64,000 nt of DNA from an uncultured Chloroflexia bacterium. GTDB lineage: Bacteria > Chloroflexota > Limnocylindria > Limnocylindrales > CSP1-4. Below are positions 1 to 64,000 of this stretch, in pieces. The DNA is taken from assembly GCA_963699965.1 (NCBI GenBank), contig CAVOVX010000007.1, positions 544,549-608,548 of the forward strand. Direction: 5' to 3'. A model generated the notes under the pieces. It was not told the DNA's origin, ran no database searches, and saw only the letters and a list, made by a program, of their open reading frames with translations. A program made the translations under genes and the position numbers. How positions within the stretch are numbered: the stretch's first letter is position 1; each line of letters opens with the position of its first letter.

Positions 1-90
1 CCGGCTCCACGCGACGCCAGCCTCGACGAGCGTGTCGCGGGCAGGCCACGCTGGGGCGGCCCTGGCGGCAATGCGGCTAGAATCGCGCTG

Positions 91-1257
91 ATGGACGACC
101 CCGCCGGCCCATCAAGGCGGCCACGCCGACGCACCTCGAGCGTCGTCGCGGCGACCGCGATCGTGCTGGCCGGCATGGCCCTCGTCGGAGGCGGGCTGGC
201 GACCCGGGCCAAGCCGGCACCATCCGTCGTGCCTTCCCCATCGGTTGCCGCCCAGGCAACGCCGCTGCCGACTCCGGCCGTGACGACGGTCGGCTATCTC
301 GTCCCGCCGGCCGATCTTGCCGACCGGGCCGCGAAGGCGAGCAAGGGGGTCGAGCCGTGGGCGTCGGCGAAGGCGGACCTGTTGAAGGACGCCGACCGTG
401 CGATCCCGCCGGCGCCCCATCCGGCGGCGAGCCTCGACATCCCGGACACCGAGGGTCCGTTCGTCGATGACACGGCCACGGCCTATGGCCTCGCACTGGC
501 CTACTCGGTGACCGGCGACGTGCGTTACGCCGAGGCTGCCCGGGACTACATCATGGCCTGGGTCGGCACCACCAAGCGGCTGCTCAACGTGTGTCCCAAC
601 GACGGCGCCTGCCAGACGTCGCTGATCGTCGGCCGGGTCGCTCCCGGGTTCGTGTTCGCCGCCGACCTCATCCGTCCGGCTGGTGTCATGACCGCGGCCG
701 ATGAGGCGGCCTTCCGGGACTGGCTGCGTGACCTCATCCTGCCCGGCCTGTCCGAGCGGCCCAGCAACTGGGGCGACGCCGGCAACTTCTCGCGTGCGGT
801 GATCACCGACTACCTCGGCGACACGGTCGGCTTCGCCAAGGCGCTCGACGAGTGGAAGCAGCGGATCGACCTGATCCAGGCCGACGGGCACATTCCCGAG
901 GAGGTTCGCCGCGGCGACGACGGGATGTCCTACACGCAGGAGGCGCTCCAGTACAAGCTGGCAGTCGCCCGGCTGGCGGAGCTCCGCGGGGTCGACCTGT
1001 GGACCTACGTCGGCAAGGATGGCGGATCGCTGCGCGGCGCGATCGACATGCTCCGGAGCTACTGGTTCCAGCCCGAGACCTGGCCCTGGGATCCGCACGT
1101 CCGGGTCCCGTCGCCGAGCCCGATGTGGGAGATCGCCTACCAGCACTGGCAGGATCCAGCCTGGCCCGAGGTGTTCGCAGGCGATCGGCCGTTCGGGGAG
1201 TTCGGTCATGCGGCAATCCGCTGGACGACCCTGACCAACGGGATCCCGATCGAGTAG
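91..1257 (+). CDS. secreted/membrane-anchored polysaccharide-lyase-like protein (alginate lyase family-like)
   Basis: 388-aa intact ORF. N-terminal hydrophobic anchor (AIVLAGMALVGGGLA). Remainder resembles the alginate_lyase/heparinase II-III alpha/alpha-toroid family (…TATAYGLALAYSVTGDVRYAEAARDYIMAWV…NWGDAGNF…). Family assignment from memory. Confidence 0.45.
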   Translation: MDDPAGPSRRPRRRTSSVVAATAIVLAGMALVGGGLATRAKPAPSVVPSPSVAAQATPLPTPAVTTVGYLVPPADLADRAAKASKGVEPWASAKADLLKDADRAIPPAPHPAASLDIPDTEGPFVDDTATAYGLALAYSVTGDVRYAEAARDYIMAWVGTTKRLLNVCPNDGACQTSLIVGRVAPGFVFAADLIRPAGVMTAADEAAFRDWLRDLILPGLSERPSNWGDAGNFSRAVITDYLGDTVGFAKALDEWKQRIDLIQADGHIPEEVRRGDDGMSYTQEALQYKLAVARLAELRGVDLWTYVGKDGGSLRGAIDMLRSYWFQPETWPWDPHVRVPSPSPMWEIAYQHWQDPAWPEVFAGDRPFGEFGHAAIRWTTLTNGIPIE

Positions 1258-1267
1258 CCGGCGGCGC

Positions 1268-2162
1268 TCAGCGGCCGGTGCGCCACCTCAGCCGGGTCGG
1301 TGCGTCCCAGCCGGCCGGGATCGTTGCGGCGACCGGATCGACCGTCACGTGGACGATTCCGGACGGCACCCCGAGAGCCGAGAGCGAGCCGCGGCCCGGC
1401 GCCACGATGTCGATCACGAGGAGATAGTGGCCAGGTGTGCCCGGGGCCGTCATGGTCAGGTGGACCAGTCGATCCGATCCGGGCGGGACATCCATGGGCG
1501 AGCTCGAGCCGTTCGGAACCGGCTCGCCGGCGACGAGAGTGTCGAGCGCCAGCCAGCGAGCGACCACGATCGGCGAGTCAGAGCTCGGGGTCGAGGGCGC
1601 GACCGTCGGAGTCGACCGGCAGCGCCCACGGCTCCCTTCCGCTGTTGGCGACGCGGATCGACATCGGGAGCGAGGCGGAGGGTCGAACGGCTGCCGAGTC
1701 GACCATGCTGTAGCTCGCCCAGACCGGTCCGGTCACCTGGACCAGCAGGGCTGGGATCCGTGCCTGGGTCGCGGCGTCGACGGCAACCCCGTCACGATCG
1801 TGGAGCGTCGTGACCAGCCGGTACAGTCCCGGCCGATCGGGCAGCTGAGCTTCGACGGCCAGCCGACCCTCGACGACCTCCGTCGGCCCGGTCGTGACGA
1901 CCGTGCCCAGCGTCTCGGGCGCGACGAGGTCGATTGCCGGCGGCGTCCCGGACACGAGCGCCGGGTCAACCGGGAGGCTGCTCGAAGGGAGCGGCCCGCT
2001 GGCCTGGATGAGGTCCCAGCGCAGCCCGACCGTGACGTGATCGGGAAGGAGATCGAGCGTGGTTCGCACGAGCGGCAGCGAGACCGTCGACCGACCGCCG
2101 GCGATTGGCGCCCGGGCCAGGTCCGGCACGCCGAAGGCTGCCGTCCGGGGGATGACGGTCAC
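1268..2162 (-). CDS. hypothetical protein, apparently frameshifted near 1570
   Basis: Two adjacent minus-strand ORFs (1578-2162 and 1268-1567) with protein-like composition that reads on across a frame break. No recognisable motifs. Confidence 0.35.
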
Positions 2163-2271
2163 GGCCGACCCAGCGGACGTGCCGCCCGGCGACAGCGATC
2201 GATGGCTCGCAGCGGCGAGGACGCCGGACGATCGGACGCCTGGTCGCGCGGCAAGCGACCGGTTGTAGCCG

Positions 2272-3078
2272 TCACCGATCGTGGTCCGGATCGAGCATCA
2301 CCACCCGGCCCGGAGCCCGAGCGCTGTCGACCTGTACGACGTGGTCGTGGAACGTCGGTGCCGACGTCCAGATCCTTTCGATGCTCGCATCGGAGCGGAA
2401 GATGGCATCCACGTAATAGGCCGGACCCGAGTGGGCCTCGGCGATGACCGCGGCGGCCCCGGCAGCTAGCCATCCAGCTGCGTAGTTGTCGGCTCGCTGG
2501 ATGGCAACCGAGAGGGTCGGCTCGGGACCGCCGGGCTCGGGGTTCCCGCTCGCGTAGCAAAGGTGGCTGAGCACCACGACCGCCCCCGGAGCGAGGTGGA
2601 CAAGCTTCGCCAGGTAGCTCTCACCGAAGTACTGATGAGCGTCGTCCCCGCGGCCGGCGATCGGGTTCAACCCGAGACCGTTCTGCGTCGGCGGATATGG
2701 CTGATCCCGGTACGGCGACGGCCAGCCGTTGCCGTGGCCGAGGTAGACCACCAACGACGCGCCCTGGAGGGCCCGGCGCACCCGAGGCCAGGTCGCGTTC
2801 GGCGAGTAGACCGTGACGACCTCGTTCGCGTGCCGGCGCGCGACGCTCGCGGCCTCGTCGGCCAGGCTCCGGTAGTAGTCGGTCAGCGAGCCGACCGGGC
2901 CGACGACGATCGCGACCTTGGCGTTCGTGCGCGAAGCCCCCCGGACGGCGGCGCCTCCGGCTCCAGGCACCACGGCCAGCGCGATGATCGTCGCCACGAG
3001 GATCGCTGCGACCATCGTCGTGCCATGCCCGCGGATGCGAACCTTCGATCTGTCGGTCGCGGTCATCGGCCGATCCAC
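2272..3078 (-). CDS. secreted hypothetical protein, possible caspase-like (clan CD) His/Cys fold
   Basis: 268-aa ORF. N-terminal TM/signal (MVAAILVATIIALAVVPGAGGAA). 'VVYLGHGNG' and 'VVVLSHLCYASG' lie about 50 aa apart, resembling the caspase HG…C dyad. Overlaps the subtilase stop by 16 nt. Confidence 0.4.
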   Translation of the reverse strand: MDRPMTATDRSKVRIRGHGTTMVAAILVATIIALAVVPGAGGAAVRGASRTNAKVAIVVGPVGSLTDYYRSLADEAASVARRHANEVVTVYSPNATWPRVRRALQGASLVVYLGHGNGWPSPYRDQPYPPTQNGLGLNPIAGRGDDAHQYFGESYLAKLVHLAPGAVVVLSHLCYASGNPEPGGPEPTLSVAIQRADNYAAGWLAAGAAAVIAEAHSGPAYYVDAIFRSDASIERIWTSAPTFHDHVVQVDSARAPGRVVMLDPDHDR

Positions 3079-5773
3079 GATCCACGACTCGAGACGAACC
3101 GGTCGACGAGGATCGCTCCGCGCATCCCGGAGGCCAGGCCGGCCGACGGCCCCAGTCGGACCGACTCGATCCGGTATGCGTGGGTGTCAAGCCCGCCCCG
3201 GCTCGTGGCGGCGAGGCCGTCGATCCACAGCCGAAGACGGCTCGACCTCGCCGCCGACCAGCCGATCTCGATGGCGTGGGCGCCGCTAGCGATCCGCACC
3301 CAGCGGGTGAAGGACGTCCCGCCGCTGCGTCGCGCTCCCGCTCGGATCCAGCAGCCGCTCGTCGTCCGGCGGTATTCGAGCGAGAGGACGGTTGTGCCCC
3401 GTCCGTCACGACCGGCGAACAGGACGAATTGCGCGTCCGGCCGTCGACGTCTTGCGCGGGTCGAGGGTGAACCGCGCGTGGTAGACCCGTTCCGCATGCG
3501 GGCTGGTGTCCGTGACGTAGGCGGGGGACGACCCGAGGATCGTGGCCGTGAGACCGAACTGCCCGGCGGTGGCGGCCGTCGGGACCACCCGGAGCCGGGC
3601 GGTCCCGGTCGCCGAGCTCCACCTCGAGAGATCCGCCGTCTCGAATCCTTCGGCGAACAGGCCATCGGTGGGCGTCACCTCAATCGCCGCCGAGCGCGGG
3701 CTGCCCCAGTTTCCCGCCGCGTCGCGCGCGCGGACACTCACGATCCGTTCGCCGAACGTTGGGCCGGCAGGGATGACCGCGCCGACATTCTCCGTCGACC
3801 CGTCGAAGGCGCCGTCGCTCGGAACCATCGCGTCGCCCGAGCCCTCGCCCGGATCCGGTCCGCTGAACCACTCGGCGGCGCCGATTGGAGCGCCGCCGGT
3901 GTCGGCGGCGGTCGCCTCGAGGCTGATCGACGTCGTGCCCTGCGACGGATCCGGCAGGCCGTGGATTGCCCCGATCGCCGGGCCCGTCCGGTCGACGATC
4001 AGCACGCTGGACGACAGGGACCCCCAATTGCCGGCCGCGTCGTGCCCGCGGACCAGGATCTCGTGGGTGCCTTCCGAGAGCGCCGCCTGGTCGGCCGCGG
4101 TCAGGCTGACATTGGCCGTGCCGAACACCGCGCCGGATCCAAGCGACATCGGCCTGCCGCTCCCCGGCGGTCCGACCGCGTCGATCCAGAGTTCGGCCCC
4201 GTCGACAACCGTCCCGCCCGTCATTCGATCGTCGACCACGGCACTGACCAGGACGTCCGCGAGGCCGTTCGACGGGTTCGGAGCGACGGTCGGCTGATCG
4301 ACGACGGGACCCACCTGGTCGCCTTTCTGGGTTGGACTGGCCGTCGGCGTGGGCGTCGGGGTGGGTGACGCGAGGAGCCGGTCGTAGGCAGCCAGGACGT
4401 CGATCCGACCCGCGCCGAACGTGTCGTCCGGCCCGCCGGGTCCGAGGTCGGTGGCCGAGCCGACGAGCGCCGCCTCGAGCTCATCCACGGTCGCCGCCGG
4501 CAGCGCGCCCCGGAGCAGGGCGATCGCTCCCGTCACGTGCGGAGCCGCATACGAGGTACCCGAGCCGCTGCCGTACAACCCGAATCGGTCGCTCGTCCTG
4601 ATGTCGACCCCCGGTGCCACGACCGTCGGAAACGTCGCTGGGATCGCTCGACCACAGTCACTTGGGCCGCGACTCGAGAACCCAGCGATCGCGTCGCTGC
4701 CGTCCACGGCTCCAACCGCGAATGCGCTCGGGTTGTTGGCCGGGCTGGCCGACGTGGACCCGCCCGGCCCGAAGTTCCCGGCGGCGAAGACCGGCACGAT
4801 CCCGGCCTCGACGAGGGCGGCGAGATCCGGTTCGAACGAAAGGTCGCACGAGGGGGCACCGATCGCCCAGGAGGCGTTGACGACATCCGGGGCATCGTCG
4901 GTGAGCGGGTTCGCGTCCGGGTCGAGCACCCACTGGAAGGCCTGGTGGATCCCACTCGACGACGCGACGCCGCTGTCGTTGAAGATCTTCGCCGCGATCC
5001 AGTGGGCGGCGGGCGCCACCCCGATCGAAGTGCCGCCGGTCGACCCGCCGACCGAGATGCCGAGCGTCTGCGTCCCGTGACCATTGAGATCGGCGGGCGT
5101 CGTGGGATGTTGACCGGATGGATCGAACCAGCTGTTTGATCCCCCTCGCCAGGCGGCTGCGAGATCCGGGTTCGCCAGGTCGACGCCGGTATCCAGGCTG
5201 GCGACCAGCGCGCCGCCACCCCGCTCGCCGATCGCCCACAGCTGGGGCGCGCCGATCTGGACGAGGTTCGCCTCGATCGGTGGGGAGGCCGCCAGATATG
5301 ACCTCGGGCTCGGGAGCGGCGATCGACGAGTCGACCGAGATCCAGCGGACCTCGGGTCGAGCGGCGAGCTCGCGGATGACGCGCGGCGTGGCGGTCACGG
5401 CAACCGCGTTCACGATCCACAGCGGCGTGACGGACCGAACGTCGGTCGAAGCGTGCCGCCCGAGCGCCAGGCGGACGCCGGCTTGACCGACGTCGGCCGT
5501 CCGTTTCAGCGCTCCGACCAGCGCCCGGCGGCGGGCCCGCCGATCCGCACTCCGAATGGCCCGCGGATCGACTTGGTCGCGAAGCGTTGCGATGACCGGC
5601 AGGCGGTCGCCGGGAGCCAGGCCGGTGAGGCGCCCCTCAAGGACCGGGTCGATGGTGCCGGCCGGTGCGGCACCCGACGTTGCGGGTGGCGCGATCCCGG
5701 CGACCGGACTGGCGGTCGCGCCGAGGAGCACGACGAGCGCAAGCGCGACCGCCCCTCGGCGACCCGGGCTCAT
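3063..5773 (-). CDS. subtilisin-like serine protease (S8) with I9 propeptide, Ig-like domains and shared C-terminal cassette; 2 frameshifts
   Basis: Signal peptide plus inhibitor_I9-like propeptide (5773-~5300). D motif 'VASLDTGVD' and H motif 'NGHGTQT' found by translating the reverse strand 5300-5020. Ser motif 'GTSYAAPHVTG'. Ig-like domains with 'AAGNWG'. Conserved C-terminal domain ending 'SRGSWIGR*'. Frame breaks near 5300 and 3440. Confidence 0.75.
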
Positions 5774-5789
5774 CCGCGTCGACCAGAGC

Positions 5790-7741
5790 TCATCCCGGCC
5801 ATCCCTCGAGCGTCCCGACGGGGCTGGGTCCGCGGGCTGGCTCGGGGATGGCCGGGACGCGTGCCCGACGGTAGCCGGCGTACGCCAGGACGGCCGCGAG
5901 CAGGATCGTGCCCAGGAGGGCGGCGGCCGTGAGGATCGGCGAGAGCGGCTCGTCGGAGACGACGATGCGGCGCGGGGTGACCGGGACAGCGGAAGGAACC
6001 ACGGTCCACGGTGTCGTGAGCCTGGCCGGCGGCAGGCCGGGGCGGTCGATCGTCACCTTGACCGACCAGTCGCCCGGAGCGGTGATCGAGTCGCCGGCAA
6101 GCTCGTAGCGCCCGTTCCCGATCGGCCGGGCAACGAGCTCGGATACGTCGCCGGCCCCGTCCGGCGGGACGACGGCAACTCGGACCTCGCCGATCGGGGC
6201 CGGAGCCGGGCGCCGGGTGTCGTGGATCCCGATCGTGACGAAGTTGCGGCCAGGACGGTTCGGGCGCACGTTCGACGAGGACGAGGAGGTCGTCGGCCTG
6301 TCCCGAGGTGGTCGTCGGCCGCGCGGCGGCCGGGATCGGGTCGTACTCCGGTCCGCGGGCCGGCGGCGTCACTCCGAGCACGGCCACGACCGCGATCACC
6401 GCGACCGCAACGGTCATCTCGGCGGCGATCGAGCGGGCCGGACGGCGGGCGGACAGCCAGCCGGCGGCCCGGGCGGGCAGGCGACGCTCGATGGCGCCGC
6501 GCAGACCTGGATGGGTCGTCAGGGCGTTCCGCAGGCCGAGGATCGCCACGATCAGGACGAGCCCGAGCTTGACGATGAGGACCTGGCCGTACGGGCTCAG
6601 GAACAGCGCGTCAATCGAGGCGACGAGCTGACCGGTCGCGAACAGGCCCGTGACGACGATCGCGCCGAGGCTGGCCGCGGCGACGAACCCGAACCGTCGG
6701 ACGATCAGCAGGGCGACCGAGCGACCGCTCTGATCCACTCGGGCGAGCGGCAGAACCGTGAGCACGAGCGCCACCAGCCCGCCGACCCAGATCGCGGCCG
6801 CCAGCAGGTGCACCGTGCCGACCAGCAGACCGAGGGGAAAGGCGATCACCGACGCGAGGTGGGTCGCCTCGGCTTCCGATACCGCGAGCAATCCGACGAG
6901 CCCGAGTGACGCCACCGACTCGGCGGCCGACGGCCGTCGGATCGGGACTCGCGTCGTCCAGGCGGTGAGTCCCACGAGCGCCGCGACGATGACGATTCCC
7001 GCAATCAGGTCGACGGCGAACCCGGTCTGAAGCAGGCGGAGTGGTCCTGCGCCGGGTACGTCGACCTGCGAGGCCTGGACGACAATCCGAAGCGAGCCCG
7101 CGACGAGCGCTGCGCCACCGGCCGCCATCGCCAGTCGCGCAAGGCGCCGGCGGGCAGACGCCACGGCGCGGAGCGACCCGCTCACGTCCGACCAGGCAAA
7201 CGTCGGCAGGCCGACGTGGAGCAGCACGACGGCACCGATCAGGATCGACAAGCCAAGCAGGTCGGCCCAGCGCGCGACGACTTCGACCGCTCCGATCAGG
7301 GTGGGCCCCGCGCTCGCGACCGCGACGGCGGAGGACGCCGCAGTCCCAATCCCGAAGACGAGCGTGCCCGTCGACGGATGGAGGTCGTCGTTGGAGAGGA
7401 CCCTCCACGAGACGCGGTATGCGTCGGCCGGCAGGCTGGGGAGCTCGAGGACGATGACCGACGAGCTGCCCGGCTCGGCGATCGACCCTGACCGGGATCG
7501 GCTGACCTGATGAGGCGACCAGCTCCACGGTCGAGAGATCGGCGGCGACGGCCTGGGTGAAGACGAGCCGGATCCGCTCCGGCGCCTGGGTCAGAACCGA
7601 GCCATCCGCCGGGTCTGCGCCGAGAAGCAGGGCGTGGCCGAGGACCGGCGCCGCCGCGGGGCCAAGGAGCGCGATCAGCAGTGCGAAGGCGCTGACGACC
7701 CTCAGGCCGGTCCGCCGTCCCACCTCACTGGGCCACGACAT
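5790..7741 (-). CDS. copCD: copper resistance CopC-CopD fusion membrane protein (YcnJ-like) with C-terminal YtkA-like domain; 2 frameshifts
   Basis: CopC-like N-terminus (GHALLLGADPADGSVL…RIRLVFTQAV). Eight-TM-helix CopD region in ORF 5770-7251. C-terminal beta-domain plus TM in ORF 5790-6269. Segments are in three different frames. Confidence 0.65.
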
Positions 7742-8201
7742 GCGCGAGCTCCAGCTTGCCGAACACCACGGTGACCGACAGCCCTGGCTTGATCGCGCCT
7801 TGCGTATTCCGGTAGAGCATGAACCCGGTCCGACCGGCGGCGACGGCGTGCTTGGCCGTCATCAGCGCAGCCGAGCGAACCGTGACGCCGGTGCTCTCGA
7901 CCCGGAGGACGGGAACGTTCGCGACGTCCTGCATCATCGCCAGCGCACGATCGCTGTCGAGGACAAGGAAGCGCATCTCGACGAGGCCGCCGTCTGCGGT
8001 GACCGCGACGTGGGTGATCCGGATCCCCAGGCTGCCTCGATGGCCGGGCTCGTGGGGACGGCTCCGTCCGCCGCGGGCGCCGATGCGAGCCAGCGGACCG
8101 CGAAGAGAGAGGCGGCCGTCGTCGCGATGACGGCTACCGCGACGACGAGCCACCTTCTGGCCAGTGCCGGCGCTTTGGGCGCCGACACCGGGACGATCTG
8201 A
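7725..8201 (-). CDS. small membrane-anchored hypothetical protein (frameshift near 8010)
   Basis: ATG at 8201 then a TM helix (LVVAVAVIATTAASLFAV). C-terminal ~100-aa domain in a second frame. Overlaps copCD start by 17 nt. Good candidate for a copper-handling accessory protein, but no clear motif. Confidence 0.35.
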   Translation of the reverse strand, partial: SDRPGVGAQSAGTGQKVARRRGSRHRDDGRLSLRGPLARIGARGGRSRPHEPGHRGSLGIRITHVAVTADGGLVEMRFLVLDSDRALAMMQDVANVPVLRVESTGVTVRSAALMTAKHAVAAGRTGFMLYRNTQGAIKPGLSVTVVFGKLELAHVVAQ

Positions 8202-8237
8202 TCCATGCTTGAACCTCCCAGCCCTGAACGTGTCTGC

Positions 8238-10223
8238 CTAGGGTCCGATGCGCGAGCCCTTGGTCGAGACGAATTCGTCGAAGTACTCGGCCTGGCCGCT
8301 GCCGCTCGCGCTCGTCCCAAGGCGGACGTTCTCGAGCCGGAAGCGATGGGTATCGAGTCGGCGCAGCGTGCGCTTGACCTTGCCGTCGATCGACAGGGAG
8401 AACGTCGCCCGCTTGCCGGACTTCCAGGCGATCTCGATGGCGTGGGGGCCATCCGAAATTGCATACCAACCGGTCGAGGTGAGGCCGCCCGGTCGCCGGA
8501 CGAGGGCCCGGATCGCCCAGGCTCCGCCGCCAGCGCTCGTGCGTCGCGCTTCGATCCGGAAGAGCTGCGTGCCGCTGCCCGTCCGACCATCGAAGATGGT
8601 GTGGGCGCCGCGGATCGACCCATTCGGGTCGTACCAGAAGCGGGCCCGATAGCTCGCCTCCCGGCGTGGGCTCTTGTCGACGACGAAGCCGGCGCCCGCT
8701 GCCGGATCGACCCGGAGGCCGATCGTCGAGCCCTTCAGGGCAGCGGCGGGGTCGGCGAGGGCGCTGCCGCCGACCGCCGACCAGCCGGCCACGCCGGACT
8801 CGAAGTTCTGGACGAAGATCGTGTCGGCGGCCGGAAGGATGTTCTGCACGTCGATGGTCGTGTCCGCGCAAGCACCCCAGTTCCCGGCCGAATCGCGGCT
8901 GTGGACGCTGATCGTGTGGATACCTTGCTGGAGCGCGACGTCGATCGTTCCAGAGAGCCCGACGGTGACCGCCGCCGGCACGGTCAGGGTCATCGCCTGG
9001 CCCCCACCGTTGAGGCAGGCGGCATCGACGAACCATTCGGCTCCGACGACGTCGGATCCGCCGGTAGCGGTGTCGTCGCCGGTCGCGCCGATCGCGACGC
9101 CAAAGCTCTCAGGCGGCAGCGCGTCGCTGAGGGCCAGCCCGGTCGTGGCCGGCCCGTCGGTGTCACCGGCGAGGCCAGCTCCGACGTTGATCAACGCCAG
9201 CATGCCGCCGAAGGCGACGATCCCGCCGGTCGACGCACCCGCGTTGTCGGTGTGGCCCGCGGCGCTCTGGATCGCCAGCCGGGTGCCTGCGGCGCCCGCC
9301 GGGATCGTGGCGACCGCATCGAGGGTCGCCCCGGCCGGGATCGTCTCGGCGACGACCTCGTACGGGTAGGTGAAGGGGTGACCGTCGCCGGCGACGATGG
9401 TCTGGTGCATGCCGAGCACGCCGACGGACTGGTTCTCGAGCCCGGCGTTGACATAGCGGAGGAGGACCCGACTGCCTGCGGCCGCCGAGATCTCCGGGAT
9501 GTCAGGGTGCGCCTGGCCGTTGAACAGCCAGTACGTCGGGTGGTACTCGCGCATGTCGAAGCCCGCGGGCGCAGCGTGGAGGGCCGTGTCGATCTCGCTC
9601 ACCACGAGGAGCTCCTCGGTGCCGAAGTCGCTGGCCGCGTCGCCATAGCCGGAGGACGGGTCCGACGTCGGACGGACGACCATGGCGCCGTACAGCCCCA
9701 TCGCGACCTGCTTGGCGCCGTCGGCTGTCGGGCCGGCCTCGTATAGGAAGGTCCCCGGTGTCAGACCGGGCAGGTCATACGCCTTCGAACCACCGGCGGC
9801 GGCCCCGACCGTGTCGTCCGCGATCTCGTCGTGGCCCGGGAAGGCCAGCGACGACGCGTCAGCCAGGTCGTTGTGGAGGACGATGTGAAGGGTCTCACCG
9901 GAGTTCGCGACGAGCGTTGGACCGGGCAGCTGGGCGGAACCGCTCGGCGCCGCGCTCGTGCCGAGCGCGTACCCCCAGATGTCGACCGGGCCGGCGCCCG
10001 GCAGGCTGAGGGTGCCCGTCTCGGCCCACAGGTGGCAGGTCCGGGTGGACCCCGACAGGGTGCAGGTGGCAGCCGGGAGTGGACCGGCACCCGGGCCGCC
10101 CACCGCGGCCGCCGCACCGGCAACCGCTGGCCGAGAGCTGCCGAGCACGGGGCTCGCCAGGAGCGACCCGAGGATCGCGATGGTGGTCGCGGCCGAGGCG
10201 ACCGTCAGGCTTCGCGCACGCAT
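8238..10223 (-). CDS. secreted multicopper-oxidase-like (cupredoxin) protein lacking canonical Cu ligands, fused to Ig-like and shared C-terminal domain
   Basis: Start ATG at 10223 preceded by a GAAGGAGAGA RBS. Sec signal MRARSLTVASAATTIAILGSLLASPVLG. 'LPGPTLVANSGETLHIVLHN' and 'KQVAMGLYGAMVVRP' align to the CueO/CopA motif-1 and motif-2 regions, but HWHG is replaced by FPGHD and WYHSH by FLYEAG. C-terminal 330 aa are shared with the subtilase and the giant protein. Confidence 0.65.
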   Translation of the reverse strand: MRARSLTVASAATTIAILGSLLASPVLGSSRPAVAGAAAAVGGPGAGPLPAATCTLSGSTRTCHLWAETGTLSLPGAGPVDIWGYALGTSAAPSGSAQLPGPTLVANSGETLHIVLHNDLADASSLAFPGHDEIADDTVGAAAGGSKAYDLPGLTPGTFLYEAGPTADGAKQVAMGLYGAMVVRPTSDPSSGYGDAASDFGTEELLVVSEIDTALHAAPAGFDMREYHPTYWLFNGQAHPDIPEISAAAGSRVLLRYVNAGLENQSVGVLGMHQTIVAGDGHPFTYPYEVVAETIPAGATLDAVATIPAGAAGTRLAIQSAAGHTDNAGASTGGIVAFGGMLALINVGAGLAGDTDGPATTGLALSDALPPESFGVAIGATGDDTATGGSDVVGAEWFVDAACLNGGGQAMTLTVPAAVTVGLSGTIDVALQQGIHTISVHSRDSAGNWGACADTTIDVQNILPAADTIFVQNFESGVAGWSAVGGSALADPAAALKGSTIGLRVDPAAGAGFVVDKSPRREASYRARFWYDPNGSIRGAHTIFDGRTGSGTQLFRIEARRTSAGGGAWAIRALVRRPGGLTSTGWYAISDGPHAIEIAWKSGKRATFSLSIDGKVKRTLRRLDTHRFRLENVRLGTSASGSGQAEYFDEFVSTKGSRIGP

Positions 10224-10248
10224 GGCGTGTCTCTCCTTCGTCGTCACG

Positions 10249-11552
10249 TCAGCAACCGCCTGGTGGATCGATCCGGATGAGCGTGAGCATCCCGCCGAAG
10301 CCGGCGCCGTAGTTGGTCGCCTCGTTGAGGGCGTGGCTATGGGCGACGTGGTAGTACTCGCCGCACTCGTTGTACGAGGTGATACCCGTCGGGAGCTCGT
10401 CCTGGACGCCGAGGTACGGGCTCCCGCTGTACCAGGTCGCGTCGTCCTTGTAGGTGATGTTCTGGGGCTGCGGGATCGTGACCGGGATCGGGTTCGTCGT
10501 CGGGTTCCAGTCCTTCCGACGTCGGTGCCAACTTGAAGGTGGACGTCCCAGGTCTGCCCGGCCCCGACCAGGACCGTGAACTTCTCGTACGACAGGTCCT
10601 CGCCGGCATCGGCCTTCGAGCAAGCGGCCGTCGCGGGCGATGACGCGGCCGTGGTTGCCGTGCGGGTGGAACGGGTGGTTGAGCGATGCCGACGTTCAGG
10701 TAGCGGATCAGCGCCGGATCGGGATTGCCCGCGGCGTCGTACGGCTCGATGTGGACGAGCGCGCTGTACGGCTGGTTCGGCAGCCACGCCGCGTCCGTTT
10801 GGCGCGATCGTGTCCGGGAAGCTCCGCCCGTTGATCATCCAGTAGCGCGGGTGGTAGGTGGTGCCGTCGTACGCCTGCCCACGCTCGATCGCCTGGTGGA
10901 GGTCTGGATCGACCTCGGAGAAGCAGCATCGTGTACTCGGTGCTGGCCTTGAACTTCGGTCGCGACGCGTCATAGGCCTAGTCGGGGTTGCCATGTCGGC
11001 CGGACGACGAGCGCGCCGTAGAGGCCCATCTGCACCTGCTTGGCCGGATCGGTGCCGCTCTCGTAGATGTACGTCCCGGGCTCGGCGGCGGTGAACGTGT
11101 AGGTCACCGAGCCGCCGTCCGGCTGCGGCCGGCTGGACGAGCGAGGTGACCTCGCTGCCGCTCGAGCTGCGGCTCGGCCGGGGCGCCGTCCGCCTGGACT
11201 CCGGTCTGACCCGGGAAGACGATCGAGACGGGCTCGGCCAGGTGTTGTCAGGGTGACCGTGACGTCGTCGCCCTGGTTGACGCAGAGCGTCGGCCCGGGC
11301 AGCTGGAAGGCGGTCGAGCCCGAGTCGCTGTAGCTCCACATGAAGATCGTGTTGCCGTCAGGGATGCTGACGTAGCCCGACGTGGCGTGCAGCGTGAAGC
11401 TCGGCGTCGGGCTGGCATCCGACGTACAGCACGATCCCGGACGCCGGAGGGGCGGCCGCGGTCGCGGCTCCCGCCCCCGACATCGTCGACATCGCGAGCG
11501 TCGCGGCGGCAACGAGGCCCAGCCGGCGTCGCGTGGAGGTGAGTCGAGTCAT
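10249..11552 (-). pseudogene. Tat-signal multicopper-oxidase-like paralog with degenerate Cu motifs, multiple frameshifts
   Basis: Tat-like signal MTRLTSTRRRLGLVAAATLA. 'FQLPGPTLCVNQGDDVTVTL', 'GTYIYESGTDPAKQVQMGLYGALVVRP' (no His). C-terminal 'YYHVAHSHALNEATNYGAGFGGMLTLI'. Pieces are spread over at least 4 frames. Confidence 0.5.
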
Positions 11553-11572
11553 CGTCGCATCTCCTCGTGCCA

Positions 11573-12912
11573 TCAGGCCGGGTTCGTGTTGGGTGCGGTC
11601 TGAGGTCCGAGGGTTCCCGTCGGGAAGACGTGGATCTCGGTCATCTGACCCCCGGGACCAGCCTCGCCCGGGTTGTGGAGGTAGGCGAGGTTGCGGTTGT
11701 AGAGGAGGATACGTCGTCTCGCTGCCAACGTCCGGCGCCGTGAACGATCGCGTCGACGCTCTCGCCCGGACCGATGTAGACGGTGTTGGTCAGGTAGCTC
11801 AGGTCCGTTCCATCGCGGCCGTTGAGGTAGGTCGCGTCCTTGCCGACGACCCGCATGGTCGAGGCCGTCGATCGTCATCGCGTGCTGCTGGAAGCCCAGG
11901 TTGACGAAGCGAAGGAGGACACGGTCCCCGCTGTTCGCGTGGACCAGCGACGAGATCGGCTTGTACTGGAGTTCGTCGTGGCCGGCAGGGGCAATGAGGT
12001 CGCCGCCCGGATCCGTACCACCGCCCGGCCCGACTAGGGTGTCCGGCTAGGAGCGCCCGTTGAGGAACCACAGGTCGGGGTCGTAATCCGTCCAGTCGTG
12101 CTCCTGGATGTGGGCGCCCTCGTAGTGCTCCTGCGCCCAGCCCTCGCTGAGGAACATGCCCCACTCGCGGTCGTAGGCGGTCGAGCGCGGGGAGGATGGC
12201 GCCACGCCGTCGTTGTAGACGTACTTGCCGGCCGGGATCGAACCGCCGCCGGCGTTCTGGGCCGGCCGGACGAAGATGATCCCGGTCATGCCCATGGACA
12301 CGTGCTCGATGTCCTCGAAGTGGCAGTGGTACATGTACGTGCCGGGGTCGTGCGGTCGGTAGAAGTACGTGAAGTTCGCGCCCGAGCGGGACGGCGACCG
12401 ACATCTCCGGGACGCCGTCGAACAACGGAAGCGCGTTGCCGGAAGCCGTGCCAGTGGATCGTGTGGGAGTCGGTCAGATCCGGTCGGACCGACAGGCCCA
12501 GGTTCGTCAGGTTGATCTGGACGTCATTGGCCAGGGCCGGCTCGTACTCGTCGACCCACAGCTGGGGCGCCGACGCCTGGAACTTCCCGCGCTGGGCCTG
12601 GACCTGGGTCGGCGTAAGACCGCTGACGTTCCGGAACCCGAAGCCCCACATCGTGAACGGAGGCGGAGCGAGGGGATCCGGCAGGAACGGCGCTCCCGGA
12701 GTCGGCCCGGCGACGCTGCCGCGAGCGAAGGTGAAACCGTCGGTTGCGGCGAGCGAGATGTGCTGGGTACCTGCGGCGGCGACCCGCGGAGCGGAGACGC
12801 CGGTTGGCAGGCCACGGAGGAGAGTGGCCCCGGCTGCCCCCGCCGCCGCGAGTCCGGTGAGCTTCATGAACGTCCGACGGTCGAAGCGCCGATCGAGCAT
12901 TCGCATGGTCAT
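11573..12912 (-). CDS. Tat-secreted multicopper oxidase (CopA/CueO-like), frameshifted at least 3 times
   Basis: RBS GGAGACG then ATG. Twin-arginine signal MTMRMLDRRFDRRTFMKLTGLAAAGAAGA. 'HTIHWHGF' and, after my manual re-framing, '…FTYFYRPHDPGTYMYHCHFEDIEHVSMGMTGIIFVRP' (HxH motif 2). Two frame changes occur within 40 codons at C/G runs. Confidence 0.6.
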
Positions 12913-12964
12913 CGTGGTCGTCTCCGGGTTGTGTGGGGTGTGGTGGTTCGATCGCATCTCGCCC

Positions 12965-15900
12965 TCACTTCCCGATGTAGGTGTTGCGGGTCGACATGAA
13001 CCCGTCGAAGAAGAGGGTTCCTCGGCTGGCCTTCGGCACCGACCCGACGAGCCCGAGTCGGACCCGGTCGAGCCGGAGACCCCTGGTATTGCCGGTGACC
13101 GCGTTCTTGCCCTTCCCGTCGAGGTAGAGCCGGAGGTAGCCGGTCGAGCTCGCCTTCCAGGAGATCTCGATCGCGGTGGCTCCGTTCCGGATCCGATACC
13201 AGGCCGAGCTTCGCTGTTGGCCATTGCGGAGCGTCAGGACCGCGCGGACCTGGTACTTGCCGTCGTGGCGTCGGTACTGGACCTGGAACAGGGACCTTCC
13301 TGTGGCCGGCTTGCCGACGAAGATCGTCTGCTGGCCGCTGCCCGTCCTGGCGCCATTCGGATCGAAGTAGAACCGGGCGTGATAGGTCGACTCGGCGCTC
13401 GGACTCGCGTCGGTCACGCCGGCCTCTCGGCGTCCGACGACCTTCACCGACATCCCCTGCGTCCCGAGCAAGGCCGCCGCCGGGTTGAGCTTCGCCTGGC
13501 TGGCTACCGCGACTGATGTCCACGGTGGGACGAGCGTCGGGCCCTCGAAGTCAGACTCGAGGAGGACCAGCGGCACGGTGTGATCGACCGCGATCGTGAT
13601 GGTCGCGACCGGTCCCCAGTTGCCGGCTGACTCCTGGGCGCGGAGGTTGACGAGGTGATCGCCCGCGCTCCATGCCGAGGTGTCGATCGTGGCGCTCGCC
13701 GAGGCCGTTGGGCTCCCAAACGTCCCGCTCAGGGGCGTTCCGGCGCCGGCGCCCGGGTCGGGGGCCTCGAACCACTCGACTGCACTGATGTTCGAGCCAC
13801 CGGTTGATACGTCGCTGGCGTCTGCGCCGAGACTCGTCGAGGCATTCGCCGGGTTCGGCGTAGCGAGCAAGTTGCTGACCATCGGACCGAGGAGATCGGA
13901 CACCGGGCCGGGCTGTTCGTCCGCTCCGACATCGAACGCGGTGCCGGTCGGTCGGCCGGCGGTGTCGATGTCGACCGTCGGCGCGTTCGTGCCGCTCTTG
14001 GTCGAGGCACCCGCGTCGACCGCCGGCGAGCCGGACGTGACGTGGTAGTCGCCCATCAGCGACGGCGGCAGATCCGCCGAGACGATCAGGTTGTAGATGA
14101 ACGCTGCACCCGCCCGCCAGGGCAGGAAGTCGACCGACACCGCGTAGGAGTCATCGACGATCACCGGGTTGGCCCCGATCTGGTTCGACGCGTCGGGCGC
14201 GATGACAGAGTTGGTGTTCTCGTTGAGGACCGAGTTCGTCGGATGGAGCGGGCCCAGGGCATCGACGACGCCCATGTCCCACAGGGTGATGTCACCAGGC
14301 CCGGCGGTGCCGAGACCATCGACGCGGAACGTGTTGCCGTCGATGACCCGGTTGCCCGCCCGGTTGTCCCAGAAGATGTTGTTGAACATCAGCGGGTCGC
14401 CGTACTCTGCGTGCCCGGGCGACAGCTCGGCCTGGAGCAGGACGCTGTTGCCGGAGTCGGACAGCCCCGCCGGGGCGGCTGGGGCCGGCCCGTTCGCCAC
14501 CCCGGCCGTCTGGGCCGTCGCCGTGGTCAGGTTCTTCATCACCGTGTTGTTGAAGAACCTGAGGTTCGTGGTGTCGTCGAGCGCGACGCCGCCACCCTCA
14601 TGGGCCGCAACGTTGTTCGCGATGATGTTGTTGTAGGCGTTGATCTGGTGGTCGCCGGCCATCAGGAACCGCAGGCCGCCGCCGTCGTCGTCGGACAGGT
14701 TGCCCTGGACCACGTTGTTGAAGATGTCGACCCTGCCCGAGCCTGGGGACAGGAGGTTGACGTCCGCTTGGGCCTCGCCGGCGACGATGATCCCGCCGCC
14801 CTCGTCGTAGGCACGGTTGAACCAGATCCGGTTGTCGTGGATCGAGCTGGTCGGATGGGCCGCGGTCGGGTTACTCAGGCCGTAATGGCTGAGGCCGCCG
14901 CCGTACTCGGCCGAGAAGTTGCCGCAGATGTCGTTGTGGTCGACCTCGTAGCCGTTCGTGCCGTCAAACAGGCCGACTCCGCCAGCCAGGTTCGATCCGC
15001 CGTTGGCCACGATCCGGTTGTGGGCGATCCGGAGGTTGTCGTTGTGCTGGTTGCCGACGTTCGGGGTGCCGACCCGGATGGCCGAGCCGTAGGCGCCACC
15101 GTTGCTCACGAGCACGTCGTTGGTGATCTGAAGGTCCCGGGCGTAGGCGTTGACGAAGATGCCTCCGCCCTGGACCGGATAGAACGGCTGGTTGCTCGGG
15201 TAGCCGAATTCGTCACCGTTCTTGATCGTCAGGCCGTCAATCGACGCCTTGAACGACGACCCGAACTCACCGTCTCGAGCGAGAACGTAGACGACCTGGC
15301 CCTCGTAGATGGCCTGATTGCCGTCCCAGCCAAGGCCGGACTGGAGGTTCTCGACCCGGTCCTGCCAGGCCGCGAAGTTCGTGGTCGCGAAACCCAGACC
15401 GTTGAGGATCGAGCCGAGCACGTAGCTGCCATCCGAGCGAACGCCGCCGGGGCCGACGCCCTGGAGCTTTACCGGTGCGTGGATGACGACGCTCTCGTAG
15501 AAGTCGCCGAGCGGTGTGAACTGGCCGGGCGTATTCGGGTAGACCACGACCACGCCGTTGTTGCCGACGGAGGCATCGATCGCGGCCTGGACGGTCGGGT
15601 AGGCGTGGCCCGGCCCGACTTCGTAGATCGGCGGGTTGTAGCCAATGCCGGTGACGTGGTAGGTCAGGCCGTTGATCGTCGACAGGCCGCTGTCGGCGGT
15701 GATCGAGAGCTGGTGCGGCCCGACCGGGACGCCGGACACGGTGGCGTGAATTCGCGGTCGCTCCACGAGTCAATCGTGATCGCGGTCCCGTCGAGGTCGA
15801 CGCTGCCGCCGCCCTGGCTGGCGCCGAACTGGTCGCCCTGGATGACGATGCTTGCGCCGGACGCGCCATACGGCGTATCGACGGCGAAGAGGACCGGACG

Positions 15901-18900
15901 GTTCGTCTCGACCTTGCACTCCGACGGATGGGTCGTCTGCTCGCCCGGAACCTCGATGACCGGAGCCGTCGGCATGAGGGCGACATCGGCCAGCAGGGTC
16001 AGACCCGGCCAGAGCTGCCAGTCGGACTCGAGCGTCCGGTACTGAGGCTGGTAGTCCGGGTTGGGCTGGCCGGGGGTTCCTGGGTCGTTGCCGACCAGGC
16101 GGTACACGCCAGGGCAGGGACCGGCCGGCAGCGGGCAGTTGTAGCTCGCGGTCGAGGGGAGGAGGACCTCGAAGAAGCCGTTCGGGTCCGAGTGCATCGT
16201 CGTGACCAGATGGCCCGCGTAGTCGTAGATGCCGATCGGCGCGTTCGGGACGCCGGCCTTCTCGCCGAAGTAGAACTCCTTCGGGTTCGTCCCCAGTGCG
16301 AGGTCCTCGACGACGGCGCCGTAGAGCCGACCCGGGGGCGGAACGGAGGCGAAGAAGAAGAAGCTCGGGGCGATCGACTTGCCGTTCTGGACCGGGACGA
16401 GCCGGGTGTCGCAGAGCGGCTTGCTCAGCCCTTCGTACGGGCTACCGCCGCCGTCGGCGAAGCCGGGGTTGTCGGTCGCGTCCGAACCGTCGACGCCCGA
16501 ACCGGCCACGTCGACGACGTGGAGTGCGCCGGCGCACGGCGGGGGCGGAACCTGCGGCGTGAACTGGTTACCGTCGAAGACGTTGACGTCCTCTTCGCGG
16601 ACGATCTGGAACTTCGGCTTGCCGAAGGCGTCATCCGGGCCCACGACCTCGACCAGGTAGTCGGCCGGAGTAAGGGCTTCGAAGTCGGCTCCATTGCAGA
16701 CGGGAGCGGACGGATCGGTGTCGTCGATGGTCCCGTTGAAGCAGCCGTCGCCGAAGCCGTAGTTGCCGTTGACGAGCGTGAACTCGGAATCGGCCCCACC
16801 CGGGGTCGTGTCCTCGGTCGGGCCCGTCTTGATCTGGTTGCCCATGAGCGGCGACTCGATGCACTGGTGACCGCCGGTCGTATCCGCCATGAACGGGAAG
16901 TCGATCTCGGCACCGACGCCGCCCTCGGACGGCGGCGCGCCGCGAGCGATGCAGTCCGTCGGACGGACGAACTCCTCGGTGATATAGGTGTTGAGGAGGT
17001 GGCCGTGGGCGTATGACCCGTCCGGAGCGAGCTCGTAGTGGTTGGCGGCATCGCACGGCGTGCCGCTGTTCGTCCCGCATGGAACGGGCAGGTACAAGTT
17101 GACCCGCATGCCGGGGATGCCGGGCTCGTAGTCCTCAGCCGCAGCCAGTCGCGGATCGAGCTCGTTGCGAGTGACCGCGTAGACGACCTCGCCGACGATG
17201 CCGCCGTTCGTGCCCGGGTCGTACGGGATGACGCCCCAGTCGACCCGCGACTTGAGGCCGTCCTGGTTGAGGACGGACAGGTCGACGCCGGCGCCGAGGC
17301 GGGTGGTCTCCGGACCGTTGTCGGCCTTGTAGGTGACGCCGGTCGTCATGAACAGGTCGTTGTAGGCCTCGAGGACCGTGAAGTAGCCGTACGGGTAGAC
17401 CTGCTCGAAGAGATAGTGGCCCTTCGAATCGGTCGTCGCGGTCTTGCTGCCGGCGTCCACGATGGCGTTGTCGCGCGACTTGAGCGCGACGCCGAAGCCG
17501 GCCAGGCCGGGCTCTCCGGCGTCCTGCCTGCCGTTGCGGTTCGTGTCGACGAAGACGGTCCCCTCGACCTTGCTGAACCAGTGCGACAACGCGAAGTCGC
17601 CGATGTCGACGACCTCGTTGTCGCCGACCACGGCGGTCGTGATCCCGAGCAGCAGGTTCTGCGCCTCGTCCCACATCGAGATCGAGTACGTGCTCGGCGG
17701 CACGTTCGGGATGTCGAAGACGCCATTTGTCGACCGAACGGCGTAGACGAGCAGCTCGTCGCCGCCCCGCTGCAGGTCGTTGAGGGCGATCCAGGCGTTA
17801 TGGACGGGGCCCTCGTCGGTGTCGCCGCCGGCCGGCGGCAGGTAGGACTTCGTCGAGCGGACAGCTCCCTTGATCTCGCCGCAGTTCGATCCGCACGGGA
17901 AGAGGAACGTGCTCCTTGGCTTGACGTAGCCGATGGCCGCGACGGCGACCGGGCCGCCGTTGACGATGAGCTCCGTGTCGTTGCCCGAGTACCCCTCGAA
18001 GAGCCAGGTATCCCAGTCATGGCCACCTTCGAGCGTGCTCGTCTGGATCCACGACTCACCGTCCGGTGGGACGACCTGCACGCTGTAGCAATTCGTGCCC
18101 AGGTTGGGGATCGTGATGACCCCATCGGGATCGGCAATGCACTCGCCGCCGGTCCCCGGGATGTAGACGAACTCGCCGGCCGAGTCGACGCCATAGTTCG
18201 ACGTGTTGCCGTTCGGGTCGACGCTGAGCGGCGGCTCGCCGCCGGGGCCATCGGGGTCGTCACCGACCTTGTAGTAGTCGGCGCACAGCGGGTTGCCGAA
18301 CCAGTCGGTGGTGACCTCGCCGAGGACGTCGGCGATGTGGGCCTTGAAGTGGTGGGTTGGACCCGCGGTGACCGGCGCATGCTCGCCCGGCGGGTCGAAC
18401 TGGCCGTTCGTCAGCGTGTCGTCGAAGATCTGGACGCGCAGCCGCCCGAGCTGGAGTGGCTCGGGAGTGAGCTGGACGACGAGCGGGCCGGCATCGTCGA
18501 TCTGCATCGCGAAGTGCCTGCCGCCGATCTTGAAGCCGGGCGCCAGGATCGAGATGAGGTACTTGCCGTTGGGGAGGTCGATCCCGGTCGTCCCGTTGAG
18601 CTCGGTCTGATCGCCCTGGGTGACCAGGTTGTCGACTCCGCCGGCGCCGCCGGTGAAGTTGTGGACCGACGGCCAGTCGCAGCCGTCCGGGTAATTCACG
18701 TTGGTCGCGGGGAAGCAGTCGGCCGCGGCCTGGTTGGGCTTCCCCGTGTCATCGACGTCGATCCGCCAGCGATATGGGCTGACCGCGCTCGAGTCGTCGA
18801 TGTTCACGACGCTCAGCGTCAGCGTGCTCGTCAGAGCCTGGGGAGCAGCAGCCGTGGCGTCATTCGACGGGCGCGCGGAAGCGAGGACGAAGCCGGAAGG

Positions 18901-19017
18901 CACGAGGGCACTGACGATGAGTCCGAGCAGGCTGATGAAGACGAATCCCTTGTACAAGCCGGACCGGCGGCCGGACGGATGCCCTGCCGCACCGTGAGTG
19001 CTCGAGTGCCCACTCAT
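12965..19017 (-). CDS. giant (~2,000-aa) secreted protein with SdrD-B/Cna-B-like repeats, right-handed beta-helix, Ig-like domain and shared C-terminal cassette; one frameshift near 15745
   Basis: RBS GGGAGGGAG then ATG at 19017. N-terminal anchor GFVFISLLGLIVSALV. 'VFVDTNRNGRQDAGEPGLAGFGVAL…TDSKGHYLF' is SdrD-B-like. PbH1-like 'NNIIANNVAAHEGGGVALDD…NNTVMKN' repeats. ORFs 15664-19218 and 12965-15766 read continuously ('…TAITIDSWSDREF|ATVSGVPVGPHQLSI…') if one base is adjusted. Confidence 0.65.
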
Positions 19018-19523
19018 CGGGATCGCTCCCTCCCTGGTCATCCGAATTCCTGAACGTCGGTTGTGCGCTGGTTCGGGTTGCTCGACGTAGCGGTCGCGGC
19101 CGGGGATCGATGCCGAGACGATGGGGAACGTCGGTGCCCCACTCGCCTTTTCGGCACGCCCCGGACATCGCTCGCCCGGCCGGATCGAATCGTCGTGGCC
19201 GCCGACCGCCGGCACCATCCGGTCGGGGGTACGAATGGCCCGGGGTGTTCACCCGGCTCCGACCCGGCAGAGTCCCGAACTTGAATTGGGGACGACCTGA
19301 CGCCGGTGTCGCCGGGCACCACCCGCCGATCGGAAGCACCAATCGATCGGGGTACCGATTTCTGGAGGCCCGACAGGACGAATGACCCGCCTCGAAATGG
19401 CACAGGCCCGACCGACCGAGGTACAATCCCGGGACCGTCGGTGCCACGCCCGCCAGGAGGTCGAATGAACCCTCCTGTGGCGACAAGCCAGCCGCACCAT
19501 CCCCAGCGCGGGGGAACTACGCG

Positions 19524-20246
19524 ATGCGCCTGAGCGGACGGACCGTCCTCGTGATCGGCGCCTTCCTCGGTCTGCTCGTGGTCTTTGCGACCGATCAGAT
19601 CGTGCCGGCAGCCAGCCAGTACCAGGCCCAGATGCGCCTGTGGTTCGCCGGCCGGGCGACGGGCGTGACCGCCTACGTCCTGCTGACTCTCCTGGTCGTC
19701 CTGGGGCTGATCCTCAGCCACCCCGTGAACCAGTCGACCTGGAAGCTGTCGAAGCGGCTGTTCCCGTGGCACGAGAACCTGTTCGTGTTCGTCGTGGCCT
19801 TTCTCGCCGCGCACATCGTCAGCCTCGTCCTCGACCCCTACGCGGGAGTCGGGATCCAAGGCACATTCGTGCCGGGTCTGTCGAGCTACCGGTCGGTGCC
19901 GGTCGCGCTCGGGAGCCTCGCGATGTACGCCCTGTTGCTGACCGGCCTCACCGCCCGCTACACCAAGCTCCTGCCGACCGGCTGGTGGCTCAAGCTCCAC
20001 CGGCTGTCGCTTGGGGTCTTCATCCTCGCCTGGACCCACGGGATCCTGGCCGGGACCGACTCGGACGCCTTCCGCCCGCTCTACATCGCGACCGGCCTGG
20101 CGGTCCTCGGCGCCGCCGCCTACCGCTACTGGGTGGCAAAGCGACGCCGCCCAACCTTCTCGACGAGCCTGCCCGAGGCAGCCACGCCGTCCGCAGCCGC
20201 ACCGCTCGCCGCCCGACCGGTGCCCCAGGAGGAGCCCAGCCGATGA
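19524..20246 (+). CDS. ferric-reductase-domain / MsrQ(YedZ)-like di-heme membrane protein
   Basis: Six predicted TM helices with His in the membrane (LILSHP, AAHIVSL, LKLHRLSLGVFILAWTHG with H-x13-H spacing). Transcribed divergently from the secreted-protein block. Confidence 0.5.
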   Translation: MRLSGRTVLVIGAFLGLLVVFATDQIVPAASQYQAQMRLWFAGRATGVTAYVLLTLLVVLGLILSHPVNQSTWKLSKRLFPWHENLFVFVVAFLAAHIVSLVLDPYAGVGIQGTFVPGLSSYRSVPVALGSLAMYALLLTGLTARYTKLLPTGWWLKLHRLSLGVFILAWTHGILAGTDSDAFRPLYIATGLAVLGAAAYRYWVAKRRRPTFSTSLPEAATPSAAAPLAARPVPQEEPSR

Positions 20247-21040
20247 GACTCCATATCCGTCGTGCGTTCGTGATCGCCGGTGTCGTGGTCAGCCTCGTCG
20301 TCGGCTTGGCGTCGATCCAGGTCGCTGCGGCCCTGACGGCGGCTGCTGCACCGCCGCCGCCGCCACCCGTGTCCCTCGACTCGCTCCAGGCCGCGCTTGC
20401 CCAGGAGCAGGCCAGGGGCGCCGAGCTGCAGGCGCAGCTGGGCTAGCTCAACGACCTCACGGGGGCGCTGTCGATCGCTCTCGCCGACACCAAGGATCAG
20501 GTCGGCACGGAGGGCCTCAGCGCGAAGCAGCTCGCTGCGCGACTGAATGCGGCGCAGGCCAAGCTGTCCGACCTGAAGTCCCTCCTCGCCAAGGCTCAGG
20601 CTCGACTGCTGGCGCTCCAGAAGGAGACCGGCAAGGCATCATCAGGCGGTGGCGGAGGCGGCGGCGGAGGCGGCGGGAGCTCCGGCGGGAGCTCCGGCGG
20701 GAGCGGGGGAGGTGGCGGAGGCGGCGGCGGGGGAGGAGGCGGCCCGATGACCCTGGCCCTCGACCTCACCTCGGGCGACGTCCGAGTCGATTGGTCGGCC
20801 TGCGACGTGTCGAACTTCGCGGGCTACGCGGTGATCCGTTCGACCACCCACGAGACGCATTTCCCGCCCGAGGACCACAACACCGAAGTCGCCCGGGTGA
20901 GCTCGGCATCCACGACGGTCGTGACCGACAACTCGCCGCCCTCCGGCACGCTCGCGTACACGGTGTACTGCCTGGCGAGGAATGGCGGCGAGCTCAAGTC
21001 GGCCCAGAAGACCCCCACTCGGTCGATCTCGGTGCCGTGA
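20243..21040 (+). CDS. membrane-anchored coiled-coil protein with an in-frame TAG at 20444-20446
   Basis: ATGA overlap with the upstream stop. TM helix (AFVIAGVVVSLVVGLASIQVAAAL), PPPPPP linker, coiled coil that reads '…GAELQAQLG*LNDLTGALSIALADTKDQ…' straight through the amber codon in the same frame. Gly/Ser linker. ~95-aa C-terminal beta domain. Stop TGA overlaps the next ATG (TGATG). Confidence 0.45.
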
Positions 21041-21555
21041 TGAACGAACAGCGCAACGATCCACCCAAGCCCGTTCAGAAGCCGGCCAGCGAGCCTCGCC
21101 GGCCATACCATGTTGGCGTCGCGATCGGCCTCAGCGCCGGGGTCTATGCGACGTCGCTCGCCGCCGTCACCGTCCTCCAGATGGATCAGGACCGAGCACT
21201 CGCCACCGACCGTCAGCCGGTCGGCGACGCGATCTCGCTCCTGGCCGATCATCACGATGCGATGGAGGCCGACATCGCCGCCGCCAGGTCGGTCTACGAG
21301 GAGGCGTCCGAGCGCTACGGCCTCGTCGTCGGCGACATCGGAGACCTGCACGCTTCGGTCAAACGCCTCGGACGGACGATCGCCCGGATCGAGGGCTCCT
21401 CGTCGTCGCTGTCATTGCCCGGTCTGATCAGGCTGCCGACGGTGGGCAGGTCGTCGTCGAACTCATCGAGCTCGAAGAGCTCTTCGAGCTCGGCGTCGAA
21501 GCCGGCGCCCCCGCCGCCTTCAAACGGGAGCTCGGGAGCGTCCGGCAAGCCCTAG
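21040..21555 (+). CDS. hypothetical single-pass membrane protein with Ser-rich C-terminal tail
   Basis: TGATG translational-coupling overlap. TM helix YHVGVAIGLSAGVYATSLAAVTVL. C-terminal SSSNSSSSKSSSSSAS low-complexity region. Confidence 0.45.
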   Translation: MNEQRNDPPKPVQKPASEPRRPYHVGVAIGLSAGVYATSLAAVTVLQMDQDRALATDRQPVGDAISLLADHHDAMEADIAAARSVYEEASERYGLVVGDIGDLHASVKRLGRTIARIEGSSSSLSLPGLIRLPTVGRSSSNSSSSKSSSSSASKPAPPPPSNGSSGASGKP

Positions 21556-21609
21556 GCGCGGGCGCGCTGGCGTCTCCGGCCCGAGGATGGGATTCGACTC
21601 GAATCGAAC

Positions 21610-22269
21610 CTACCTGTCGACCGAAACGAGACCCATCCGCACGGCGTACTTGACGATCCCCGTTACGTCGTGGATCTGGAGACGCGCCATCAGTTGCGCC
21701 CGGTGTGTCTCGACGGTCTTTGACGACAGGTCGAGGATCCGGGCGATCTCGGCGTTGGTGTGTCCCTCGGCGATCAGCTGGACAATCTCGAGCTGGCGCG
21801 GCGTAAGGGGATCGAAGCCGTTCGGCTCACGGGCATGACCGCGCACGTAATCGTTGACGACGTGGCGTGAGACACCGGGACTCAGGTAGGAACCACCGCG
21901 CGCCACGGATCGGATCGCCAGCTCGAGCTCGGCCTGGTCCGCGTCCTTGAGGAGGTAGCCGGCGGCGCCGGCCTGGAGCGCCTGGCGCAGGTACTCCTCG
22001 TTGTCGTGCATCGACAGCATGATCACGCGAACGTGCGGGAATTCGGCCGAGACCTGGCCGACCGCGTTAAGCCCGTTAAGGTCGGGCATCGTGATGTCCA
22101 TCAGGACGACGTCGGGGAGAAGCTCCCCGATGACCGTCATGGCCTGGCGCCCGTTCGCGGCTTCGCCGACGATCTCCATGCCCGGCAGGTCACGAATGAG
22201 GCTCCGGAACCCGGCTCGGACGAGCTCGTGGTCCTCGACCAGGACGATCCGGATCGGGGCGCCGATCAT
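21610..22269 (-). CDS. two-component response regulator, NarL/FixJ (LuxR HTH) family
   Basis: REC domain (IVLVEDHELVRAG…VVLMDITMPDLNG) plus LuxR-type HTH (LTPRQLEIVQLIAEGHTNAEIARIL). Intact 219 aa. Confidence 0.85.
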   Translation of the reverse strand: MIGAPIRIVLVEDHELVRAGFRSLIRDLPGMEIVGEAANGRQAMTVIGELLPDVVLMDITMPDLNGLNAVGQVSAEFPHVRVIMLSMHDNEEYLRQALQAGAAGYLLKDADQAELELAIRSVARGGSYLSPGVSRHVVNDYVRGHAREPNGFDPLTPRQLEIVQLIAEGHTNAEIARILDLSSKTVETHRAQLMARLQIHDVTGIVKYAVRMGLVSVDR

Positions 22270-22991
22270 CGGTCGGTCACGAGATCGCCGAGCTGGCCGG
22301 TGACAAGCGGAAGGGCCACGCGCAGCCGGGTGCCCTGACCCTTCGCGGACAGGATGTCCATCGAGCCGCCGGCGAGCTCAACCCGCTCGGCGATCCCCTG
22401 CAGCCCCTGACTTCGGCCGTGGCGGGATGCTCGGCGTGCCGCTGGCACATCGAACCCGACACCATCATCGGCGACGGTCATCACCAGGCGATCCCCTTCC
22501 ACTCCAAGCTCGAGTCGGATATGACGCGCCCGCGCGTGGCGGGCGATGTTCGTGAGTGCTTCCTGGACGATCCGGAAGCAGGTGGTCTCGAGGTCGGGGT
22601 CCAACCGGGGCGGGCCGATCTCGGCGAGGAGCGAAACCGTGCAGCCGGATCGCCTGGCCTCGCGGTTCAGGTACCAGCGGATGGCCGGGACGATGCCCAG
22701 ATCGTCGAGGACCGACGGTCGCAGGTCGAGGGCGAGCGTGCGTACGTCCTGGATCGCCTGCTCGACGATCCCGACGCCTTCGCGAATGTAGACGCGGGCG
22801 CTCGGCTCATCAGTCCGGCGCTCCGCCGCTTCGAGACTGAGCTTGACCGCGGTCAGCGCCTGGCCGACGACGTCATGCAGGTCTCGGGCGATCCTCCGCC
22901 GCTCGTCCTCCTGGGCGCGGATCAGCGCCGATGTGGTGATCCCCGCGGGACCTTGAGCTGTCGGTGCGGCGATCGCCACGTGGTCCCCCAT
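22266..22991 (-). CDS. sensor histidine kinase (HisKA_3 + HATPase_c), soluble
   Basis: 'QEDERRRIARDLHDVVGQALTA' H-box and GHKL ATPase motifs. Stop overlaps the RR start. I shortened the ORF-track ORF (to 23576) because its N-terminal 185 aa is antisense to the plus-strand kinase and is Arg/Asp-rich. Confidence 0.7.
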   Translation of the reverse strand: MGDHVAIAAPTAQGPAGITTSALIRAQEDERRRIARDLHDVVGQALTAVKLSLEAAERRTDEPSARVYIREGVGIVEQAIQDVRTLALDLRPSVLDDLGIVPAIRWYLNREARRSGCTVSLLAEIGPPRLDPDLETTCFRIVQEALTNIARHARARHIRLELGVEGDRLVMTVADDGVGFDVPAARRASRHGRSQGLQGIAERVELAGGSMDILSAKGQGTRLRVALPLVTGQLGDLVTDR

Positions 22992-23111
22992 CAACCCGCA
23001 ATCGGGATGGTTCCGGAGTGCACCGGAACGTTCGTAGGATGAACGTCCTGAGCATTGCACCGCCATAGGGGCCATTCCATACTCACGCCCCACCAATCGG
23101 AGTGAGCGGAA

Positions 23112-24215
23112 GTGACCATCGGCAGTGCAATCCAGGGAGTAGCCCGGCCGTCCGGCTGGAAAGCCTGGTTCCTCGACAATCCGCGCCGCCCGCAGCTTGC
23201 TCTCGACGGCACAGGTGTCGTTCTTGCCGTTGCCAGCTTCGCCCAGATCGCCGATCCAGACGTCCTCCTGCACTGCATCTGGGTGGTCCTGGCGATCGAG
23301 GCCTTCCTGTACGGCTTCCGGTTCACGATCGTCCGGATCGTGCTGGCCACCTTCCTGGTTCTGTCCTACGCCACGATCGCCGACCGGATCCCGAACTTCA
23401 TCGAGCTCGAGCTGACCGAGTGGCCCCTCATGACGATGATCGCGGTGGTCGTCGCGATCATGGCCGATCAGCTGGCGTCGACCAGCCGACGGTACGCCAA
23501 CCTCTATCGCGAGGCGAGCAACCGGCTCCTGACCGCGCAGGAGGACGAGCGCCTGCGGCTCGCCCGCGACCTCCACGACGGGGTCGGACAGACGCTTACC
23601 GCGCTGACGTTCACCCTCGATGCGGCCGAGGCGATGCTGTGGGCTGGCGAGCAGGCACCGTCGAGTCTCACCAGATCGTCGGTCGTGCGAGCCCAGGAGC
23701 TCGCGGCGATCGCCCTCGACGAGACCCGTGACGTCGCGTTCCGGCTGCGCCCGGGCCGCTTTGCCGAGACCGGCCTCGCCGCCGGGATCCAGGAGCTCGC
23801 CGCGACGGTGGGCACGATCGATCTAAGGATCGAGCCGGGTCTCATCCGGCCCCATCTGCTCGACGTGGGCGCCGAGATGGAGGTCTATCGGATCGTACAG
23901 GAAGCACTGGGCAACGCGATCCGCTACGCCGGTGCGACGCATATCTGGGTCGGGCTGTCCACAGGCACCCGGTCGCTGCTCGTCACCGTTGGTGATGACG
24001 GGGTCGGGTTCGACCCGGGCCTCGTCACCGAACGGGGCCTGGGCCTCGCCGGGATGCGGGAACGGGCGCTGCTCCTCGACGCCGAACTGACCGTCCAATC
24101 GGCCCCTGGCCGAGGCACGATCGTGACCCTTGCCGTTCCTCTCGGTGAGCCCAGCTCGCAGGCCCAATCGGCGGGCGTCAGCCCGGTGACCGTGGAGGCC
24201 GCGATCGCGTCATGA
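23112..24215 (+). CDS. membrane sensor histidine kinase (4 TM + HisKA_3 + HATPase_c)
   Basis: N-terminal TM helices. 'QEDERLRLARDLHDGVGQTLTAL'. C-terminal ATPase G-boxes. ATGA overlap with the downstream RR. Confidence 0.85.
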   Translation: MTIGSAIQGVARPSGWKAWFLDNPRRPQLALDGTGVVLAVASFAQIADPDVLLHCIWVVLAIEAFLYGFRFTIVRIVLATFLVLSYATIADRIPNFIELELTEWPLMTMIAVVVAIMADQLASTSRRYANLYREASNRLLTAQEDERLRLARDLHDGVGQTLTALTFTLDAAEAMLWAGEQAPSSLTRSSVVRAQELAAIALDETRDVAFRLRPGRFAETGLAAGIQELAATVGTIDLRIEPGLIRPHLLDVGAEMEVYRIVQEALGNAIRYAGATHIWVGLSTGTRSLLVTVGDDGVGFDPGLVTERGLGLAGMRERALLLDAELTVQSAPGRGTIVTLAVPLGEPSSQAQSAGVSPVTVEAAIAS

Positions 24216-24919
24216 TCCCCAGCGTCCCGGCGTCCCCCGCGATCGACCGCATCGTGTCCGATCCGTCCCGAACTCCCGAGGCTCCCATTCGGGTCGGGCT
24301 CGTCGAAGATCATCATCTCGTCCGTGAGGGGCTCCGACTCGTCCTGGCCTCGCACGGGATCGAAGTCGCCGGCGAGGCGACGGGGATCGCCGATGCGTTC
24401 GAGTTGATCGAGCGGATCAGGCCGGACGTCCTCCTCGTGGACCTCAGCCTGGCCGATGGCGACGGTGTCGTCCTCCTCCACGACATCCGGGCCCGCGCCC
24501 CTGACCAGCGGGTCGTCGTCCTGACCATGCACCAGGATGCCGAGACGGTCCGCCAGGCGCTGCTCGCTGGGGCCGCCGGCTATGTCGTCAAGGGCGTCCA
24601 CTCGGACGACCTGGTCGACGCCATCCGAGCCGTCCGTCGCGGAGAGCGCTACCTTCACAGCAGCGTCACGTCAGCGGTCGTCGATGACTCCCTGCGTTGG
24701 CTGCAGTCGGGCAGCCAGCTCACCCTTCGCGAGCGCGAGATCCTCGGACTCCTCGCGTCGGGCCTGACCGGGCCGGCAATCGGCAAGCGACTCGGGATCA
24801 GCACCCACACGGTCCGGCGACACGTCGCGAACCTGACAGCGAAGCTGGGCCTGCGCGGGATCCCGGCGCTCGTTCGGTACGCGATTCGGGAAGGCCTCGT
24901 TCGCGAGGACGCCGTCTAG
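24212..24919 (+). CDS. two-component response regulator, NarL/LuxR family
   Basis: REC domain plus 'LTLREREILGLLASGLTGPAIGKRLGISTHTVRRHVANL' HTH. Confidence 0.85.
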   Translation: MIPSVPASPAIDRIVSDPSRTPEAPIRVGLVEDHHLVREGLRLVLASHGIEVAGEATGIADAFELIERIRPDVLLVDLSLADGDGVVLLHDIRARAPDQRVVVLTMHQDAETVRQALLAGAAGYVVKGVHSDDLVDAIRAVRRGERYLHSSVTSAVVDDSLRWLQSGSQLTLREREILGLLASGLTGPAIGKRLGISTHTVRRHVANLTAKLGLRGIPALVRYAIREGLVREDAV

Positions 24920-25138
24920 CGACGGGTCGCCCTCGCGGTCCGGGTAACGCTAGAGGTGGATGCTCGCAATCACGTCGAGCAGCGGACCCAGGACGAGCGC
25001 CGCGATCACGAGGACGGTGACCACGATCGCCAGCGGTCTCGAGGCCTTCACGGCACGATCATACGGCGAGGCGGCCCGCGGGACCGCCGTCCAGCCGTCG
25101 GGGACGCCGGCGTAAGGTGAGCTGGTGAGGGACCGACG

Positions 25139-26676
25139 ATGAGCGCGGATGGCGTCCGCCGGCGAGGCCGCCGCGCCCACGATGGCTTGCCCCAGCTGCC
25201 GTGGCGCTCGGTCGTCAACCCGTTCAGGCCGGTCGAGATCCTGAGCGCGGACCAGGTCGAGTCGATCCACCTGGCCTCGCTCCGGATCCTCGCGCGAGAT
25301 CGGCGTCGAGGTCCTCGGCGACCGGGCGATCGACGTCCTCGGCCGGCGCCGGGCGCGACGATCGACCGGGGACGGCGCAACGTCCGGCTCGACGCTGGGC
25401 TCGTGGAGGAGCTCGACGCGCCCCGCGCCGGCCGAGTTCACCCTCCATGCCCGGAACCCGGCCCGCGACGTCGCGCTCGGCGGCGAACCGGCTCGTGTTC
25501 TGTGCGGTCGGCGGGCCGGCCTTCGTGACCGACCTCGACCGCGGCCGGCGGCCGGGCAACTTCGCCGACTTCGGTCGACTACGTCCGGGTCATCGGCGGC
25601 CTGAACATCCTCCACCAGGAGGGCGGCGGCCCGCTCGAGCCGACCGACCTGCCGGTCGAGACCCGCCACCTCGACATGTACCGCGTCCTGGCCGACCTCC
25701 TCGACAAGACGTGGCACTGCCTGGGCTTCGGCGCGGACCGTCGTCGACGACGCGATCGAGGTCGCGTGCCTCGCGCGCGGGGTCGATCGCGACGAGCTGG
25801 CCCGTCGAGCCGAGCCTCATCACGATCATCAACACGAACTCGCCGCTCCGACTCGACGGGCCGATGTCGCGACGGGCTGATCGAGATGGCGACCCACGGC
25901 CAGGCGGTCGTCGCGACGCCGTTCACGCTGGCCGGGGCGATGAGCCCGTCGTCGCTGGCCGGGGCGATCGCCCAGCAGAACGCGGAGGCGCTGTTCGTCG
26001 TCGCCCTGGCCCAGGCCGTCCGGCCCGGGGCGCCGGTCGTCTACGGCGGGTTCACCTCGAACGTCGACATGCGCACCGGCTCGCCGGCGTTCGGGACGCC
26101 GGAGTACGTCAAGGCCGCGCTTCGCCACCGGCCAGCTCGCCCGCCGCTACCGGCTGCCGTGGCGATCGTCGAACGTGACGGCGTCGATCGTCGTCGACGC
26201 CCAGGCGGCCTACGAGTCCGAGATGGCCGTGTGGGGCGCGGTGATGGGCGGGGTGAACCTGCTCTACCAGGGCGCGGGCTGGCTCGAGGGCGGCCTGACC
26301 GCCTCGTTCGAGAAGCTCATCGTCGATGCAGAGATCCTCCAGATGATGGCCGAGGTCCTCGTGCCCTTCCCGGTCGACGAGGCGAGCCTCGGCGTCGACG
26401 CGATCGCCGAGGTCGGCCCGGGTGGCCACTTCTTCGGCTCGGCCCACACGCTCGAGCGGTACGAGACGGCGTTCTACCAGCCGCTCGTGTCGGACTGGCG
26501 CAACTTCGAGACATGGCACGAGGACGGCGCCCGGACCGCCACCGAGCGGGCGAACCGGATCTGGAAGCAGCTCCTGGCCGAGTACGTCGAACCGCCGCCA
26601 TCGACCCGGCCGTGGCGAGGCGCTCGACGCGTTCGTCGCCCGGCGCAAGCGGGAGATCGCCGCCGGCCCCCGATGA
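25139..26676 (+). pseudogene. MttB-superfamily (trimethylamine / glycine-betaine-type) methyltransferase, at least 6 frameshifts
   Basis: Segments in three frames match MttB family landmarks: 'PFRPVEILSADQVESIHLASLRIL', 'SLITIINTNSPLRLDGPM', 'ATPFTLAGAMSPSSLAGAIAQQNAEALFVVALAQ', 'GQLARRYRLPWRSSNVTASIVVDAQAAYESEMAVWGA…GWLEGGLTASFEKLIVDAE', 'VGPGGHFFGSAHTLERYE…DWRNFETW', C-terminus 'EALDAFVARRKREIAAGPR*'. One shift is explained by a single extra C in 'cgccacc'. Confidence 0.65.
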
Positions 26677-26692
26677 GCGGGGGAGGCGGTGC

Positions 26693-27460
26693 TCAGGCTG
26701 GTCCCGCCGGAGATGTGCGGAGCGCACGAACCGTCGCAACGCCCATGACCAGCACCGCGAGGTAGAACGCCAGCTCGGGGATCTCGCCGAGCTCGGTGAT
26801 CCGCTGGCCGGCATCGATCAGGAAGATGTAGCGCAGGGTCCGGTAGGCGAACGGCAGGAAGAACAGGGCGACGAGGCAGAGCGGCGGGACGAGCATCGGG
26901 TCGAGCCAGCGACCGATGCGGCTGCGGACGGACGGTGACAGCCAGAGGATCGGGATGAGCAGCCCGTAAAGCCCGGCCAGAAGCTCGCCGACGTTGAACG
27001 CGTGCTGGATCATCGAGATGTTGTGGATGTTCGACTCGCCCTGGTGGTTGATCGGCTCGAGCTCCTCCGGCGTGGCGAAGCCCAGCACCCGCTGGCCCCA
27101 CGAGATCTCCTCGCCGGCCGTCACGAACGACCCGATCGCTACGACCAGGTAGATCGCGGCCAGTCCCCGGCGACCCGATCGCCAGGCGCGGATCGCCGCC
27201 ACGAAGAAGGCGATCGACGCGGCGAAGATCACGAAGAACTGGATCCATTCGACGCCATGATCCTCATCGACGAGCGAGTGGAACACCGGCATGCTGACGA
27301 CGCCGAGGACCATGAAGAACGCCATGACGGGAAGCGGCGCGATGAGCAGGAGCCAGGCCAGCCACCTGATGATGTGCCAGTGGGCCGAGTCCAGGTCGAC
27401 GGCCCGAATGGCGCCGTGGACGGGCGACTGGGCCTGGGTCACGCGCATCTCCTCGTGCAT
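26693..27460 (-). CDS. hypothetical integral membrane protein (about 6 TM helices)
   Basis: Hydrophobic helices throughout. Start placed at MHEEMRV (27460), not at the ORF-track M at 27610. Confidence 0.4.
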   Translation of the reverse strand: MHEEMRVTQAQSPVHGAIRAVDLDSAHWHIIRWLAWLLLIAPLPVMAFFMVLGVVSMPVFHSLVDEDHGVEWIQFFVIFAASIAFFVAAIRAWRSGRRGLAAIYLVVAIGSFVTAGEEISWGQRVLGFATPEELEPINHQGESNIHNISMIQHAFNVGELLAGLYGLLIPILWLSPSVRSRIGRWLDPMLVPPLCLVALFFLPFAYRTLRYIFLIDAGQRITELGEIPELAFYLAVLVMGVATVRALRTSPAGPA

Positions 27461-27603
27461 GACGCGAAAGTTGGAGTCTGGGCATGAACGATAGTCCCTG
27501 TCACGGGCGGAACGGGGCTTCGGCGCACTGCAGTCGGGTTCGGTGGTGACGTGGTACAACGAACGAACGGCGGCGATCGGCAACAGGAGCGGAGGGCGAC
27601 GCG

Positions 27604-28025
27604 ATGGCAACGGTCACAGCCAAGGGTTCGGGCACCAGGGACGATCCATGGCAGCTCAAGACCCCGCCCGGGACCTCCGACTACCAGATGTACCGCGATC
27701 CGACGGCGGATCCGCCGGCCCTCGTGTGCACCGTCGGTACGACGCGCGCTGCGCTACCAGCTCCGGGCGCCTCGACGACCTCCACGCGATGCTCAAGGCG
27801 CACGGCGACTGGGTGCCCCTGGGCAGCGCCGACGAGCAGAAGCCGGCCGCCGAGGGCACGGTCGAGGCCTGGGGCCGCTCGGCGGACAACCCGGTCGGCG
27901 GCTGGTACGGCCTGAGGAAGGGCTATCGCGGCCGGTTCGGGATGTACATTCCGCCGCTGATGGAGGCGCTCGGGCTGGCCGAGCTCGAGCACAACCCGAA
28001 GAACAACCGGATGCGCGCGATCTGA
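27604..28025 (+). CDS. small conserved-looking hypothetical protein (frameshift near 27745)
   Basis: 'MATVTAKGSGTRDDPWQLKTPPGTSDYQMYRD…' continues in a second frame as '…LDDLHAMLKAHGDWVPLGSADEQKPAAEGTVEAWGRSADNPVGGWYGLRKGYRGRFGMYIPPLMEALGLAELEHNPKNNRMRAI*'. Confidence 0.4.
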
Positions 28026-28235
28026 CCGGTTCGGGTCGAACGGACCGGCGGCGGGGCCGATCGCACCTTCCGGCGCTCACTGCGGCCGGCATCATTCGGA
28101 CCGGATGATGACGATCGCGGCCGGGTAGGGTTCGATTGAGCTCGATTGATCATCTGACGACGCAGCCGCCAGGGACTGATTCCGCACGCTGCTGCGGAGA
28201 TCCGGTCGCCAGAGCCCGTGAGGAGGGAGCCGACC

Positions 28236-29215
28236 ATGGCCGACATCGGACCGAAGCGGATTGCCGAGTTCATCGAGCCGTTCCGGGTCGAGCCCGGTCG
28301 GCGGGTCCGTCTGCCCCATGACTTCGATCCGGCCGGGACCCGGAAGGTCAAGGTCGCCGAGGCCAAGCGGATCCTGGCCCAGGGGTCGGCCTGCTGGCCG
28401 AGCTCCAGATGCGGTTGGCCGCCCAGGACACCTACGGCGTGGTCGTCGTGCTCCAGGCGATGGATGCCGCCGGCAAGGACGGGACGATCCGCCACGTCAT
28501 GAGCGGGGTCAATCCCCAGGGGGTCGAGGTCCACAGCTTCAAGGTCCCCTCGGCGACCGACCTCGACCACGACTACCTGTGGCGCTATGCCCGCCGGCTG
28601 CCTGAGCGCGGACACATCGGCATCTTCAACCGCTCGTATTACGAAGAGGTCCTCGTCGTCCGGGTCCATCCCCAGATCCTTGACCGCCAGAAGCTGCCCG
28701 CCCACTCCAAGCGGCGCGGCATCTGGGAGCGCCGGTTCCGCGAGATCAACGACTGGGAGCACTACCTGACCGACCAGGGCTTCCGCATCGTCAAGCTGTT
28801 CCTCAACCTCTCGAAGGAGGAGCAGCGGCGCCGGTTCCTGTCCCGGATCGACGAACCCGAGAAGAACTGGAAGTTCAGCGGCAACGATGCCAAGGAGCGG
28901 GCCTTCTGGGACGACTATCAGAAGGCGTTCAGCGACGTCCTGTCGAAGACGAGCACCGCGTGGGCGCCCTGGTACGTGATTCCGGCCGACGACAAGCCGT
29001 TCGCCCGGGTCGCCGCCGCGGGCGTGCTGGCCAACGCGCTGATCGACATCGACCCGCGCTTTCCGCGCGTCAGCAGCGAGGCCCGTCAGGCGCTCCAGCT
29101 TGCCAAGAACGATCTCGAGCAGCAGGCGCCCAAGGGAGCTGACCCGGATCCGATCGAGGTCGAGCTTGCCGCCAAGGCTTCCAAGAAGGACCGGAAGTCC
29201 AAGAAGCACAAGTAG
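28236..29215 (+). CDS. ppk2: polyphosphate kinase 2 (PPK2) family phosphotransferase, frameshift near 28380
   Basis: Walker A 'VVVLQAMDAAGKDGTI'. 'IGIFNRSYYEEVLVVRVHP'. Lid region 'WAPWYVIPADDK'. N-terminal 50 aa in a different frame (MADIGPKRIAEFIEPFRV…). Confidence 0.8.
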
Positions 29216-29288
29216 TGGCAGTGCGCTCGCGTCCAGGCGGATGCCCATCCGGTGCGGCTTCGCGCCAACCAACTAAGGGAGTGACGAG

Positions 29289-32062
29289 ATGACGGCAGCA
29301 GCGGGGTCGGTGACATCGTCGGGCGACGCTCAGGAGCCGGGACCGCCTGGCATGCCCTGAGCGTCGACGACGCGCTCAAGGCGCAGTCCGTCACGGTCGA
29401 CCAGGGCCTCACGACGGCCGAGGCCGATGCTCGTCGCGCGAAGTACGGGAGGAACAGATTTGACGAGGCGAAGAAGGCGTCGCGCCTGCAGACGTTCACG
29501 CGCCAGTACGCGGACCCGATGCAGATCGTGCTGCTCATCGCGGGCATCGTCTGTCTCTTCCTGCCCGGCCAGTTCTACACCGGCGTCTTCCTGATCCTGC
29601 TCACGGTGTTCAACGCCTGGATGGCCATGAACCAGGAAGGCAAGGCGGAGGCGAGCGCCTCGGCCCTCCAGAAGATGATGGTCGTCAAGGCGAAGGTCCG
29701 CCGCGGAGGCGAGCTCGTCGAGATCCCGATGGACCAGCTCGTCCCCGGCGACATCGTGAACATCGAGGCCGGCGACCTCGTCCCGGCCGACGCCCGCATC
29801 CTGACGGCCGCGACGCTCGAGATCGACGAATCCGCGCTTACCGGCGAGAGCGTCCCCACCCCCAAGCAGGTCGACGCCGTGGCTGCCGACGCCGCCCTCG
29901 GCGATCGGGTGGACATGGCCTTCATGAACTGCCAGGTCACTCGTGGGGCCGGCACCATCCTTGTCGTGACGACGGGGATGGCGACCGAGGTCGGTCATAT
30001 CAGCGGCATGCTCCAGGCCACCGGGATCGAGAAGACTCCGCTCACGAAGCAGCTGGACGCCCTGACGAACCAGATCCTGGTCATCGCCGGCGTCGCGCTC
30101 GTGATCTCGATCGGGCTCGGACTGTACCGCGGCGTCCAGCTCCAGGAGCTGTTCCTCAGCGCGGTCGCGTTCGCGGTGGCGGCGATCCCGACGGCGCTGC
30201 CGGCGGTCGTCACGGCCATCCTGTCGAAGGGCTCGCAGGCGCTGGCCGCGGCCGGGGCGATCATGAAGCGCCTGCGCTCGGTCGAGACGCTCGGCTCGAC
30301 GTCCGCGCTCAACTCCGACAAGACCGGCACGCTCACCCTCAACCAGATGACGGCCGTCCAGATGGCCATCGTCGGGCGGCGCTACACGATCTCCGGCGAC
30401 GGGTACTCCACGACCGGCCAGATCGCCCACACCGGTGGCCAGCCGGACGTCCCGCTCGAGCAGTACCTCCTGCCGATGGCGCTGTGCGCCGACGCCGAGG
30501 TCCGCGACGGAGCACTCGTTGGCGATCCGACCGAAGGGGCACTGGTCGTCCTCGCCGCCAAGGGCGGGGTCGACCCGACGCTCACCCGCGAGCAGTACCC
30601 GCGGGTCGCGACCCTGCCCTTCGACGCGGCCTACAAGATGATGGCCACCTTCCACGCGATGAAGGACGCGAACGGCAAGGACGTCATCCGGGGCTACATC
30701 AAGGGAGCCCCGGATCAGCTTCTGGCCCGGGCGTCCAGCGCCCATGGGCCGGACGGCACCGAAGTCCCGATCGCGCAGCTGCGCGATGCCTACCTCGCGG
30801 AGAACGAGCGCCTCGGCGCGAAGGGTCTCCGGGTCATGGCGACGGGCCAGAAGGACTTCGACCCGGCCTCGTTCGACCCGAACGCGGACCTGCTCCGGCG
30901 CTCGACGGGCTCACGCTGCTGGCCATCGTCGGGATCGTCGACCCGCCACGGCCGGCGGCCAAGGCCGCCATCGCCGCAGGCGCACGCTGCCGGGATCCAG
31001 GTCCGGATGATCACCGGCGACCATGCGGTCACCGCCGAGGCGATCGCCCATCAGCTCGGGATCGAGGGCCGGGCGATCACCGGCGCCGACTTCCGGGCGA
31101 TGAGCGACGAGGAGGCGATCCGCCAGATCGATGGGATCGGGGTCATCGCCCGCGTGTCGCCCGAGGACAAGGTCCACCTCGTGGACATCCTGCGGAAGAA
31201 GGGCCACGTCGTCGGGATGACCGGCGACGGCGTGAACGACGCGCCGGCCCTCAAGAAGGCCGACATCGGCATCGCCATGGGGATCACCGGGACGGAGGTC
31301 TCCAAGCAGGCCGCCGTCATGATCCTGACCGACGACAACTACGCGACGATCGTCAAGGCGGTCGGCCTCGGCCGCGCCGTGTACGACAACATGCTGCGGT
31401 TCATCCGGTTCCAGATGGCGGGCCTGTTCGGGTATATCGCCACGTTCCTCGGATCGGCGCTGCTCAACATCGTCGGCGGGATCCCGTTCCTCCCGCTCCA
31501 GACCCTGTGGCTCAACTTCACCGTGAACGTCTTCCAGGGTCTCGGGCTCGGCTACGGACAGCCGCGCGAGGGCCTCATGGAGGTGCCGCCGCGCCCGAAG
31601 GCCCAGAAGATCATGCCGCGCCGGCTGCTGACGTGGCTCGTCCTTTGCGGGCTGGTCATGGCCGCGGGCACGCTCGGCGTGCTCGGCTGGGCAAGCGGCC
31701 AGTATGGCGACGTGGTCGCCCGAACGATGGGCATGACCACCTTCGCGCTGTTCCGGCTGTTCTCGTCCCTCGAGACGGCCGACGTGGACGAGTCGCTGTT
31801 CGGTGGGTCCATCCTGGGGAACCGCCCGCTCCTGATCGCAACGGGCCTGTCAGTGCTCACGATCATCCTGGCGACCGAGCTCGGGTTCCTCCAGCGGATC
31901 CTCGGCACAGCGAGCCTGTCGCCCGACCAGTGGGCCATCTGCCTCGTCGTGTCGCTGGCGATCCTCGTGGTGGAGGAGGCCAGGAAGCTGCTGAGGATCT
32001 CGACGACCGAGGCTTCGGCGGTGACCGAGGTCGGGTCGCCGGCCGCCGCCGCAGCCGCCTGA
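29289..32062 (+). CDS. cation-transporting P-type ATPase (P2-type, Ca2+/Mg2+-like), at least 3 frameshifts
   Basis: TGES, DKTGTLT, MITGDH and GDGVNDAPAL motifs. Ten predicted TM helices. N-terminal 17 codons are in another frame. A compensating pair of frame changes lies between 30890 and 30990. Confidence 0.8.
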
Positions 32063-32161
32063 TGAACGCCGTCGGCCCTCTGCCGGGCCTACCGAGTCCC
32101 GGTCGAGCCGCTAGCCTTCGCCCATGAGCAACTGGATCGCGATCGCCACCGTCGTCTCGGC

Positions 32162-33781
32162 TTGCGACATCCGAATCGGGGCCCGACCATGACCAGCGCA
32201 GCGGGCACCCAGGTCCCGGCGGCAAACGCCGATCGGCGGTTGCCGATCCTGCTGGCGATGGCGATGTTCGTCCTCGTCGTCGACACGTCAGTCATGAACG
32301 TGTCGATCTCGGCGGTGGTCAGCGACCTCGGCACTGACGTGAGCGCCGTGCAGTCCGCGATCGCCCTCGAGGCCCTCGTGTCCGCCGCGTTCATCCTGAT
32401 CGGCAGCAAGATCGGCGACCTCTACGGGCGCAAGCTGGCCTACGTGCTGGGCCTGCTCGCGTACGCAGTTGGCGCCACGGCGATGGCACTGGCCCAGAGC
32501 ATCACGGCGGTCTTCATCTTCTGGGCGATCATCGGTGGGCTCGGTGCGTCCCTGCTGCTGCCCGCGATGCAGTCACTCATCCACGGAAACTTCGAGGGAG
32601 CGGCCCAGAAGGCGACCTACGCGCTGGTCGGCGCAGCGGCCGCGATCGCGGCCGCCGTTGGACCGCTGCTCGGAGGCTTCATCACCACGTTCCTGTCGTA
32701 CCGCGTCGCGTTCGCGCTTGAGGTCGTGGTCATCGCGATCGTGCTGTCGGGCATCCGGCTCGTCCGAGACGTGCCCTACACCGGCCCGCGTCAGATCGAC
32801 CTGGTCGGCGCGCTCCTGTCGATCCTCGGCATGGGTGGCCTCGTATTGGGCATCCTGGTCTGGCAGGAGGGCGGCGAGGCAGTCGGTGCCTTGCTGGCGG
32901 TCGGCGCCGTCTCGTTGGCGCTCTTCGCCTACTGGCTGGTCCGACGCAAGCGGCAGGGCAAGCCGACGCTGATCGACCCTGATCTCTTCAAGTCCACCCT
33001 GTTCAGGTTCGGGATCTCCGGGCAGCTGCTCCAGCAGATCGCGCTCGGTGGCGCGATGATCATCTTGCCGATCTACCTCCAGATGGTCCTCGAATACAAC
33101 GCCCTGCAGGCCGGCCTGTCGCTCGCGCCGCTGTCGCTGAGCATGTTCGCAGCCGCTCTCGTCGCCGGCCGGCGATCTGGCAACCGGCGGCCGAGCAGCA
33201 TCATCCGGGCCGGATTCAGCCTCCTGCTGGTGGGCATGCTGGTCCTGATCCCGATCGTGCCGCGGGTGGATGCAGGCTGGTACCTGGCCCCCGCGCTGGT
33301 GATCGCAGGGATCGGGCTCGGACTGCTGGTGTCCCAGCTCAACAACTACACCCTTGCCCCGATCGACGAGGAGCGGGTCAGTGAAGCCGCTGGCGTTAAC
33401 TCGGCGGCCGGCTCGTTCGGACTGTCGTTCGGCCTGGCGTTCGCCGGTGCGATCATGCTGGCCACGCTCGCCTTCAGCTTCACCAACCTGGCCGAGTCGA
33501 GCGCGGTGCTCGATCCGGTGCAGCAACAGGCCGTCGCCGATGCGCTCGAGCACGACGCAGAGGTGATGACCAACACGGATCTCGAACTGCTTCTGGTCGA
33601 CCAGCCGCCCGCGGTCCAGGCCGAGATCATCCGGATCAACACCGAAGCCCGGCCGTTCGCGCTCCAGGTGGCACTGCTCATCCCGATCATCGCGAGCCTG
33701 CTCGGGCTGCTGAACTCGTTCCGGATGATGCGCGAGCCGGATCCCGTCTCCTCCGGCAAGGAAGGGCTTGTTCTCGCCTGA
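32162..33781 (+). CDS. MFS transporter, DHA2 (14-TMS drug:H+ antiporter) family
   Basis: Intact 539 aa. 'LDTSVMNVSI…GSKIGDLYGRK' motif. 14 hydrophobic segments. Confidence 0.8.
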   Translation: MRHPNRGPTMTSAAGTQVPAANADRRLPILLAMAMFVLVVDTSVMNVSISAVVSDLGTDVSAVQSAIALEALVSAAFILIGSKIGDLYGRKLAYVLGLLAYAVGATAMALAQSITAVFIFWAIIGGLGASLLLPAMQSLIHGNFEGAAQKATYALVGAAAAIAAAVGPLLGGFITTFLSYRVAFALEVVVIAIVLSGIRLVRDVPYTGPRQIDLVGALLSILGMGGLVLGILVWQEGGEAVGALLAVGAVSLALFAYWLVRRKRQGKPTLIDPDLFKSTLFRFGISGQLLQQIALGGAMIILPIYLQMVLEYNALQAGLSLAPLSLSMFAAALVAGRRSGNRRPSSIIRAGFSLLLVGMLVLIPIVPRVDAGWYLAPALVIAGIGLGLLVSQLNNYTLAPIDEERVSEAAGVNSAAGSFGLSFGLAFAGAIMLATLAFSFTNLAESSAVLDPVQQQAVADALEHDAEVMTNTDLELLLVDQPPAVQAEIIRINTEARPFALQVALLIPIIASLLGLLNSFRMMREPDPVSSGKEGLVLA

Positions 33782-33871
33782 GGTCGTTCGGTACACGCGC
33801 AAGATGCCCGGCCACGGGGCGGCCGAGGAGCCGGGCGGACGCGCGGAGGCGCTGGCCGGCGCGGCCTGAGG

Positions 33872-34223
33872 CTAGTGAGGCGCCGTCGGTCGATCGAGGG
33901 TCTCGAGGGCGGCGTCGATGTCCCAGCCGAGCGCGAGCGCAAGTCTCGGCGCGGCAGCAACCACCCGCGCCGAGCCGAGCTCCGGGCGCGATCGACAGGA
34001 GCGCACCGATGACGTCCGACGGTGTGGCGCCGCTTTCGAGCGCCTCGGAGACGCCCCACGACAGCGACGCTTGCGGAGCGTCCACCGAGAGGAGCCCCGC
34101 GACCCGGATGAGCGCGCAGGTCTTTGGCTCGAGCGCGATGCGCTCGTCACCGCTCAGGATGCCCTCGAGACAGCCTGGGTCGTGAATCGCGATGCGCCGG
34201 AGCATCTCCTCGTCGGCTGCCAT
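33872..34223 (-). CDS. carboxymuconolactone decarboxylase (CMD/AhpD-like) family protein, frameshift near 34000
   Basis: '…LEPKTCALIRVAGLLSVDAPQASLSWGVSEALESGATPSDVIGALLSIAP' then the C-terminus in a second frame. Confidence 0.5.
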
Positions 34224-34454
34224 CGGTCTCTCCGAAACCTGCCCCGAGGCGTCGCCCCACGCCCTGGATGGCTCAGCGCGCGTCGCGCGGCCGGGCGCTA
34301 TCCATGAAACGCCTTCGACGCGGGTCTGGCATCACCCCAACCGGATGATCTTGGCGCAGCCTGAAGCCGCGTCGGAATCATCCGGCGTGGATGACGACGT
34401 GCCCGCCCGGCTGGCCTACCATTGGGCTCCCCTCGGGCTTTCGAAGGAGGGCAC

Positions 34455-36635
34455 ATGCGCCGGTTCCTGGTCGAGGCGGTGGTCGACGCGATCATCGCGC
34501 TCGGGGTGATCCTGCTGTTGAGCTTGCTCAGCGTCGGCCAGCCGTTCCCGTTCGGGGCGACGTCGACGCCGATCCTCGCGCTGCGCGGGGCAGGCCTCGT
34601 CGGCTTCATCACCTGGGCGGCCGTCCTGGTCCTCGTCAACCGGTTCGCCCGACCGATCATCGTCGCGCTGACGGGACGGGTGCTCCTGCGGACGATGGGT
34701 GCGTTCGTCGTGATCATCAACGCCATCGCACTGTGGATCACGAGCCTCATCGCCCCGATCAAGATCGCTACCGTCGCCGATCCGTTCGTGCTCTGGCTCC
34801 TCATCGCGGCCACGCTGTATACGGTCATCTCGACCGTCCTCGACGCCGTGCTCGGACTCAACCGGCCGTCGTTCGCCCCGGAGGGCCAGCGCTCGGTCTG
34901 GCGGATCCTCGAGTCGCTCCCGACGCCCAGGCGCAACGTGTTCATCGAGAACTTGCGGCTCCAGCAGGTCTACGACCTGATCTACGCCACCGCGCTCGAC
35001 CTCACCCTCGACCGCACCCCGGTCGGCGGCATGCGGCGCTGGTTCGAGCGACGGGTCCTCGGCGAGGAGGACACGTTCGCCGGCGAAACCGGGCCGGAGC
35101 GGATCCGGCTCATGCTCCAGCAGCTCGGCCCGACCTACGTGAAGATCGGTCAGATGGCCGCCAGCCGGGCGGACCTCCTGCCCGCCGCCTGGGTCACCGA
35201 GCTGTCCAAGCTCCAGAGCGAGGCGGCTCCGTTCTCCTGGGAGGACGCCACCCAGATGATCCAGGGCGAGCTCGGCAAGCCACCCGAGGAGCTGTACGCC
35301 TCGATCGACCACGAGCCATTTGCGGCCGCCTCGACCGCCCAGGTCCACCGGGCGACGCTCCACGACGGGACGCTCGTCGCGGTCAAGGTCCAGCGGCCAC
35401 GGATCGTCGCCAAGACGAAGGCCGATCTCGGCGTCATCCAGGAGCTCGCGTCGGTCGCGGAACGCCGGATCGGAATGGCTCGCAAGGTCGGTGCCCGGGG
35501 GATGGTCAACGAGTTCGCCGCCGGCGTGCTCAAGGAGCTCGACTATCGCAACGAGGCCTATCACGCCCTTCGGCTGGCCGACGGGATGCAGCGGTTCCCC
35601 CAGATCCACGTCCCACGGGTCTATCCGGAGCTTTCGGGCGAACGAGTCCTGACCATGGAGTTCGTCAAGGGGATCAAGATCTCGAAGGTCGACGAGCTCC
35701 AGGCGGCCGGGCTCGACACCTCGGCCCTCGGGTCGGTCTTCATCCGGGCGATCATCAAGCAGGTCCTGATCGATGGCTTCTTCCACGGCGACCCCCATCC
35801 CGGGAATGTCCTGGCCGACCCCGAGGCCAACACCATCGTGTTCCTCGACCTCGGGCTCGTCGGCCAGCTGGATCGCCAGCAGCGGCTCGACCTGCTCGGG
35901 CTGATCTTTGCGATCAAGGGCGTCGACATCCCGGGCATCGCCGACGGCTTGCTCGCCCTCGGCAAGCCGATGCCCGGCTTCGACGAAGCCGGTTTCCGGA
36001 ACGATATCGACCGGCTCGCCCGGCAGTACCTGATCTACGGCAAGGCGGATTCGCTGGGAGCGGCACTCAGCGCCTTCCTGTCGGCCGTGTTCGACAACGG
36101 GCTGCGCCTCGACACCGAGCTGACTCTCGCAATGAAGGCGGTCATCCAGGCCGAGGAGACCGCCCGCGCCCTGTCGTTCGACCTCGACCTCGGCGAGGCG
36201 GCCGCCAGCGAGGCACGGGCCGCCCTGCTCGAGTCGATCACCTCCGAGCGGCTCCAGAAGGAGGTCACGGACTCGGCGATCCGAATCGGGAAGGAGCTCG
36301 CCCGCCGCTTCCCGTCGATGGAAGCGGCGGCGTTCAAGTGGCTCGACATGTTCAACCGGGGCAAGATCACGGTCGAGGTCGACACGTCCGAGCTCGGCCG
36401 GTCACTCGAGAAGTTCAGCGACGTCGGGCGCCAGGCAACGGTCGGGATCGTCGTCGTCGGCCAGCTCATCGGAACGGCGATCGTCATGGCCATCCTCCTC
36501 CAGCCGTCGCTGACGGAGTTCCAGTCGTTCGCCTACCTGGCGATGACCGCCTTCGCGGTTACCCTCGTCGTGAGCTTCGTCGTCCTGTTCCGGATGCTGT
36601 TCGGCGGCGGCGAGAGCGACGACGCGGGCGGCTGA
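34455..36635 (+). CDS. ABC1/UbiB-family atypical protein kinase with N-terminal 4-TM domain and C-terminal TM helices
   Basis: 'LQQLGPTYVKIGQMAASRADLLP…AAASTAQVHRATLHDGTLVAVKVQRP' is the ABC1 kinase signature. The N-terminal 150 aa form a holin-4-like four-helix membrane module. Intact. Confidence 0.75.
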   Translation: MRRFLVEAVVDAIIALGVILLLSLLSVGQPFPFGATSTPILALRGAGLVGFITWAAVLVLVNRFARPIIVALTGRVLLRTMGAFVVIINAIALWITSLIAPIKIATVADPFVLWLLIAATLYTVISTVLDAVLGLNRPSFAPEGQRSVWRILESLPTPRRNVFIENLRLQQVYDLIYATALDLTLDRTPVGGMRRWFERRVLGEEDTFAGETGPERIRLMLQQLGPTYVKIGQMAASRADLLPAAWVTELSKLQSEAAPFSWEDATQMIQGELGKPPEELYASIDHEPFAAASTAQVHRATLHDGTLVAVKVQRPRIVAKTKADLGVIQELASVAERRIGMARKVGARGMVNEFAAGVLKELDYRNEAYHALRLADGMQRFPQIHVPRVYPELSGERVLTMEFVKGIKISKVDELQAAGLDTSALGSVFIRAIIKQVLIDGFFHGDPHPGNVLADPEANTIVFLDLGLVGQLDRQQRLDLLGLIFAIKGVDIPGIADGLLALGKPMPGFDEAGFRNDIDRLARQYLIYGKADSLGAALSAFLSAVFDNGLRLDTELTLAMKAVIQAEETARALSFDLDLGEAAASEARAALLESITSERLQKEVTDSAIRIGKELARRFPSMEAAAFKWLDMFNRGKITVEVDTSELGRSLEKFSDVGRQATVGIVVVGQLIGTAIVMAILLQPSLTEFQSFAYLAMTAFAVTLVVSFVVLFRMLFGGGESDDAGG

Positions 36636-36649
36636 CCGACCGACGCGGA

Positions 36650-38262
36650 TCAGCCGGTCTGCCCGGTGTCCTCGGCGTGATAGGCCGCGAGCAGGCGCTC
36701 TTCGTCGTCCTTCTTCGGGAACAGGAAGAAGACGATCACGAATCCGATCAGGATCGCGACGATCCCGGCCGTGTAGGCCCAGTCGGCACCGTCGAGGAAC
36801 GACGTCTTCGCCCCGGCCATGATCTGGGTCGCGTACTGCGGATACTGCGCCGCGACCTGGCTCGCGCCCGCGAACGACATCTCGAGCTGGGCGGTCGTGC
36901 TGCTCGTGATCTGAGCGGCGTTCGGGGCGGTGGCGATGGCAGCGGCGACCGCGGCGGCATACCCGGCGGTGAGCAGGGCCCCGAAGATCGACTGCATGAT
37001 CGCGCCGCCGAGATCGCGCTGGAGGTCAGCCGTCCCTGAGGCCATGCCGGCTCGTTCGACGGGGACAGATCCGGTCAGCGAGTGTGAGGCGGGCGTGCCG
37101 GCGAACCCGACCCCGATCCCGATAAGCCCGTACGCGAGTCCGACCTGCCAGTAGGGGCTGCCCTCGTTCCACAGGACGAGCATCGTCACGAACCCGAGCA
37201 GGCAGAAGACATAGCCGAGGAGCAGGGTGAACCGCGCTCCGCGGGCGTTGACCAGCCCGGCCGACCTCGGCGCCACGAGGATCATCAGGACGTGCTGCCG
37301 GAAGGATCGGCGGCGCCGGCGTCGACCGGGGAGTACCCGAGGACGTTCTGGAGGAACTGCTGGCCAACGAACATCGCGCCCATCAGAGATCCGAAGACGA
37401 TGATCCCGGCCACGGCGGCGACCCAAAAGATCCGCCGTCCCGCGACGTGCAGGTCGTAGAGCGGGTTCCTGGCTCGCTTCTGGCGGATCACGAAGGCGAC
37501 CCCGGCGGCGACGGCGATCGCCGCGAGGCCGAGGACCAGGGCGCCCTCGTTCGGGACCGGCGCGAAGTTGATCGCCAGGATGAGCGCGCCGATCAGGAGG
37601 ACCGACAGCACGCCACCGAGGTTGTCGACCGGGTCGCTCGTCTCGTTCACGTGGGCGGGCACGAACAGCGTTGCCAGGATCAGGGCTACGACCGCCAGTG
37701 GCAGCGTCACCAGGAAGACCGAGCCCCACGAGAACTGGCCAAGGAGCCAGCCGGACACCAGGGGACCGAGCGACGCGATTGCTCCGCCGAGCGCCGACCA
37801 CAGGGCGATCGACCGGGTTCGGGCCGGCCCCGACCAGAGCGCGGTGATCAAGGCCAGGGTCGTGGGATAGGCCATGCCGGCTGACACGCCCCCGACGATC
37901 CGGGCGATGACCAGGATGTCGTCGGTCGGCGCGAAGGCGGCCAGGAGGCTGGCCGGGATTGACAGCGCCATGCCCAGGATCAGCATCGACTTCCGACCGT
38001 AGCGGTCGCCCAGGGCGCCGAGGTACAGGACGGAGGCAGCGAGGCCGAGCGAGTAGCCGACAGCGATCAGGTCGAGGGTCGTCTGCGACGAGTCGAACGC
38101 CGCGCCGATCGACGGCAGGGCGACGTTCGCCACCGCCAGGTTCAGGTTGGCGACCGCGGCGACGATGATCAGCGAGAGGAGGACGAGCCCCGACCGCTCC
38201 GGGGCCGTCGACGCGGCGACCGGCGGCGCACCGGTCGTGCCTGGGACCGACGTGGCTGCCAC
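36650..38262 (-). CDS. MFS transporter (DHA2-like), one frameshift in the 37300-37800 overlap
   Basis: GTG start with a GGAGGAA RBS. 'GDRYGRKSMLILG'. 14 TM helices split between ORFs 37285-38379 and 36650-37801. Confidence 0.7.
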
Positions 38263-38409
38263 GGGTTCCTCCAGCTCATGCCCCCGAGCCGTCGTCACGC
38301 AACCTAGCAGAAGCCGGGCGGCACGACCGACCAGTGCGTGCGGAACCCCCGCGTGGCCCTTGCCCCCGCCGGATACCATGCCTAGGTCCCGCCCGCCGAG
38401 GAGCCCCGG

Positions 38410-39500
38410 TTGTCCCAGTCCGGCCCACAGGCATCCTCACATTCGCCGCTCACGCCGAGCTGGCTCGATCACCTCGCCGCCCTTGGCTGGCGGGTCCTCG
38501 TCACGGTCGCCCTCGGCGTCGTTGTCCTGTGGCTGGCGACCGTCCTCGGCACCGTGACGATCTCGGTCCTCGTCGCCGGGATCATCGCGGCGACCTTCGC
38601 CCCGATCGCCGGCTGGCTCAGGGGCCGGGGCTGGTCGCGGACGAAGACCGCCGCCGCCGTCACCCTGGGCGCGATCCTGTCGATCACGGCGGTGATCGTC
38701 CTCATCGCGGTCGCCTTCATCCCCTTCATCCCCGAAGTCATCGCGGCGATCCAGGCCGCCGTTGTCAAGGTCCAGGCCGACTTGGCGGCATCGGGCGCAT
38801 CGAGCACGGCGATCGCCGACGCCGAGCAACAGCTCCAGACGTGGTTGACGACGCACATCAGCTCGATCGTCGCGACGATCGGGAGCGTGGTCACGGTGGC
38901 GATCCTCGGCGGGATCCTCCTGTTCTTCCTGCTCCAGGACGGCGACAAGGCGTGGGTCTGGACGATCCAGGCCGCCAGCGACTGGCGGCGCGAGCGGATC
39001 ACGAGCAGTGGCGACGACGCCCTGCAGCGGGTCGGCGGCTACCTCCGCGGGACGGCGGTCGCTCGCCGCCCTGCACGCCGCCAGCGACCTCGTCTTCATG
39101 TTCCTCCTCGGTGTCCCGCTGGCCGCGCCGCTCGCGGTGCTCGTGTTCTTCGGTGGGTTCATCCCCTACGTCGGTGGTTTCGTGACGACGATCATCGTGC
39201 TGCTGGTCGCGTACTCCGCGGTGGGACCCCAGGCCGCGATCGTCCTGTTCATCCTCATCGCGATCACGAACGTGATCCTCAACAACCTGGTCCGGCCGGT
39301 CGTGTACGGCACGACCGTCCACATCCACCCGGCGGTCGTGCTCATCGCGCTGCCGGCCGGTGCGACGGTCGCCGGGATCGTCGGGCTGTTCGTGGCCGTC
39401 CCGGTCGTGGCCTTCATCACGGCCGTGGCAGGGGCGCTCATCGCGGTCATCGAGCCGGAGCAGACCGACCCGGGACTCGAACGGGCCTCGTCCGGGCTGG
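38410..39500 (+). CDS. AI-2E family (PerM/YdiK-like) transporter, copy 1 (frameshift near 39060; 3' boundary uncertain)
   Basis: 'GGYLRGTAV…LLGVPLAAPLAVLVFFGGFIPYVGGFV…NLVRPVVYGTTVHIHPAVVLIALPAGATVAGIVGLFVAVPVVA' is the AI-2E core. Confidence 0.65.
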
Positions 39501-40579
39501 CTCGACCGGGTGGCGCAGTGGAGCTGGCGGCTGCTCGTCGGCGCCGCGCTCATGGGGTTCGTGATCGCCGTCGTCATCCAGGTGCCGCTCGTCGTCGTGC
39601 CGGTCGTCCTCGCCATCGTGCTGGCGGCCACGTTCCTGCCACTCGTCGACTTGCTCCTCCAACGTGGCTGGGGCAGGAACCGGGCTGCGCTCGCGATCAC
39701 CGGCGGTGCGTTCCTGATCATCACCGCCGTCCTTGTCGCCACCATCTTCGTGCTCGTCGTCCAGCTCCAGCCGATCGTCGCCCAGGCATCGGCCGGGGCC
39801 TCGAAGGTCGCCAGCAGCGCCCCGGCGGCCCTGGGCGGAGTCCAGTCGGCGACGACCGAGGCGAGCGGCACGCTGATCAAGGCCGGAGCTACGATCGTCG
39901 GCCGGCAGCGCCTCGCTCGTGATCATCGTCGTGCTGGCGACGCTGCTGACGTTCTACTTCCTGCGCGACGGCAGCCGGGCCTGGGCGGCCCTGATGACCC
40001 GGTTGGCGCCATGGCGGCGGACCGACGTCGACGCGGCCGGGACACGGGCGGCCGGGGTCCTCGGCGGCTACATGATCGGGACCGGCGCGATCTCGATCTT
40101 CGGGGCGGCGACCCAGTTCCTGATCATGGTCGTCCTCGGGCTGCCGCTGGCGCTCCCGTTGGCCGTGCTGTCGTTCTTCGGCGGGTTCATCCCGTACATC
40201 GGGAGCTTCATCACGACCGGGATCGCGTTCCTCGTGACCGTCGCCGTCGGGAGTCCGACAGGACATCGCGATCATGGCGATCTTCACGATCGTGTTCAAC
40301 ATCGTCCAGGGCAACGTCGTCGCCCCGATCGTCTACGGCAAGGCCGTCAACCTCCACCCGGCGATCGTCCTGATGGCGATCCCGGCCGGGGCGGCGCTGG
40401 CCGGGATCATCGGGATGTTCCTCGTCGTGCCGTTCGTCGGCGTCGTCGCGGCGACCTGGCGGACCGTCCTGCGCGTCTTCGGCGACGAGCCGCACGTGGC
40501 CGACGCGCTCGCACCCCCAACCGAGCTCGCCATCGCCATCGCGGACCTCGCCGCACCGGCGGTCGACCCCGCCACCTAG
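39470..40579 (+). CDS. AI-2E family transporter, copy 2 (tandem paralog; at least 3 frameshifts)
   Basis: N-terminus 'GWLDRVAQWSWRLLVGAALMG' parallels copy 1's 'SWLDHLAALGWRVLVTVALG'. '…LGGYMIGTGAISIFGAATQFLIMVVLGLPLALPLAVLSFFGGFIPYIGSF…' and C-terminus 'VAPIVYGKAVNLHPAIVLMAIPAGAALAGIIGMFLVVPFVGVVAA'. Confidence 0.6.
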
Positions 40580-40699
40580 CGGGCGGGACCGGGGTCGGTC
40601 GCGTTTTCACCCCTTGTGGATGATGCGCAGTTTCGCGGCCGGGCCGTTGAATTGGTGCGATGGGCACGGGGCCGGGAGGTCCGCGAAAAAGGGAACCAG

Positions 40700-42400
40700 A
40701 TGGCCGCTCCCGCCGCGAAGAAGACTCCGTCCTGGCTGCTCAACGGGCTCCTGCCGATCGATCCCGCCCGGGTGCCGACCGAGATCATCGCCGGGTGCAC
40801 CCTCGCCGCGCTCGCCATCCCCGAGGTCATGGGCTACACGAAGATCGCGGGCATGCCGGTCGTCACCGGCCTGTACACGATCCTCCTGCCGGTGCCGTGT
40901 TCGCCCTGTTCGGCTCGTCGCGCCACCTCGTCGTCGGGGCGGACTCGGCCTCGGCCGCGATCATGGCGACCGGTCTCCTCGCGATGGGCCTCGTGGCCGG
41001 ACTCCGCAGTACGTGGAGACGGCCTCGCTGTCGGCCCTGATGTGCGCGGTCCTGCTCGTCGCGCGCCCGGCTCCTCAAGCTCGGGTTCATCGCCAACTTC
41101 CTGTCACGGAGCGTCCTGATCGGGTTCCTGACCGGCGTCGGCATCCAGGTCGCGATGGGCCAGTTCGGCGGGTTGTTCGGGGTCAGCGAGGGCAGCGGGA
41201 CCACCCTCGAGAAGTTCGCCAACGCACTGCGGGCGATCCCGACCGAGACGAACGTGCCGACGCTGGTCGTGTCGGTCGCCGTCCTGGTCGATGATCGTCG
41301 GGCTCGAGCGGGTCAACAAGAAGATCCCGGGCGCGCTGCATGGCGGTGGTCGGCGCGATCGCGATCAGCTACTTCTTCGATCTGGCCGCCCGCGGCGTCA
41401 CGGACCTCGGGCCCGTGCAGGGCGGGCTGCCGGCGTTCGGCCTGCCGACCGGACGTGATCACGAACTGGACAACGTCGCGGCGCTGCTCCCGACCGTCGT
41501 CGCGATCGTTCATCGTGATCCTCGCCCAGAGCGCGGCGACGTCGCGCGCCTACGCGATGAAGTACGGCGACAGCTTCGACGAGAACGTCGACCTGGTCGG
41601 GCTCGGGCTGGCCAACGCCGCGGCCGGCTGTCCGGGCACGTTCGTCGTCAACGGCAGCCCGACGAAGACCTCGATGGTCGACAACGCCGGCGGGCGGAGC
41701 CAGATCGCCCAGCTGACGACCGGCGTCGGTGGTCCTCGTCGTCCTCCTGTTCCTGACCGGCCCGCTGTCCTACATGCCGAACGCGGTCCTGGCGCGGTCG
41801 TCTTCCTCATCGGCGTCCGGCTCATCGACGTCAAGGGCATGAGCGAGATCACCGCCTGCGCAAGGGCGAGTTCGCGGTCGCCGCTACTCACGGCTGCGAC
41901 GGTGGTCATCGTCGGCGTCGAGCAGGGCATCCTGCTGGCGATCTTCCTGTCGATCGTCGAGCACATCTACCACAGCTACCGCCCGTACGACACGCTCATC
42001 TCCATCGCCCCGGACCGGCGAGTCATCTTCACGCCGTACGACAGCGGACAGCAGGCCGCCCCCGGCCTCGCCGTCTACCGGTTCGGCGCCAGCCTCTACT
42101 ACGCCAACGCGACCCGGTTCACCGCCGAGATCACTCGAGATCCTCGACAAGGCCGATCCGCCGCTCCGCTGGTTCTGCCTGTCGGCCTCGGCCATCGGCG
42201 ACATCGACTACTCTGGTGCCGACGCGATCCGGGCAGTCGTCGAGGAAGCTCCACAAGCGCGGCGTCACGTTTGCCGTCACCCAGGCGAGCGATGCGGTTC
42301 GCCGCGAGCTCGACATGTACGGGTTGACCGAGCTGATCGGGGCCGACAACTTCTACGACTACGTCGAGGACGTGGTCGAGGTCCGTCGAGTCAGCGGGCC
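40700..42400 (+). pseudogene. SulP-family anion transporter with STAS domain, at least 6 frameshifts
   Basis: 'LPIDPARVPTEIIAGCTLAALAIPEVMGYTKIAGMPVVTGLYT', 'FALFGSSRHLVVGADSA', 'FVVNGSPTKTSMVDNAGGRSQIAQL', STAS 'RGVTFAVTQASDAVRRELDMYGLTELIG'. Fragments fall in all three frames. Confidence 0.65.
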
Positions 42401-42459
42401 CATCAGCGGGTCCGTCGGCCGGCTCGGCGTCTGCCGAGCCGCCGCCCGCCTGATCGCCG

Positions 42460-43818
42460 ATGTCGTCGCTGCCGACGCTGGAGGAGCGAGCGGGGCCGGG
42501 ATCGAGGCGCGGGCCCGACTTCCGGCCGGCGGCGCATGCCGACTGGAAGCCGGCCCCGACCGGCCGGACCCGATCGCGCTCCTCGAGGGCCAGGCCGCGA
42601 TCGCGCATCCCGGAGCTCGTGCCGGTCCGCTACGGCCGGATGGCGGTCTCGCCGTTCACGTTCTATCGCGGCGCGGCCCTGCCGATGGCGGCCGACCTCG
42701 TCGACGACGCCGTCGACCGGCATTCCAGGTCCAGCTCTGCGGCGACGCGCATCTCTCGAACTTCGGGCTGTTCGCGTCGCCCGAGCGCGACCTCGTGTTC
42801 GACATCAACGACTTCGACGAGACGCATCCGGGACCCTGGGAGTGGGACGTCAAGCGGCTCGCCGGGAGCCTCGTGCGTCGCCGCCCGGGCGCGAGGCTTC
42901 GACGCCCACGAGGCGCGCCACGCGTCCACGCGGCGGTGCGCTCCTATCGCGAGCGGATGGCCGAGTACGCGGCGATGCGGGCGATCGACGTCTACTACGC
43001 GAAGGTCGACGCCGCGGCAATCGACGGCTACGTCGACAAGCGCGCGCGACCCTACCTCGCGATCGACCGTCAAGTCGGCCGCCCATCACGACGCTCTCCA
43101 CGAGCTGCCGAAGCTGACCGAGGTCGACGCGACGGGCCGGCGCCGGATCGTCGACCATCCGCCGATCATCACCCACCCGCCCGACATGACGCTGCCGCTC
43201 GAGGATGCGGTCCTCGCGATGCCTACCGCGACACCCTCCAGGAGGACCGACGAGTCCTCCTCGATCGCTACCAGCTCATCGACGCGCGCGCTCAAGGTGG
43301 TCGGGGTCGGCAGCGTCGGTCTCGGTGCCTACGCCGCCCTCCTCGAGGGGGCCGGCGAGCGACGATCCGTTCTTCCTCCAGGCGAAGGAGGCCGAGGCGT
43401 CGGTCCTCGAGCGTTTCCTCGGTCCGAGCGCCTATGGGTCGCACGGCGAGCGAGTCGTCGCCGGCCAGCGCCGGCTCCAGGCGGCCAGCGACGTGATGCT
43501 CGGCTGGGCGGTCGGCGCCGCTCGGCCGCCACCTCTACATCCGCCAGCTCCAGGACCAGAAGGGCGGCGCCGTCATGGAGGCGATGACCTTCGACGACCT
43601 CGAGACGTGGGGCGAGCTCTGCGGCTGGGGCCTCGCCCGCGGCCACGCCCGGACCGGCGAGCCGGCGACGATCGCCGGGTACCTCGGAGACGACGACGCG
43701 GTCGACCACGCCTTCGGCCGACTTCGCCGTCGCCTACGCCGACCAGACCGAGCGGGATCACGCCGCGTTCGTCGCCGCGATCCGGGCCGGCCGGATCAAG
43801 GCCGAGTCCGGGATCTGA
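42460..43818 (+). pseudogene. DUF2252-family protein, at least 6 frameshifts
   Basis: 'IPELVPVRYGRMAVSPFTFYRGAALPMAADL', 'VQLCGDAHLSNFGLFASPERDLVFDINDFDETHPGPWEWDVKRLAGSLV', 'WGLARGHARTGEPATIAGYLG', C-terminus 'AFVAAIRAGRIKAESGI*', scattered across frames. Confidence 0.6.
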
Positions 43819-43867
43819 CGGCTCCCTCAGAATGTCGATCTCCGCCACGCTCATGAGGAGTCGCTCG

Positions 43868-44659
43868 ATGCGCCGAACTGGCCTGGTCATCGGGATCGTT
43901 GCGTCGTCCGTTCTCCTCGTGGCCTGCACGGGTGGTGGAGCGGCGTCGGCCGGTCCCGCCGGTGGCAAGCTCGACGGCGTCACCTGGACGCTGACCTCGT
44001 ACCGCGACGGCACGACTCTCCAGGTCGTCCCCGATGGGGTCTACGCCGACGCGCAATTCGACGGGACGAACGTGGCCGGATCGGCCGGCTGCAACGGCTT
44101 CCACGGCACGTATGCCGCTTCCGGCAGCTCGCTGACCGTGACCGGGATCGCCTCGACGATGATGGCCTGTCCACCGCCGGCGAGCACGGTCGAGACCGCC
44201 TACCTGGCGAACCTGGCCAAGTCGGCGGCCTATACCGCCACGACGGACGCGCTGACGATCTTCGACGCGGCCGGCGCCCAGCTCCTCGTGTTCGCCGCCC
44301 AGAAGCCGGGCGGGCTGACCGGCGTGACCTGGCATGCCCTCAGCTACAACAACGGCAAGCAGGCGGTCCAGTCGGTCGCAATCGGATCGGACCCAACCGC
44401 GGTGTTCGCCACCGATGGGACGGTGTCCGGGAACGCCACCTGCAACACGTACAGCGGACCGGCGATGATCACCGGGAGCCGGATCGCAATCGGGCCGCTC
44501 ATGTCGACCAAGATGGCCTGCGCCAGCGACGAGCTCAACGCCCAGGAGACGGCCTACCTCGCGGCGTTGCAGGGTGCCGCGACGTACGACATCCGGGGCA
44601 AGCGGCTCGAGCTGCGCGATGCAGGCGGCGCGCTGATGGCCAACTTCGAGCAACGCTAG
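43868..44659 (+). CDS. lipoprotein with two META (HslJ-like) domains
   Basis: Lipobox 'LLVAC'. Two ~110-aa repeats each carrying 'L.G..W.L' and 'GCN.F.G.Y' ('GSAGCNGFHGTY' and 'GNATCNTYSGPA'). Intact. Confidence 0.7.
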   Translation: MRRTGLVIGIVASSVLLVACTGGGAASAGPAGGKLDGVTWTLTSYRDGTTLQVVPDGVYADAQFDGTNVAGSAGCNGFHGTYAASGSSLTVTGIASTMMACPPPASTVETAYLANLAKSAAYTATTDALTIFDAAGAQLLVFAAQKPGGLTGVTWHALSYNNGKQAVQSVAIGSDPTAVFATDGTVSGNATCNTYSGPAMITGSRIAIGPLMSTKMACASDELNAQETAYLAALQGAATYDIRGKRLELRDAGGALMANFEQR

Positions 44660-44694
44660 CCCGCTCGGCTCGGCGACGGTCGGGTCGTCACCCG

Positions 44695-46463
44695 ATGACG
44701 GAGGCCCCGTCGGATCGCGACGCGGTCGTGCGGCGTGCCCGCGAGATCGTCCGCGCCCACGTCCCGATCGTCGGCTGGCTGCCCGCCTATCCGGCGGCCT
44801 GGCGACGCGCGGACGTCGTCGCGGGGATCACCTCGTGGGGGGTGATGATCCCGGTGGCGATGGCCTACGCCGAGCTCGCCGGGCTGCCGCCGGAGGTCGG
44901 GCTGACGACCGCGTTCGCGGCGCTGGCCGTCTACGCGATCCTCGGGTACGAGCCGACACCTGAAGGTGACGGCGAGCTCGACGATGGCGGTGATGTCGGC
45001 GGCCGTGGTCGCGCCGCTCGCCGCGGGCGACCCGGCGAGGTTACCTCGTGCTGAGCTCCGGTCTGGCCCTCGTCGTCGGGGCGATCTTCATCGCGGCCGG
45101 GCTGGTCCGGCTCGGGTTCATCTCCGACTTCATGGCCAAGTCGGTCGTCACCGGCTTCGTCTTCGGCCTGTCGATCACGATCATCGTCGGCCAGCTCCCG
45201 AAGCTCTTCGGCGTGCCCAGCACGAGCGGCGGGATCAACGAGCAGCTGGCCGGGCTGGTCGCCGAGACTGCCTGACACGAATCTGCGGACGCTGGCGGTC
45301 GGCCTGACCTCGATCGTCGGCGTGTCCTGCTCCTGCGGATCGGTCGCCCGCGGCTGCCCGGGCCACTCATCGTGCTCGCGTGGGGATCCTGGCGAGCACC
45401 GTCCTCGACCTCCAGGCCTACGGCGTGAGCCGTCGTCGGCGACGTGGCCACCGGCCTGCCCAGCCTGTCGATCCCGCCGGTCGAGCTGCGCGACCTGCCG
45501 TTCCTCGTCGTCGGGGCGGCCGGCATCGTGTTCCTCGCCGTCGGCGAGTCGCTCGGTGCGGCTCGCGCGTTCGCCTCGCGGCACGGCTACGACATCGACG
45601 CGGACCAGGAGCTCGTCGCGCTCGGCGGCGCGAACGTCGGATCGGGCCTGTTCGGCGGGTTCACCGTCGACGCGAGCCTGTCCCAGTCCGCCACCGCCGA
45701 GGCTGCCGGGACGCAGTCGCAGCTCTCGTCGCTGCTGACCTCGGCGCTGGTCCTGGCAACGGCGGTGTTCCTGGCGCCCGCTCTTCGAGAATCTGCCGAA
45801 CGCGGTCCTGGCCGGGATCGTCATCACCGGGGTCCTGAGCCTGATGGACGTGGCCGAGCTGCGCCGCTTCTATCGCCTCCGGCGGACGGACTTCCTGATC
45901 GCGGTGACCGCGATCGTCGGGGTCATCACGACGACCGTCCTCGTCGGGCTGGTCATCGCGGTGCTGCTGTCGCTGGTGAGCCTCCTCTATCGGGCGAGCC
46001 GGCCGTACGTCGCCGTCGCTCGGCTGAGCTCCCGGGCCGGACCCGGAACGTTCGCCGACGCGAGCCGCCACCCGGATGCCGACGGCCGATCCCCGGGCTG
46101 CTGATCCTGCGCCTCGACGCCCCGCTCTACTTCTTCAACGCGAACGTCGCCCGGAGCGAGATCCTGGCGCTGCTCGGCCGGAGCGATCCGAGCCCGACCC
46201 GGCTCATCCTCGACCTCGGTGCCACGGCCGACCTTGACACGACGACCTCCGACATGCTCCACGAGCTGGTCGCCCGGCTCCGCGACGATGAGGTGGAGCT
46301 GTTCCTGGCCCAGGTCAAGGGCGCCGTCCGGGACCGGATGGCGCGCGCCGGGCTGATCGAGCTCGTCGGCGAGGACCACCTGTTCCGGACCGTGGTCGCC
46401 GCAGTGGCTGCAGGCGCGACTGACCGGGCCGACCCGGACCAGGCTTCGATGGGCGACGGCTGA
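44695..46463 (+). pseudogene. SulP-family anion transporter with STAS domain (second copy), at least 5 frameshifts
   Basis: 'VGWLPAYPAAWRRADVVAGITSWGVMIPVAMAYAELAGLPPEVGL', 'FISDFMAKSVVTGFVFGLSITIIVGQLPKLFG', STAS 'RLILDLGATADLDTTTSDMLHELVARLRDDEVELFLAQV'. Confidence 0.65.
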
Positions 46464-46613
46464 TCGTCGGCCGGGGCGACCACTGCCGTCGCTCGACCGA
46501 CAGGCCAGCTGGGAGGGTTGCCGACTCGCGCCCGATCGGCGATGCTGATAGGGACGCCACCGTACAAGCCCGTTCCGGGTAACGGGCGGACGGTCGGCAA
46601 GGAGGACGCGGTA

Positions 46614-47084
46614 ATGACGAACTCAGCAGTCCGGGATGGCCTGCGCCTGGGACGACTTGCGCTCGCGGTGGCTGCGGCCCCGCTGCTCCTGGCCGCCTGC
46701 TACAGCGGCACGGCCCCCAACCAGACGACCTTCGGCGACATCTTCTGGTCGATGGTCGCCTTCTTCTTCTGGTTCATGCTGATCTGGATGTTCATCGCCG
46801 TGTTCGCCGACATCTTCCGGCGGAACGACCTGAGCGGCGGCTGGAAGGCGATCTGGATCCTCGCGATCTTCATCCTGCCGCTCCTGGGAATCCTGATCTA
46901 CGTCTTCACCCGACCGAAGGTCACGGCCCAGGACGTCCAGGCGATGACCCAGATGGACGCCCAGGCCAAGGCCGCGGCGAGCGTCTCGACCGCGGACGAG
47001 CTGGCGAAGCTCCAGCAGCTCAAGGCGTCCGGCGCGATCACGGATGCCGAGTACGAGTCGCTCAAGGCGAAGCTGCTGGCCTGA
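46614..47084 (+). CDS. PLDc_N (PLD nuclease N-terminal) + SHOCT domain lipoprotein
   Basis: Lipobox 'LLAAC'. 'FWSMVAFFFWFMLIWMFIAVFADIFRRNDLSGGWKAIWILAIFILPLLGILIYVF' is a two-TM PLDc_N-type segment. C-terminal 'ELAKLQQLKASGAITDAEYESLKAKLLA' is a SHOCT motif. Confidence 0.7.
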   Translation: MTNSAVRDGLRLGRLALAVAAAPLLLAACYSGTAPNQTTFGDIFWSMVAFFFWFMLIWMFIAVFADIFRRNDLSGGWKAIWILAIFILPLLGILIYVFTRPKVTAQDVQAMTQMDAQAKAAASVSTADELAKLQQLKASGAITDAEYESLKAKLLA

Positions 47085-47168
47085 CCTTCGGCCGTCCTCG
47101 ACGGCGGCCCGGCGGCCGCCGTCGGCGCACGCCCGCGAACCCGATCCCGCCAACGGGAGCAGCTGCCC

Positions 47169-49460
47169 TTGACGACCCAGCGTGAACCGACGATCCCGCA
47201 TCTCCGACCCGTTGGACCCGGGCCGGCTGTCGTGCCGCGTCTCGGCGTCATCGAGGGCAAGCTCCAGCCGCCGCCGGCTCGCCCCGGGATGGTCCCGCGC
47301 ACGGCAATCGTCGAGCGCCTGATCGGCTCCCGGTCGGCCAGGATCGTCCTCATCCGGGCCCCGGCAGGCTACGGCAAGACATCGCTGCTCGCGCAATGGG
47401 CCGAGGCGGACGAGCGCCCGGTCGCCTGGGTCTCGCTCGACAAGCACGACGACGATCCGAGCGTCGTGCTCACCTATCTCGCCGCCGCGATCGACGGGAT
47501 CGAGCCGATCGGGCCGGACGCCATCCGAGCGCTCGGCGGGCCGGCCGCGTCGGTCCGCAGCCGGATCCTGCCGGAGCTGGCCGTTGCGTTCAGCCGGTTG
47601 TCGGGCCCGGTCCTGGTGGTCCTCGACGACATCCATGAGCTCGAGCATCCGGAGGCGCTCGACTCGGCCGTCCTGCTCGCCGGCCACCTGCCCGAGGGCT
47701 CTCAGCTGGCCATGGCGGCGCGCGGTGAGTCGCAGCTCCCGATCTCGCGCTACCGGGCGCGTGGCGCGCTGCTCGAGCTCGGACCGAGCGATCTCGCGCT
47801 CGACGTTGACGAGGCGTGCCAGCTGTTCGCCGGCGCCGGGCTCGAGCTGCCGATCGCGGATGTCTCCGATCTGACCCGGCGGACCGAGGGATGGGCGGCC
47901 GGGCTCTATCTCGCCGCCCTGTCGATCCAGAACGGCGGCGCCGACGCGGCCCTGGGTTCGAGCTTCGGCGACCACGATCGTTTCATCGAGGATTACCTCC
48001 GGTCCGAGCTCACCGGGAGCCTGTCACGGCGCGAGCTGCGCTTCCTGTCGCGAACGTCGGTGCTCGACCGGCTGGCCGCTGCCCTGTGCGACGCGGTGGT
48101 TGGACGGTCCGGGTCGGCCGCGATGCTCAGTTCGATCGAGCAGGCCAACCTGTTCCTCGTGCCGCTCGACAACGAGCGCGCCTGGTACCGCTACCACCCC
48201 CTGTTCCGGGCGATGCTCCAGGCCGAGCTCGAGCGGCGTGAGCCCGGTGTCCGCGTGGAGCTCCTGGTCAGGGCGGCCGAGTGGTGCGAGGCCAACGAGC
48301 TGTTCGAGCAGGCACTGGCCTACGCCTTCGAAGCCGGCGATCTCGATCGGGCCGCCGGCCTGTTCGAGCGCCTCGCCCAGCCAGTGTTCCGGAGCGGCCG
48401 AATGGCGACCCTCCGCCGCTGGCTCGAGCAGTTCGACGCCCCGTCCCTTGCCCGCCACCCCTCGTCGGCCGCCCTGGCGGCGCTCGGGTTCGCGTTCGTC
48501 GGCGAGGCAATGGAAGCAGACCGTTGGGTGGGCGAGGCGGTTCTCGCGGCCCGCGACCAGGGTGACCGGACGGTCGTCGGGGTGTCCGGCACGTCGGCTG
48601 CCTCGCTCGTGGCGGTCGCCCGCGCGGTCACAGCACCCGAGGGTGTCGACCATATGGTCCACGACGCCACCACCACCCTCGACCTCGAGCCGGACTGGAG
48701 CCCGTGGCGGGCGTTCGCGCTCGCCGTGGCCGGCATCGGCCAGATGCTCATCGGGGACCTGGTCGGCGCCCAGCGGCTCCTCGCCGAGGCGGCCGAGGTC
48801 GGTGAGCGCCTCGCCGCCCATCCGGCCCGGTCGATCGCCCTGGCCGAGCTTGCCGCCCTGGCCATCGACCGCGGCGACTGGTCGGCCGCCGAGACGTACG
48901 CCACGAAGGCGCGGGCGATAGTCGTCGGCGCCGGGCTCGACGACTATCCCTTGACGTCGTTCGCGTACGCGGTCACGGCCCGGACGTCGGCGCATCGGGG
49001 CGACCTCGTCCGGGCCCGGACCGACCTGGCTCATCTCGCCCGGGTCGTCCCGTCCCTGACCTACGCGATCCCGTGGCTGGCCATCCAGACCCGGGTCGAG
49101 ATGGCCCGGGTCCACCTCGCCCTCGGCGAGACCGACGCGGCCCGCCAGCTCCTGGCGGTGATCGACGCGATCCTCGAGCGGCGCCCGGATGTCGGCGACC
49201 TCCGCCCGAAGGTCGATTCGCTCCGCCGACAGGTTGCCTCGTCGACGGTCGCGCCACGGGTCGAGTCGCTTACCGAGGCGGAGCTGCGGCTCGTTCCGCT
49301 GCTGCCGACTCACCTGTCGTTCATCGAGATCGCCGAGATCCACGTCCTCTCGCCCAACACGGTCAAGACGCAGGCGATCTCGATCTACCGCAAGCTCGGG
49401 GCGTCGTCGCGGAGCGATGCCGTCACGCGAGCACGCGAGCTTGGCCTGCTCGAGCACTAG
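47169..49460 (+). CDS. LuxR-family transcriptional regulator, large ATP-binding (LAL/MalT-like)
   Basis: Walker A 'IRAPAGYGKTSLLAQWA'. Long helical/TPR-like middle. C-terminal HTH 'LTEAELRLVPLLPTHLSFIEIAEIHVLSPNTVKTQAISIYRKLGASSR'. Intact 763 aa with TTG start per the ORF track. Confidence 0.8.
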   Translation: MTTQREPTIPHLRPVGPGPAVVPRLGVIEGKLQPPPARPGMVPRTAIVERLIGSRSARIVLIRAPAGYGKTSLLAQWAEADERPVAWVSLDKHDDDPSVVLTYLAAAIDGIEPIGPDAIRALGGPAASVRSRILPELAVAFSRLSGPVLVVLDDIHELEHPEALDSAVLLAGHLPEGSQLAMAARGESQLPISRYRARGALLELGPSDLALDVDEACQLFAGAGLELPIADVSDLTRRTEGWAAGLYLAALSIQNGGADAALGSSFGDHDRFIEDYLRSELTGSLSRRELRFLSRTSVLDRLAAALCDAVVGRSGSAAMLSSIEQANLFLVPLDNERAWYRYHPLFRAMLQAELERREPGVRVELLVRAAEWCEANELFEQALAYAFEAGDLDRAAGLFERLAQPVFRSGRMATLRRWLEQFDAPSLARHPSSAALAALGFAFVGEAMEADRWVGEAVLAARDQGDRTVVGVSGTSAASLVAVARAVTAPEGVDHMVHDATTTLDLEPDWSPWRAFALAVAGIGQMLIGDLVGAQRLLAEAAEVGERLAAHPARSIALAELAALAIDRGDWSAAETYATKARAIVVGAGLDDYPLTSFAYAVTARTSAHRGDLVRARTDLAHLARVVPSLTYAIPWLAIQTRVEMARVHLALGETDAARQLLAVIDAILERRPDVGDLRPKVDSLRRQVASSTVAPRVESLTEAELRLVPLLPTHLSFIEIAEIHVLSPNTVKTQAISIYRKLGASSRSDAVTRARELGLLEH

Positions 49461-49612
49461 CCGGTTCGCTTTCATGCGTTCGGGGTGATGCGAGGCCGGC
49501 CCGGTCGGCCTATGCTGGCCCCTGAAGGCCGCACATCCAGCGGCCCATTACGTGTCGCCCAGGCTACGGTCGGTCGACCCGCCCGCCGATACCAACCAGA
49601 TGGAGGCATCCC

Positions 49613-50050
49613 GTGACCCTCGGTCCGCTCGAGTACACCGTCATCGGCTTTGAAGGCAACCGGTTCAACGGCGAGATCGCCAAGGAGCTCTCGGCCGTTG
49701 TCGAGAAGAAGGTCATCCGCCTCGTCGACGTCGTGTTCGTGACGAAGGACATCAACGGAGAGGTCGCGGTCGTCGAGGTCGACAACAAGGCCGACGACAG
49801 ATTCGCGTTGTTCGCACCGCTCATCAACGACCTCATGGGCCTGCTCACCCCGGACGACATCGCGGCGATCGCGGCTGAGCTGCCCAACAACACCTCGGCG
49901 CTCATCGTGCTGTTCGAGCACCGCTGGGCGGAGAAGCTCAAGGATGCCATGACGGGAGCGGGTGGCTTCCTCATCGCGCGCCAGACGATCAGCCCCGAGC
50001 TGCTGGCCGCCGTCAACGACGAGCTCGAGGCCGCGACGGCCTCGGCCTGA
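49613..50050 (+). CDS. hypothetical soluble protein (145 aa)
   Basis: Intact ORF with protein-like composition ('LEYTVIGFEGNRFNGEI…IRLVDVVFVTKD'). Family not recognised with certainty. Confidence 0.4.
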   Translation: MTLGPLEYTVIGFEGNRFNGEIAKELSAVVEKKVIRLVDVVFVTKDINGEVAVVEVDNKADDRFALFAPLINDLMGLLTPDDIAAIAAELPNNTSALIVLFEHRWAEKLKDAMTGAGGFLIARQTISPELLAAVNDELEAATASA

Positions 50051-50076
50051 TCCCCGGATACCGAAGGAGAACTGCC

Positions 50077-50379
50077 ATGATGCGACGAAGACGTGGTGTT
50101 GGGCTCGTGGGTGTGGCTGCGGTCGGGGCTGTGGCCCATCACGCCGGCACCAAGTCGGCCCAGGCCCAGGCCCAGGAAGATGCCCAGAACCAGCAGCTTG
50201 CCGACCTCCAGGCTCAGCAAGCCCAGCAGGCCTACGCGCCGCCACCGGCCGCCGCGCCGGCGGCCCCCGCGGTCGACCCGACCACGGCCCAGCTCCAGAA
50301 CCTGGCGAACCTGCACACCCAGGGGATCCTGAGCGACGAGGAGTTCGCGGCCGCCAAGGCGAAGCTGCTCGGCATCTGA
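50077..50379 (+). CDS. small SHOCT-domain protein
   Basis: N-terminal hydrophobic segment, Gln/Ala-rich linker, C-terminal 'LANLHTQGILSDEEFAAAKAKLLGI' SHOCT motif. Confidence 0.55.
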   Translation: MMRRRRGVGLVGVAAVGAVAHHAGTKSAQAQAQEDAQNQQLADLQAQQAQQAYAPPPAAAPAAPAVDPTTAQLQNLANLHTQGILSDEEFAAAKAKLLGI

Positions 50380-50624
50380 GCCCGGCTCGCCACCGGGCTG
50401 TCTCGCTCGGGGCAGCCCATCGTCCCGGCTGCGGCATGCCCTGAATCCGGAGAACTGTGGATCCGCCCGACGAGCGTCGGCGTACTTGGCGATAGACTGG
50501 CTCGGCGCCTTCGCCGCGCCGGGCGGCTGACGCCGATCGATCTCAGAGAGCTCTAATCATCGACCCCTACACTGGCCGGTGAGGCTTCTCACCAGGGGTT
50601 CGGTCGGACCTCCGGCGCGGACAG

Positions 50625-51500
50625 ATGGACTGGAGCTCGATCGGCCCGATGACCGACCAGACGGAAACGCCGCTCGATCCGGAGAGTTCCCGCGAGACGC
50701 GTCGCCTGCGCCGCAGCGCGGGCCGGATCCGGACGGCGCTACCGTTCGTCGGCGGGATCGTTGCCGCCCTCATCGCGATCGCGCTCTATGGCGTCCTCGT
50801 CCCGGGTCCGCACCAGCTGACGACTTCCGACGTCAAGCAGAGCATTGCCTCGGCGCTCGCGTCGCAGACCCCGGCGCCCCCGGATTCGGAGCTGGTCTAC
50901 CAGGCGATCCAGCCGTCGCTGGTCCTCATCCAGACGAAGAACGAGGCGGTCAAGGACGGCGCCGGTGACGCCATCGGGAGCGGGGTCGTCGTCAACCAGC
51001 TCGGCGACATCCTGACCAGCCTCCACGTCGTGGCCGACGCCACGAGCATCGAGCTGACCTTCGCCGACGGCTCGAAGTCCACCGCCCAGATCGCGGTCCG
51101 TCGTTCTGACGACGATATTGCGGTCCTGCGGGCCGACGAGCTCCCAGCTGTCCTCGTCCCGGCGACGCTCGGCAACCCGGCCTCGGCCCAGGTCGGGAGC
51201 GAGGCATTCGTCGTCGGTAATCCGTTCGGGCTGTACGGCTCGATCAGCTCCGGGGTCATCTCGGGTCTCGGCCGATCGTTCGAGATGCCCGACTCCAGGC
51301 AGGTCCTCCACGGGCTTATCCAGGTCGACGCCGCGGTGAACCCGGGCAACTCCGGCGGGCCGCTCCTCAACCGTAACGGTCAGGTCATCGGGATCGTCGC
51401 AGCGCTCGTGAACCCGACCAAGCAGGCCGTCTTCGTCGGGATCGGCCTGGCCGTTCCGATCGATGTCGCCGGTGGGGCGGCCGGCCTGCCCCAGTACTGA
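50625..51500 (+). CDS. trypsin-like serine protease (S1C, HtrA-like without PDZ), membrane-anchored
   Basis: TM helix 'VGGIVAALIAIALYGVLV'. His region 'ILTSLHVV'. Asp 'DDDIAVL'. Ser motif 'GNSGGPLLN'. Confidence 0.8.
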   Translation: MDWSSIGPMTDQTETPLDPESSRETRRLRRSAGRIRTALPFVGGIVAALIAIALYGVLVPGPHQLTTSDVKQSIASALASQTPAPPDSELVYQAIQPSLVLIQTKNEAVKDGAGDAIGSGVVVNQLGDILTSLHVVADATSIELTFADGSKSTAQIAVRRSDDDIAVLRADELPAVLVPATLGNPASAQVGSEAFVVGNPFGLYGSISSGVISGLGRSFEMPDSRQVLHGLIQVDAAVNPGNSGGPLLNRNGQVIGIVAALVNPTKQAVFVGIGLAVPIDVAGGAAGLPQY

Positions 51501-51516
51501 CTCAACCTGGAGGTGA

Positions 51517-52533
51517 ATGCCAGTGGATGACGACGAGAGCGCGGCGCGGACCGTCCCGATGGAACGCGTCCTCTACGAGGTCAAGAAGGTCATCGTCGGC
51601 CAGGACCACCTCCTCGAACGGCTCGTCGTCGCGCTGCTGGCGCGTGGACACCTCCTCGTCGAGGGCGTCCCCGGCCTGGCCAAGACGATGGCGATCAAGA
51701 CCCTGGCCGGGGCGATCGGCGGCGAGTTCAAGCGGATCCAGTTCACCCCGGACCTCGTCCCGGCGGACCTCGTCGGGACCCGGGTCTACAACCAGAAGAC
51801 CGGCGAGTTCAGCACGTCGCTCGGTCCGGTGTTCACCAACCTGCTCCTCGCCGACGAGATCAACCGGGCCCCGGCGAAGGTCCAGAGCGCCCTGCTCGAG
51901 GTCATGCAGGAGCGCCAGGTGACGATCGGCCGCGAGACGTTCAAGGTGCCCGATCCGTTCCTGGTCCTCGCCACCCAGAACCCGATCGAGACCGAGGGAA
52001 CCTATCCGCTGCCCGAGGCGCAGGTCGATCGGTTCATGATGAAGGTCCTCGTCGGCTACCCGAGCACGACCGAGGAGTTCTCGATCGTCGAGCGCCAGAC
52101 GGGGCCGGCCGACGCGGTCCAGAGCGTGCTCTCGACCGACGACCTCCTCGCGCTTCAGCAGAAGGTCGACTCGGTCTACGTCGATCCGGCCCTGCTCGAC
52201 TATGCCGTCCGGCTGGCCACCGCCACCCGAATGCCGAAGGCCTACGGGATGCCCGAGCTCGAGCGCTACATCACGTACGGGGCAAGCCCCCGGGCCTCGA
52301 TCAACCTCATCCTGACCGCCCGCGCGCTGGCCTTCGTCCGCGGCCGTGACTACGCCCTGCCCCAGGACGTCCGGGACATGGCCCGCGACGTCCTCCGCCA
52401 TCGCCTCGTCCTGTCGTTCGAAGCACTGTCCGACGACATCGCCGCCGACAACCTGCTGACCGCCGTCCTCGACCGGGTCGTCGCGCCGGTCGTGCCGCTC
52501 CGGGAGACGACCAACGTCCGCGCCAGCGCCTGA
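51517..52533 (+). CDS. MoxR-family AAA+ ATPase
   Basis: 'LLVEGVPGLAKTMAIKTLA', 'LLADEINRAPAKVQSALLEVMQERQVTI', 'VLATQNPIE'. Confidence 0.85.
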   Translation: MPVDDDESAARTVPMERVLYEVKKVIVGQDHLLERLVVALLARGHLLVEGVPGLAKTMAIKTLAGAIGGEFKRIQFTPDLVPADLVGTRVYNQKTGEFSTSLGPVFTNLLLADEINRAPAKVQSALLEVMQERQVTIGRETFKVPDPFLVLATQNPIETEGTYPLPEAQVDRFMMKVLVGYPSTTEEFSIVERQTGPADAVQSVLSTDDLLALQQKVDSVYVDPALLDYAVRLATATRMPKAYGMPELERYITYGASPRASINLILTARALAFVRGRDYALPQDVRDMARDVLRHRLVLSFEALSDDIAADNLLTAVLDRVVAPVVPLRETTNVRASA

Positions 52534-52539
52534 GCGCAT

Positions 52540-53408
52540 CCTCCAGCGCCTCGACTGGCAGGTCATCCGGCCGCTCGACGGCCTGCTCCAGGGCGACTAC
52601 CGCAGCCTGTTCTATGGCAACGGGGTCGACCTGGCCGACCTGCGCGAGTACCAGCCCGGCGACGACGTCCGGTACATCGACTGGAACGTCACTGCCCGGA
52701 TGGATACGGCGTACATCCGGCAGTACACCGAGGATCGCGAGATCACGGCCTGGTTCCTGCTCGATCTCAGCCCGTCGGTCGACTTCGGGACGGTCGACGC
52801 GGAGCGCGAGAAGCGGACCGTGCTGATCGACTTCGTGACGACGATGGCACGCCTCCTGACGCGTCGCGGCAACCGGGTCGGGGCCGTGTTCTACGACAGC
52901 CGGGTCGAGCGGACGATCCCCGCCCGCGGCGGCCGCAACCAGGTGCTTCGCCTCGTGAACGATCTCCTCGGGCAACCCCGCCTGCCGGGCGCGCCGTTCA
53001 CCGACCTGGCGCCGATGCTCGACGCCGGCCGGCGCGCGATCCTCCGCCGGTCGCTCGTCTTCGTGATCTCCGACTTCATCAGCGCGCCCGGCTGGGAGCG
53101 ACCGCTCCACCTGCTCAACCGGCGTCACGACGTCCTCGCGATCCGGCTGATCGACCCGCGCGAGATCGAGCTGCCCGACGTGGGTCCGCTGCTCATGGAG
53201 GATGCCGAGACGGGCGAGCAGCTCTACGTCGACACCCACGACAAGGGCTTCCGGCGCCGGTTCCAGGAGGCAGCCGGGAAGGCGCGAGGCCAGCGTCGGC
53301 GACGCGTTCAAGCGATCCGGCGTCGACGCGATGGTCCTGTCCACCGACGAGGACCTCGTCCAGGCGATCGTCCGCATGGCGACCCTGCGCCGCCGGCGCC
53401 GGAGGTAG
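52540..53408 (+). CDS. DUF58-family protein (MoxR partner), 2 frameshifts; start not resolved
   Basis: 'LREYQPGDDVRYIDWNVTARMDTAYIRQYTEDRE', 'LLDLSPSVDFGT', 'RGNRVGAVFYD', 'RRSLVFVISDF…RRHDVLAIRLIDPRE', C-terminus 'GVDAMVLSTDEDLVQAIVRMA'. Confidence 0.7.
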
Positions 53409-53411
53409 CCG

Positions 53412-54423
53412 ATGTCGTTCATCTGGCCGCCGATGCTCGCGCTCCTCGTCTTCGTCCCGATCGGCGTGCTCTTATACCGCTGGCTCGAACGGCGTCGCCG
53501 GCGTCGGGTCGAGGCGTCGGGTGGGCTCGGGCTCGGCACGCGGGTGTCCGGTCCACCGACCGGTCTGCGCCAGCGCATCCCGGCGGCCCTGTTCCTCGTC
53601 GGCCTGACGATCATGGTCGTCGCCCTGGCCAGGCCGCAGAGCGTGGTCGACCTGCCGCGCGCGGAGGGCACGGTGATCCTCGCCTTCGACGTCTCGAGGA
53701 GCATGGCCGCCGACTGACCTCACGCCGACCCGCATGGATGCCGCCAAGGCGGCGACCAAGACGTTCGTGGAGCGCCAGCCGCCCGGCGTCGTGATCGGGG
53801 TCGTCGCGTTCAGCGGGGCCGGCCTGTCGGTTCAGACGCCGACCAGCGACCAGGCGTCGGTCCTCGCAGCGATCGACCGGCTGGCGCCGGAGCGGGGGAC
53901 CTCGCTCGGCCAGGGCATCCTGACGGCGCTCAACACGATCGCCGTCGCCGAGGCCGGTCCGTCGGTCGACTACTACAGCAATCGCTCACCGGAACCGACG
54001 CCCGAGCCGACCCCGGTGCCGCCGGGGACCCACGCGCCGGCGGTCATCGTGCTCGTCACCGACGGCGAGAACACCGAGCCGCCCGACCCGCTGGCCGCCG
54101 CCCAGACCGCCCTCGATCGCGGAGTCCGGATCTACACGGTCGGGCTCGGCAGCGCGGCCGGGACGACCCTCGACCTCGACGGGTTCAAGGTCCACACCCA
54201 GCTCGACGAGGCGACCCTCCAGCAGATCTCCCAGATCTCCGGCGGCGCCTACTTCAGCGCCGGCGATGACGCCGCGCTCCAGTCGGTCTACAGCAATCTC
54301 GACCTGCGCCTGACGGTCGAGCCGGAGGAGATCGAGGTCACGTCCCTGTTCGCCGGCGCAAGCGTGCTGCTCCTCGTCGTCGGCGGCCTGTGCTCGCTCG
54401 TGGTCCTGGGCCGGCTGCCATGA
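53412..54423 (+). CDS. BatA-like VWA-domain membrane protein, frameshift near 53715
   Basis: N-terminal TM helices, 'ILAFDVSRSMAADDLTPTR…' MIDAS-containing VWA ('VIVLVTDGENT'), C-terminal TM. Confidence 0.7.
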
Positions 54424-55484
54424 CGTTCCTGTGGCCGGGCCTGCTCGTCCTGCTCGGGCTGCTGCCGCTCCTCGTCGGCGTCTACGTCTGGAGCCTGCGC
54501 CGCCGGCGACCGACCGGGGCCCGCTACTCGAGCCTGAGCCTCGTCCGCGACGCGTCGCCCGGATCCTCGCGGCTGCGCCGCCACCTGCCGTTCGCCCTGT
54601 TCGCGCTCGCTGTCGGTGGGCTGGTCGTCGCCCTCGCGCGACCGGTTGCGGTCGTGGCCGTGCCGACGAACCAGACGACGATCATCCTCACGATCGACGT
54701 CTCCCGGAGCATGTGCTCCAGCGACATCCCGCCGAGCCGGCTGCAGGCTGCCGAGGCCGCCGCGGCGTCGTTCATCCAGCGCCAGGGTTCGATGACCCAG
54801 ATCGGGATCGTCGCGTTCAGCGGTTTCGCGGAGCTCGTCCAGCCGCCGACCACCGACGAGGAGGTCCTGCTCGACGCGCTCCAGAGCCTGACGACGGGGC
54901 GGCGGACGGCGATCGGCAGCGGGATCCTCGAGGCCATCGACGCGATCGCCGAGATCGACCCGACCGTTGCCCCGGCCGAGATCGACGGCCGGCCCGGCGT
55001 GGCGCCGACACCGGTGCCGCAGGGGGCGTACGCGCCGGACATCATCGTCGTGCTGACCGACGGTGTGGCCAATGCCGGTCCATTGCCGGTCGACGCTGCG
55101 CAGCAGGCGGCCGATCGAGGGCTGCGGGTCTACACGATCGGCTTCGGGACGGCCGACGGTGGCTCGTTCGACCCTGCCTGCGCGCCGCAGTTCGTGGGTC
55201 GGGAGCCGCCGGTCGGTGTCCCCGGCGGCGGCGGGGGCCAGGGGCAGGGCGGCTTCCGACGCGGGATCGACGAGCAGACCCTCACCCAGGTCGCCGACCT
55301 GACCGGCGGGACGTACTACCCGGCCGAGAGCGCCGACCAGCTCGAGCGCGTCTTTGACAACCTGCCGACATCGCTCATCACCCGCCACGAGGCCGTCGAG
55401 ATCGGCGTGATCTTCGTGGCCGTGGCGACGGTCATCGCCGCGCTGGCGCTGCTGCTCGGACGGGCCTGGCGCCCGCTGCCGTAG
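54420..55484 (+). CDS. BatB-like VWA-domain membrane protein
   Basis: 'IILTIDVSRSMCSSDIPPSRL', 'IIVVLTDGVAN', C-terminal TM. Intact. ATGA overlap with BatA. Confidence 0.75.
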   Translation: MTFLWPGLLVLLGLLPLLVGVYVWSLRRRRPTGARYSSLSLVRDASPGSSRLRRHLPFALFALAVGGLVVALARPVAVVAVPTNQTTIILTIDVSRSMCSSDIPPSRLQAAEAAAASFIQRQGSMTQIGIVAFSGFAELVQPPTTDEEVLLDALQSLTTGRRTAIGSGILEAIDAIAEIDPTVAPAEIDGRPGVAPTPVPQGAYAPDIIVVLTDGVANAGPLPVDAAQQAADRGLRVYTIGFGTADGGSFDPACAPQFVGREPPVGVPGGGGGQGQGGFRRGIDEQTLTQVADLTGGTYYPAESADQLERVFDNLPTSLITRHEAVEIGVIFVAVATVIAALALLLGRAWRPLP

Positions 55485-55582
55485 GCGGGGCGACAACGGG
55501 GCAACCCAGCCGGGACCATTTGCCCGGGGTTCAAGCTCGCCGCGCGCAGTTACCGTAACGTCGATGGTCCTGCCTCGTTTCA

Positions 55583-56155
55583 GTGGTCGATGACGTGGAC
55601 GTCGATACGCTGGTCAGCCAGGCGAAAGCCGGCGATGCCGACGCATTCGGTGCCCTCTACGACATCTATGCGGAACGTGTGTACCGATTCATCGTCGTCC
55701 GTGTCCCACAGCCAGCCGACGGCGAGGACCTCCTGCAGCAGGTATTCCTCAAGGTGATCGAGTCCCTCCCTCGCTACGAACAGCGGGGCCTCCCCTTCGG
55801 GGCCTGGCTGTTCCGGATTGCGCGAAACTCGGTGATCGACTTCGGTCGGACTCGACCCATCGTCGAGCCGCTTGGCGACGAGGCCGGACAGAAAGTCGAT
55901 CCCATCGAGCCCAGCATGCTGGTCGAGCGCGCCGGAGAGATCGACCTGGTCCGCACGTCGCTCGGCAAGCTCTCGCCCGAGCAACGGGACGTGATCGATC
56001 TGCGCTTCTTCGCCGGGCTCACGCACGCCGAGATCGGGGCGGTCCTCGGCAAGCGCGAGGGAAACGTGAGAGTCATCCAGCACCGCGCCCTCGAGGTGCT
56101 CCGGCGCCGGATCGACGAGCGCGTCCGGCTTGACGCTCTGGTGGACGAAGCATGA
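55583..56155 (+). CDS. ECF (sigma-70 family) RNA polymerase sigma factor
   Basis: Region 2 'YRFIVVRVPQ…DLLQQVFLKV', region 4 'LSPEQRDVIDLRFFAGLTHAEIGAVLGKREGNVRVIQHRALEVLRRRI'. Confidence 0.85.
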   Translation: MVDDVDVDTLVSQAKAGDADAFGALYDIYAERVYRFIVVRVPQPADGEDLLQQVFLKVIESLPRYEQRGLPFGAWLFRIARNSVIDFGRTRPIVEPLGDEAGQKVDPIEPSMLVERAGEIDLVRTSLGKLSPEQRDVIDLRFFAGLTHAEIGAVLGKREGNVRVIQHRALEVLRRRIDERVRLDALVDEA

Positions 56156-57077
56156 GCTGGCTTCGGTTCGGCCGATCCCGGTCGCCATCGCCCGCGCCGA
56201 ATTCGACCTGGTCGAGGCAGACCTCGGGGCTGCGGCACGAGCGTTGACGCCGGAGCCCGAGCATCTCGCTCGAGTCAGGACCGCGGTCCTTGCTCAATAT
56301 CGTGAGTCCGCGGCTCGCACTACCCCGAGTCGGGCGTCCGCCGACCGAGGCTGGCTGTGGCCCCGCGTTCCGCGCGTCGCCCTGGTCTTCGCGCTCAGCG
56401 TGATCCTCGCCGTCGGGAGCGTGGGTTTCGTCGCAGCCGGAAGCACGCCGGGCCGGCCGTTCTATGGACTCCGTCTCGGGCTCGAGGCGCTCACGCTTCC
56501 GGCCGTGGGTACGCCGGCGCGCCTCGACGCGCAGATCGAACGGCTCGATCGGCGCCTCGTGGAGGCTGAGCGGGCGTCACACGACGGAGATGCGGCTGCA
56601 GCGTCCGACGCCATCGCAGCGTACCGCGCGGAGCTCTTCGACGCAGGTGCCGAGCTCGACGTCGGAGGCGCGGACATGCCCCGCCTGGGCGAGGTCTTGG
56701 CCGCCCACGCGATCCTTCTTGCCCGGCTTGGTGACGATGTCTCCGGGCCGGCGAGGTCTTCGACGACCGACGCGCTCGATCAGGTCAACCGACTGCGGCA
56801 GACGATCGAGTCCCGACCCGGTCACCAGCCGTCGAAGAACGGTCCCGGTGGCGGCGGCAGCGGTGGCGGCGACGGGGGCGGCAACAGCGGCGGCAACGGT
56901 GGCGGCAACAGCGGCGGCAACGGTGGCGGCAACAGCGGTGGCGGGAACGGCGGTGGCGGGAACGGCGGCGGGAACGGTGGCGGGAACGGTGGCGGGAACG
57001 GTGGCGGGAACGGTGGCGGGAACGGTGGCGGCAACGGCGGCGGCGGGAACGGCGGGGGCGGCAACGACGGCCACTAG
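56130..57077 (+). CDS. putative membrane anti-sigma factor with C-terminal (GGGN)n low-complexity tail
   Basis: Overlaps the sigma gene by 26 nt (TTG start per the ORF track). Single TM helix 'VALVFALSVILAVGSVGFVAAG'. Extracytoplasmic helical region (DUF5667-like 'GRPFYGLRLGLE'). Last 75 aa are pure G/N/S. Confidence 0.5.
   Translation: MTLWWTKHELASVRPIPVAIARAEFDLVEADLGAAARALTPEPEHLARVRTAVLAQYRESAARTTPSRASADRGWLWPRVPRVALVFALSVILAVGSVGFVAAGSTPGRPFYGLRLGLEALTLPAVGTPARLDAQIERLDRRLVEAERASHDGDAAAASDAIAAYRAELFDAGAELDVGGADMPRLGEVLAAHAILLARLGDDVSGPARSSTTDALDQVNRLRQTIESRPGHQPSKNGPGGGGSGGGDGGGNSGGNGGGNSGGNGGGNSGGGNGGGGNGGGNGGGNGGGNGGGNGGGNGGGNGGGGNGGGGNDGH
56845..57070 (+). repeat. 12-nt-period tandem repeat (ggtggcgggaac / ggcggcaacagc variants) encoding (GGGN)n
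   Basis: At least 5 perfect consecutive copies of 'ggtggcgggaac' plus about 12 degenerate copies, visible directly in the sequence 56845-57070. Confidence 0.85.
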
Positions 57078-57329
57078 TCCGCGGTTCAAGCAGGCATCCG
57101 TTCGGATCATCGCCAACCCCGACGGCCGGTCGCACCTCGGCGGAGGCTCCGGCAACACCCGGCTGTAACGCCGGAGCGATGGTGTCGTTTCCAGCATCAG
57201 AGCGCACGAACCGTGCGCGAGTCACCTTCCCGATCGAAGGCGGCGCGACCGAGCGCAATCGACCGACCCGTTGAAACGGCCAATCCTCGGGCGCGCGTCG
57301 TTGCCAAACGGCTTCTAGAAGGAGTGGGT

Positions 57330-58142
57330 ATGCGGCAGAGAATGATCAGCGTCGTCGCGGCAGCCGGTCTGTTGACCGCAGTCATCGCCGGCCCGGCGCT
57401 CGCGGGCGCGGGTGGCATTCAGCGTTACCAGGTCGCGACGACGTCGTACACGATCGTGGTCGAGGGAGCGTTCATCCACACGTTCGTGGTTGCGGTCAAC
57501 CCGTGCGACGACTCGATCGCGATCACCGGCTCGACCCCATTGCTCGGCGGCTATTACACGACCGAGACGGTCACTGGCACGCTTGCGGCCGGCGTCATCT
57601 CATTCAGCGCGACGTACGACGGGCCATATAGCCCCGGCTTCATGTGGACGGGCTCGTTCCCCGTCGCTGGCGGCGCCTTGTCCGGCCCATACAGCGGCAC
57701 CGTGACGGCCGCCCCGACGACGTTGAGCACGTACAAGAACCACGGCGATTTCGTGTCATCGATGGGCGGCGGGCCGGAGGCGGCCCATTCCTGCATCGGG
57801 ATGCCGATCTCGAAGGACGACGCGCTGGCAGTCAGTGACCTGGCGGCGGCCGATCAAGCCAACGACCACGACGTGGCTGCCGTTCAGGCGCGATTGGCCG
57901 CGAACGAGGCACGACTGCTCGACACGCTCAAGGCGGTCCTCGCCAGGTTGAAGAACCCGCATGCAACATCGGCGATCCAGAAGCACATCGACGCCATCGA
58001 GGGTGGCGACTCCGGACTCCACCATGCCGCGCAGGTGGTTGGCGGCGACCACTCGGACCACCCGAAGCACTCCGGCAAGCCGGCGTCGGCTGGGTCGTCA
58101 CAAGACCACCCGAACCACGGGAACCACTCCGGAAAGCCGTAG
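57330..58142 (+). CDS. secreted hypothetical protein with His-rich C-terminus
   Basis: RBS gaaggag then ATG. Signal peptide 'MRQRMISVVAAAGLLTAVIAGPALAGA'. C-terminal 'HHAAQVVGGDHSDHPKHSGKPASAGSSQDHPNHGNHSGKP' (HxxH…HSGKP repeats). Confidence 0.55.
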   Translation: MRQRMISVVAAAGLLTAVIAGPALAGAGGIQRYQVATTSYTIVVEGAFIHTFVVAVNPCDDSIAITGSTPLLGGYYTTETVTGTLAAGVISFSATYDGPYSPGFMWTGSFPVAGGALSGPYSGTVTAAPTTLSTYKNHGDFVSSMGGGPEAAHSCIGMPISKDDALAVSDLAAADQANDHDVAAVQARLAANEARLLDTLKAVLARLKNPHATSAIQKHIDAIEGGDSGLHHAAQVVGGDHSDHPKHSGKPASAGSSQDHPNHGNHSGKP

Positions 58143-58257
58143 CGCCGCCAGCGAGCCGACCCCGCTCACGGCGGTCGGCCGCCTCGTCGCTGTAGAACGC
58201 GCACAGACCATCGGCAACGGCAGCTGAGTGTTCGTCCAGCTCCGCCGCCGCCGGTAT

Positions 58258-58288
58258 CGGACCCGGACCAGCCGCGCTGGTCCGGGTC
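58258..58288. terminator. GC-rich hairpin between convergent genes (putative bidirectional terminator)
   Basis: Perfect 13-bp inverted repeat 'ggacccggaccag'/'ctggtccgggtcc' with a 5-nt loop. No U-tract, which is common in high-GC genomes. Confidence 0.4.
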
Positions 58289-58310
58289 CTCACTTGCCCC
58301 CGGTGAGGGC

Positions 58311-59282
58311 TCAGCGATCGGCCGAGCCCACGCTGTCGAGGTAGGACGCGGCCGGGCAGAAGAATAGTGTTCCGGTCACCGGATGGGTGACGTCGAGGAG
58401 CCGATCGTAGGTGCCGGGCGGCTTGCCGACGAACATGTTTTCGAGCATCAGCTCGAGCGGTCGCGGTGAGCGCGCGTAGCCGATGAAGTAGGTCCCGACC
58501 GCGCCCTCGGCCACGTTGCCGAACGGCATGTTGTGGCGGAGGATCTCGAGCTCGACCCCGTCCTCCTCGATCTTCGTGAGGGCGTTGTGTGCCCACGGCG
58601 GCTTGACGTCGTCGGCGAGCTCGATGTCGGACAGCTTGCGCCGACCAATGACCCCTTCCTGGACCTCGGTCGGCATCGCATCCCACGATGCGAGATCGTG
58701 GATGTACTTCTGGACGAGCACGTAGCTGCCGCCGGCGAAGAGCGGATCCTCGTCGCCCACGATCGTCGCCTCGACGGCGGCCGGCCCCTTCGGGTTCTCG
58801 GTCCCGTCGACGAACCCGGTCAGGTCGCGATCGTCAAAGTAGCGGAACCCGTGGACCTCGTCCTCGGGTGCGACCGCCCCACCGAGCCGGCCGACGATCT
58901 GGGTCGCGAGCTCGAAGCAGAGGTCCATCCGCTCGGCCCGGATGTGGAACAGGAGGTCGCCCGGGGTCGAGACCGAGCGACGCGGCCCGCTCCGGATCTC
59001 GACAAGCACGTGGAGGCCCGCTGGCCGTGGTGCGCCGAACAGCCCGTCCCAGGCTTCCGACCCGAACCCGACGATGCACGACAACTGGCCGGCGTCATCA
59101 CGGGTCCCGACGGCCCGGACGACTCCGGCCAGATCTGCGCACAGGTCGCGAACTGCGGACCGTGCGGCATCGCCGGGCCGGACGGTCAGGACGAGGAAGA
59201 TCGCATCGCGCGTACGGCCGGCGGTGACTGGCTGGGGATCGACCACCTCCGAAACGTAGCACCCCCGACCTGCGAGCGACAA
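58311..59282 (-). CDS. DyP-type (dye-decolorizing) heme peroxidase
   Basis: 'LLFHIRAERMDLCFE', 'GFVDGTENP' (GxxDG motif), 'RHNMPFG'. Intact. The true start is probably downstream of the ORF-track M. Confidence 0.8.
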   Translation of the reverse strand: MSLAGRGCYVSEVVDPQPVTAGRTRDAIFLVLTVRPGDAARSAVRDLCADLAGVVRAVGTRDDAGQLSCIVGFGSEAWDGLFGAPRPAGLHVLVEIRSGPRRSVSTPGDLLFHIRAERMDLCFELATQIVGRLGGAVAPEDEVHGFRYFDDRDLTGFVDGTENPKGPAAVEATIVGDEDPLFAGGSYVLVQKYIHDLASWDAMPTEVQEGVIGRRKLSDIELADDVKPPWAHNALTKIEEDGVELEILRHNMPFGNVAEGAVGTYFIGYARSPRPLELMLENMFVGKPPGTYDRLLDVTHPVTGTLFFCPAASYLDSVGSADR

Positions 59283-59338
59283 CGATCAACGTCCATCGGC
59301 GCCGCGGTCAGCCCACCGCCCCTTGCCGGAGACCGGAG

Positions 59339-59864
59339 AATGGTCCGGACGTCGGTCGATCCGGCAGCCTGCCACGAGGTTCATGACGACGTGTTCCGCT
59401 TCAGCCAGGCCCTCCAGATCGACCGGCCGGCCGACGAAGTCTGGCCATACCTCATCGCGTTCGAGCAGGTTCCGTTGTGGGAGCACGGTGTCGTCGAAGT
59501 CCGTCAGATCACGCCCGGCGCTCCAGCCGTCGGCACCGAGATCTCAGCGAGACGGATCTACGCGGGGCGGGAGACCCGGCTGTCCGGGAGCATCGTGGCG
59601 TACGACGACGGACGGTCGGCGACGATGTCGCTGCGGGGCGGGCCGCTCGACGAGGCCCTCGTTTCGTACTCCGTGGAGCCGGTCGACGATCGCCACTCGG
59701 TCGTCACATACAGCGCCCAGGGCAATCTCATCCGCTGGCTCCGCCTCCTCCACCCGATCCTGCCGGGAGTCGGGCGCGGCGAAGCCCGCAAGAACCTGGC
59801 CAAGCTCAAGCGACGGATCGAGGGCGGGATCCCACCGCGCTCCCCTGCACCGTCGCCCTCCTGA
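59339..59864 (+). CDS. SRPBCC (START/polyketide-cyclase-like) family protein
   Basis: '…DRPADEVWPYLIAFEQVPLWEHGVVEVRQI…' resembles the Polyketide_cyc2/SRPBCC beta-grip fold. Confidence 0.55.
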
Positions 59865-59934
59865 GGCGTCGCACGGGCCAGCCTGGAACGGCGAGCGCGC
59901 CTGACGCAGACTATGGTTTCGTCGTCGTGCCAGC

Positions 59935-62900
59935 GTGTCGTCGGATGGGCAGCGGATGATCGAGCCAGAAGAGCGGGCGGGTCCCGGGACCGTCACCGGG
60001 ACCCTGGCCTTCCTGTTCACGGACCTCGCCGGCAGCACCCAGCTCTGGGAGCGGCTGCCTGGCGCGATGAGGGCCGCCCTGGAGCGGCACGACGCGATCC
60101 TGTCCGAGGCGATCGAGACATCGTCCGGACGCGTGGTCAAGACCACCGGCGACGGCCTGATGGCGGTCTTTCCCACGGCGGTGGATGGGGTTACGGCGTC
60201 TCTGGCGGCCCAGCAGGCGCTTGGCGCGGAACGATGGGGCGAGACCGGGCCGCTGCGCGTCCGGATGGGACTCCACGCCGGCGACGCCGACCGACGCGGC
60301 GACGACTACTTCGGACCGACCATCAATCGGACGGCCAGGATCATGGCCGCCGGGCACGGTGGCCAGGTGCTGCTCTCGGCGGCCGCCGCGGCCCTGGCCG
60401 AGGAGCGGCTGCCCGCTGGGGCGAGCCTGCGAGATCTCGGCGAGTACCGGCTCAAGGACCTTGGACGTCCGGAGCGAGTCTTCCAGCTCATCCATCCCAC
60501 CCTCGAGACCACCTTTCCCCCGTTGGCGACCCAGGACCGCGCTGCCGCCAACCTGCCGATCCAGGCCGCCCCGTTCGTCGGCCGCCGGGTGGAGCTGGCG
60601 GACGTGGACCGGCGTCTCGAGGATCCCTCGATCCGCCTGCTCACCCTCACCGGTCCAGGCGGAACGGGGAAGACCACCCTGGCCATCCGGGCCGCGGGCG
60701 ACCAGGTCGATCGGTTCCGCGATGGCGTGTCGTTCGTCGACCTGTCCAGCGCCCGCGACACCGACGCGGTGCTCATCGGGCTCGGGCGCGCGGTCGGCGT
60801 CGGCGAGGCTCCCGATCGTCCCCTTCGGCAGGAGCTGACCGATCGCCTCCGGGATCGCCAGGTCCTTCTCCTCCTCGACAACTTCGAGCAGGTGACGGCG
60901 GCCGCCGGGGTGACCACGGAGCTGCTGAGCGATTGTCCGGAGGTCAAGCTCCTGGTCACGAGCCGTGAGCCGCTCCACGTCCGGCCGGAGCATGTCTATG
61001 CGGTGCCGCCGATGGTCGTGCCGCCCGCCGGGCAGCGGCACATCACGGCCGAGCAGCTCGAGAGCTATCGAATCGGTCCAGCTCTTCGTCGATCGAGCCC
61101 GGGCAGTCCGTCCCGACTTTCAGCTCGACGACGACAACGCGGCCGCGATCGGCGACATCTGCCGTCGGCTCGACGGCCTGCCGCTCGCGATCGAGCTCGC
61201 TGCGGCCCGCTTGCGGCTGTTCTCGCCGGAAGCGTTGCGTGATCGGCTCGGAAGCCGGCTCGAGCTGCTCCGGAGCACGGCCCGCGACCTGCCCGAGCGG
61301 CAGCAGACGCTGCGGGCGACGATCGAATGGAGCTACCAGCTCCTCGATCCCGGGGAGCAGCGCCTGTTCGAGGTCCTCGCGGTCTTTGCCGACGCGGACC
61401 TCCCGGCGGTGGAGGCGGTCGCGGCCGCGGCAGACGAGCAGGTGGGTAGCGACGTCGACGTGATGGAAGCGCTCGCGTCGCTCCTCGAGAAGAGCCTCAT
61501 CCGACAGGCCGATGTGCCGCGCGGCGAGCCGCGCCTGGTAATGCTCGAGACGATCCGGGAGTATGCGACCGAGCGGCTCGACGACCGCGGGGCGGGTCCG
61601 CTCGTCCGCCGCGCCCACGCGACCTACTACGCCGACCTTGCCTCGCGACTGCGTCGCGACCTGGGCGGAGCCGGGCGCGATCAGGCCATGCTCGCCATGG
61701 CCGCCGACGTCGGCAACCTCCGCCTCGCCTGGCGCTACTGGATTGGCGAGTCGGACCTCGGCCAGCTCACGAAGCTTGCTGACAGCCTCCTCATCCTCAA
61801 CGAGGCCCGCGGCTGGTATCACGACACGGTCGAGCTCACGACGAACCTGCTCGCGGTCCTGGCCGGGGCGACGTCGACCCCCGAGCTCGTCGGGCAGGAG
61901 ATCGGCCTCCGGATGAGCCTCGCCCGGGCGCTCCTCGCGACTCGCGGCTACACCCCCGAGGTCGCCGATGCGTACGCCCGGGCGCTCGAGCTGTTCGAGG
62001 GCGGCCAGGAGCTCCGCCAGCACTACTCGGTCCTGCGCGGACTCGCGAGCCTCTACCTGCTCAGGACGGAGTTCGACAAGGCGGGCGAGCTCGGCGAGCG
62101 GATCCTCGCACTCGCTGAGCAGGAGGGCGACCCGAGCATGCGGATCGATGGCCACCTGGTCGTCGGATCGACGCTCGTCTTCACGAGCGACCTCCGGGGT
62201 GGGCTCCGCCACCTGGACTCGGCAATCGGCCTGTTCGAGTCGAGCCCGACCCGGGCGGTCGGTTCGCGGCTGGGCAACGATCCTCGGGTCTCGTGCCTCA
62301 CGACGTCGGCCTTTGCCCTCTGGCTGCTCGGTTATCCGGATGGCGCCCTGGAGCGGGCGAATGCGTCGCTCGAGACTGGCCCGCCGGCTCGACCATCCGT
62401 ATACGACGGCCTACGCCCAGTTCCATTCGGGCCTGCTCCATCTCCTGCGCCGCGAACCCGAAACCGTCCTCGCCCGCGCCGAAAAGCTCCTGGAGCTCGC
62501 GGACGAGTACGACTTCCGGATCTGGTCGGCGATCGGATCGTGCCTGCTGGGAGCGGCGCAGGCGAGCCTCGGGCAAGCGGAGAGCGGGCTCGCCCGGATC
62601 CGCGAGGGGATGGCGTCTTACCAGGGGCTCGTGACCCCGCCGGTCTTCTGGCCGATGCTGCTCTACGTCGCCGCCGCGGCGAGCAGCCGAGCCGGCCTCC
62701 CGGCCCGGGGCCTCGGTCCGGTCGACGAAGCCATAGTGCTCGTGGGTCCCGAATCCAGTGCGGCCTTCCTTCCGGAGATGCGCCTCCTCAAGGGAGACCT
62801 GCTGGCGGCGCTCGAGGCGACCGGTGAGGCGGTTCCGATCGGCTCGCTGTCGACGTATGAGCTGGCCCTGGAACAGGCCCGTCGGATCGGGGCGCGGATG

Positions 62901-63077
62901 TCCGAGCTCCGAGCGGCGACGAGACTCTGCCGCTCGGCCCACAGCGACTCGGCCGTCGCTCGATTCGGCGATCTGCAGGCCGTCCTCGGGACGTTCACGG
63001 AGGGCTTCGGAACCGCGGACCTGGTCGAGGCGGTAGCGCTGGCGGCCGTCGACGGCAGCCGATCGGACGGAGGGTAA
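59935..63077 (+). CDS. large regulator: class III adenylate/guanylate cyclase domain + AAA/STAND NTPase + TPR region; 2 frameshifts
   Basis: 'LAFLFTDLAGSTQLWERL…VVKTTGDGLMAVF…YFGPTINRTARI' (CHD cyclase). 'LLTLTGPGGTGKTTLAIRAA' (P-loop). C-terminal TPR-like helices. Frame changes near 61080 and 62350. Confidence 0.75.
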
Positions 63078-63302
63078 CCGGCTCCAAAGTACCCGCGCGA
63101 TCAGGACTTGACCGTGCCACCTTCGAGCACATACTCGGAACGACGGCTGCTGCGCCGAACGCTTCGGCCCACGCTCAACGGGACACTGATCCTGACGGAC
63201 TCCGCCCCGTTCGAGCACCCGGCCACGGCTCGACACCCCTCGTAACGGTCGACCTCGAGGGACAGGGCAGCCGCTCGACACCGACCTGCGGAGGGGGGCG
63301 TC

Positions 63303-64000
63303 ATGTCGATTGAGCTTGCCAAGGTCCCGCTGCCGATTCGGCGCAAGGCCGCCCAGCACCTCGAGTCCATCCGCGGGACGCCGATGGCGCCAAACGCGCG
63401 GAACGCCCACCTGTCCGACGAGGTCTGGCCGGTCTACCGCCCGGACCTCGAGGAGGTCGCCTACTACGAGTTCGGCGTGGAGCTCGGTTCCGGGCCGCGT
63501 CGTTTCGTCACGTCACCGGCCGAGCTGTCCGAGCTGCTGGCCGCAGAACGGAAGACCGTGACCGCCCGCTCGAGACGGACGGAGGCCAGCCTCAAGGAAC
63601 GCGCCGGGGCGTCGCGCTCGGCGAGTCGCGGCTTCATCGTCGTCTCGACCGGGCCGCACGACTTCCCGATCCCGCACTGGAGCCTCGACCGGGCGCCGGT
63701 CAGTGCGCAGCTTGAGGCGTCGGCCGAGAAGGGCGGTGCGATCGAGCGGATCTATCGGCTCGATGCCCTGGCCTACGTCGCCGAATCGAAGGACGGCACG
63801 CTGGTCGGACGGGTCGGCCAGCTGCCGGGGCTGGTGGCCGGGCTGCCTCACGACCTGCAGCGGTCCGCTGTCGGGCCCTCGACGCTCGAGGCAACGCCGA
63901 CCGGCGAAGCGAAGACCGACGATCAGGCGGAGGGCGTCGAACACCAGGTCAAGCGAACGGAGGTCCAGGTCCCCGAGCTGAAACCGATCGAAGTCGACGA
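63303..64000 (+). CDS. hypothetical protein, 5' partial within window (open to the end of the window)
   Basis: ATG at 63303. My manual translation is stop-free for 232 codons to the window edge ('MSIELAKVPLPIRRKAAQHLESIRGTPMAPNARNAHLSDEVWPVYRPDLEEVAYYEFGV…'). No recognisable motif. Confidence 0.4.
   Translation, partial: MSIELAKVPLPIRRKAAQHLESIRGTPMAPNARNAHLSDEVWPVYRPDLEEVAYYEFGVELGSGPRRFVTSPAELSELLAAERKTVTARSRRTEASLKERAGASRSASRGFIVVSTGPHDFPIPHWSLDRAPVSAQLEASAEKGGAIERIYRLDALAYVAESKDGTLVGRVGQLPGLVAGLPHDLQRSAVGPSTLEATPTGEAKTDDQAEGVEHQVKRTEVQVPELKPIEVD

Follow-up and report, generated by a model that had tools for sequence, protein, structure and literature searches.

A predicted jelly-roll domain akin to polyuronate lyases ends three unrelated secreted proteins of a Chloroflexota bacterium and represents a large family

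Three otherwise unrelated secreted proteins encoded in a 64-kb stretch of Chloroflexota DNA (hereafter the window) share a C-terminal cassette composed of an Ig-like domain of ~105 aa and a terminal domain (CTD) of ~200 aa. The CTD represents a large family without a curated model, almost confined to Chloroflexota, and we assign it, with a probability of roughly 0.5, as a non-catalytic, putatively Ca2+-stabilised module of lyase ancestry that would bind a ligand and tether the protein carrying it.

Results

All three genes lie on the minus strand of the window. The first (3063..5773) encodes an S8 subtilase with a signal peptide, a propeptide, a Peptidase_S8 domain (Pfam, E 1.5e-41), a PT linker, two Ig-like domains and the CTD. 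The second (8238..10223) encodes an MCO-like protein of 661 aa (P0073), in which a signal peptide and two cupredoxin-like domains (Pfam Cu-oxidase_3, E 7.8e-10; Cu-oxidase, E 5.6e-4) precede the cassette, and the third (12965..19041) a giant protein of ~2,025 aa with an N-terminal signal/TM segment, SdrD_B/CarboxypepD_reg-like and TIG domains and a right-handed beta-helix ahead of the cassette. The CTDs occupy 3066..3669, 8241..8828 and 12968..13570 of the same strand, respectively, and a stop codon directly follows each. Pairwise blastp comparison of the cassettes revealed 35-37% identity over ~300 aligned aa (E 1.6e-41, 3.1e-56 and 9.7e-46), and the CTDs without the Ig-like part are 40-42% identical to one another. 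The sequence-only reading of this DNA, which had proposed a shared end of family-level similarity on the three proteins, is borne out, and the motifs that it quoted are all present (FE.G..W, Y.ARF..DP, AIEI.W, L.IDG/L.LDG, VRLG and FD.F.S....IG); its length of ~330 aa was an overestimate, the measured cassette being ~305 aa. HMM searches of all six frames of the window detected no fourth CTD copy, and scanning it for Rfam families and tRNAs gave no match.

Two of the genes are broken in the window. The subtilase gene carries indels near 5296 and 3437 and was reconstructed by three-frame reading; the indel near 3437, identified by DNA alignment as an extra C, is a 1-nt insertion that splits the CTD, which was read across it. 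The giant gene is frameshifted near 15750. Contig L081 matches the window at 98.6% identity (89 gap columns in 20 kb) and contig L082 at 99.2% (33 gap columns in 20 kb). Both contain an intact 902-aa subtilase with the same cassette, and L081 also holds the giant as an intact 2,025-aa ORF with the same cassette; the giant of L082 falls into three separate gene calls. Because near-identical contigs hold intact genes ending in the same cassette, the frameshifts of the window are assembly indels, and an interpretation of the affected genes as pseudogenes was ruled out, since the near-identical assemblies break different genes. In alignments with the two remaining cassettes, the intact subtilase cassette of L081 gave E 7e-42 and 1e-53.

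The Ig-like domain of the cassette lies at 3670..3984 in the subtilase, where it displays the signature AEWF..PDPG.G.G ... RARDAAGNWG, at 8841..9155 in the MCO-like protein and at 13577..13888 in the giant, all on the minus strand. The subtilase possesses an extra copy (3985..4311, minus strand), which aligns with the other three (HMM i-E 1.5e-43) and shows a weak resemblance to Big_13. The window copies score 16-20 bits against PF19077 Big_13 (E 1e-3 to 1.5e-2; 0.015 for the MCO-like protein and 9.5e-4 for the giant), below the threshold of 27 bits; a relative matches Big_13 with E 5.9e-8, and one fragment already carries a PF19077 annotation. In the AF2 model of the giant cassette the Ig-like domain is all-beta, with block-mean pLDDT mostly 88-97 and one block of 72 over residues 1-100. 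This Big_13-like domain would serve as a spacer ahead of the CTD.

A word-indexed search with the window copies returned 5 matches, whereas an exhaustive HMMER search uncovered a large family, overturning the idea that the family is rare. The CTD is carried by thousands of secreted Chloroflexota proteins, with many loci per genome, and the cultured Anaerolinea thermolimosa IMO-1 (L060) is among its hosts; a few matches fall in MAGs assigned to other phyla and may be binning errors. Wherever the search output gave names, CTD-only entries were "hypothetical protein" or unnamed. One to six copies occur per protein, separated by Pro/Thr linkers, and the partners comprise RHS toxins, PKD, CBM_4_9, InlB-type repeats, S8 and M4 proteases, metallophosphatases and MCO-like domains; one protein (P0224) consists of four TM helices, a linker and a single CTD. 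Pfam and NCBIfam gave no significant match to the three window cassettes, so the module of the window is covered by no model of either collection, and NCBIfam gave none to 34 diverse CTDs. The CTD found no match among PLSDB plasmids by tblastn, and a literature search yielded no relevant description of a Chloroflexota C-terminal domain.

The three copies had been attributed to recent intragenomic shuffling, which their 35-42% identity and their relationships contradict. The MCO copy is 77% identical to P0001 in another genome, the subtilase copy 63% identical to its 947-aa orthologue in L001 and the giant copy 48% identical to P0002 in another genome, in every case exceeding the identity to any window copy. 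The order of a subtilase with the cassette and an MCO-like C-terminal end is repeated in synteny in another Chloroflexota MAG, and an architecture of MCO-like domains, four Ig domains and a CTD occurs elsewhere (P0088). Because the nearest relatives of each window copy sit in other genomes rather than beside it in the window, the fusions and the shuffling behind them are ancient. The window displays an ordinary modular-protein pattern, and neither a recent rearrangement nor a new signal.

The same reading had suggested that a conserved IG followed by a basic residue forms a processing or sorting signal. The window tails are STRNTYIGK in the giant, TKGSRIGP in the MCO-like protein and SRGSWIGR in the subtilase, and the consensus of the family at this point is YIGP rather than IG and a basic residue, with Pro or Leu after IG and then a linker in internal copies. 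The best 159 proteins hold 230 complete CTD copies, of which 157 are internal; tandem arrays reach six copies. Because internal copies carry the same motif, followed by Pro/Thr linkers, the IG end is not a C-terminal signal and the CTD is not a C-terminal sorting signal. YIG(P) is the last short strand of the CTD, and proteins often end there because the module is usually placed last. The suggestion that the end is not LPXTG, PEP-CTERM, T9SS-CTD or SLH agrees with our data: the window tails have no hydrophobic segment, copies are often internal or in tandem, and no Pfam or NCBIfam match to SLH or other curated anchors was found in the window proteins or 51 relatives. A broader proposal is that Chloroflexota have an export or attachment machinery of their own that recognises the CTD at the C-terminus as a secretion or sorting domain, perhaps with cleavage at IG as in T9SS CTDs. 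It would suit a phylum-restricted family with many loci per genome and many unrelated secreted cargos, and also the strong bias of the CTD towards the very end of proteins (73/159 of the best proteins and 47/76 genomic copies stop within 3 aa of IGP). However, it is difficult to reconcile with the internal and tandem copies, with the residues that follow IG, with RHS proteins whose copies lie far from the C-terminus and with P0224, in which an N-terminal membrane anchor is joined to a CTD without cargo. Moreover, with its 200 aa and conserved charged face the CTD far exceeds known sorting domains in size, and no dedicated machinery gene was found beside the window genes. We consider this proposal highly improbable.

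Structural models of the CTD predict a concanavalin-A-like beta-jelly roll of ~200 residues with two antiparallel sheets, superposable on known members. The possibility of a novel fold is thereby refuted, and Foldseek points to the alternative once offered beside it, a LamG/ConA-like jelly roll. Its nearest structural neighbours are, with few exceptions, uronate lyases; they are active enzymes and not lectins, which tells against a pure binding role. The sole Pfam family touched is PF14099 Polysacc_lyase, matched by 12/51 full-length members at E <= 1e-3 (best E 1.9e-13) and by 9/34 diverse CTDs at E <= 1e-2 (best E 6.9e-7, a domain value near the gathering threshold); in the window the giant CTD reaches 14.0 bits (E 0.046), far below the threshold of 29.9 bits, and the other two give no match. 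None of the 34 diverse CTDs matches PF21340 Cip1-like (threshold 27 bits) at E <= 0.01, although Cip1 and TtX122A do. By hhalign the CTD profile aligned with Cip1 at E 5e-4 and 31% probability, in which the N-terminal DDFESG..W and C-terminal WFDD pair with CTD motifs, and with PL7 sequences from PDB at 0.4% probability, which is not significant. By-eye motif alignments to PL7 (RTELR / QIH / YFKAG) were dropped since their registers conflict. Searches of PDB sequences with two profiles produced no real match, the only resemblance being that of the N-terminal FE.G..W to a tandem CBM22 (4XUP, E 0.005). We place the CTD in the jelly-roll branch that comprises polyuronate lyases of the PL20/PL7 type and the orphan modules Cip1 and X122.

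Alignment of 215 CTD copies revealed E10 and D184 to be conserved in 98% and 100%, respectively, and each window copy has the two residues. In Cip1 and 2ZZJ the N-terminal loop, through Asp5 O and Glu7, and the C-terminal strand, through Asp206, together hold a structural Ca2+ (PMC3764139), and E10 and D184 correspond to Glu7 and Asp206 of Cip1 in the hhalign alignment (31% probability) read together with that structure. With an acidic D-x-F-E loop and an Asp on the C-terminal strand, the CTD carries the sequence features of a putative PL20/Cip1-type Ca2+ site, in which the initial FE.G..W and the final FD.F.S would be the two halves of a fold-stabilising Ca2+ grip. Conserved charged residues recur at alternating, outward-facing strand positions (R63 94%, D67 78%, R95 63%, R107 72%, E132 96% and D148 83%), and all six are kept in the three window CTDs. 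The inner face, assigned inward or outward by strand periodicity alone, appears charged rather than aromatic, which suits catalysis as well as binding.

These residues bear on whether the CTD is an active polysaccharide lyase, performing PL20/PL7-like beta-elimination on a uronic-acid polymer, so that its hosts would be bifunctional enzymes cutting an acidic matrix or envelope polysaccharide. The fold neighbours and PF14099 speak for this, as do the conservation of R63, Y60, Y104, H129 (80%), Q105 (67%) and E132, an R-x-E-x-R strand (positions 91-95) that recalls the R-T-E-L-R motif of PL7, and a PF05426 alginate-lyase-like gene in the same conserved neighbourhood. However, the PF14099 scores of the window copies are far below threshold, neither a QxH nor a YFKAG-type motif is seen in the CTD and the PL7 alignment is not significant. 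The candidate Tyr, His and Gln positions differ among the three window copies, Y104 being W in two, H129 being T in the giant and Y65 being W or T, and both the arrays of three to six copies and the fusion partners, among them proteases, RHS toxins and phosphatases, would be expected of a binding module more than of a catalytic domain. Cip1 and X122, which are related to the CTD, combine a conserved Ca2+ patch with a conserved Arg-centred inner face, and no lyase activity was detected for them (PMC3764139; PMC10916295). An active lyase is thus unlikely.

[quoted passage not shown] ConA-like jelly rolls do mediate protein contacts, and BoNT Hc, calreticulin and collagen NC4 are among the Foldseek matches. 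Against this, the structures that match best act on carbohydrates, the conserved charges of the inner face recall the grooves in which lyases hold their substrates and there is no evidence of oligomerisation, and we regard it as less probable still than an active lyase. In the reading that we prefer, the CTD is a non-catalytic binding module whose conserved charged inner face would recognise a polymer. The most plausible ligand is an acidic glycan, be it part of the cell envelope, of a sheath or of the extracellular matrix. An enzyme, toxin or adhesin joined to the CTD would thereby be kept in place, with avidity raised by tandem copies, and the CTD may in this way anchor proteins to a wall or sheath.

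Discussion

Soils, sediments and activated sludge are rich in Chloroflexota, and to our knowledge the way in which these bacteria display or retain secreted proteins is poorly understood. A more far-reaching proposal, which we put forward tentatively and hold to be rather doubtful, is that the CTD serves the phylum as its general means of surface retention, a counterpart of SLH, LysM or T9SS-CTD that has lost catalysis and binds an acidic envelope or sheath polysaccharide. If so, it would define the surface-displayed proteome of the phylum, including proteases, oxidases, RHS toxins and adhesins. A dedicated CTD HMM would annotate a large share of the Chloroflexota extracellular proteome. The family constitutes a large new branch of lyase-like jelly-roll modules beside Cip1 and X122, whose function has stayed elusive despite crystal structures and assays, and the tandem CTD arrays and the cultured Anaerolinea thermolimosa offer a new handle on it.

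Among known systems, the T9SS CTD of Bacteroidota is likewise a phylum-restricted beta-sandwich with which many secreted proteins, unrelated to one another, end. It is, however, a single-copy, strictly C-terminal domain of ~70-100 aa that is removed on export, whereas the Chloroflexota CTD has ~200 aa, is often internal or in tandem and is predicted to be a jelly roll. CBM4/9/22-type CBMs and SLH, LysM and CWB repeats resemble it in being attached to diverse secreted enzymes, often repeated, separated by linkers and Ca2+-stabilised (putatively so in the CTD), yet neither beta-sandwich CBMs nor wall-retention modules show significant sequence kinship with the CTD, whose modelled structure is nearer to lyases. 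Of these, the PL20 endo-beta-1,4-glucuronan lyase TrGL (PDB 2ZZJ; PF14099) shares 11-12% sequence identity with the CTD, its catalytic residues have no assigned counterparts there, and it is a stand-alone enzyme, whereas the CTD accompanies unrelated proteins as an accessory module, at their end or in tandem. The jelly-roll alginate and heparin lyases of PL7, PL36, PL18, PL13 and PL14 differ in that the PL7 invariants (R82, R86, Q127, H129 and Y223; PMC11920209) have no demonstrable counterparts in the CTD. Finally, the Cip1 core (PDB 3ZYP; PF21340) and X122 (TtX122A, PDB 8Q28) occur in fungi, Actinobacteria and Gammaproteobacteria, whereas the CTD belongs to Chloroflexota.

Three secreted proteins close with one two-part cassette

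Three minus-strand genes, encoding a subtilase (3063-5773; Pfam Peptidase_S8), an MCO-like protein of 661 aa (P0073, 8238-10223; Pfam two-cupredoxin) and a giant protein (12965-19041; Pfam SdrD_B, TIG and beta-helix regions), all end in an Ig-like domain of ~105 aa followed by a terminal beta-jelly-roll domain of ~200 aa, here termed the CTD. The CTDs occupy 3066-3669, 8241-8828 and 12968-13570, and the adjoining Ig-like domains 3670-3984, 8841-9155 and 13577-13888, respectively, with a second Ig-like copy in the subtilase at 3985-4311 (all minus strand). These three CTDs and four Ig-like domains are the full count in the 64 kb window, as revealed by HMM search of the six reading frames. Pairwise blastp over ~300 aa gave 35-37% identity between cassettes (E 1.6e-41 to 3.1e-56), bearing out the proposal of the sequence-only reading that a single cassette closes all three genes; the CTDs by themselves share 40-42% identity and 52 invariant columns.

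The subtilase CTD is broken by one extra C near 3437, and further frameshifts lie near 5296 in the subtilase and near 15750 in the giant. Two metagenome contigs, ENA ERZ25039502 (L081; 98.6% identical to the window, 89 gap columns in 20 kb) and ERZ25039520 (L082; 99.2%, 33 gap columns in 20 kb), encode an MCO-like protein identical to P0073 and the subtilase as an unbroken 902-aa ORF, and the giant is an unbroken 2,025-aa ORF in L081 and three gene calls in L082. Because the broken genes differ from assembly to assembly, the window frameshifts were attributed to assembly indels; pseudogenisation was rejected, the indel pattern being typical of long-read assembly noise. Single-base indels affect many window genes (3437, ~5296, ~15750, 5800-7750 and 10260-12955) and are absent or elsewhere in the two contigs. 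After frameshift correction the copies still align, the unbroken subtilase cassette matching those of the MCO-like protein and the giant (E 7e-42 and 1e-53).

The MCO-like protein lies in a copper-related minus-strand cluster (~5800-12955) together with two multicopper-oxidase genes (459 and 430 aa in L082), a 160-aa ORF and a CopC/CopD fusion of 649 aa. It has just two cupredoxin-like domains, with FPGHD in place of the usual HWHG-type copper motifs. The subtilase is adjoined by a secreted protein of 598 aa and unknown family (~1286-3082, minus) and a PF05426 alginate-lyase-like gene (91-1257, plus), possibly marking an acidic-polysaccharide context; this order is repeated in the Chloroflexota MAG GCA_039931975.1, the nearest relative of this high-GC Chloroflexota lineage, with identical gene order.

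Age of the fusions

Recent domain shuffling had been proposed to explain the three copies. The fusions are not recent, however: every window copy is nearer to proteins of other genomes (best identity 77%, 63% and 48%) than to its companions (38-42%). Both the cassette-bearing subtilase and the MCO-like C-terminus, the only part of that protein present before the contig end, keep their syntenic order in a Chloroflexota MAG, and the matching CTDs there are only ~63-77% identical to the window copies.

The CTD belongs to a large uncurated family

No Pfam or NCBIfam model recognises the window copies, the sole hints being Big_13 on the Ig-like part and PF14099 (Polysacc_lyase, E 0.046) on the giant CTD. 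PF14099 is matched by 12 of 51 relatives (best E 1.9e-13) and by 9 of 34 diverse CTD copies (best E 6.9e-7), none of which matched PF21340 (Cip1-like) or any NCBIfam model, and PDB sequence searches with CTD family profiles gave no match. The CTD family is a sister to PF14099 and is itself uncurated.

When 1.84 billion cluster representatives were searched exhaustively with a profile, 4,172 proteins passed E <= 1e-3 and 1,030 passed E <= 1e-30; many contained 2-6 matched stretches. Consensus-like CTD members used as queries in a word-indexed search retrieved 1,336 proteins with E <= 1e-10; every one is unnamed or a "hypothetical protein", and almost none has a Pfam assignment. Scanning a single genome for each species confirmed 189 CTD stretches, from which 79 loci were kept, often several from a single genome and almost all from Chloroflexota (Anaerolineae/Anaerolineales, Caldilineaceae, Chloroflexia and Roseiflexaceae). 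A few loci sit on short contigs of MAGs labelled as other phyla (L019 and L056, Syntrophothermus; L034, Gaiellaceae; L040, Bacteroidota); these are likely binning contamination, lateral transfer being the alternative. A convenient experimental entry point is the cultured isolate Anaerolinea thermolimosa IMO-1, whose CTD protein (>1,203 aa; 13-3624 of locus L060) ends in NYIGP. It carries another large repeat twice, long Pro/Thr/Ser linkers and a terminal CTD, and by eye a region like a DUF1080/LamG-type domain.

The cassette pattern is real yet ordinary in kind, that of a promiscuous extracellular module reused across many proteins. The novelty lies in the module itself, a large and uncurated family, centred on Chloroflexota, within the lyase-like jelly-roll group.

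Architecture and the terminal motif

The 159 best proteins carry 1-6 CTDs each, and of their 230 complete copies 157 are internal and 73 lie within 3 aa of the C-terminus. Among 76 genomic loci that were collected independently, 47 have a stop codon within 3 aa of the CTD, and in 26 the CTD is followed by Pro/Thr-rich linkers and more domains. The 24 residues preceding a CTD are likewise Thr- and Pro-rich. Partner domains include RHS repeats, PKD, CBM_4_9, InlB-type repeats, CARDB, DUF11, S8 and M4 proteases, metallophosphatases, FG-GAP and Cu-oxidase_3. An Ig-like domain followed by a CTD is also seen in 7 of the 159 best proteins, one of which, P0088 from another organism, combines DUF11, an MCO-like region, four Ig-like domains and a CTD. 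Three RHS-repeat toxin-like proteins (P0006, P0007 and P0155; 2,000-5,200 aa) carry 4-6 tandem CTDs upstream of the RHS shell, spaced by "IGPDP.AP.PP" linkers. P0224 (365 aa) consists of four predicted TM helices, a Pro/Thr linker and a single CTD, and therefore the CTD can be the sole ectodomain of a membrane protein.

The sequence-only reading had suggested a processing or sorting signal, or an anchoring module, from the final "IG+". The family form is YIGP, and internal copies are followed by P (n=75) or L (n=38), then commonly "DP"; the last residue is basic in two window copies alone, P in others and N in an orthologue. In the cassette model the motif forms the short strand that closes the CTD (E304-306; pLDDT low, ~55, over the final few residues). 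The signal reading does not hold, since the motif also occurs mid-protein, and a sorting domain, which the terminal copies would suit, is very improbable.

Putative role and comparison with characterised modules

We favour, at about 0.5, a putative non-catalytic, lyase-derived binding or tethering module, whose ligand would most plausibly be an acidic envelope, sheath or matrix glycan. This is preferred because catalytic-type residues vary, PL7 motifs are unalignable, and tandem arrays and a wide cargo range occur. In two window copies W replaces the candidate Y104, the giant has T for H129, and Y65 is replaced by W or T; neither a QxH nor a YFKAG motif of the PL7 type could be aligned. An active lyase, to which kinship with PF14099 might point, is unlikely. 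A protein-protein assembly module, which could also serve such varied partners, appears less likely again. The family consensus contains an R-V-E-[LF]-R strand (MCO-copy positions 91-95) that recalls PL7 "RTELR", and a "DND" loop (159-161); a subgroup comprising the window copies, P0002, P0003, P0088 and P0136 is devoid of the "DND" and "A.GANNG" loops.

For the nearest characterised modules, Cip1 (PMC3764139) and X122 (PMC10916295), no lyase activity and no binding to plant polysaccharides was seen. The structural Ca2+ of Cip1 and of the PL20 glucuronan lyase 2ZZJ is held from the N-terminal loop by Glu7 and the main chain of Asp5, and from the final long strand by Asp206 (PMC3764139). The most conserved polar CTD residues are E10 (98%; N-terminal "D.FE.G..W") and D184 (100%; C-terminal "FD.F.S"), and the family profile pairs their motifs with the Cip1 ligand motifs (hhalign E 5e-4, probability 31%). 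E10 and D184 would thus correspond to the Cip1/2ZZJ Ca2+ ligands, and because of this pairing the start and end signatures are best read as the putative Ca2+ "grip" of the fold. Conserved charged residues at alternate strand positions, opposite hydrophobic ones (R63, D67, R95, R107, E132 and D148), are unchanged in all three window copies, a pattern suggestive of a functional, charged face comparable to the inner patch centred on Arg in Cip1 and X122.

Follow-up and report, generated by a model that had tools for sequence, protein, structure and literature searches.

Three tandem multicopper oxidase (MCO) genes of an uncultured Chloroflexia bacterium probably encode the alpha, beta and gamma chains of an obligate heterotrimer, which would act as one extracytoplasmic MCO with one active site; we put the probability of this reading at roughly 0.68. 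Its basis is that the copper ligands are divided between alpha and beta, with none in gamma, which points to a three-subunit oxidase with a single active site. The sequence pattern itself is established and so is the extent to which it is conserved, together with the synteny, the fold and the existence of natural beta-gamma fusions. The strict gene order, the co-inheritance of the chains, the fusions, the conservation of the replaced motifs and the copper-related gene neighbourhood also speak for the heterotrimer. A description of such a split three-chain enzyme was not found in the literature.

The gene triplet and the state of its reading frames

The window, a stretch of 64,000 nucleotides, carries the triplet on the minus strand (12912..11573, 11552..10249 and 10223..8238), as originally predicted, within the following set of genes:

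12965..19041, minus strand: giant protein, secreted or at the cell surface, whose gene opens the operon; a single 2025-aa gene in sibling assembly L001
11573..12912, minus strand: alpha subunit gene, type-C-like two-domain MCO; intact 459-aa ORF in sibling assembly L002
10249..11552, minus strand: beta subunit gene; intact 430-aa ORF in L002, identical to P0121
8238..10223, minus strand: gamma subunit gene, intact, 661 aa; two ligand-free cupredoxin domains and a C-terminal extension
7725..8206, minus strand: small conserved gene, ~160 aa, fifth of the operon; one frameshift in the window
5790..7741, minus strand: CopC-CopD fusion, YcnJ-like; Pfam CopC 1.8e-17, CopD 2.3e-15

Each of the three MCO genes scores above the Pfam cut-offs for Cu-oxidase domains, and hhalign comparisons (beta-gamma E 1e-64, alpha-beta 3e-44, alpha-gamma 3e-36) identify them as paralogs over both cupredoxin domains, bearing out the proposed MCO ancestry of all three.

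In the window, neither alpha nor beta is an intact ORF. Together they are interrupted by ~20 one-base indels and two TAG codons: five one-base insertions and an in-frame TAG at 12048-12050 in alpha, and ~14 indel events and an in-frame TAG at 10978-10980 in beta. Such damage could be taken to mean that both are decaying pseudogenes in this organism, but we consider this the least probable of the readings weighed here. Intact ORFs (alpha 459 aa, beta 430 aa) are present in L002 and in L008, a MAG locus of 99% identity, both being assemblies of the same population; GC3 holds at 0.9-1.0 within the shifted frames, and every frameshift seen in the frame plot runs in one direction. The indels are mostly one-base C or G insertions outside homopolymers and concentrate where the assemblies also show synonymous-type substitutions, and at the alpha TAG (12048) L002 has TGG, the family consensus being Tyr. 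Taken together, these features make the breaks look like consensus errors of the collapsed-haplotype kind. An alternative alpha start called in L002 corresponds to window position 12957.

Complementary copper ligands in alpha and beta

The relevant motifs of alpha and beta are as follows:

12859..12891, minus strand: alpha Tat export signal, RRFDRRTFMKL; NCBIfam TAT_signal 17.7 against a cut-off of 16.7
12445..12465, minus strand: alpha domain 1, H-T-I-H-W-H-G (HTIHWHG); invariant in 77/77 complete orthologs
12287..12331, minus strand: alpha domain 1, Y-H-C-H-x5-H-x3-G-M, YHCHFEDIEHVSMGM; invariant in 77-78/78
11864..11890, minus strand: alpha domain 2, degenerate motif QQHAMTIDG; HSH of 2ZWN replaced by TID
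11672-11698, minus strand: alpha domain 2, second degenerate motif NRNLAYLHN; HDH replaced by YNR
11200..11223, minus strand: beta domain 1, degenerate motif IVFPGQTG in place of HxHG, from alignment to domain 1 of 7RAB and 9CCK
11048-11071, minus strand: beta domain 1, second degenerate motif YIYESGTD; HCH replaced by ESG
10648..10677, minus strand: beta domain 2, H-P-F-H-P-H-G-N-H-G (NHPFHPHGNHG); HPH, two predicted trinuclear-cluster ligands
10321..10356, minus strand: beta domain 2, Y-Y-H-V-A-H-S-H-A-L, YYHVAHSHALNE; HSH, two predicted trinuclear-cluster ligands

The motif strings on which the original prediction was built (HTIHWHG, YHCHFEDIEHVSMGM, YIYESG, FLYEAG and LAFPGHDE) are all present, but its description of the first gene as CopA-like with intact His motifs does not hold. 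Alpha falls far short of the family cut-offs, with 46 bits for CopA (TIGR01480; cut-off 479) and 22 for CueO (cut-off 525). Among solved structures, its closest relatives are 2ZWN and 3G5W, both type-C two-domain MCOs, and only the domain-1 set of ligands is kept. By alignment to the HTIHWHG of these two enzymes, the first His of that motif is a type 1 (T1) copper ligand and HWH provides two ligands of the trinuclear cluster. The second motif, present in 119/120 metagenome homologs, aligns with YHCHVNVNEHV..GM of 2ZWN and 3G5W and provides the T1 Cys, His and Met together with two cluster His flanking the Cys. No HxH pair occurs in domain 2 in a census of 81 orthologs. As far as sequence can tell, alpha (AF2 pLDDT 85.5) thus holds a T1 copper site and four cluster His, in domain 1 only.

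Beta shows the converse arrangement. Both downstream paralogs had been described as having their ligands replaced and their motif 1 altered to FPGHD, which is correct for gamma (LAFPGHDE, every ligand lost); beta, however, reads FPGQ, and the HPH and HSH of its second domain had been overlooked. From the alignments, beta domain 1 is predicted to be ligand-free and domain 2 to carry four trinuclear-cluster His: P-x-H-P-H is found in 84/84 orthologs and 120/120 metagenome homologs, and H-[S/N]-H (S in 73, N in 11) in 84/84 and 117/120. The label of pseudo-enzyme therefore does not suit beta, as these four invariant His are exactly those that alpha lacks. Domain 2 has no Cys, and hence beta has no T1 site. 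The degenerate motifs S-I-x-F-P-G-Q and Y-L-Y-E-S-G are themselves highly conserved in the census of 84 orthologs. The AF2 model of beta (pLDDT 88.2) has 2ZWN and 3G5W as its best folds, at target-normalised TM-scores (TMt) of 0.74-0.77.

Across orthologs from ~80 genomes of Chloroflexota and Actinomycetota, the complementary pattern is invariant (alpha 77-78/78, beta 84/84, gamma 84/84), and it recurs in 119/120 alpha and 117/120 beta homologs from metagenomes. Alpha and beta sum to exactly 10 His, 1 Cys and 1 Met, to which gamma adds none; the intact sequences do not restore all ligands to the paralogs, and complementary halves appear instead. In principle, the paralogs could also work independently of one another, as monomers or homotrimers whose sites are non-canonical: alpha transferring electrons through its T1 site and having a partial cluster, beta binding some other arrangement of metal, and gamma being structural. 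The differing export routes of alpha and beta speak for this, but two half-sites, each invariant in ~80 genomes, would have to function singly even though they sum exactly to the canonical set, and the absolute co-occurrence and co-evolution of the chains would stay unexplained; we give it a small chance of being correct.

The Tat signal reported for the first gene is confirmed (17.7 versus 16.7) and is largely particular to it: a strict Tat motif is found in 34/81 alpha, 0/84 beta and 0/84 gamma sequences, and a relaxed pattern of RR plus a hydrophobic region in 77/81, 18/84 and 12/84, respectively. Export of alpha by Tat and of beta and gamma by Sec would require the cluster to be assembled outside the cell, which counts against the heterotrimer.

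Gamma, gene order and copper context

9825-9848 (LAFPGHDE), 9726-9749 (FLYEAG), 9381-9425 and 9237-9266, minus strand: gamma degenerate motifs
8241..9086, minus strand: gamma C-terminal cassette, ~280 aa, Ig-like and jelly-roll-like

An HxH pair is absent from every ligand position of gamma in 84 orthologs, and this loss, together with the surface-type C-terminal cassette, fits the proposed role of scaffold subunit. The alternative proposal of a metal sponge is not borne out, as a search of gamma for His- or Met-rich tracts found none and the N-terminal 1068 columns of the giant protein contain no invariant His or Met. With alpha below the CopA and CueO family cut-offs and devoid of domain-2 ligands, and four invariant cluster His kept in beta, the overall scheme of a complete CopA-like oxidase with two MCO-fold pseudo-enzymes or metal sponges has a very slim chance, although it correctly anticipated a ligand-free gamma and a downstream CopC-CopD.

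The cassette, which gave no match in a Pfam search, was rightly described as shared: two genes nearby, those of the giant protein (12971-13825) and an S8 peptidase (3069-3900; tblastn E 8e-40 and 4e-30), also carry it at the C-terminus. A C-terminal module common to gamma and the giant protein is found in only two other lineages.

The order giant, alpha, beta, gamma, small membrane protein is kept in 80/80 genome loci from two phyla, with short intergenic gaps or overlapping genes, and CopC/CopD usually follow. Alpha, beta and gamma are each monophyletic, and their pairwise distance matrices correlate (r = 0.91-0.96). The replaced motifs FPGQ, YLYE[SA]G and Y[DN]R are highly conserved across orthologs, which fits retained interfaces rather than decay. 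In two lineages the same operon encodes natural beta-gamma fusions (P0241 and P0242), with a linker of 115-470 aa between beta domain 2 and gamma domain 1, and each is preceded by an alpha with domain-1 ligands only.

These observations bear on whether gamma belongs to the enzyme at all. The ligands lie on alpha and beta only, and gamma evolves faster than either, has long C-terminal extensions that vary between lineages, and in L090 is a tandem of two ligand-free units. The enzyme might thus consist of alpha and beta alone, as a heterodimer or an alpha/beta-only oligomer, with gamma, encoded in the same operon, being a pseudo-enzyme or adhesin of the cell surface that has no ligands and no part in the enzyme. 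We consider this unlikely, though the strongest of the alternatives: a ring of two-domain MCO chains is completed by three of them, and it is trimeric enzymes that alpha and beta match best. Gamma is a full-length paralog with both domains and conserved motifs at interface positions; 84/84 loci have it, and two lineages have it joined covalently to beta.

The giant gene lies 5' of alpha in every locus of sufficient length; in the window it is read as two ORFs, of 1184 and 933 aa, because one nucleotide is missing near 15700. Its product matches SdrD_B, CarboxypepD_reg and TIG in Pfam (orthologs have weak beta-helix/NosD-like matches), and its N-terminal 1068 columns include 241 positions at least 90% conserved and 10 invariant Cys. 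The small gene follows gamma in 74 loci; its product has a transmembrane helix at the N-terminus and a beta-rich domain, and matches nothing in Pfam, NCBIfam or PDB. This gene (7725-8206) intervenes before the CopC-CopD fusion, which is therefore downstream of the triplet but not, as had been thought, immediately so. The fusion gene encodes 649 aa in L002, where it shares 17 nt with the end of the small gene, and is frameshifted in the window. The suggested link to CopC/CopD is conserved, with CopC downstream in 58-65 and CopD in 57 of ~84 loci. Regulators encoded nearby are similar to response regulators of the CopR type and to CopY, with matches below curated cut-offs.

A proposed heterotrimeric oxidase and its relatives

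In two-domain MCOs, the cluster residues come from two protomers of a trimer (PMC13151041). The best matches of alpha and beta by both sequence and predicted fold are trimeric type-C enzymes of this kind, mgLAC (2ZWN) and the Nitrosomonas europaea blue copper oxidase (3G5W), which likewise have two cupredoxin domains per chain. Like alpha, they have their T1 site in the N-terminal domain, with HxxHxH and HCH-x5-H-x..M motifs that alpha shares, and each cluster sits where domain 1 of a chain meets domain 2 of its neighbour, as we propose here. In those enzymes, however, one gene encodes all three chains of the trimer, which has three T1 sites and as many clusters, whereas the present system has three distinct paralogous chains, none with ligands in both domains; no more than one T1 site and one cluster could form in each trimer. 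The present chains are also ~100 aa longer, and the gamma extension spans 280-650 aa.

We envisage that triplication of the gene for a homotrimeric type-C MCO, followed by complementary ligand loss, produced a pseudo-threefold heterotrimer, whose physical assembly, 1:1:1 stoichiometry and copper content are inferred. Alpha, exported by Tat, would contribute the sole T1 copper (His, Cys, His, Met) and four cluster His from domain 1, and beta, exported by Sec, the other four from domain 2, placing a single O2-reducing cluster at the interface of beta domain 2 and alpha domain 1. Electrons would pass from substrate to the alpha T1 site and through the H-C-H triad to the cluster. Ligand-free gamma would close the six-domain ring, its domain 1 meeting alpha domain 2 and its domain 2 meeting beta domain 1, and its variable C-terminal modules may anchor the complex to the cell surface. 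The tandem gamma of L090 would bring the count to eight domains, for which a simple six-domain ring does not account. Beta domain 2 and gamma domain 1, joined in the fusions, are non-adjacent in the proposed ring, though the linkers are long.

The Bacillus sp. PL-12 complex Mnx, in which MnxG is joined by MnxE3F3, is likewise a multi-subunit MCO from one operon, and its accessory subunits are needed for activity. MnxG is nonetheless a complete six-domain MCO and MnxE and MnxF are small non-MCO proteins, and the active site is not split between chains. CopA/PcoA and CueO, from copABCD-type loci, resemble the present system as exported, Tat-dependent MCOs beside CopC and CopD with copper-type regulators nearby. 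Unlike alpha and beta, each of them unites all four motifs in a single chain of three domains; alpha and beta reach only 40-46 bits against 479 (TIGR01480) and 22-24 against 525 (CueO) and have no Met-rich insert, and the locus has no CopB.

The proposed assembly would amount to a ceruloplasmin-like six-domain ring built from three chains. Six-domain MCOs reportedly arose from a triplicated two-domain unit, in the scheme of Nakamura and Go (2005); a classification into two-, three- and six-domain MCOs is cited in PMC7036934. Ceruloplasmin and hephaestin are six-cupredoxin rings with one trinuclear cluster at one interface and the others ligand-free, as proposed here, but ceruloplasmin is one polypeptide with three T1 sites, in contrast to the single T1 site here and the three separate polypeptides, reduced to two where beta and gamma are fused. 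The split MCO is bacterial, and its origin is independent of ceruloplasmin. Its most likely role is in copper handling, for example the oxidation of Cu(I) in a manner that feeds or relieves CopC/CopD.

Results

The operon, which includes three paralogous genes of the multicopper oxidase (MCO) family (alpha, beta and gamma), lies on the minus strand in a region of 70% GC. The genes considered here are:

5790-7741, minus strand: CopC-CopD gene
7725-8206, minus strand: small gene (~160 aa)
8238-10223, minus strand: gamma, third MCO paralog
10249-11552, minus strand: beta, second MCO paralog
11573-12912, minus strand: alpha, first MCO paralog
12965-19041, minus strand: giant surface-protein gene
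19524-20246, plus strand: 240-aa polytopic membrane protein, divergent from the operon
21610-23576: NarL-type response regulator and histidine kinase, downstream of the 240-aa membrane gene

By GC3 frame plot and three-frame translation, gamma is a single intact frame of 661 aa, and alpha and beta show repeated frame hops of constant direction, with one in-frame TAG each. The reading of alpha and beta as pseudogenes was rejected on the strength of intact copies elsewhere: L002, a sibling assembly and one of two ENA metagenome contigs on which the exact gamma protein is present, has intact ORFs for alpha (459 aa), beta (430 aa) and CopC-CopD (649 aa), and the same three genes are uninterrupted in L008, a 99% identical MAG locus ('uncultured Chloroflexia bacterium MFD02242.bin.2.81'). 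Gene decay is also countered by a three-way alignment that included the second sibling assembly, L001, in which indels and substitutions fall in the same 2.5 kb of two independent assemblies: window 10000-12500 is a hotspot both in the window (13 insertions, 32 substitutions) and in L001 (~7700-10200 of that contig; 53 insertions, 115 substitutions), gamma is near-identical across the three assemblies, and most flanking sequence differs little. The extra bases of the window are single C or G residues outside homopolymers, amid synonymous-type substitutions. Both TAG codons, at 12048-12050 in alpha and 10978-10980 in beta, read TGG (Trp) in L002; at the alpha site the family consensus residue is Tyr and the middle base is A in L001 too, which makes this TAG a possible per-base mixture of a TGG and a TAC haplotype. 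Overall, the breaks in alpha and beta look like the product of two haplotypes merged into one consensus rather than of gene decay, the likely cause being co-existing strains with divergent alpha-beta alleles that were collapsed by the long-read assembler, and the intact L002 sequences were therefore used as corrected translations. The CopC-CopD and small genes are likewise frameshifted in the window and intact in L002, and the giant gene, a single gene of 2025 aa in L001, is broken in the window by a one-base deletion near 15700 that leaves two overlapping ORFs (1184 and 933 aa).

All three proteins pass the gathering score of the Pfam Cu-oxidase, Cu-oxidase_2 or Cu-oxidase_3 families (alpha 54, 53 and 35 bits; beta 46 and 29; gamma 39; cut-offs ~21), and their paralogy spans both cupredoxin domains (beta-gamma E 1e-64, 37% identity; alpha-beta 3e-44; alpha-gamma 3e-36). 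The original prediction described the first gene as a CopA-like oxidase with intact His motifs, followed by two paralogs with replaced copper ligands. Its motif strings were found where it placed them, and its observation holds in part; the ligands of alpha, however, are confined to the N-terminal domain (d1), where SHTIHWHG (HxxHxH) and YHCHFEDIEHVSMGM (HCH-x5-H-x4-M) provide a complete type-1 (T1) copper site and four His of the trinuclear cluster. In an alignment with 2ZWN, a type-C two-domain laccase, the second domain (d2) of alpha has TID in place of HSH and YNR in place of HDH. Beta has lost its d1 motifs (HxH to VFP in VFPGQ, HCH to ESG in YIYESG) but retains NHPFHPHG and YYHVAHSH in d2, a pair of motifs that the description of this gene as ligand-replaced had overlooked. 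Gamma has zero copper ligands at the motif positions. The tally is thus six His, one Cys and one Met for alpha, four His for beta and none for gamma; no single polypeptide among the three contains the full set (ten His, one Cys and one axial Met, Leu or Phe), and the sum of alpha and beta matches the canonical complement of ten His, one Cys and one Met exactly.

Membership in known MCO families was then considered. Neither CopA (TIGR01480; alpha 46.4 and beta 40.1 bits vs a cut-off of 478.95) nor CueO (NF008205; 22.3 and 24.3 bits vs 525) accommodates these proteins, an identity also excluded by their domain count of two rather than three. The AlphaFold2 models of alpha and beta (pLDDT 85.5 and 88.2) instead have the type-C two-domain MCOs 2ZWN and 3G5W as their top Foldseek matches, ahead of CueO and laccases (target-normalised TM-score 0.70-0.77), and share the two-cupredoxin-domain protomer and domain arrangement of those structures. 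What defines type C is a T1 site placed in the N-terminal domain (PMC13151041), which is where alpha has it (H, C, H and M invariant) and where beta and gamma have none; cluster His pairs in both domains of one chain, which type C also has and which give its homotrimer three clusters, are absent from alpha, beta and gamma alike.

This distribution of ligands is widely conserved. Homologs of alpha, and likewise those of beta, number in the thousands, all with generic names only. Three loci found through alpha homologs, in Planosporangium, Roseiflexaceae and Anaerolineae, have the order giant, alpha, beta, gamma, small gene, then CopC or CopC-CopD. When a beta profile was run against a collection with one genome for each GTDB species, 346 stretches matched, and the five-gene order was identical in 80/80 loci fetched, as far as their contigs extend. 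These loci span Chloroflexia, Anaerolineae, Ktedonobacterales and many Actinomycetota, the habitat of the module being soil and freshwater members of Actinomycetota and Chloroflexota; cultured hosts include Kribbella, Nocardioides, Micromonospora, Nonomuraea, Sphaerisporangium and Pengzhenrongella. In a ligand census of 81 alpha, 84 beta and 84 gamma sequences, the alpha motifs H-T-x-H-W-H-G-F and Y-H-C-H-F-E-D-x-E-H-x-x-M-G-M were invariant (77-78 of 78 complete sequences), and the d2 His pair was found in none of the 81. Every beta sequence has P-x-H-P-H (84/84) and H-[S/N]-H (84/84) in d2, none of the 84 has ligands in d1, and the 84 gamma orthologs have none at any position. The substitute motifs S-I-x-F-P-G-Q, Y-L-Y-E-[SA]-G and Y-[DN]-R are strongly conserved in their own right, and metagenome homologs follow the same pattern (alpha 119/120, beta 117/120). 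Each paralog is monophyletic, with beta and gamma as sisters; the pairwise distance matrices of the paralogs correlate at r = 0.91-0.96, and gamma evolves fastest. Alpha, beta and gamma each have one signal peptide per ORF, which in alpha is a Tat signal (77/81 by a relaxed pattern, passing NCBIfam TAT) and in beta and gamma mostly is not. Conserved Cys pairs occur in beta and gamma, and the sole conserved Cys of alpha is its T1 ligand.

When 1.84 billion representative proteins were searched exhaustively by profile, the two top-ranked long proteins, P0241 (1156 aa) and P0242 (884 aa), proved to be true beta-gamma fusions. Both consist of a beta part with HPH and HSH, a linker of 115-470 aa and a ligand-free gamma part, and both are encoded with an alpha bearing HWH and HCH only and are followed by the small gene and then CopC-CopD. 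The P0241 fusion is preceded by the giant-protein gene and alpha; on the short contig of P0242, only a 240-aa upstream gene fragment lies ahead of alpha. Three other candidates (P0263, P0270 and P0361) are frameshift-merged gene calls. As Rosetta-stone pairs, the two fusions are evidence that beta and gamma are parts of one assembly. A further locus, L090, has a tandem gamma-gamma gene (4112-6202) after alpha and beta, with four ligand-free domains and a dockerin-like end. A separate database protein, P0374 (745 aa), has two two-domain units and a C-terminal cupredoxin, the first unit fully liganded and the second with its d1 ligands lost; multi-unit two-domain MCOs seem to have lost part of their ligands on more than one occasion.

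The giant and small genes belong to the fixed module in every locus, contig permitting. The giant is a highly conserved surface protein of 1,800-2,000 aa, in whose N-terminal region (~1050 aa; loci L003-L087) 241 of 1068 columns are conserved at >=90%, including 10 invariant Cys that likely pair as five disulfides; Gly, Pro, Asp, Asn and aromatic residues are also invariant at many positions. None of the 241 conserved columns is an invariant His or Met; a copper-sponge role was rejected on this ground, and the giant is not an obvious copper binder. Such conservation, unusual for an 'adhesin-like' protein, suggests that the giant has a specific function with the oxidase, structural or catalytic, and is not a generic stalk. 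A copper chaperone was considered for the small protein and rejected: it matches nothing in Pfam, NCBIfam or the PDB (best E 1.5) and lacks a conserved His/Met/Cys motif.

The giant and gamma proteins of the window also share a C-terminal cassette, which may serve as a surface-anchoring or sorting module peculiar to the lineage.

Occurrences of the ~280-aa cassette (Ig-like plus jelly-roll-like) in the window, all without a Pfam match
3069-3900: C-terminus of an S8 peptidase
8241-9086: C-terminus of gamma
12971-13825: C-terminus of the giant protein

Being present in 3 lineages only, the cassette was rejected as a general giant-gamma link. In another locus, L014, the C-termini of gamma and the giant are 82% identical.

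The neighbouring genes point to the role of the module. The L002 CopC-CopD protein passes the Pfam cut-offs for CopC (64.5 vs 23.3 bits) and CopD (57.3 vs 32.1 bits), with the CopC domain followed by the CopD membrane domain as in YcnJ-like fusions, and scores below the NCBIfam equivalog cut-offs. Its gene overlaps the small gene by 17 nt in L002, which suggests that the two are translationally coupled. In 57-65 of ~84 loci the small gene is followed by CopC or CopD. A two-component system is found no more than 10 kb away in 45-48 loci, and its response regulator is closest, below cut-off, to the heavy-metal CopR/SilR/CztR group; a CopY/TcrY-like repressor occurs in Roseiflexaceae loci. Because it travels with CopC/CopD, regulators resembling the CopR type and a CopY-like repressor, the module is probably involved in copper handling, for example surface Cu(I) oxidation coupled to CopC/CopD. 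The 240-aa membrane protein weakly resembles cytochrome b561, below threshold (21 bits vs a cut-off of 30), and could be a membrane redox partner.

Discussion

The original prediction, of a CopA gene with two dead copies, is only partly supported in its interpretation. Judged by its sequences, the locus is best read as a conserved, apparently undescribed split MCO: an obligate alpha-beta-gamma heterotrimer with one active site, in which the 12 ligands are distributed over two chains and a ligand-free gamma closes the ring, a reading to which we assign a probability of roughly 60%. Outside the membrane, alpha, beta and gamma would assemble into a pseudo-threefold ring, whose sole possible cluster would lie between beta d2 and alpha d1, fed by the alpha T1 site via the H-C-H triad. 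The alpha d2/gamma d1 and gamma d2/beta d1 interfaces would be copper-free, and gamma, besides closing the ring, would anchor the complex through its variable C-terminal modules. The ligand census permits exactly one cluster per alpha-beta-gamma; the six-domain ring itself, like the assembly, stoichiometry and copper content of the complex, we infer. A simple six-domain ring does not explain the tandem gamma of L090.

Complementarity of the sequences argues for a heterotrimer rather than a type-C homotrimer. Every MCO that we found described is a single chain or homo-oligomer with the full ligand set in each chain, and neither solved structures nor the literature found in searches for heterotrimeric or heteromeric MCOs or laccases included one built of different paralogous subunits. 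The sole 'heterotrimer' match, Nmar_1354, is an alpha-alpha-alpha' assembly in which one chain is without its pendant cupredoxin domain, and not one of different paralogs. MCOs of the ceruloplasmin type have six domains in one polypeptide, whereas here they are encoded by three separate ORFs, and the only fusions found, beta-gamma, have four.

If this reading is correct, the split oxidase would be a new quaternary class within a much-studied family, joined in a five-gene module with surface and small membrane proteins, and of interest to bioinorganic and evolutionary biochemists. It would also show paralog subfunctionalisation as a route that locks in an obligate hetero-oligomer. Thousands of annotated 'multicopper oxidase' proteins in Actinomycetota and Chloroflexota would be inactive when expressed singly, a caution for laccase bioprospecting. 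As the unfused bacterial counterpart of six-domain ceruloplasmin, the complex would represent a living intermediate on the path proposed to lead from trimeric two-domain enzymes to oxidases with six domains. Cultured isolates carry the module, which makes experiments feasible, and the origin of the ceruloplasmin type from trimeric two-domain ancestors would become open to experimental test.
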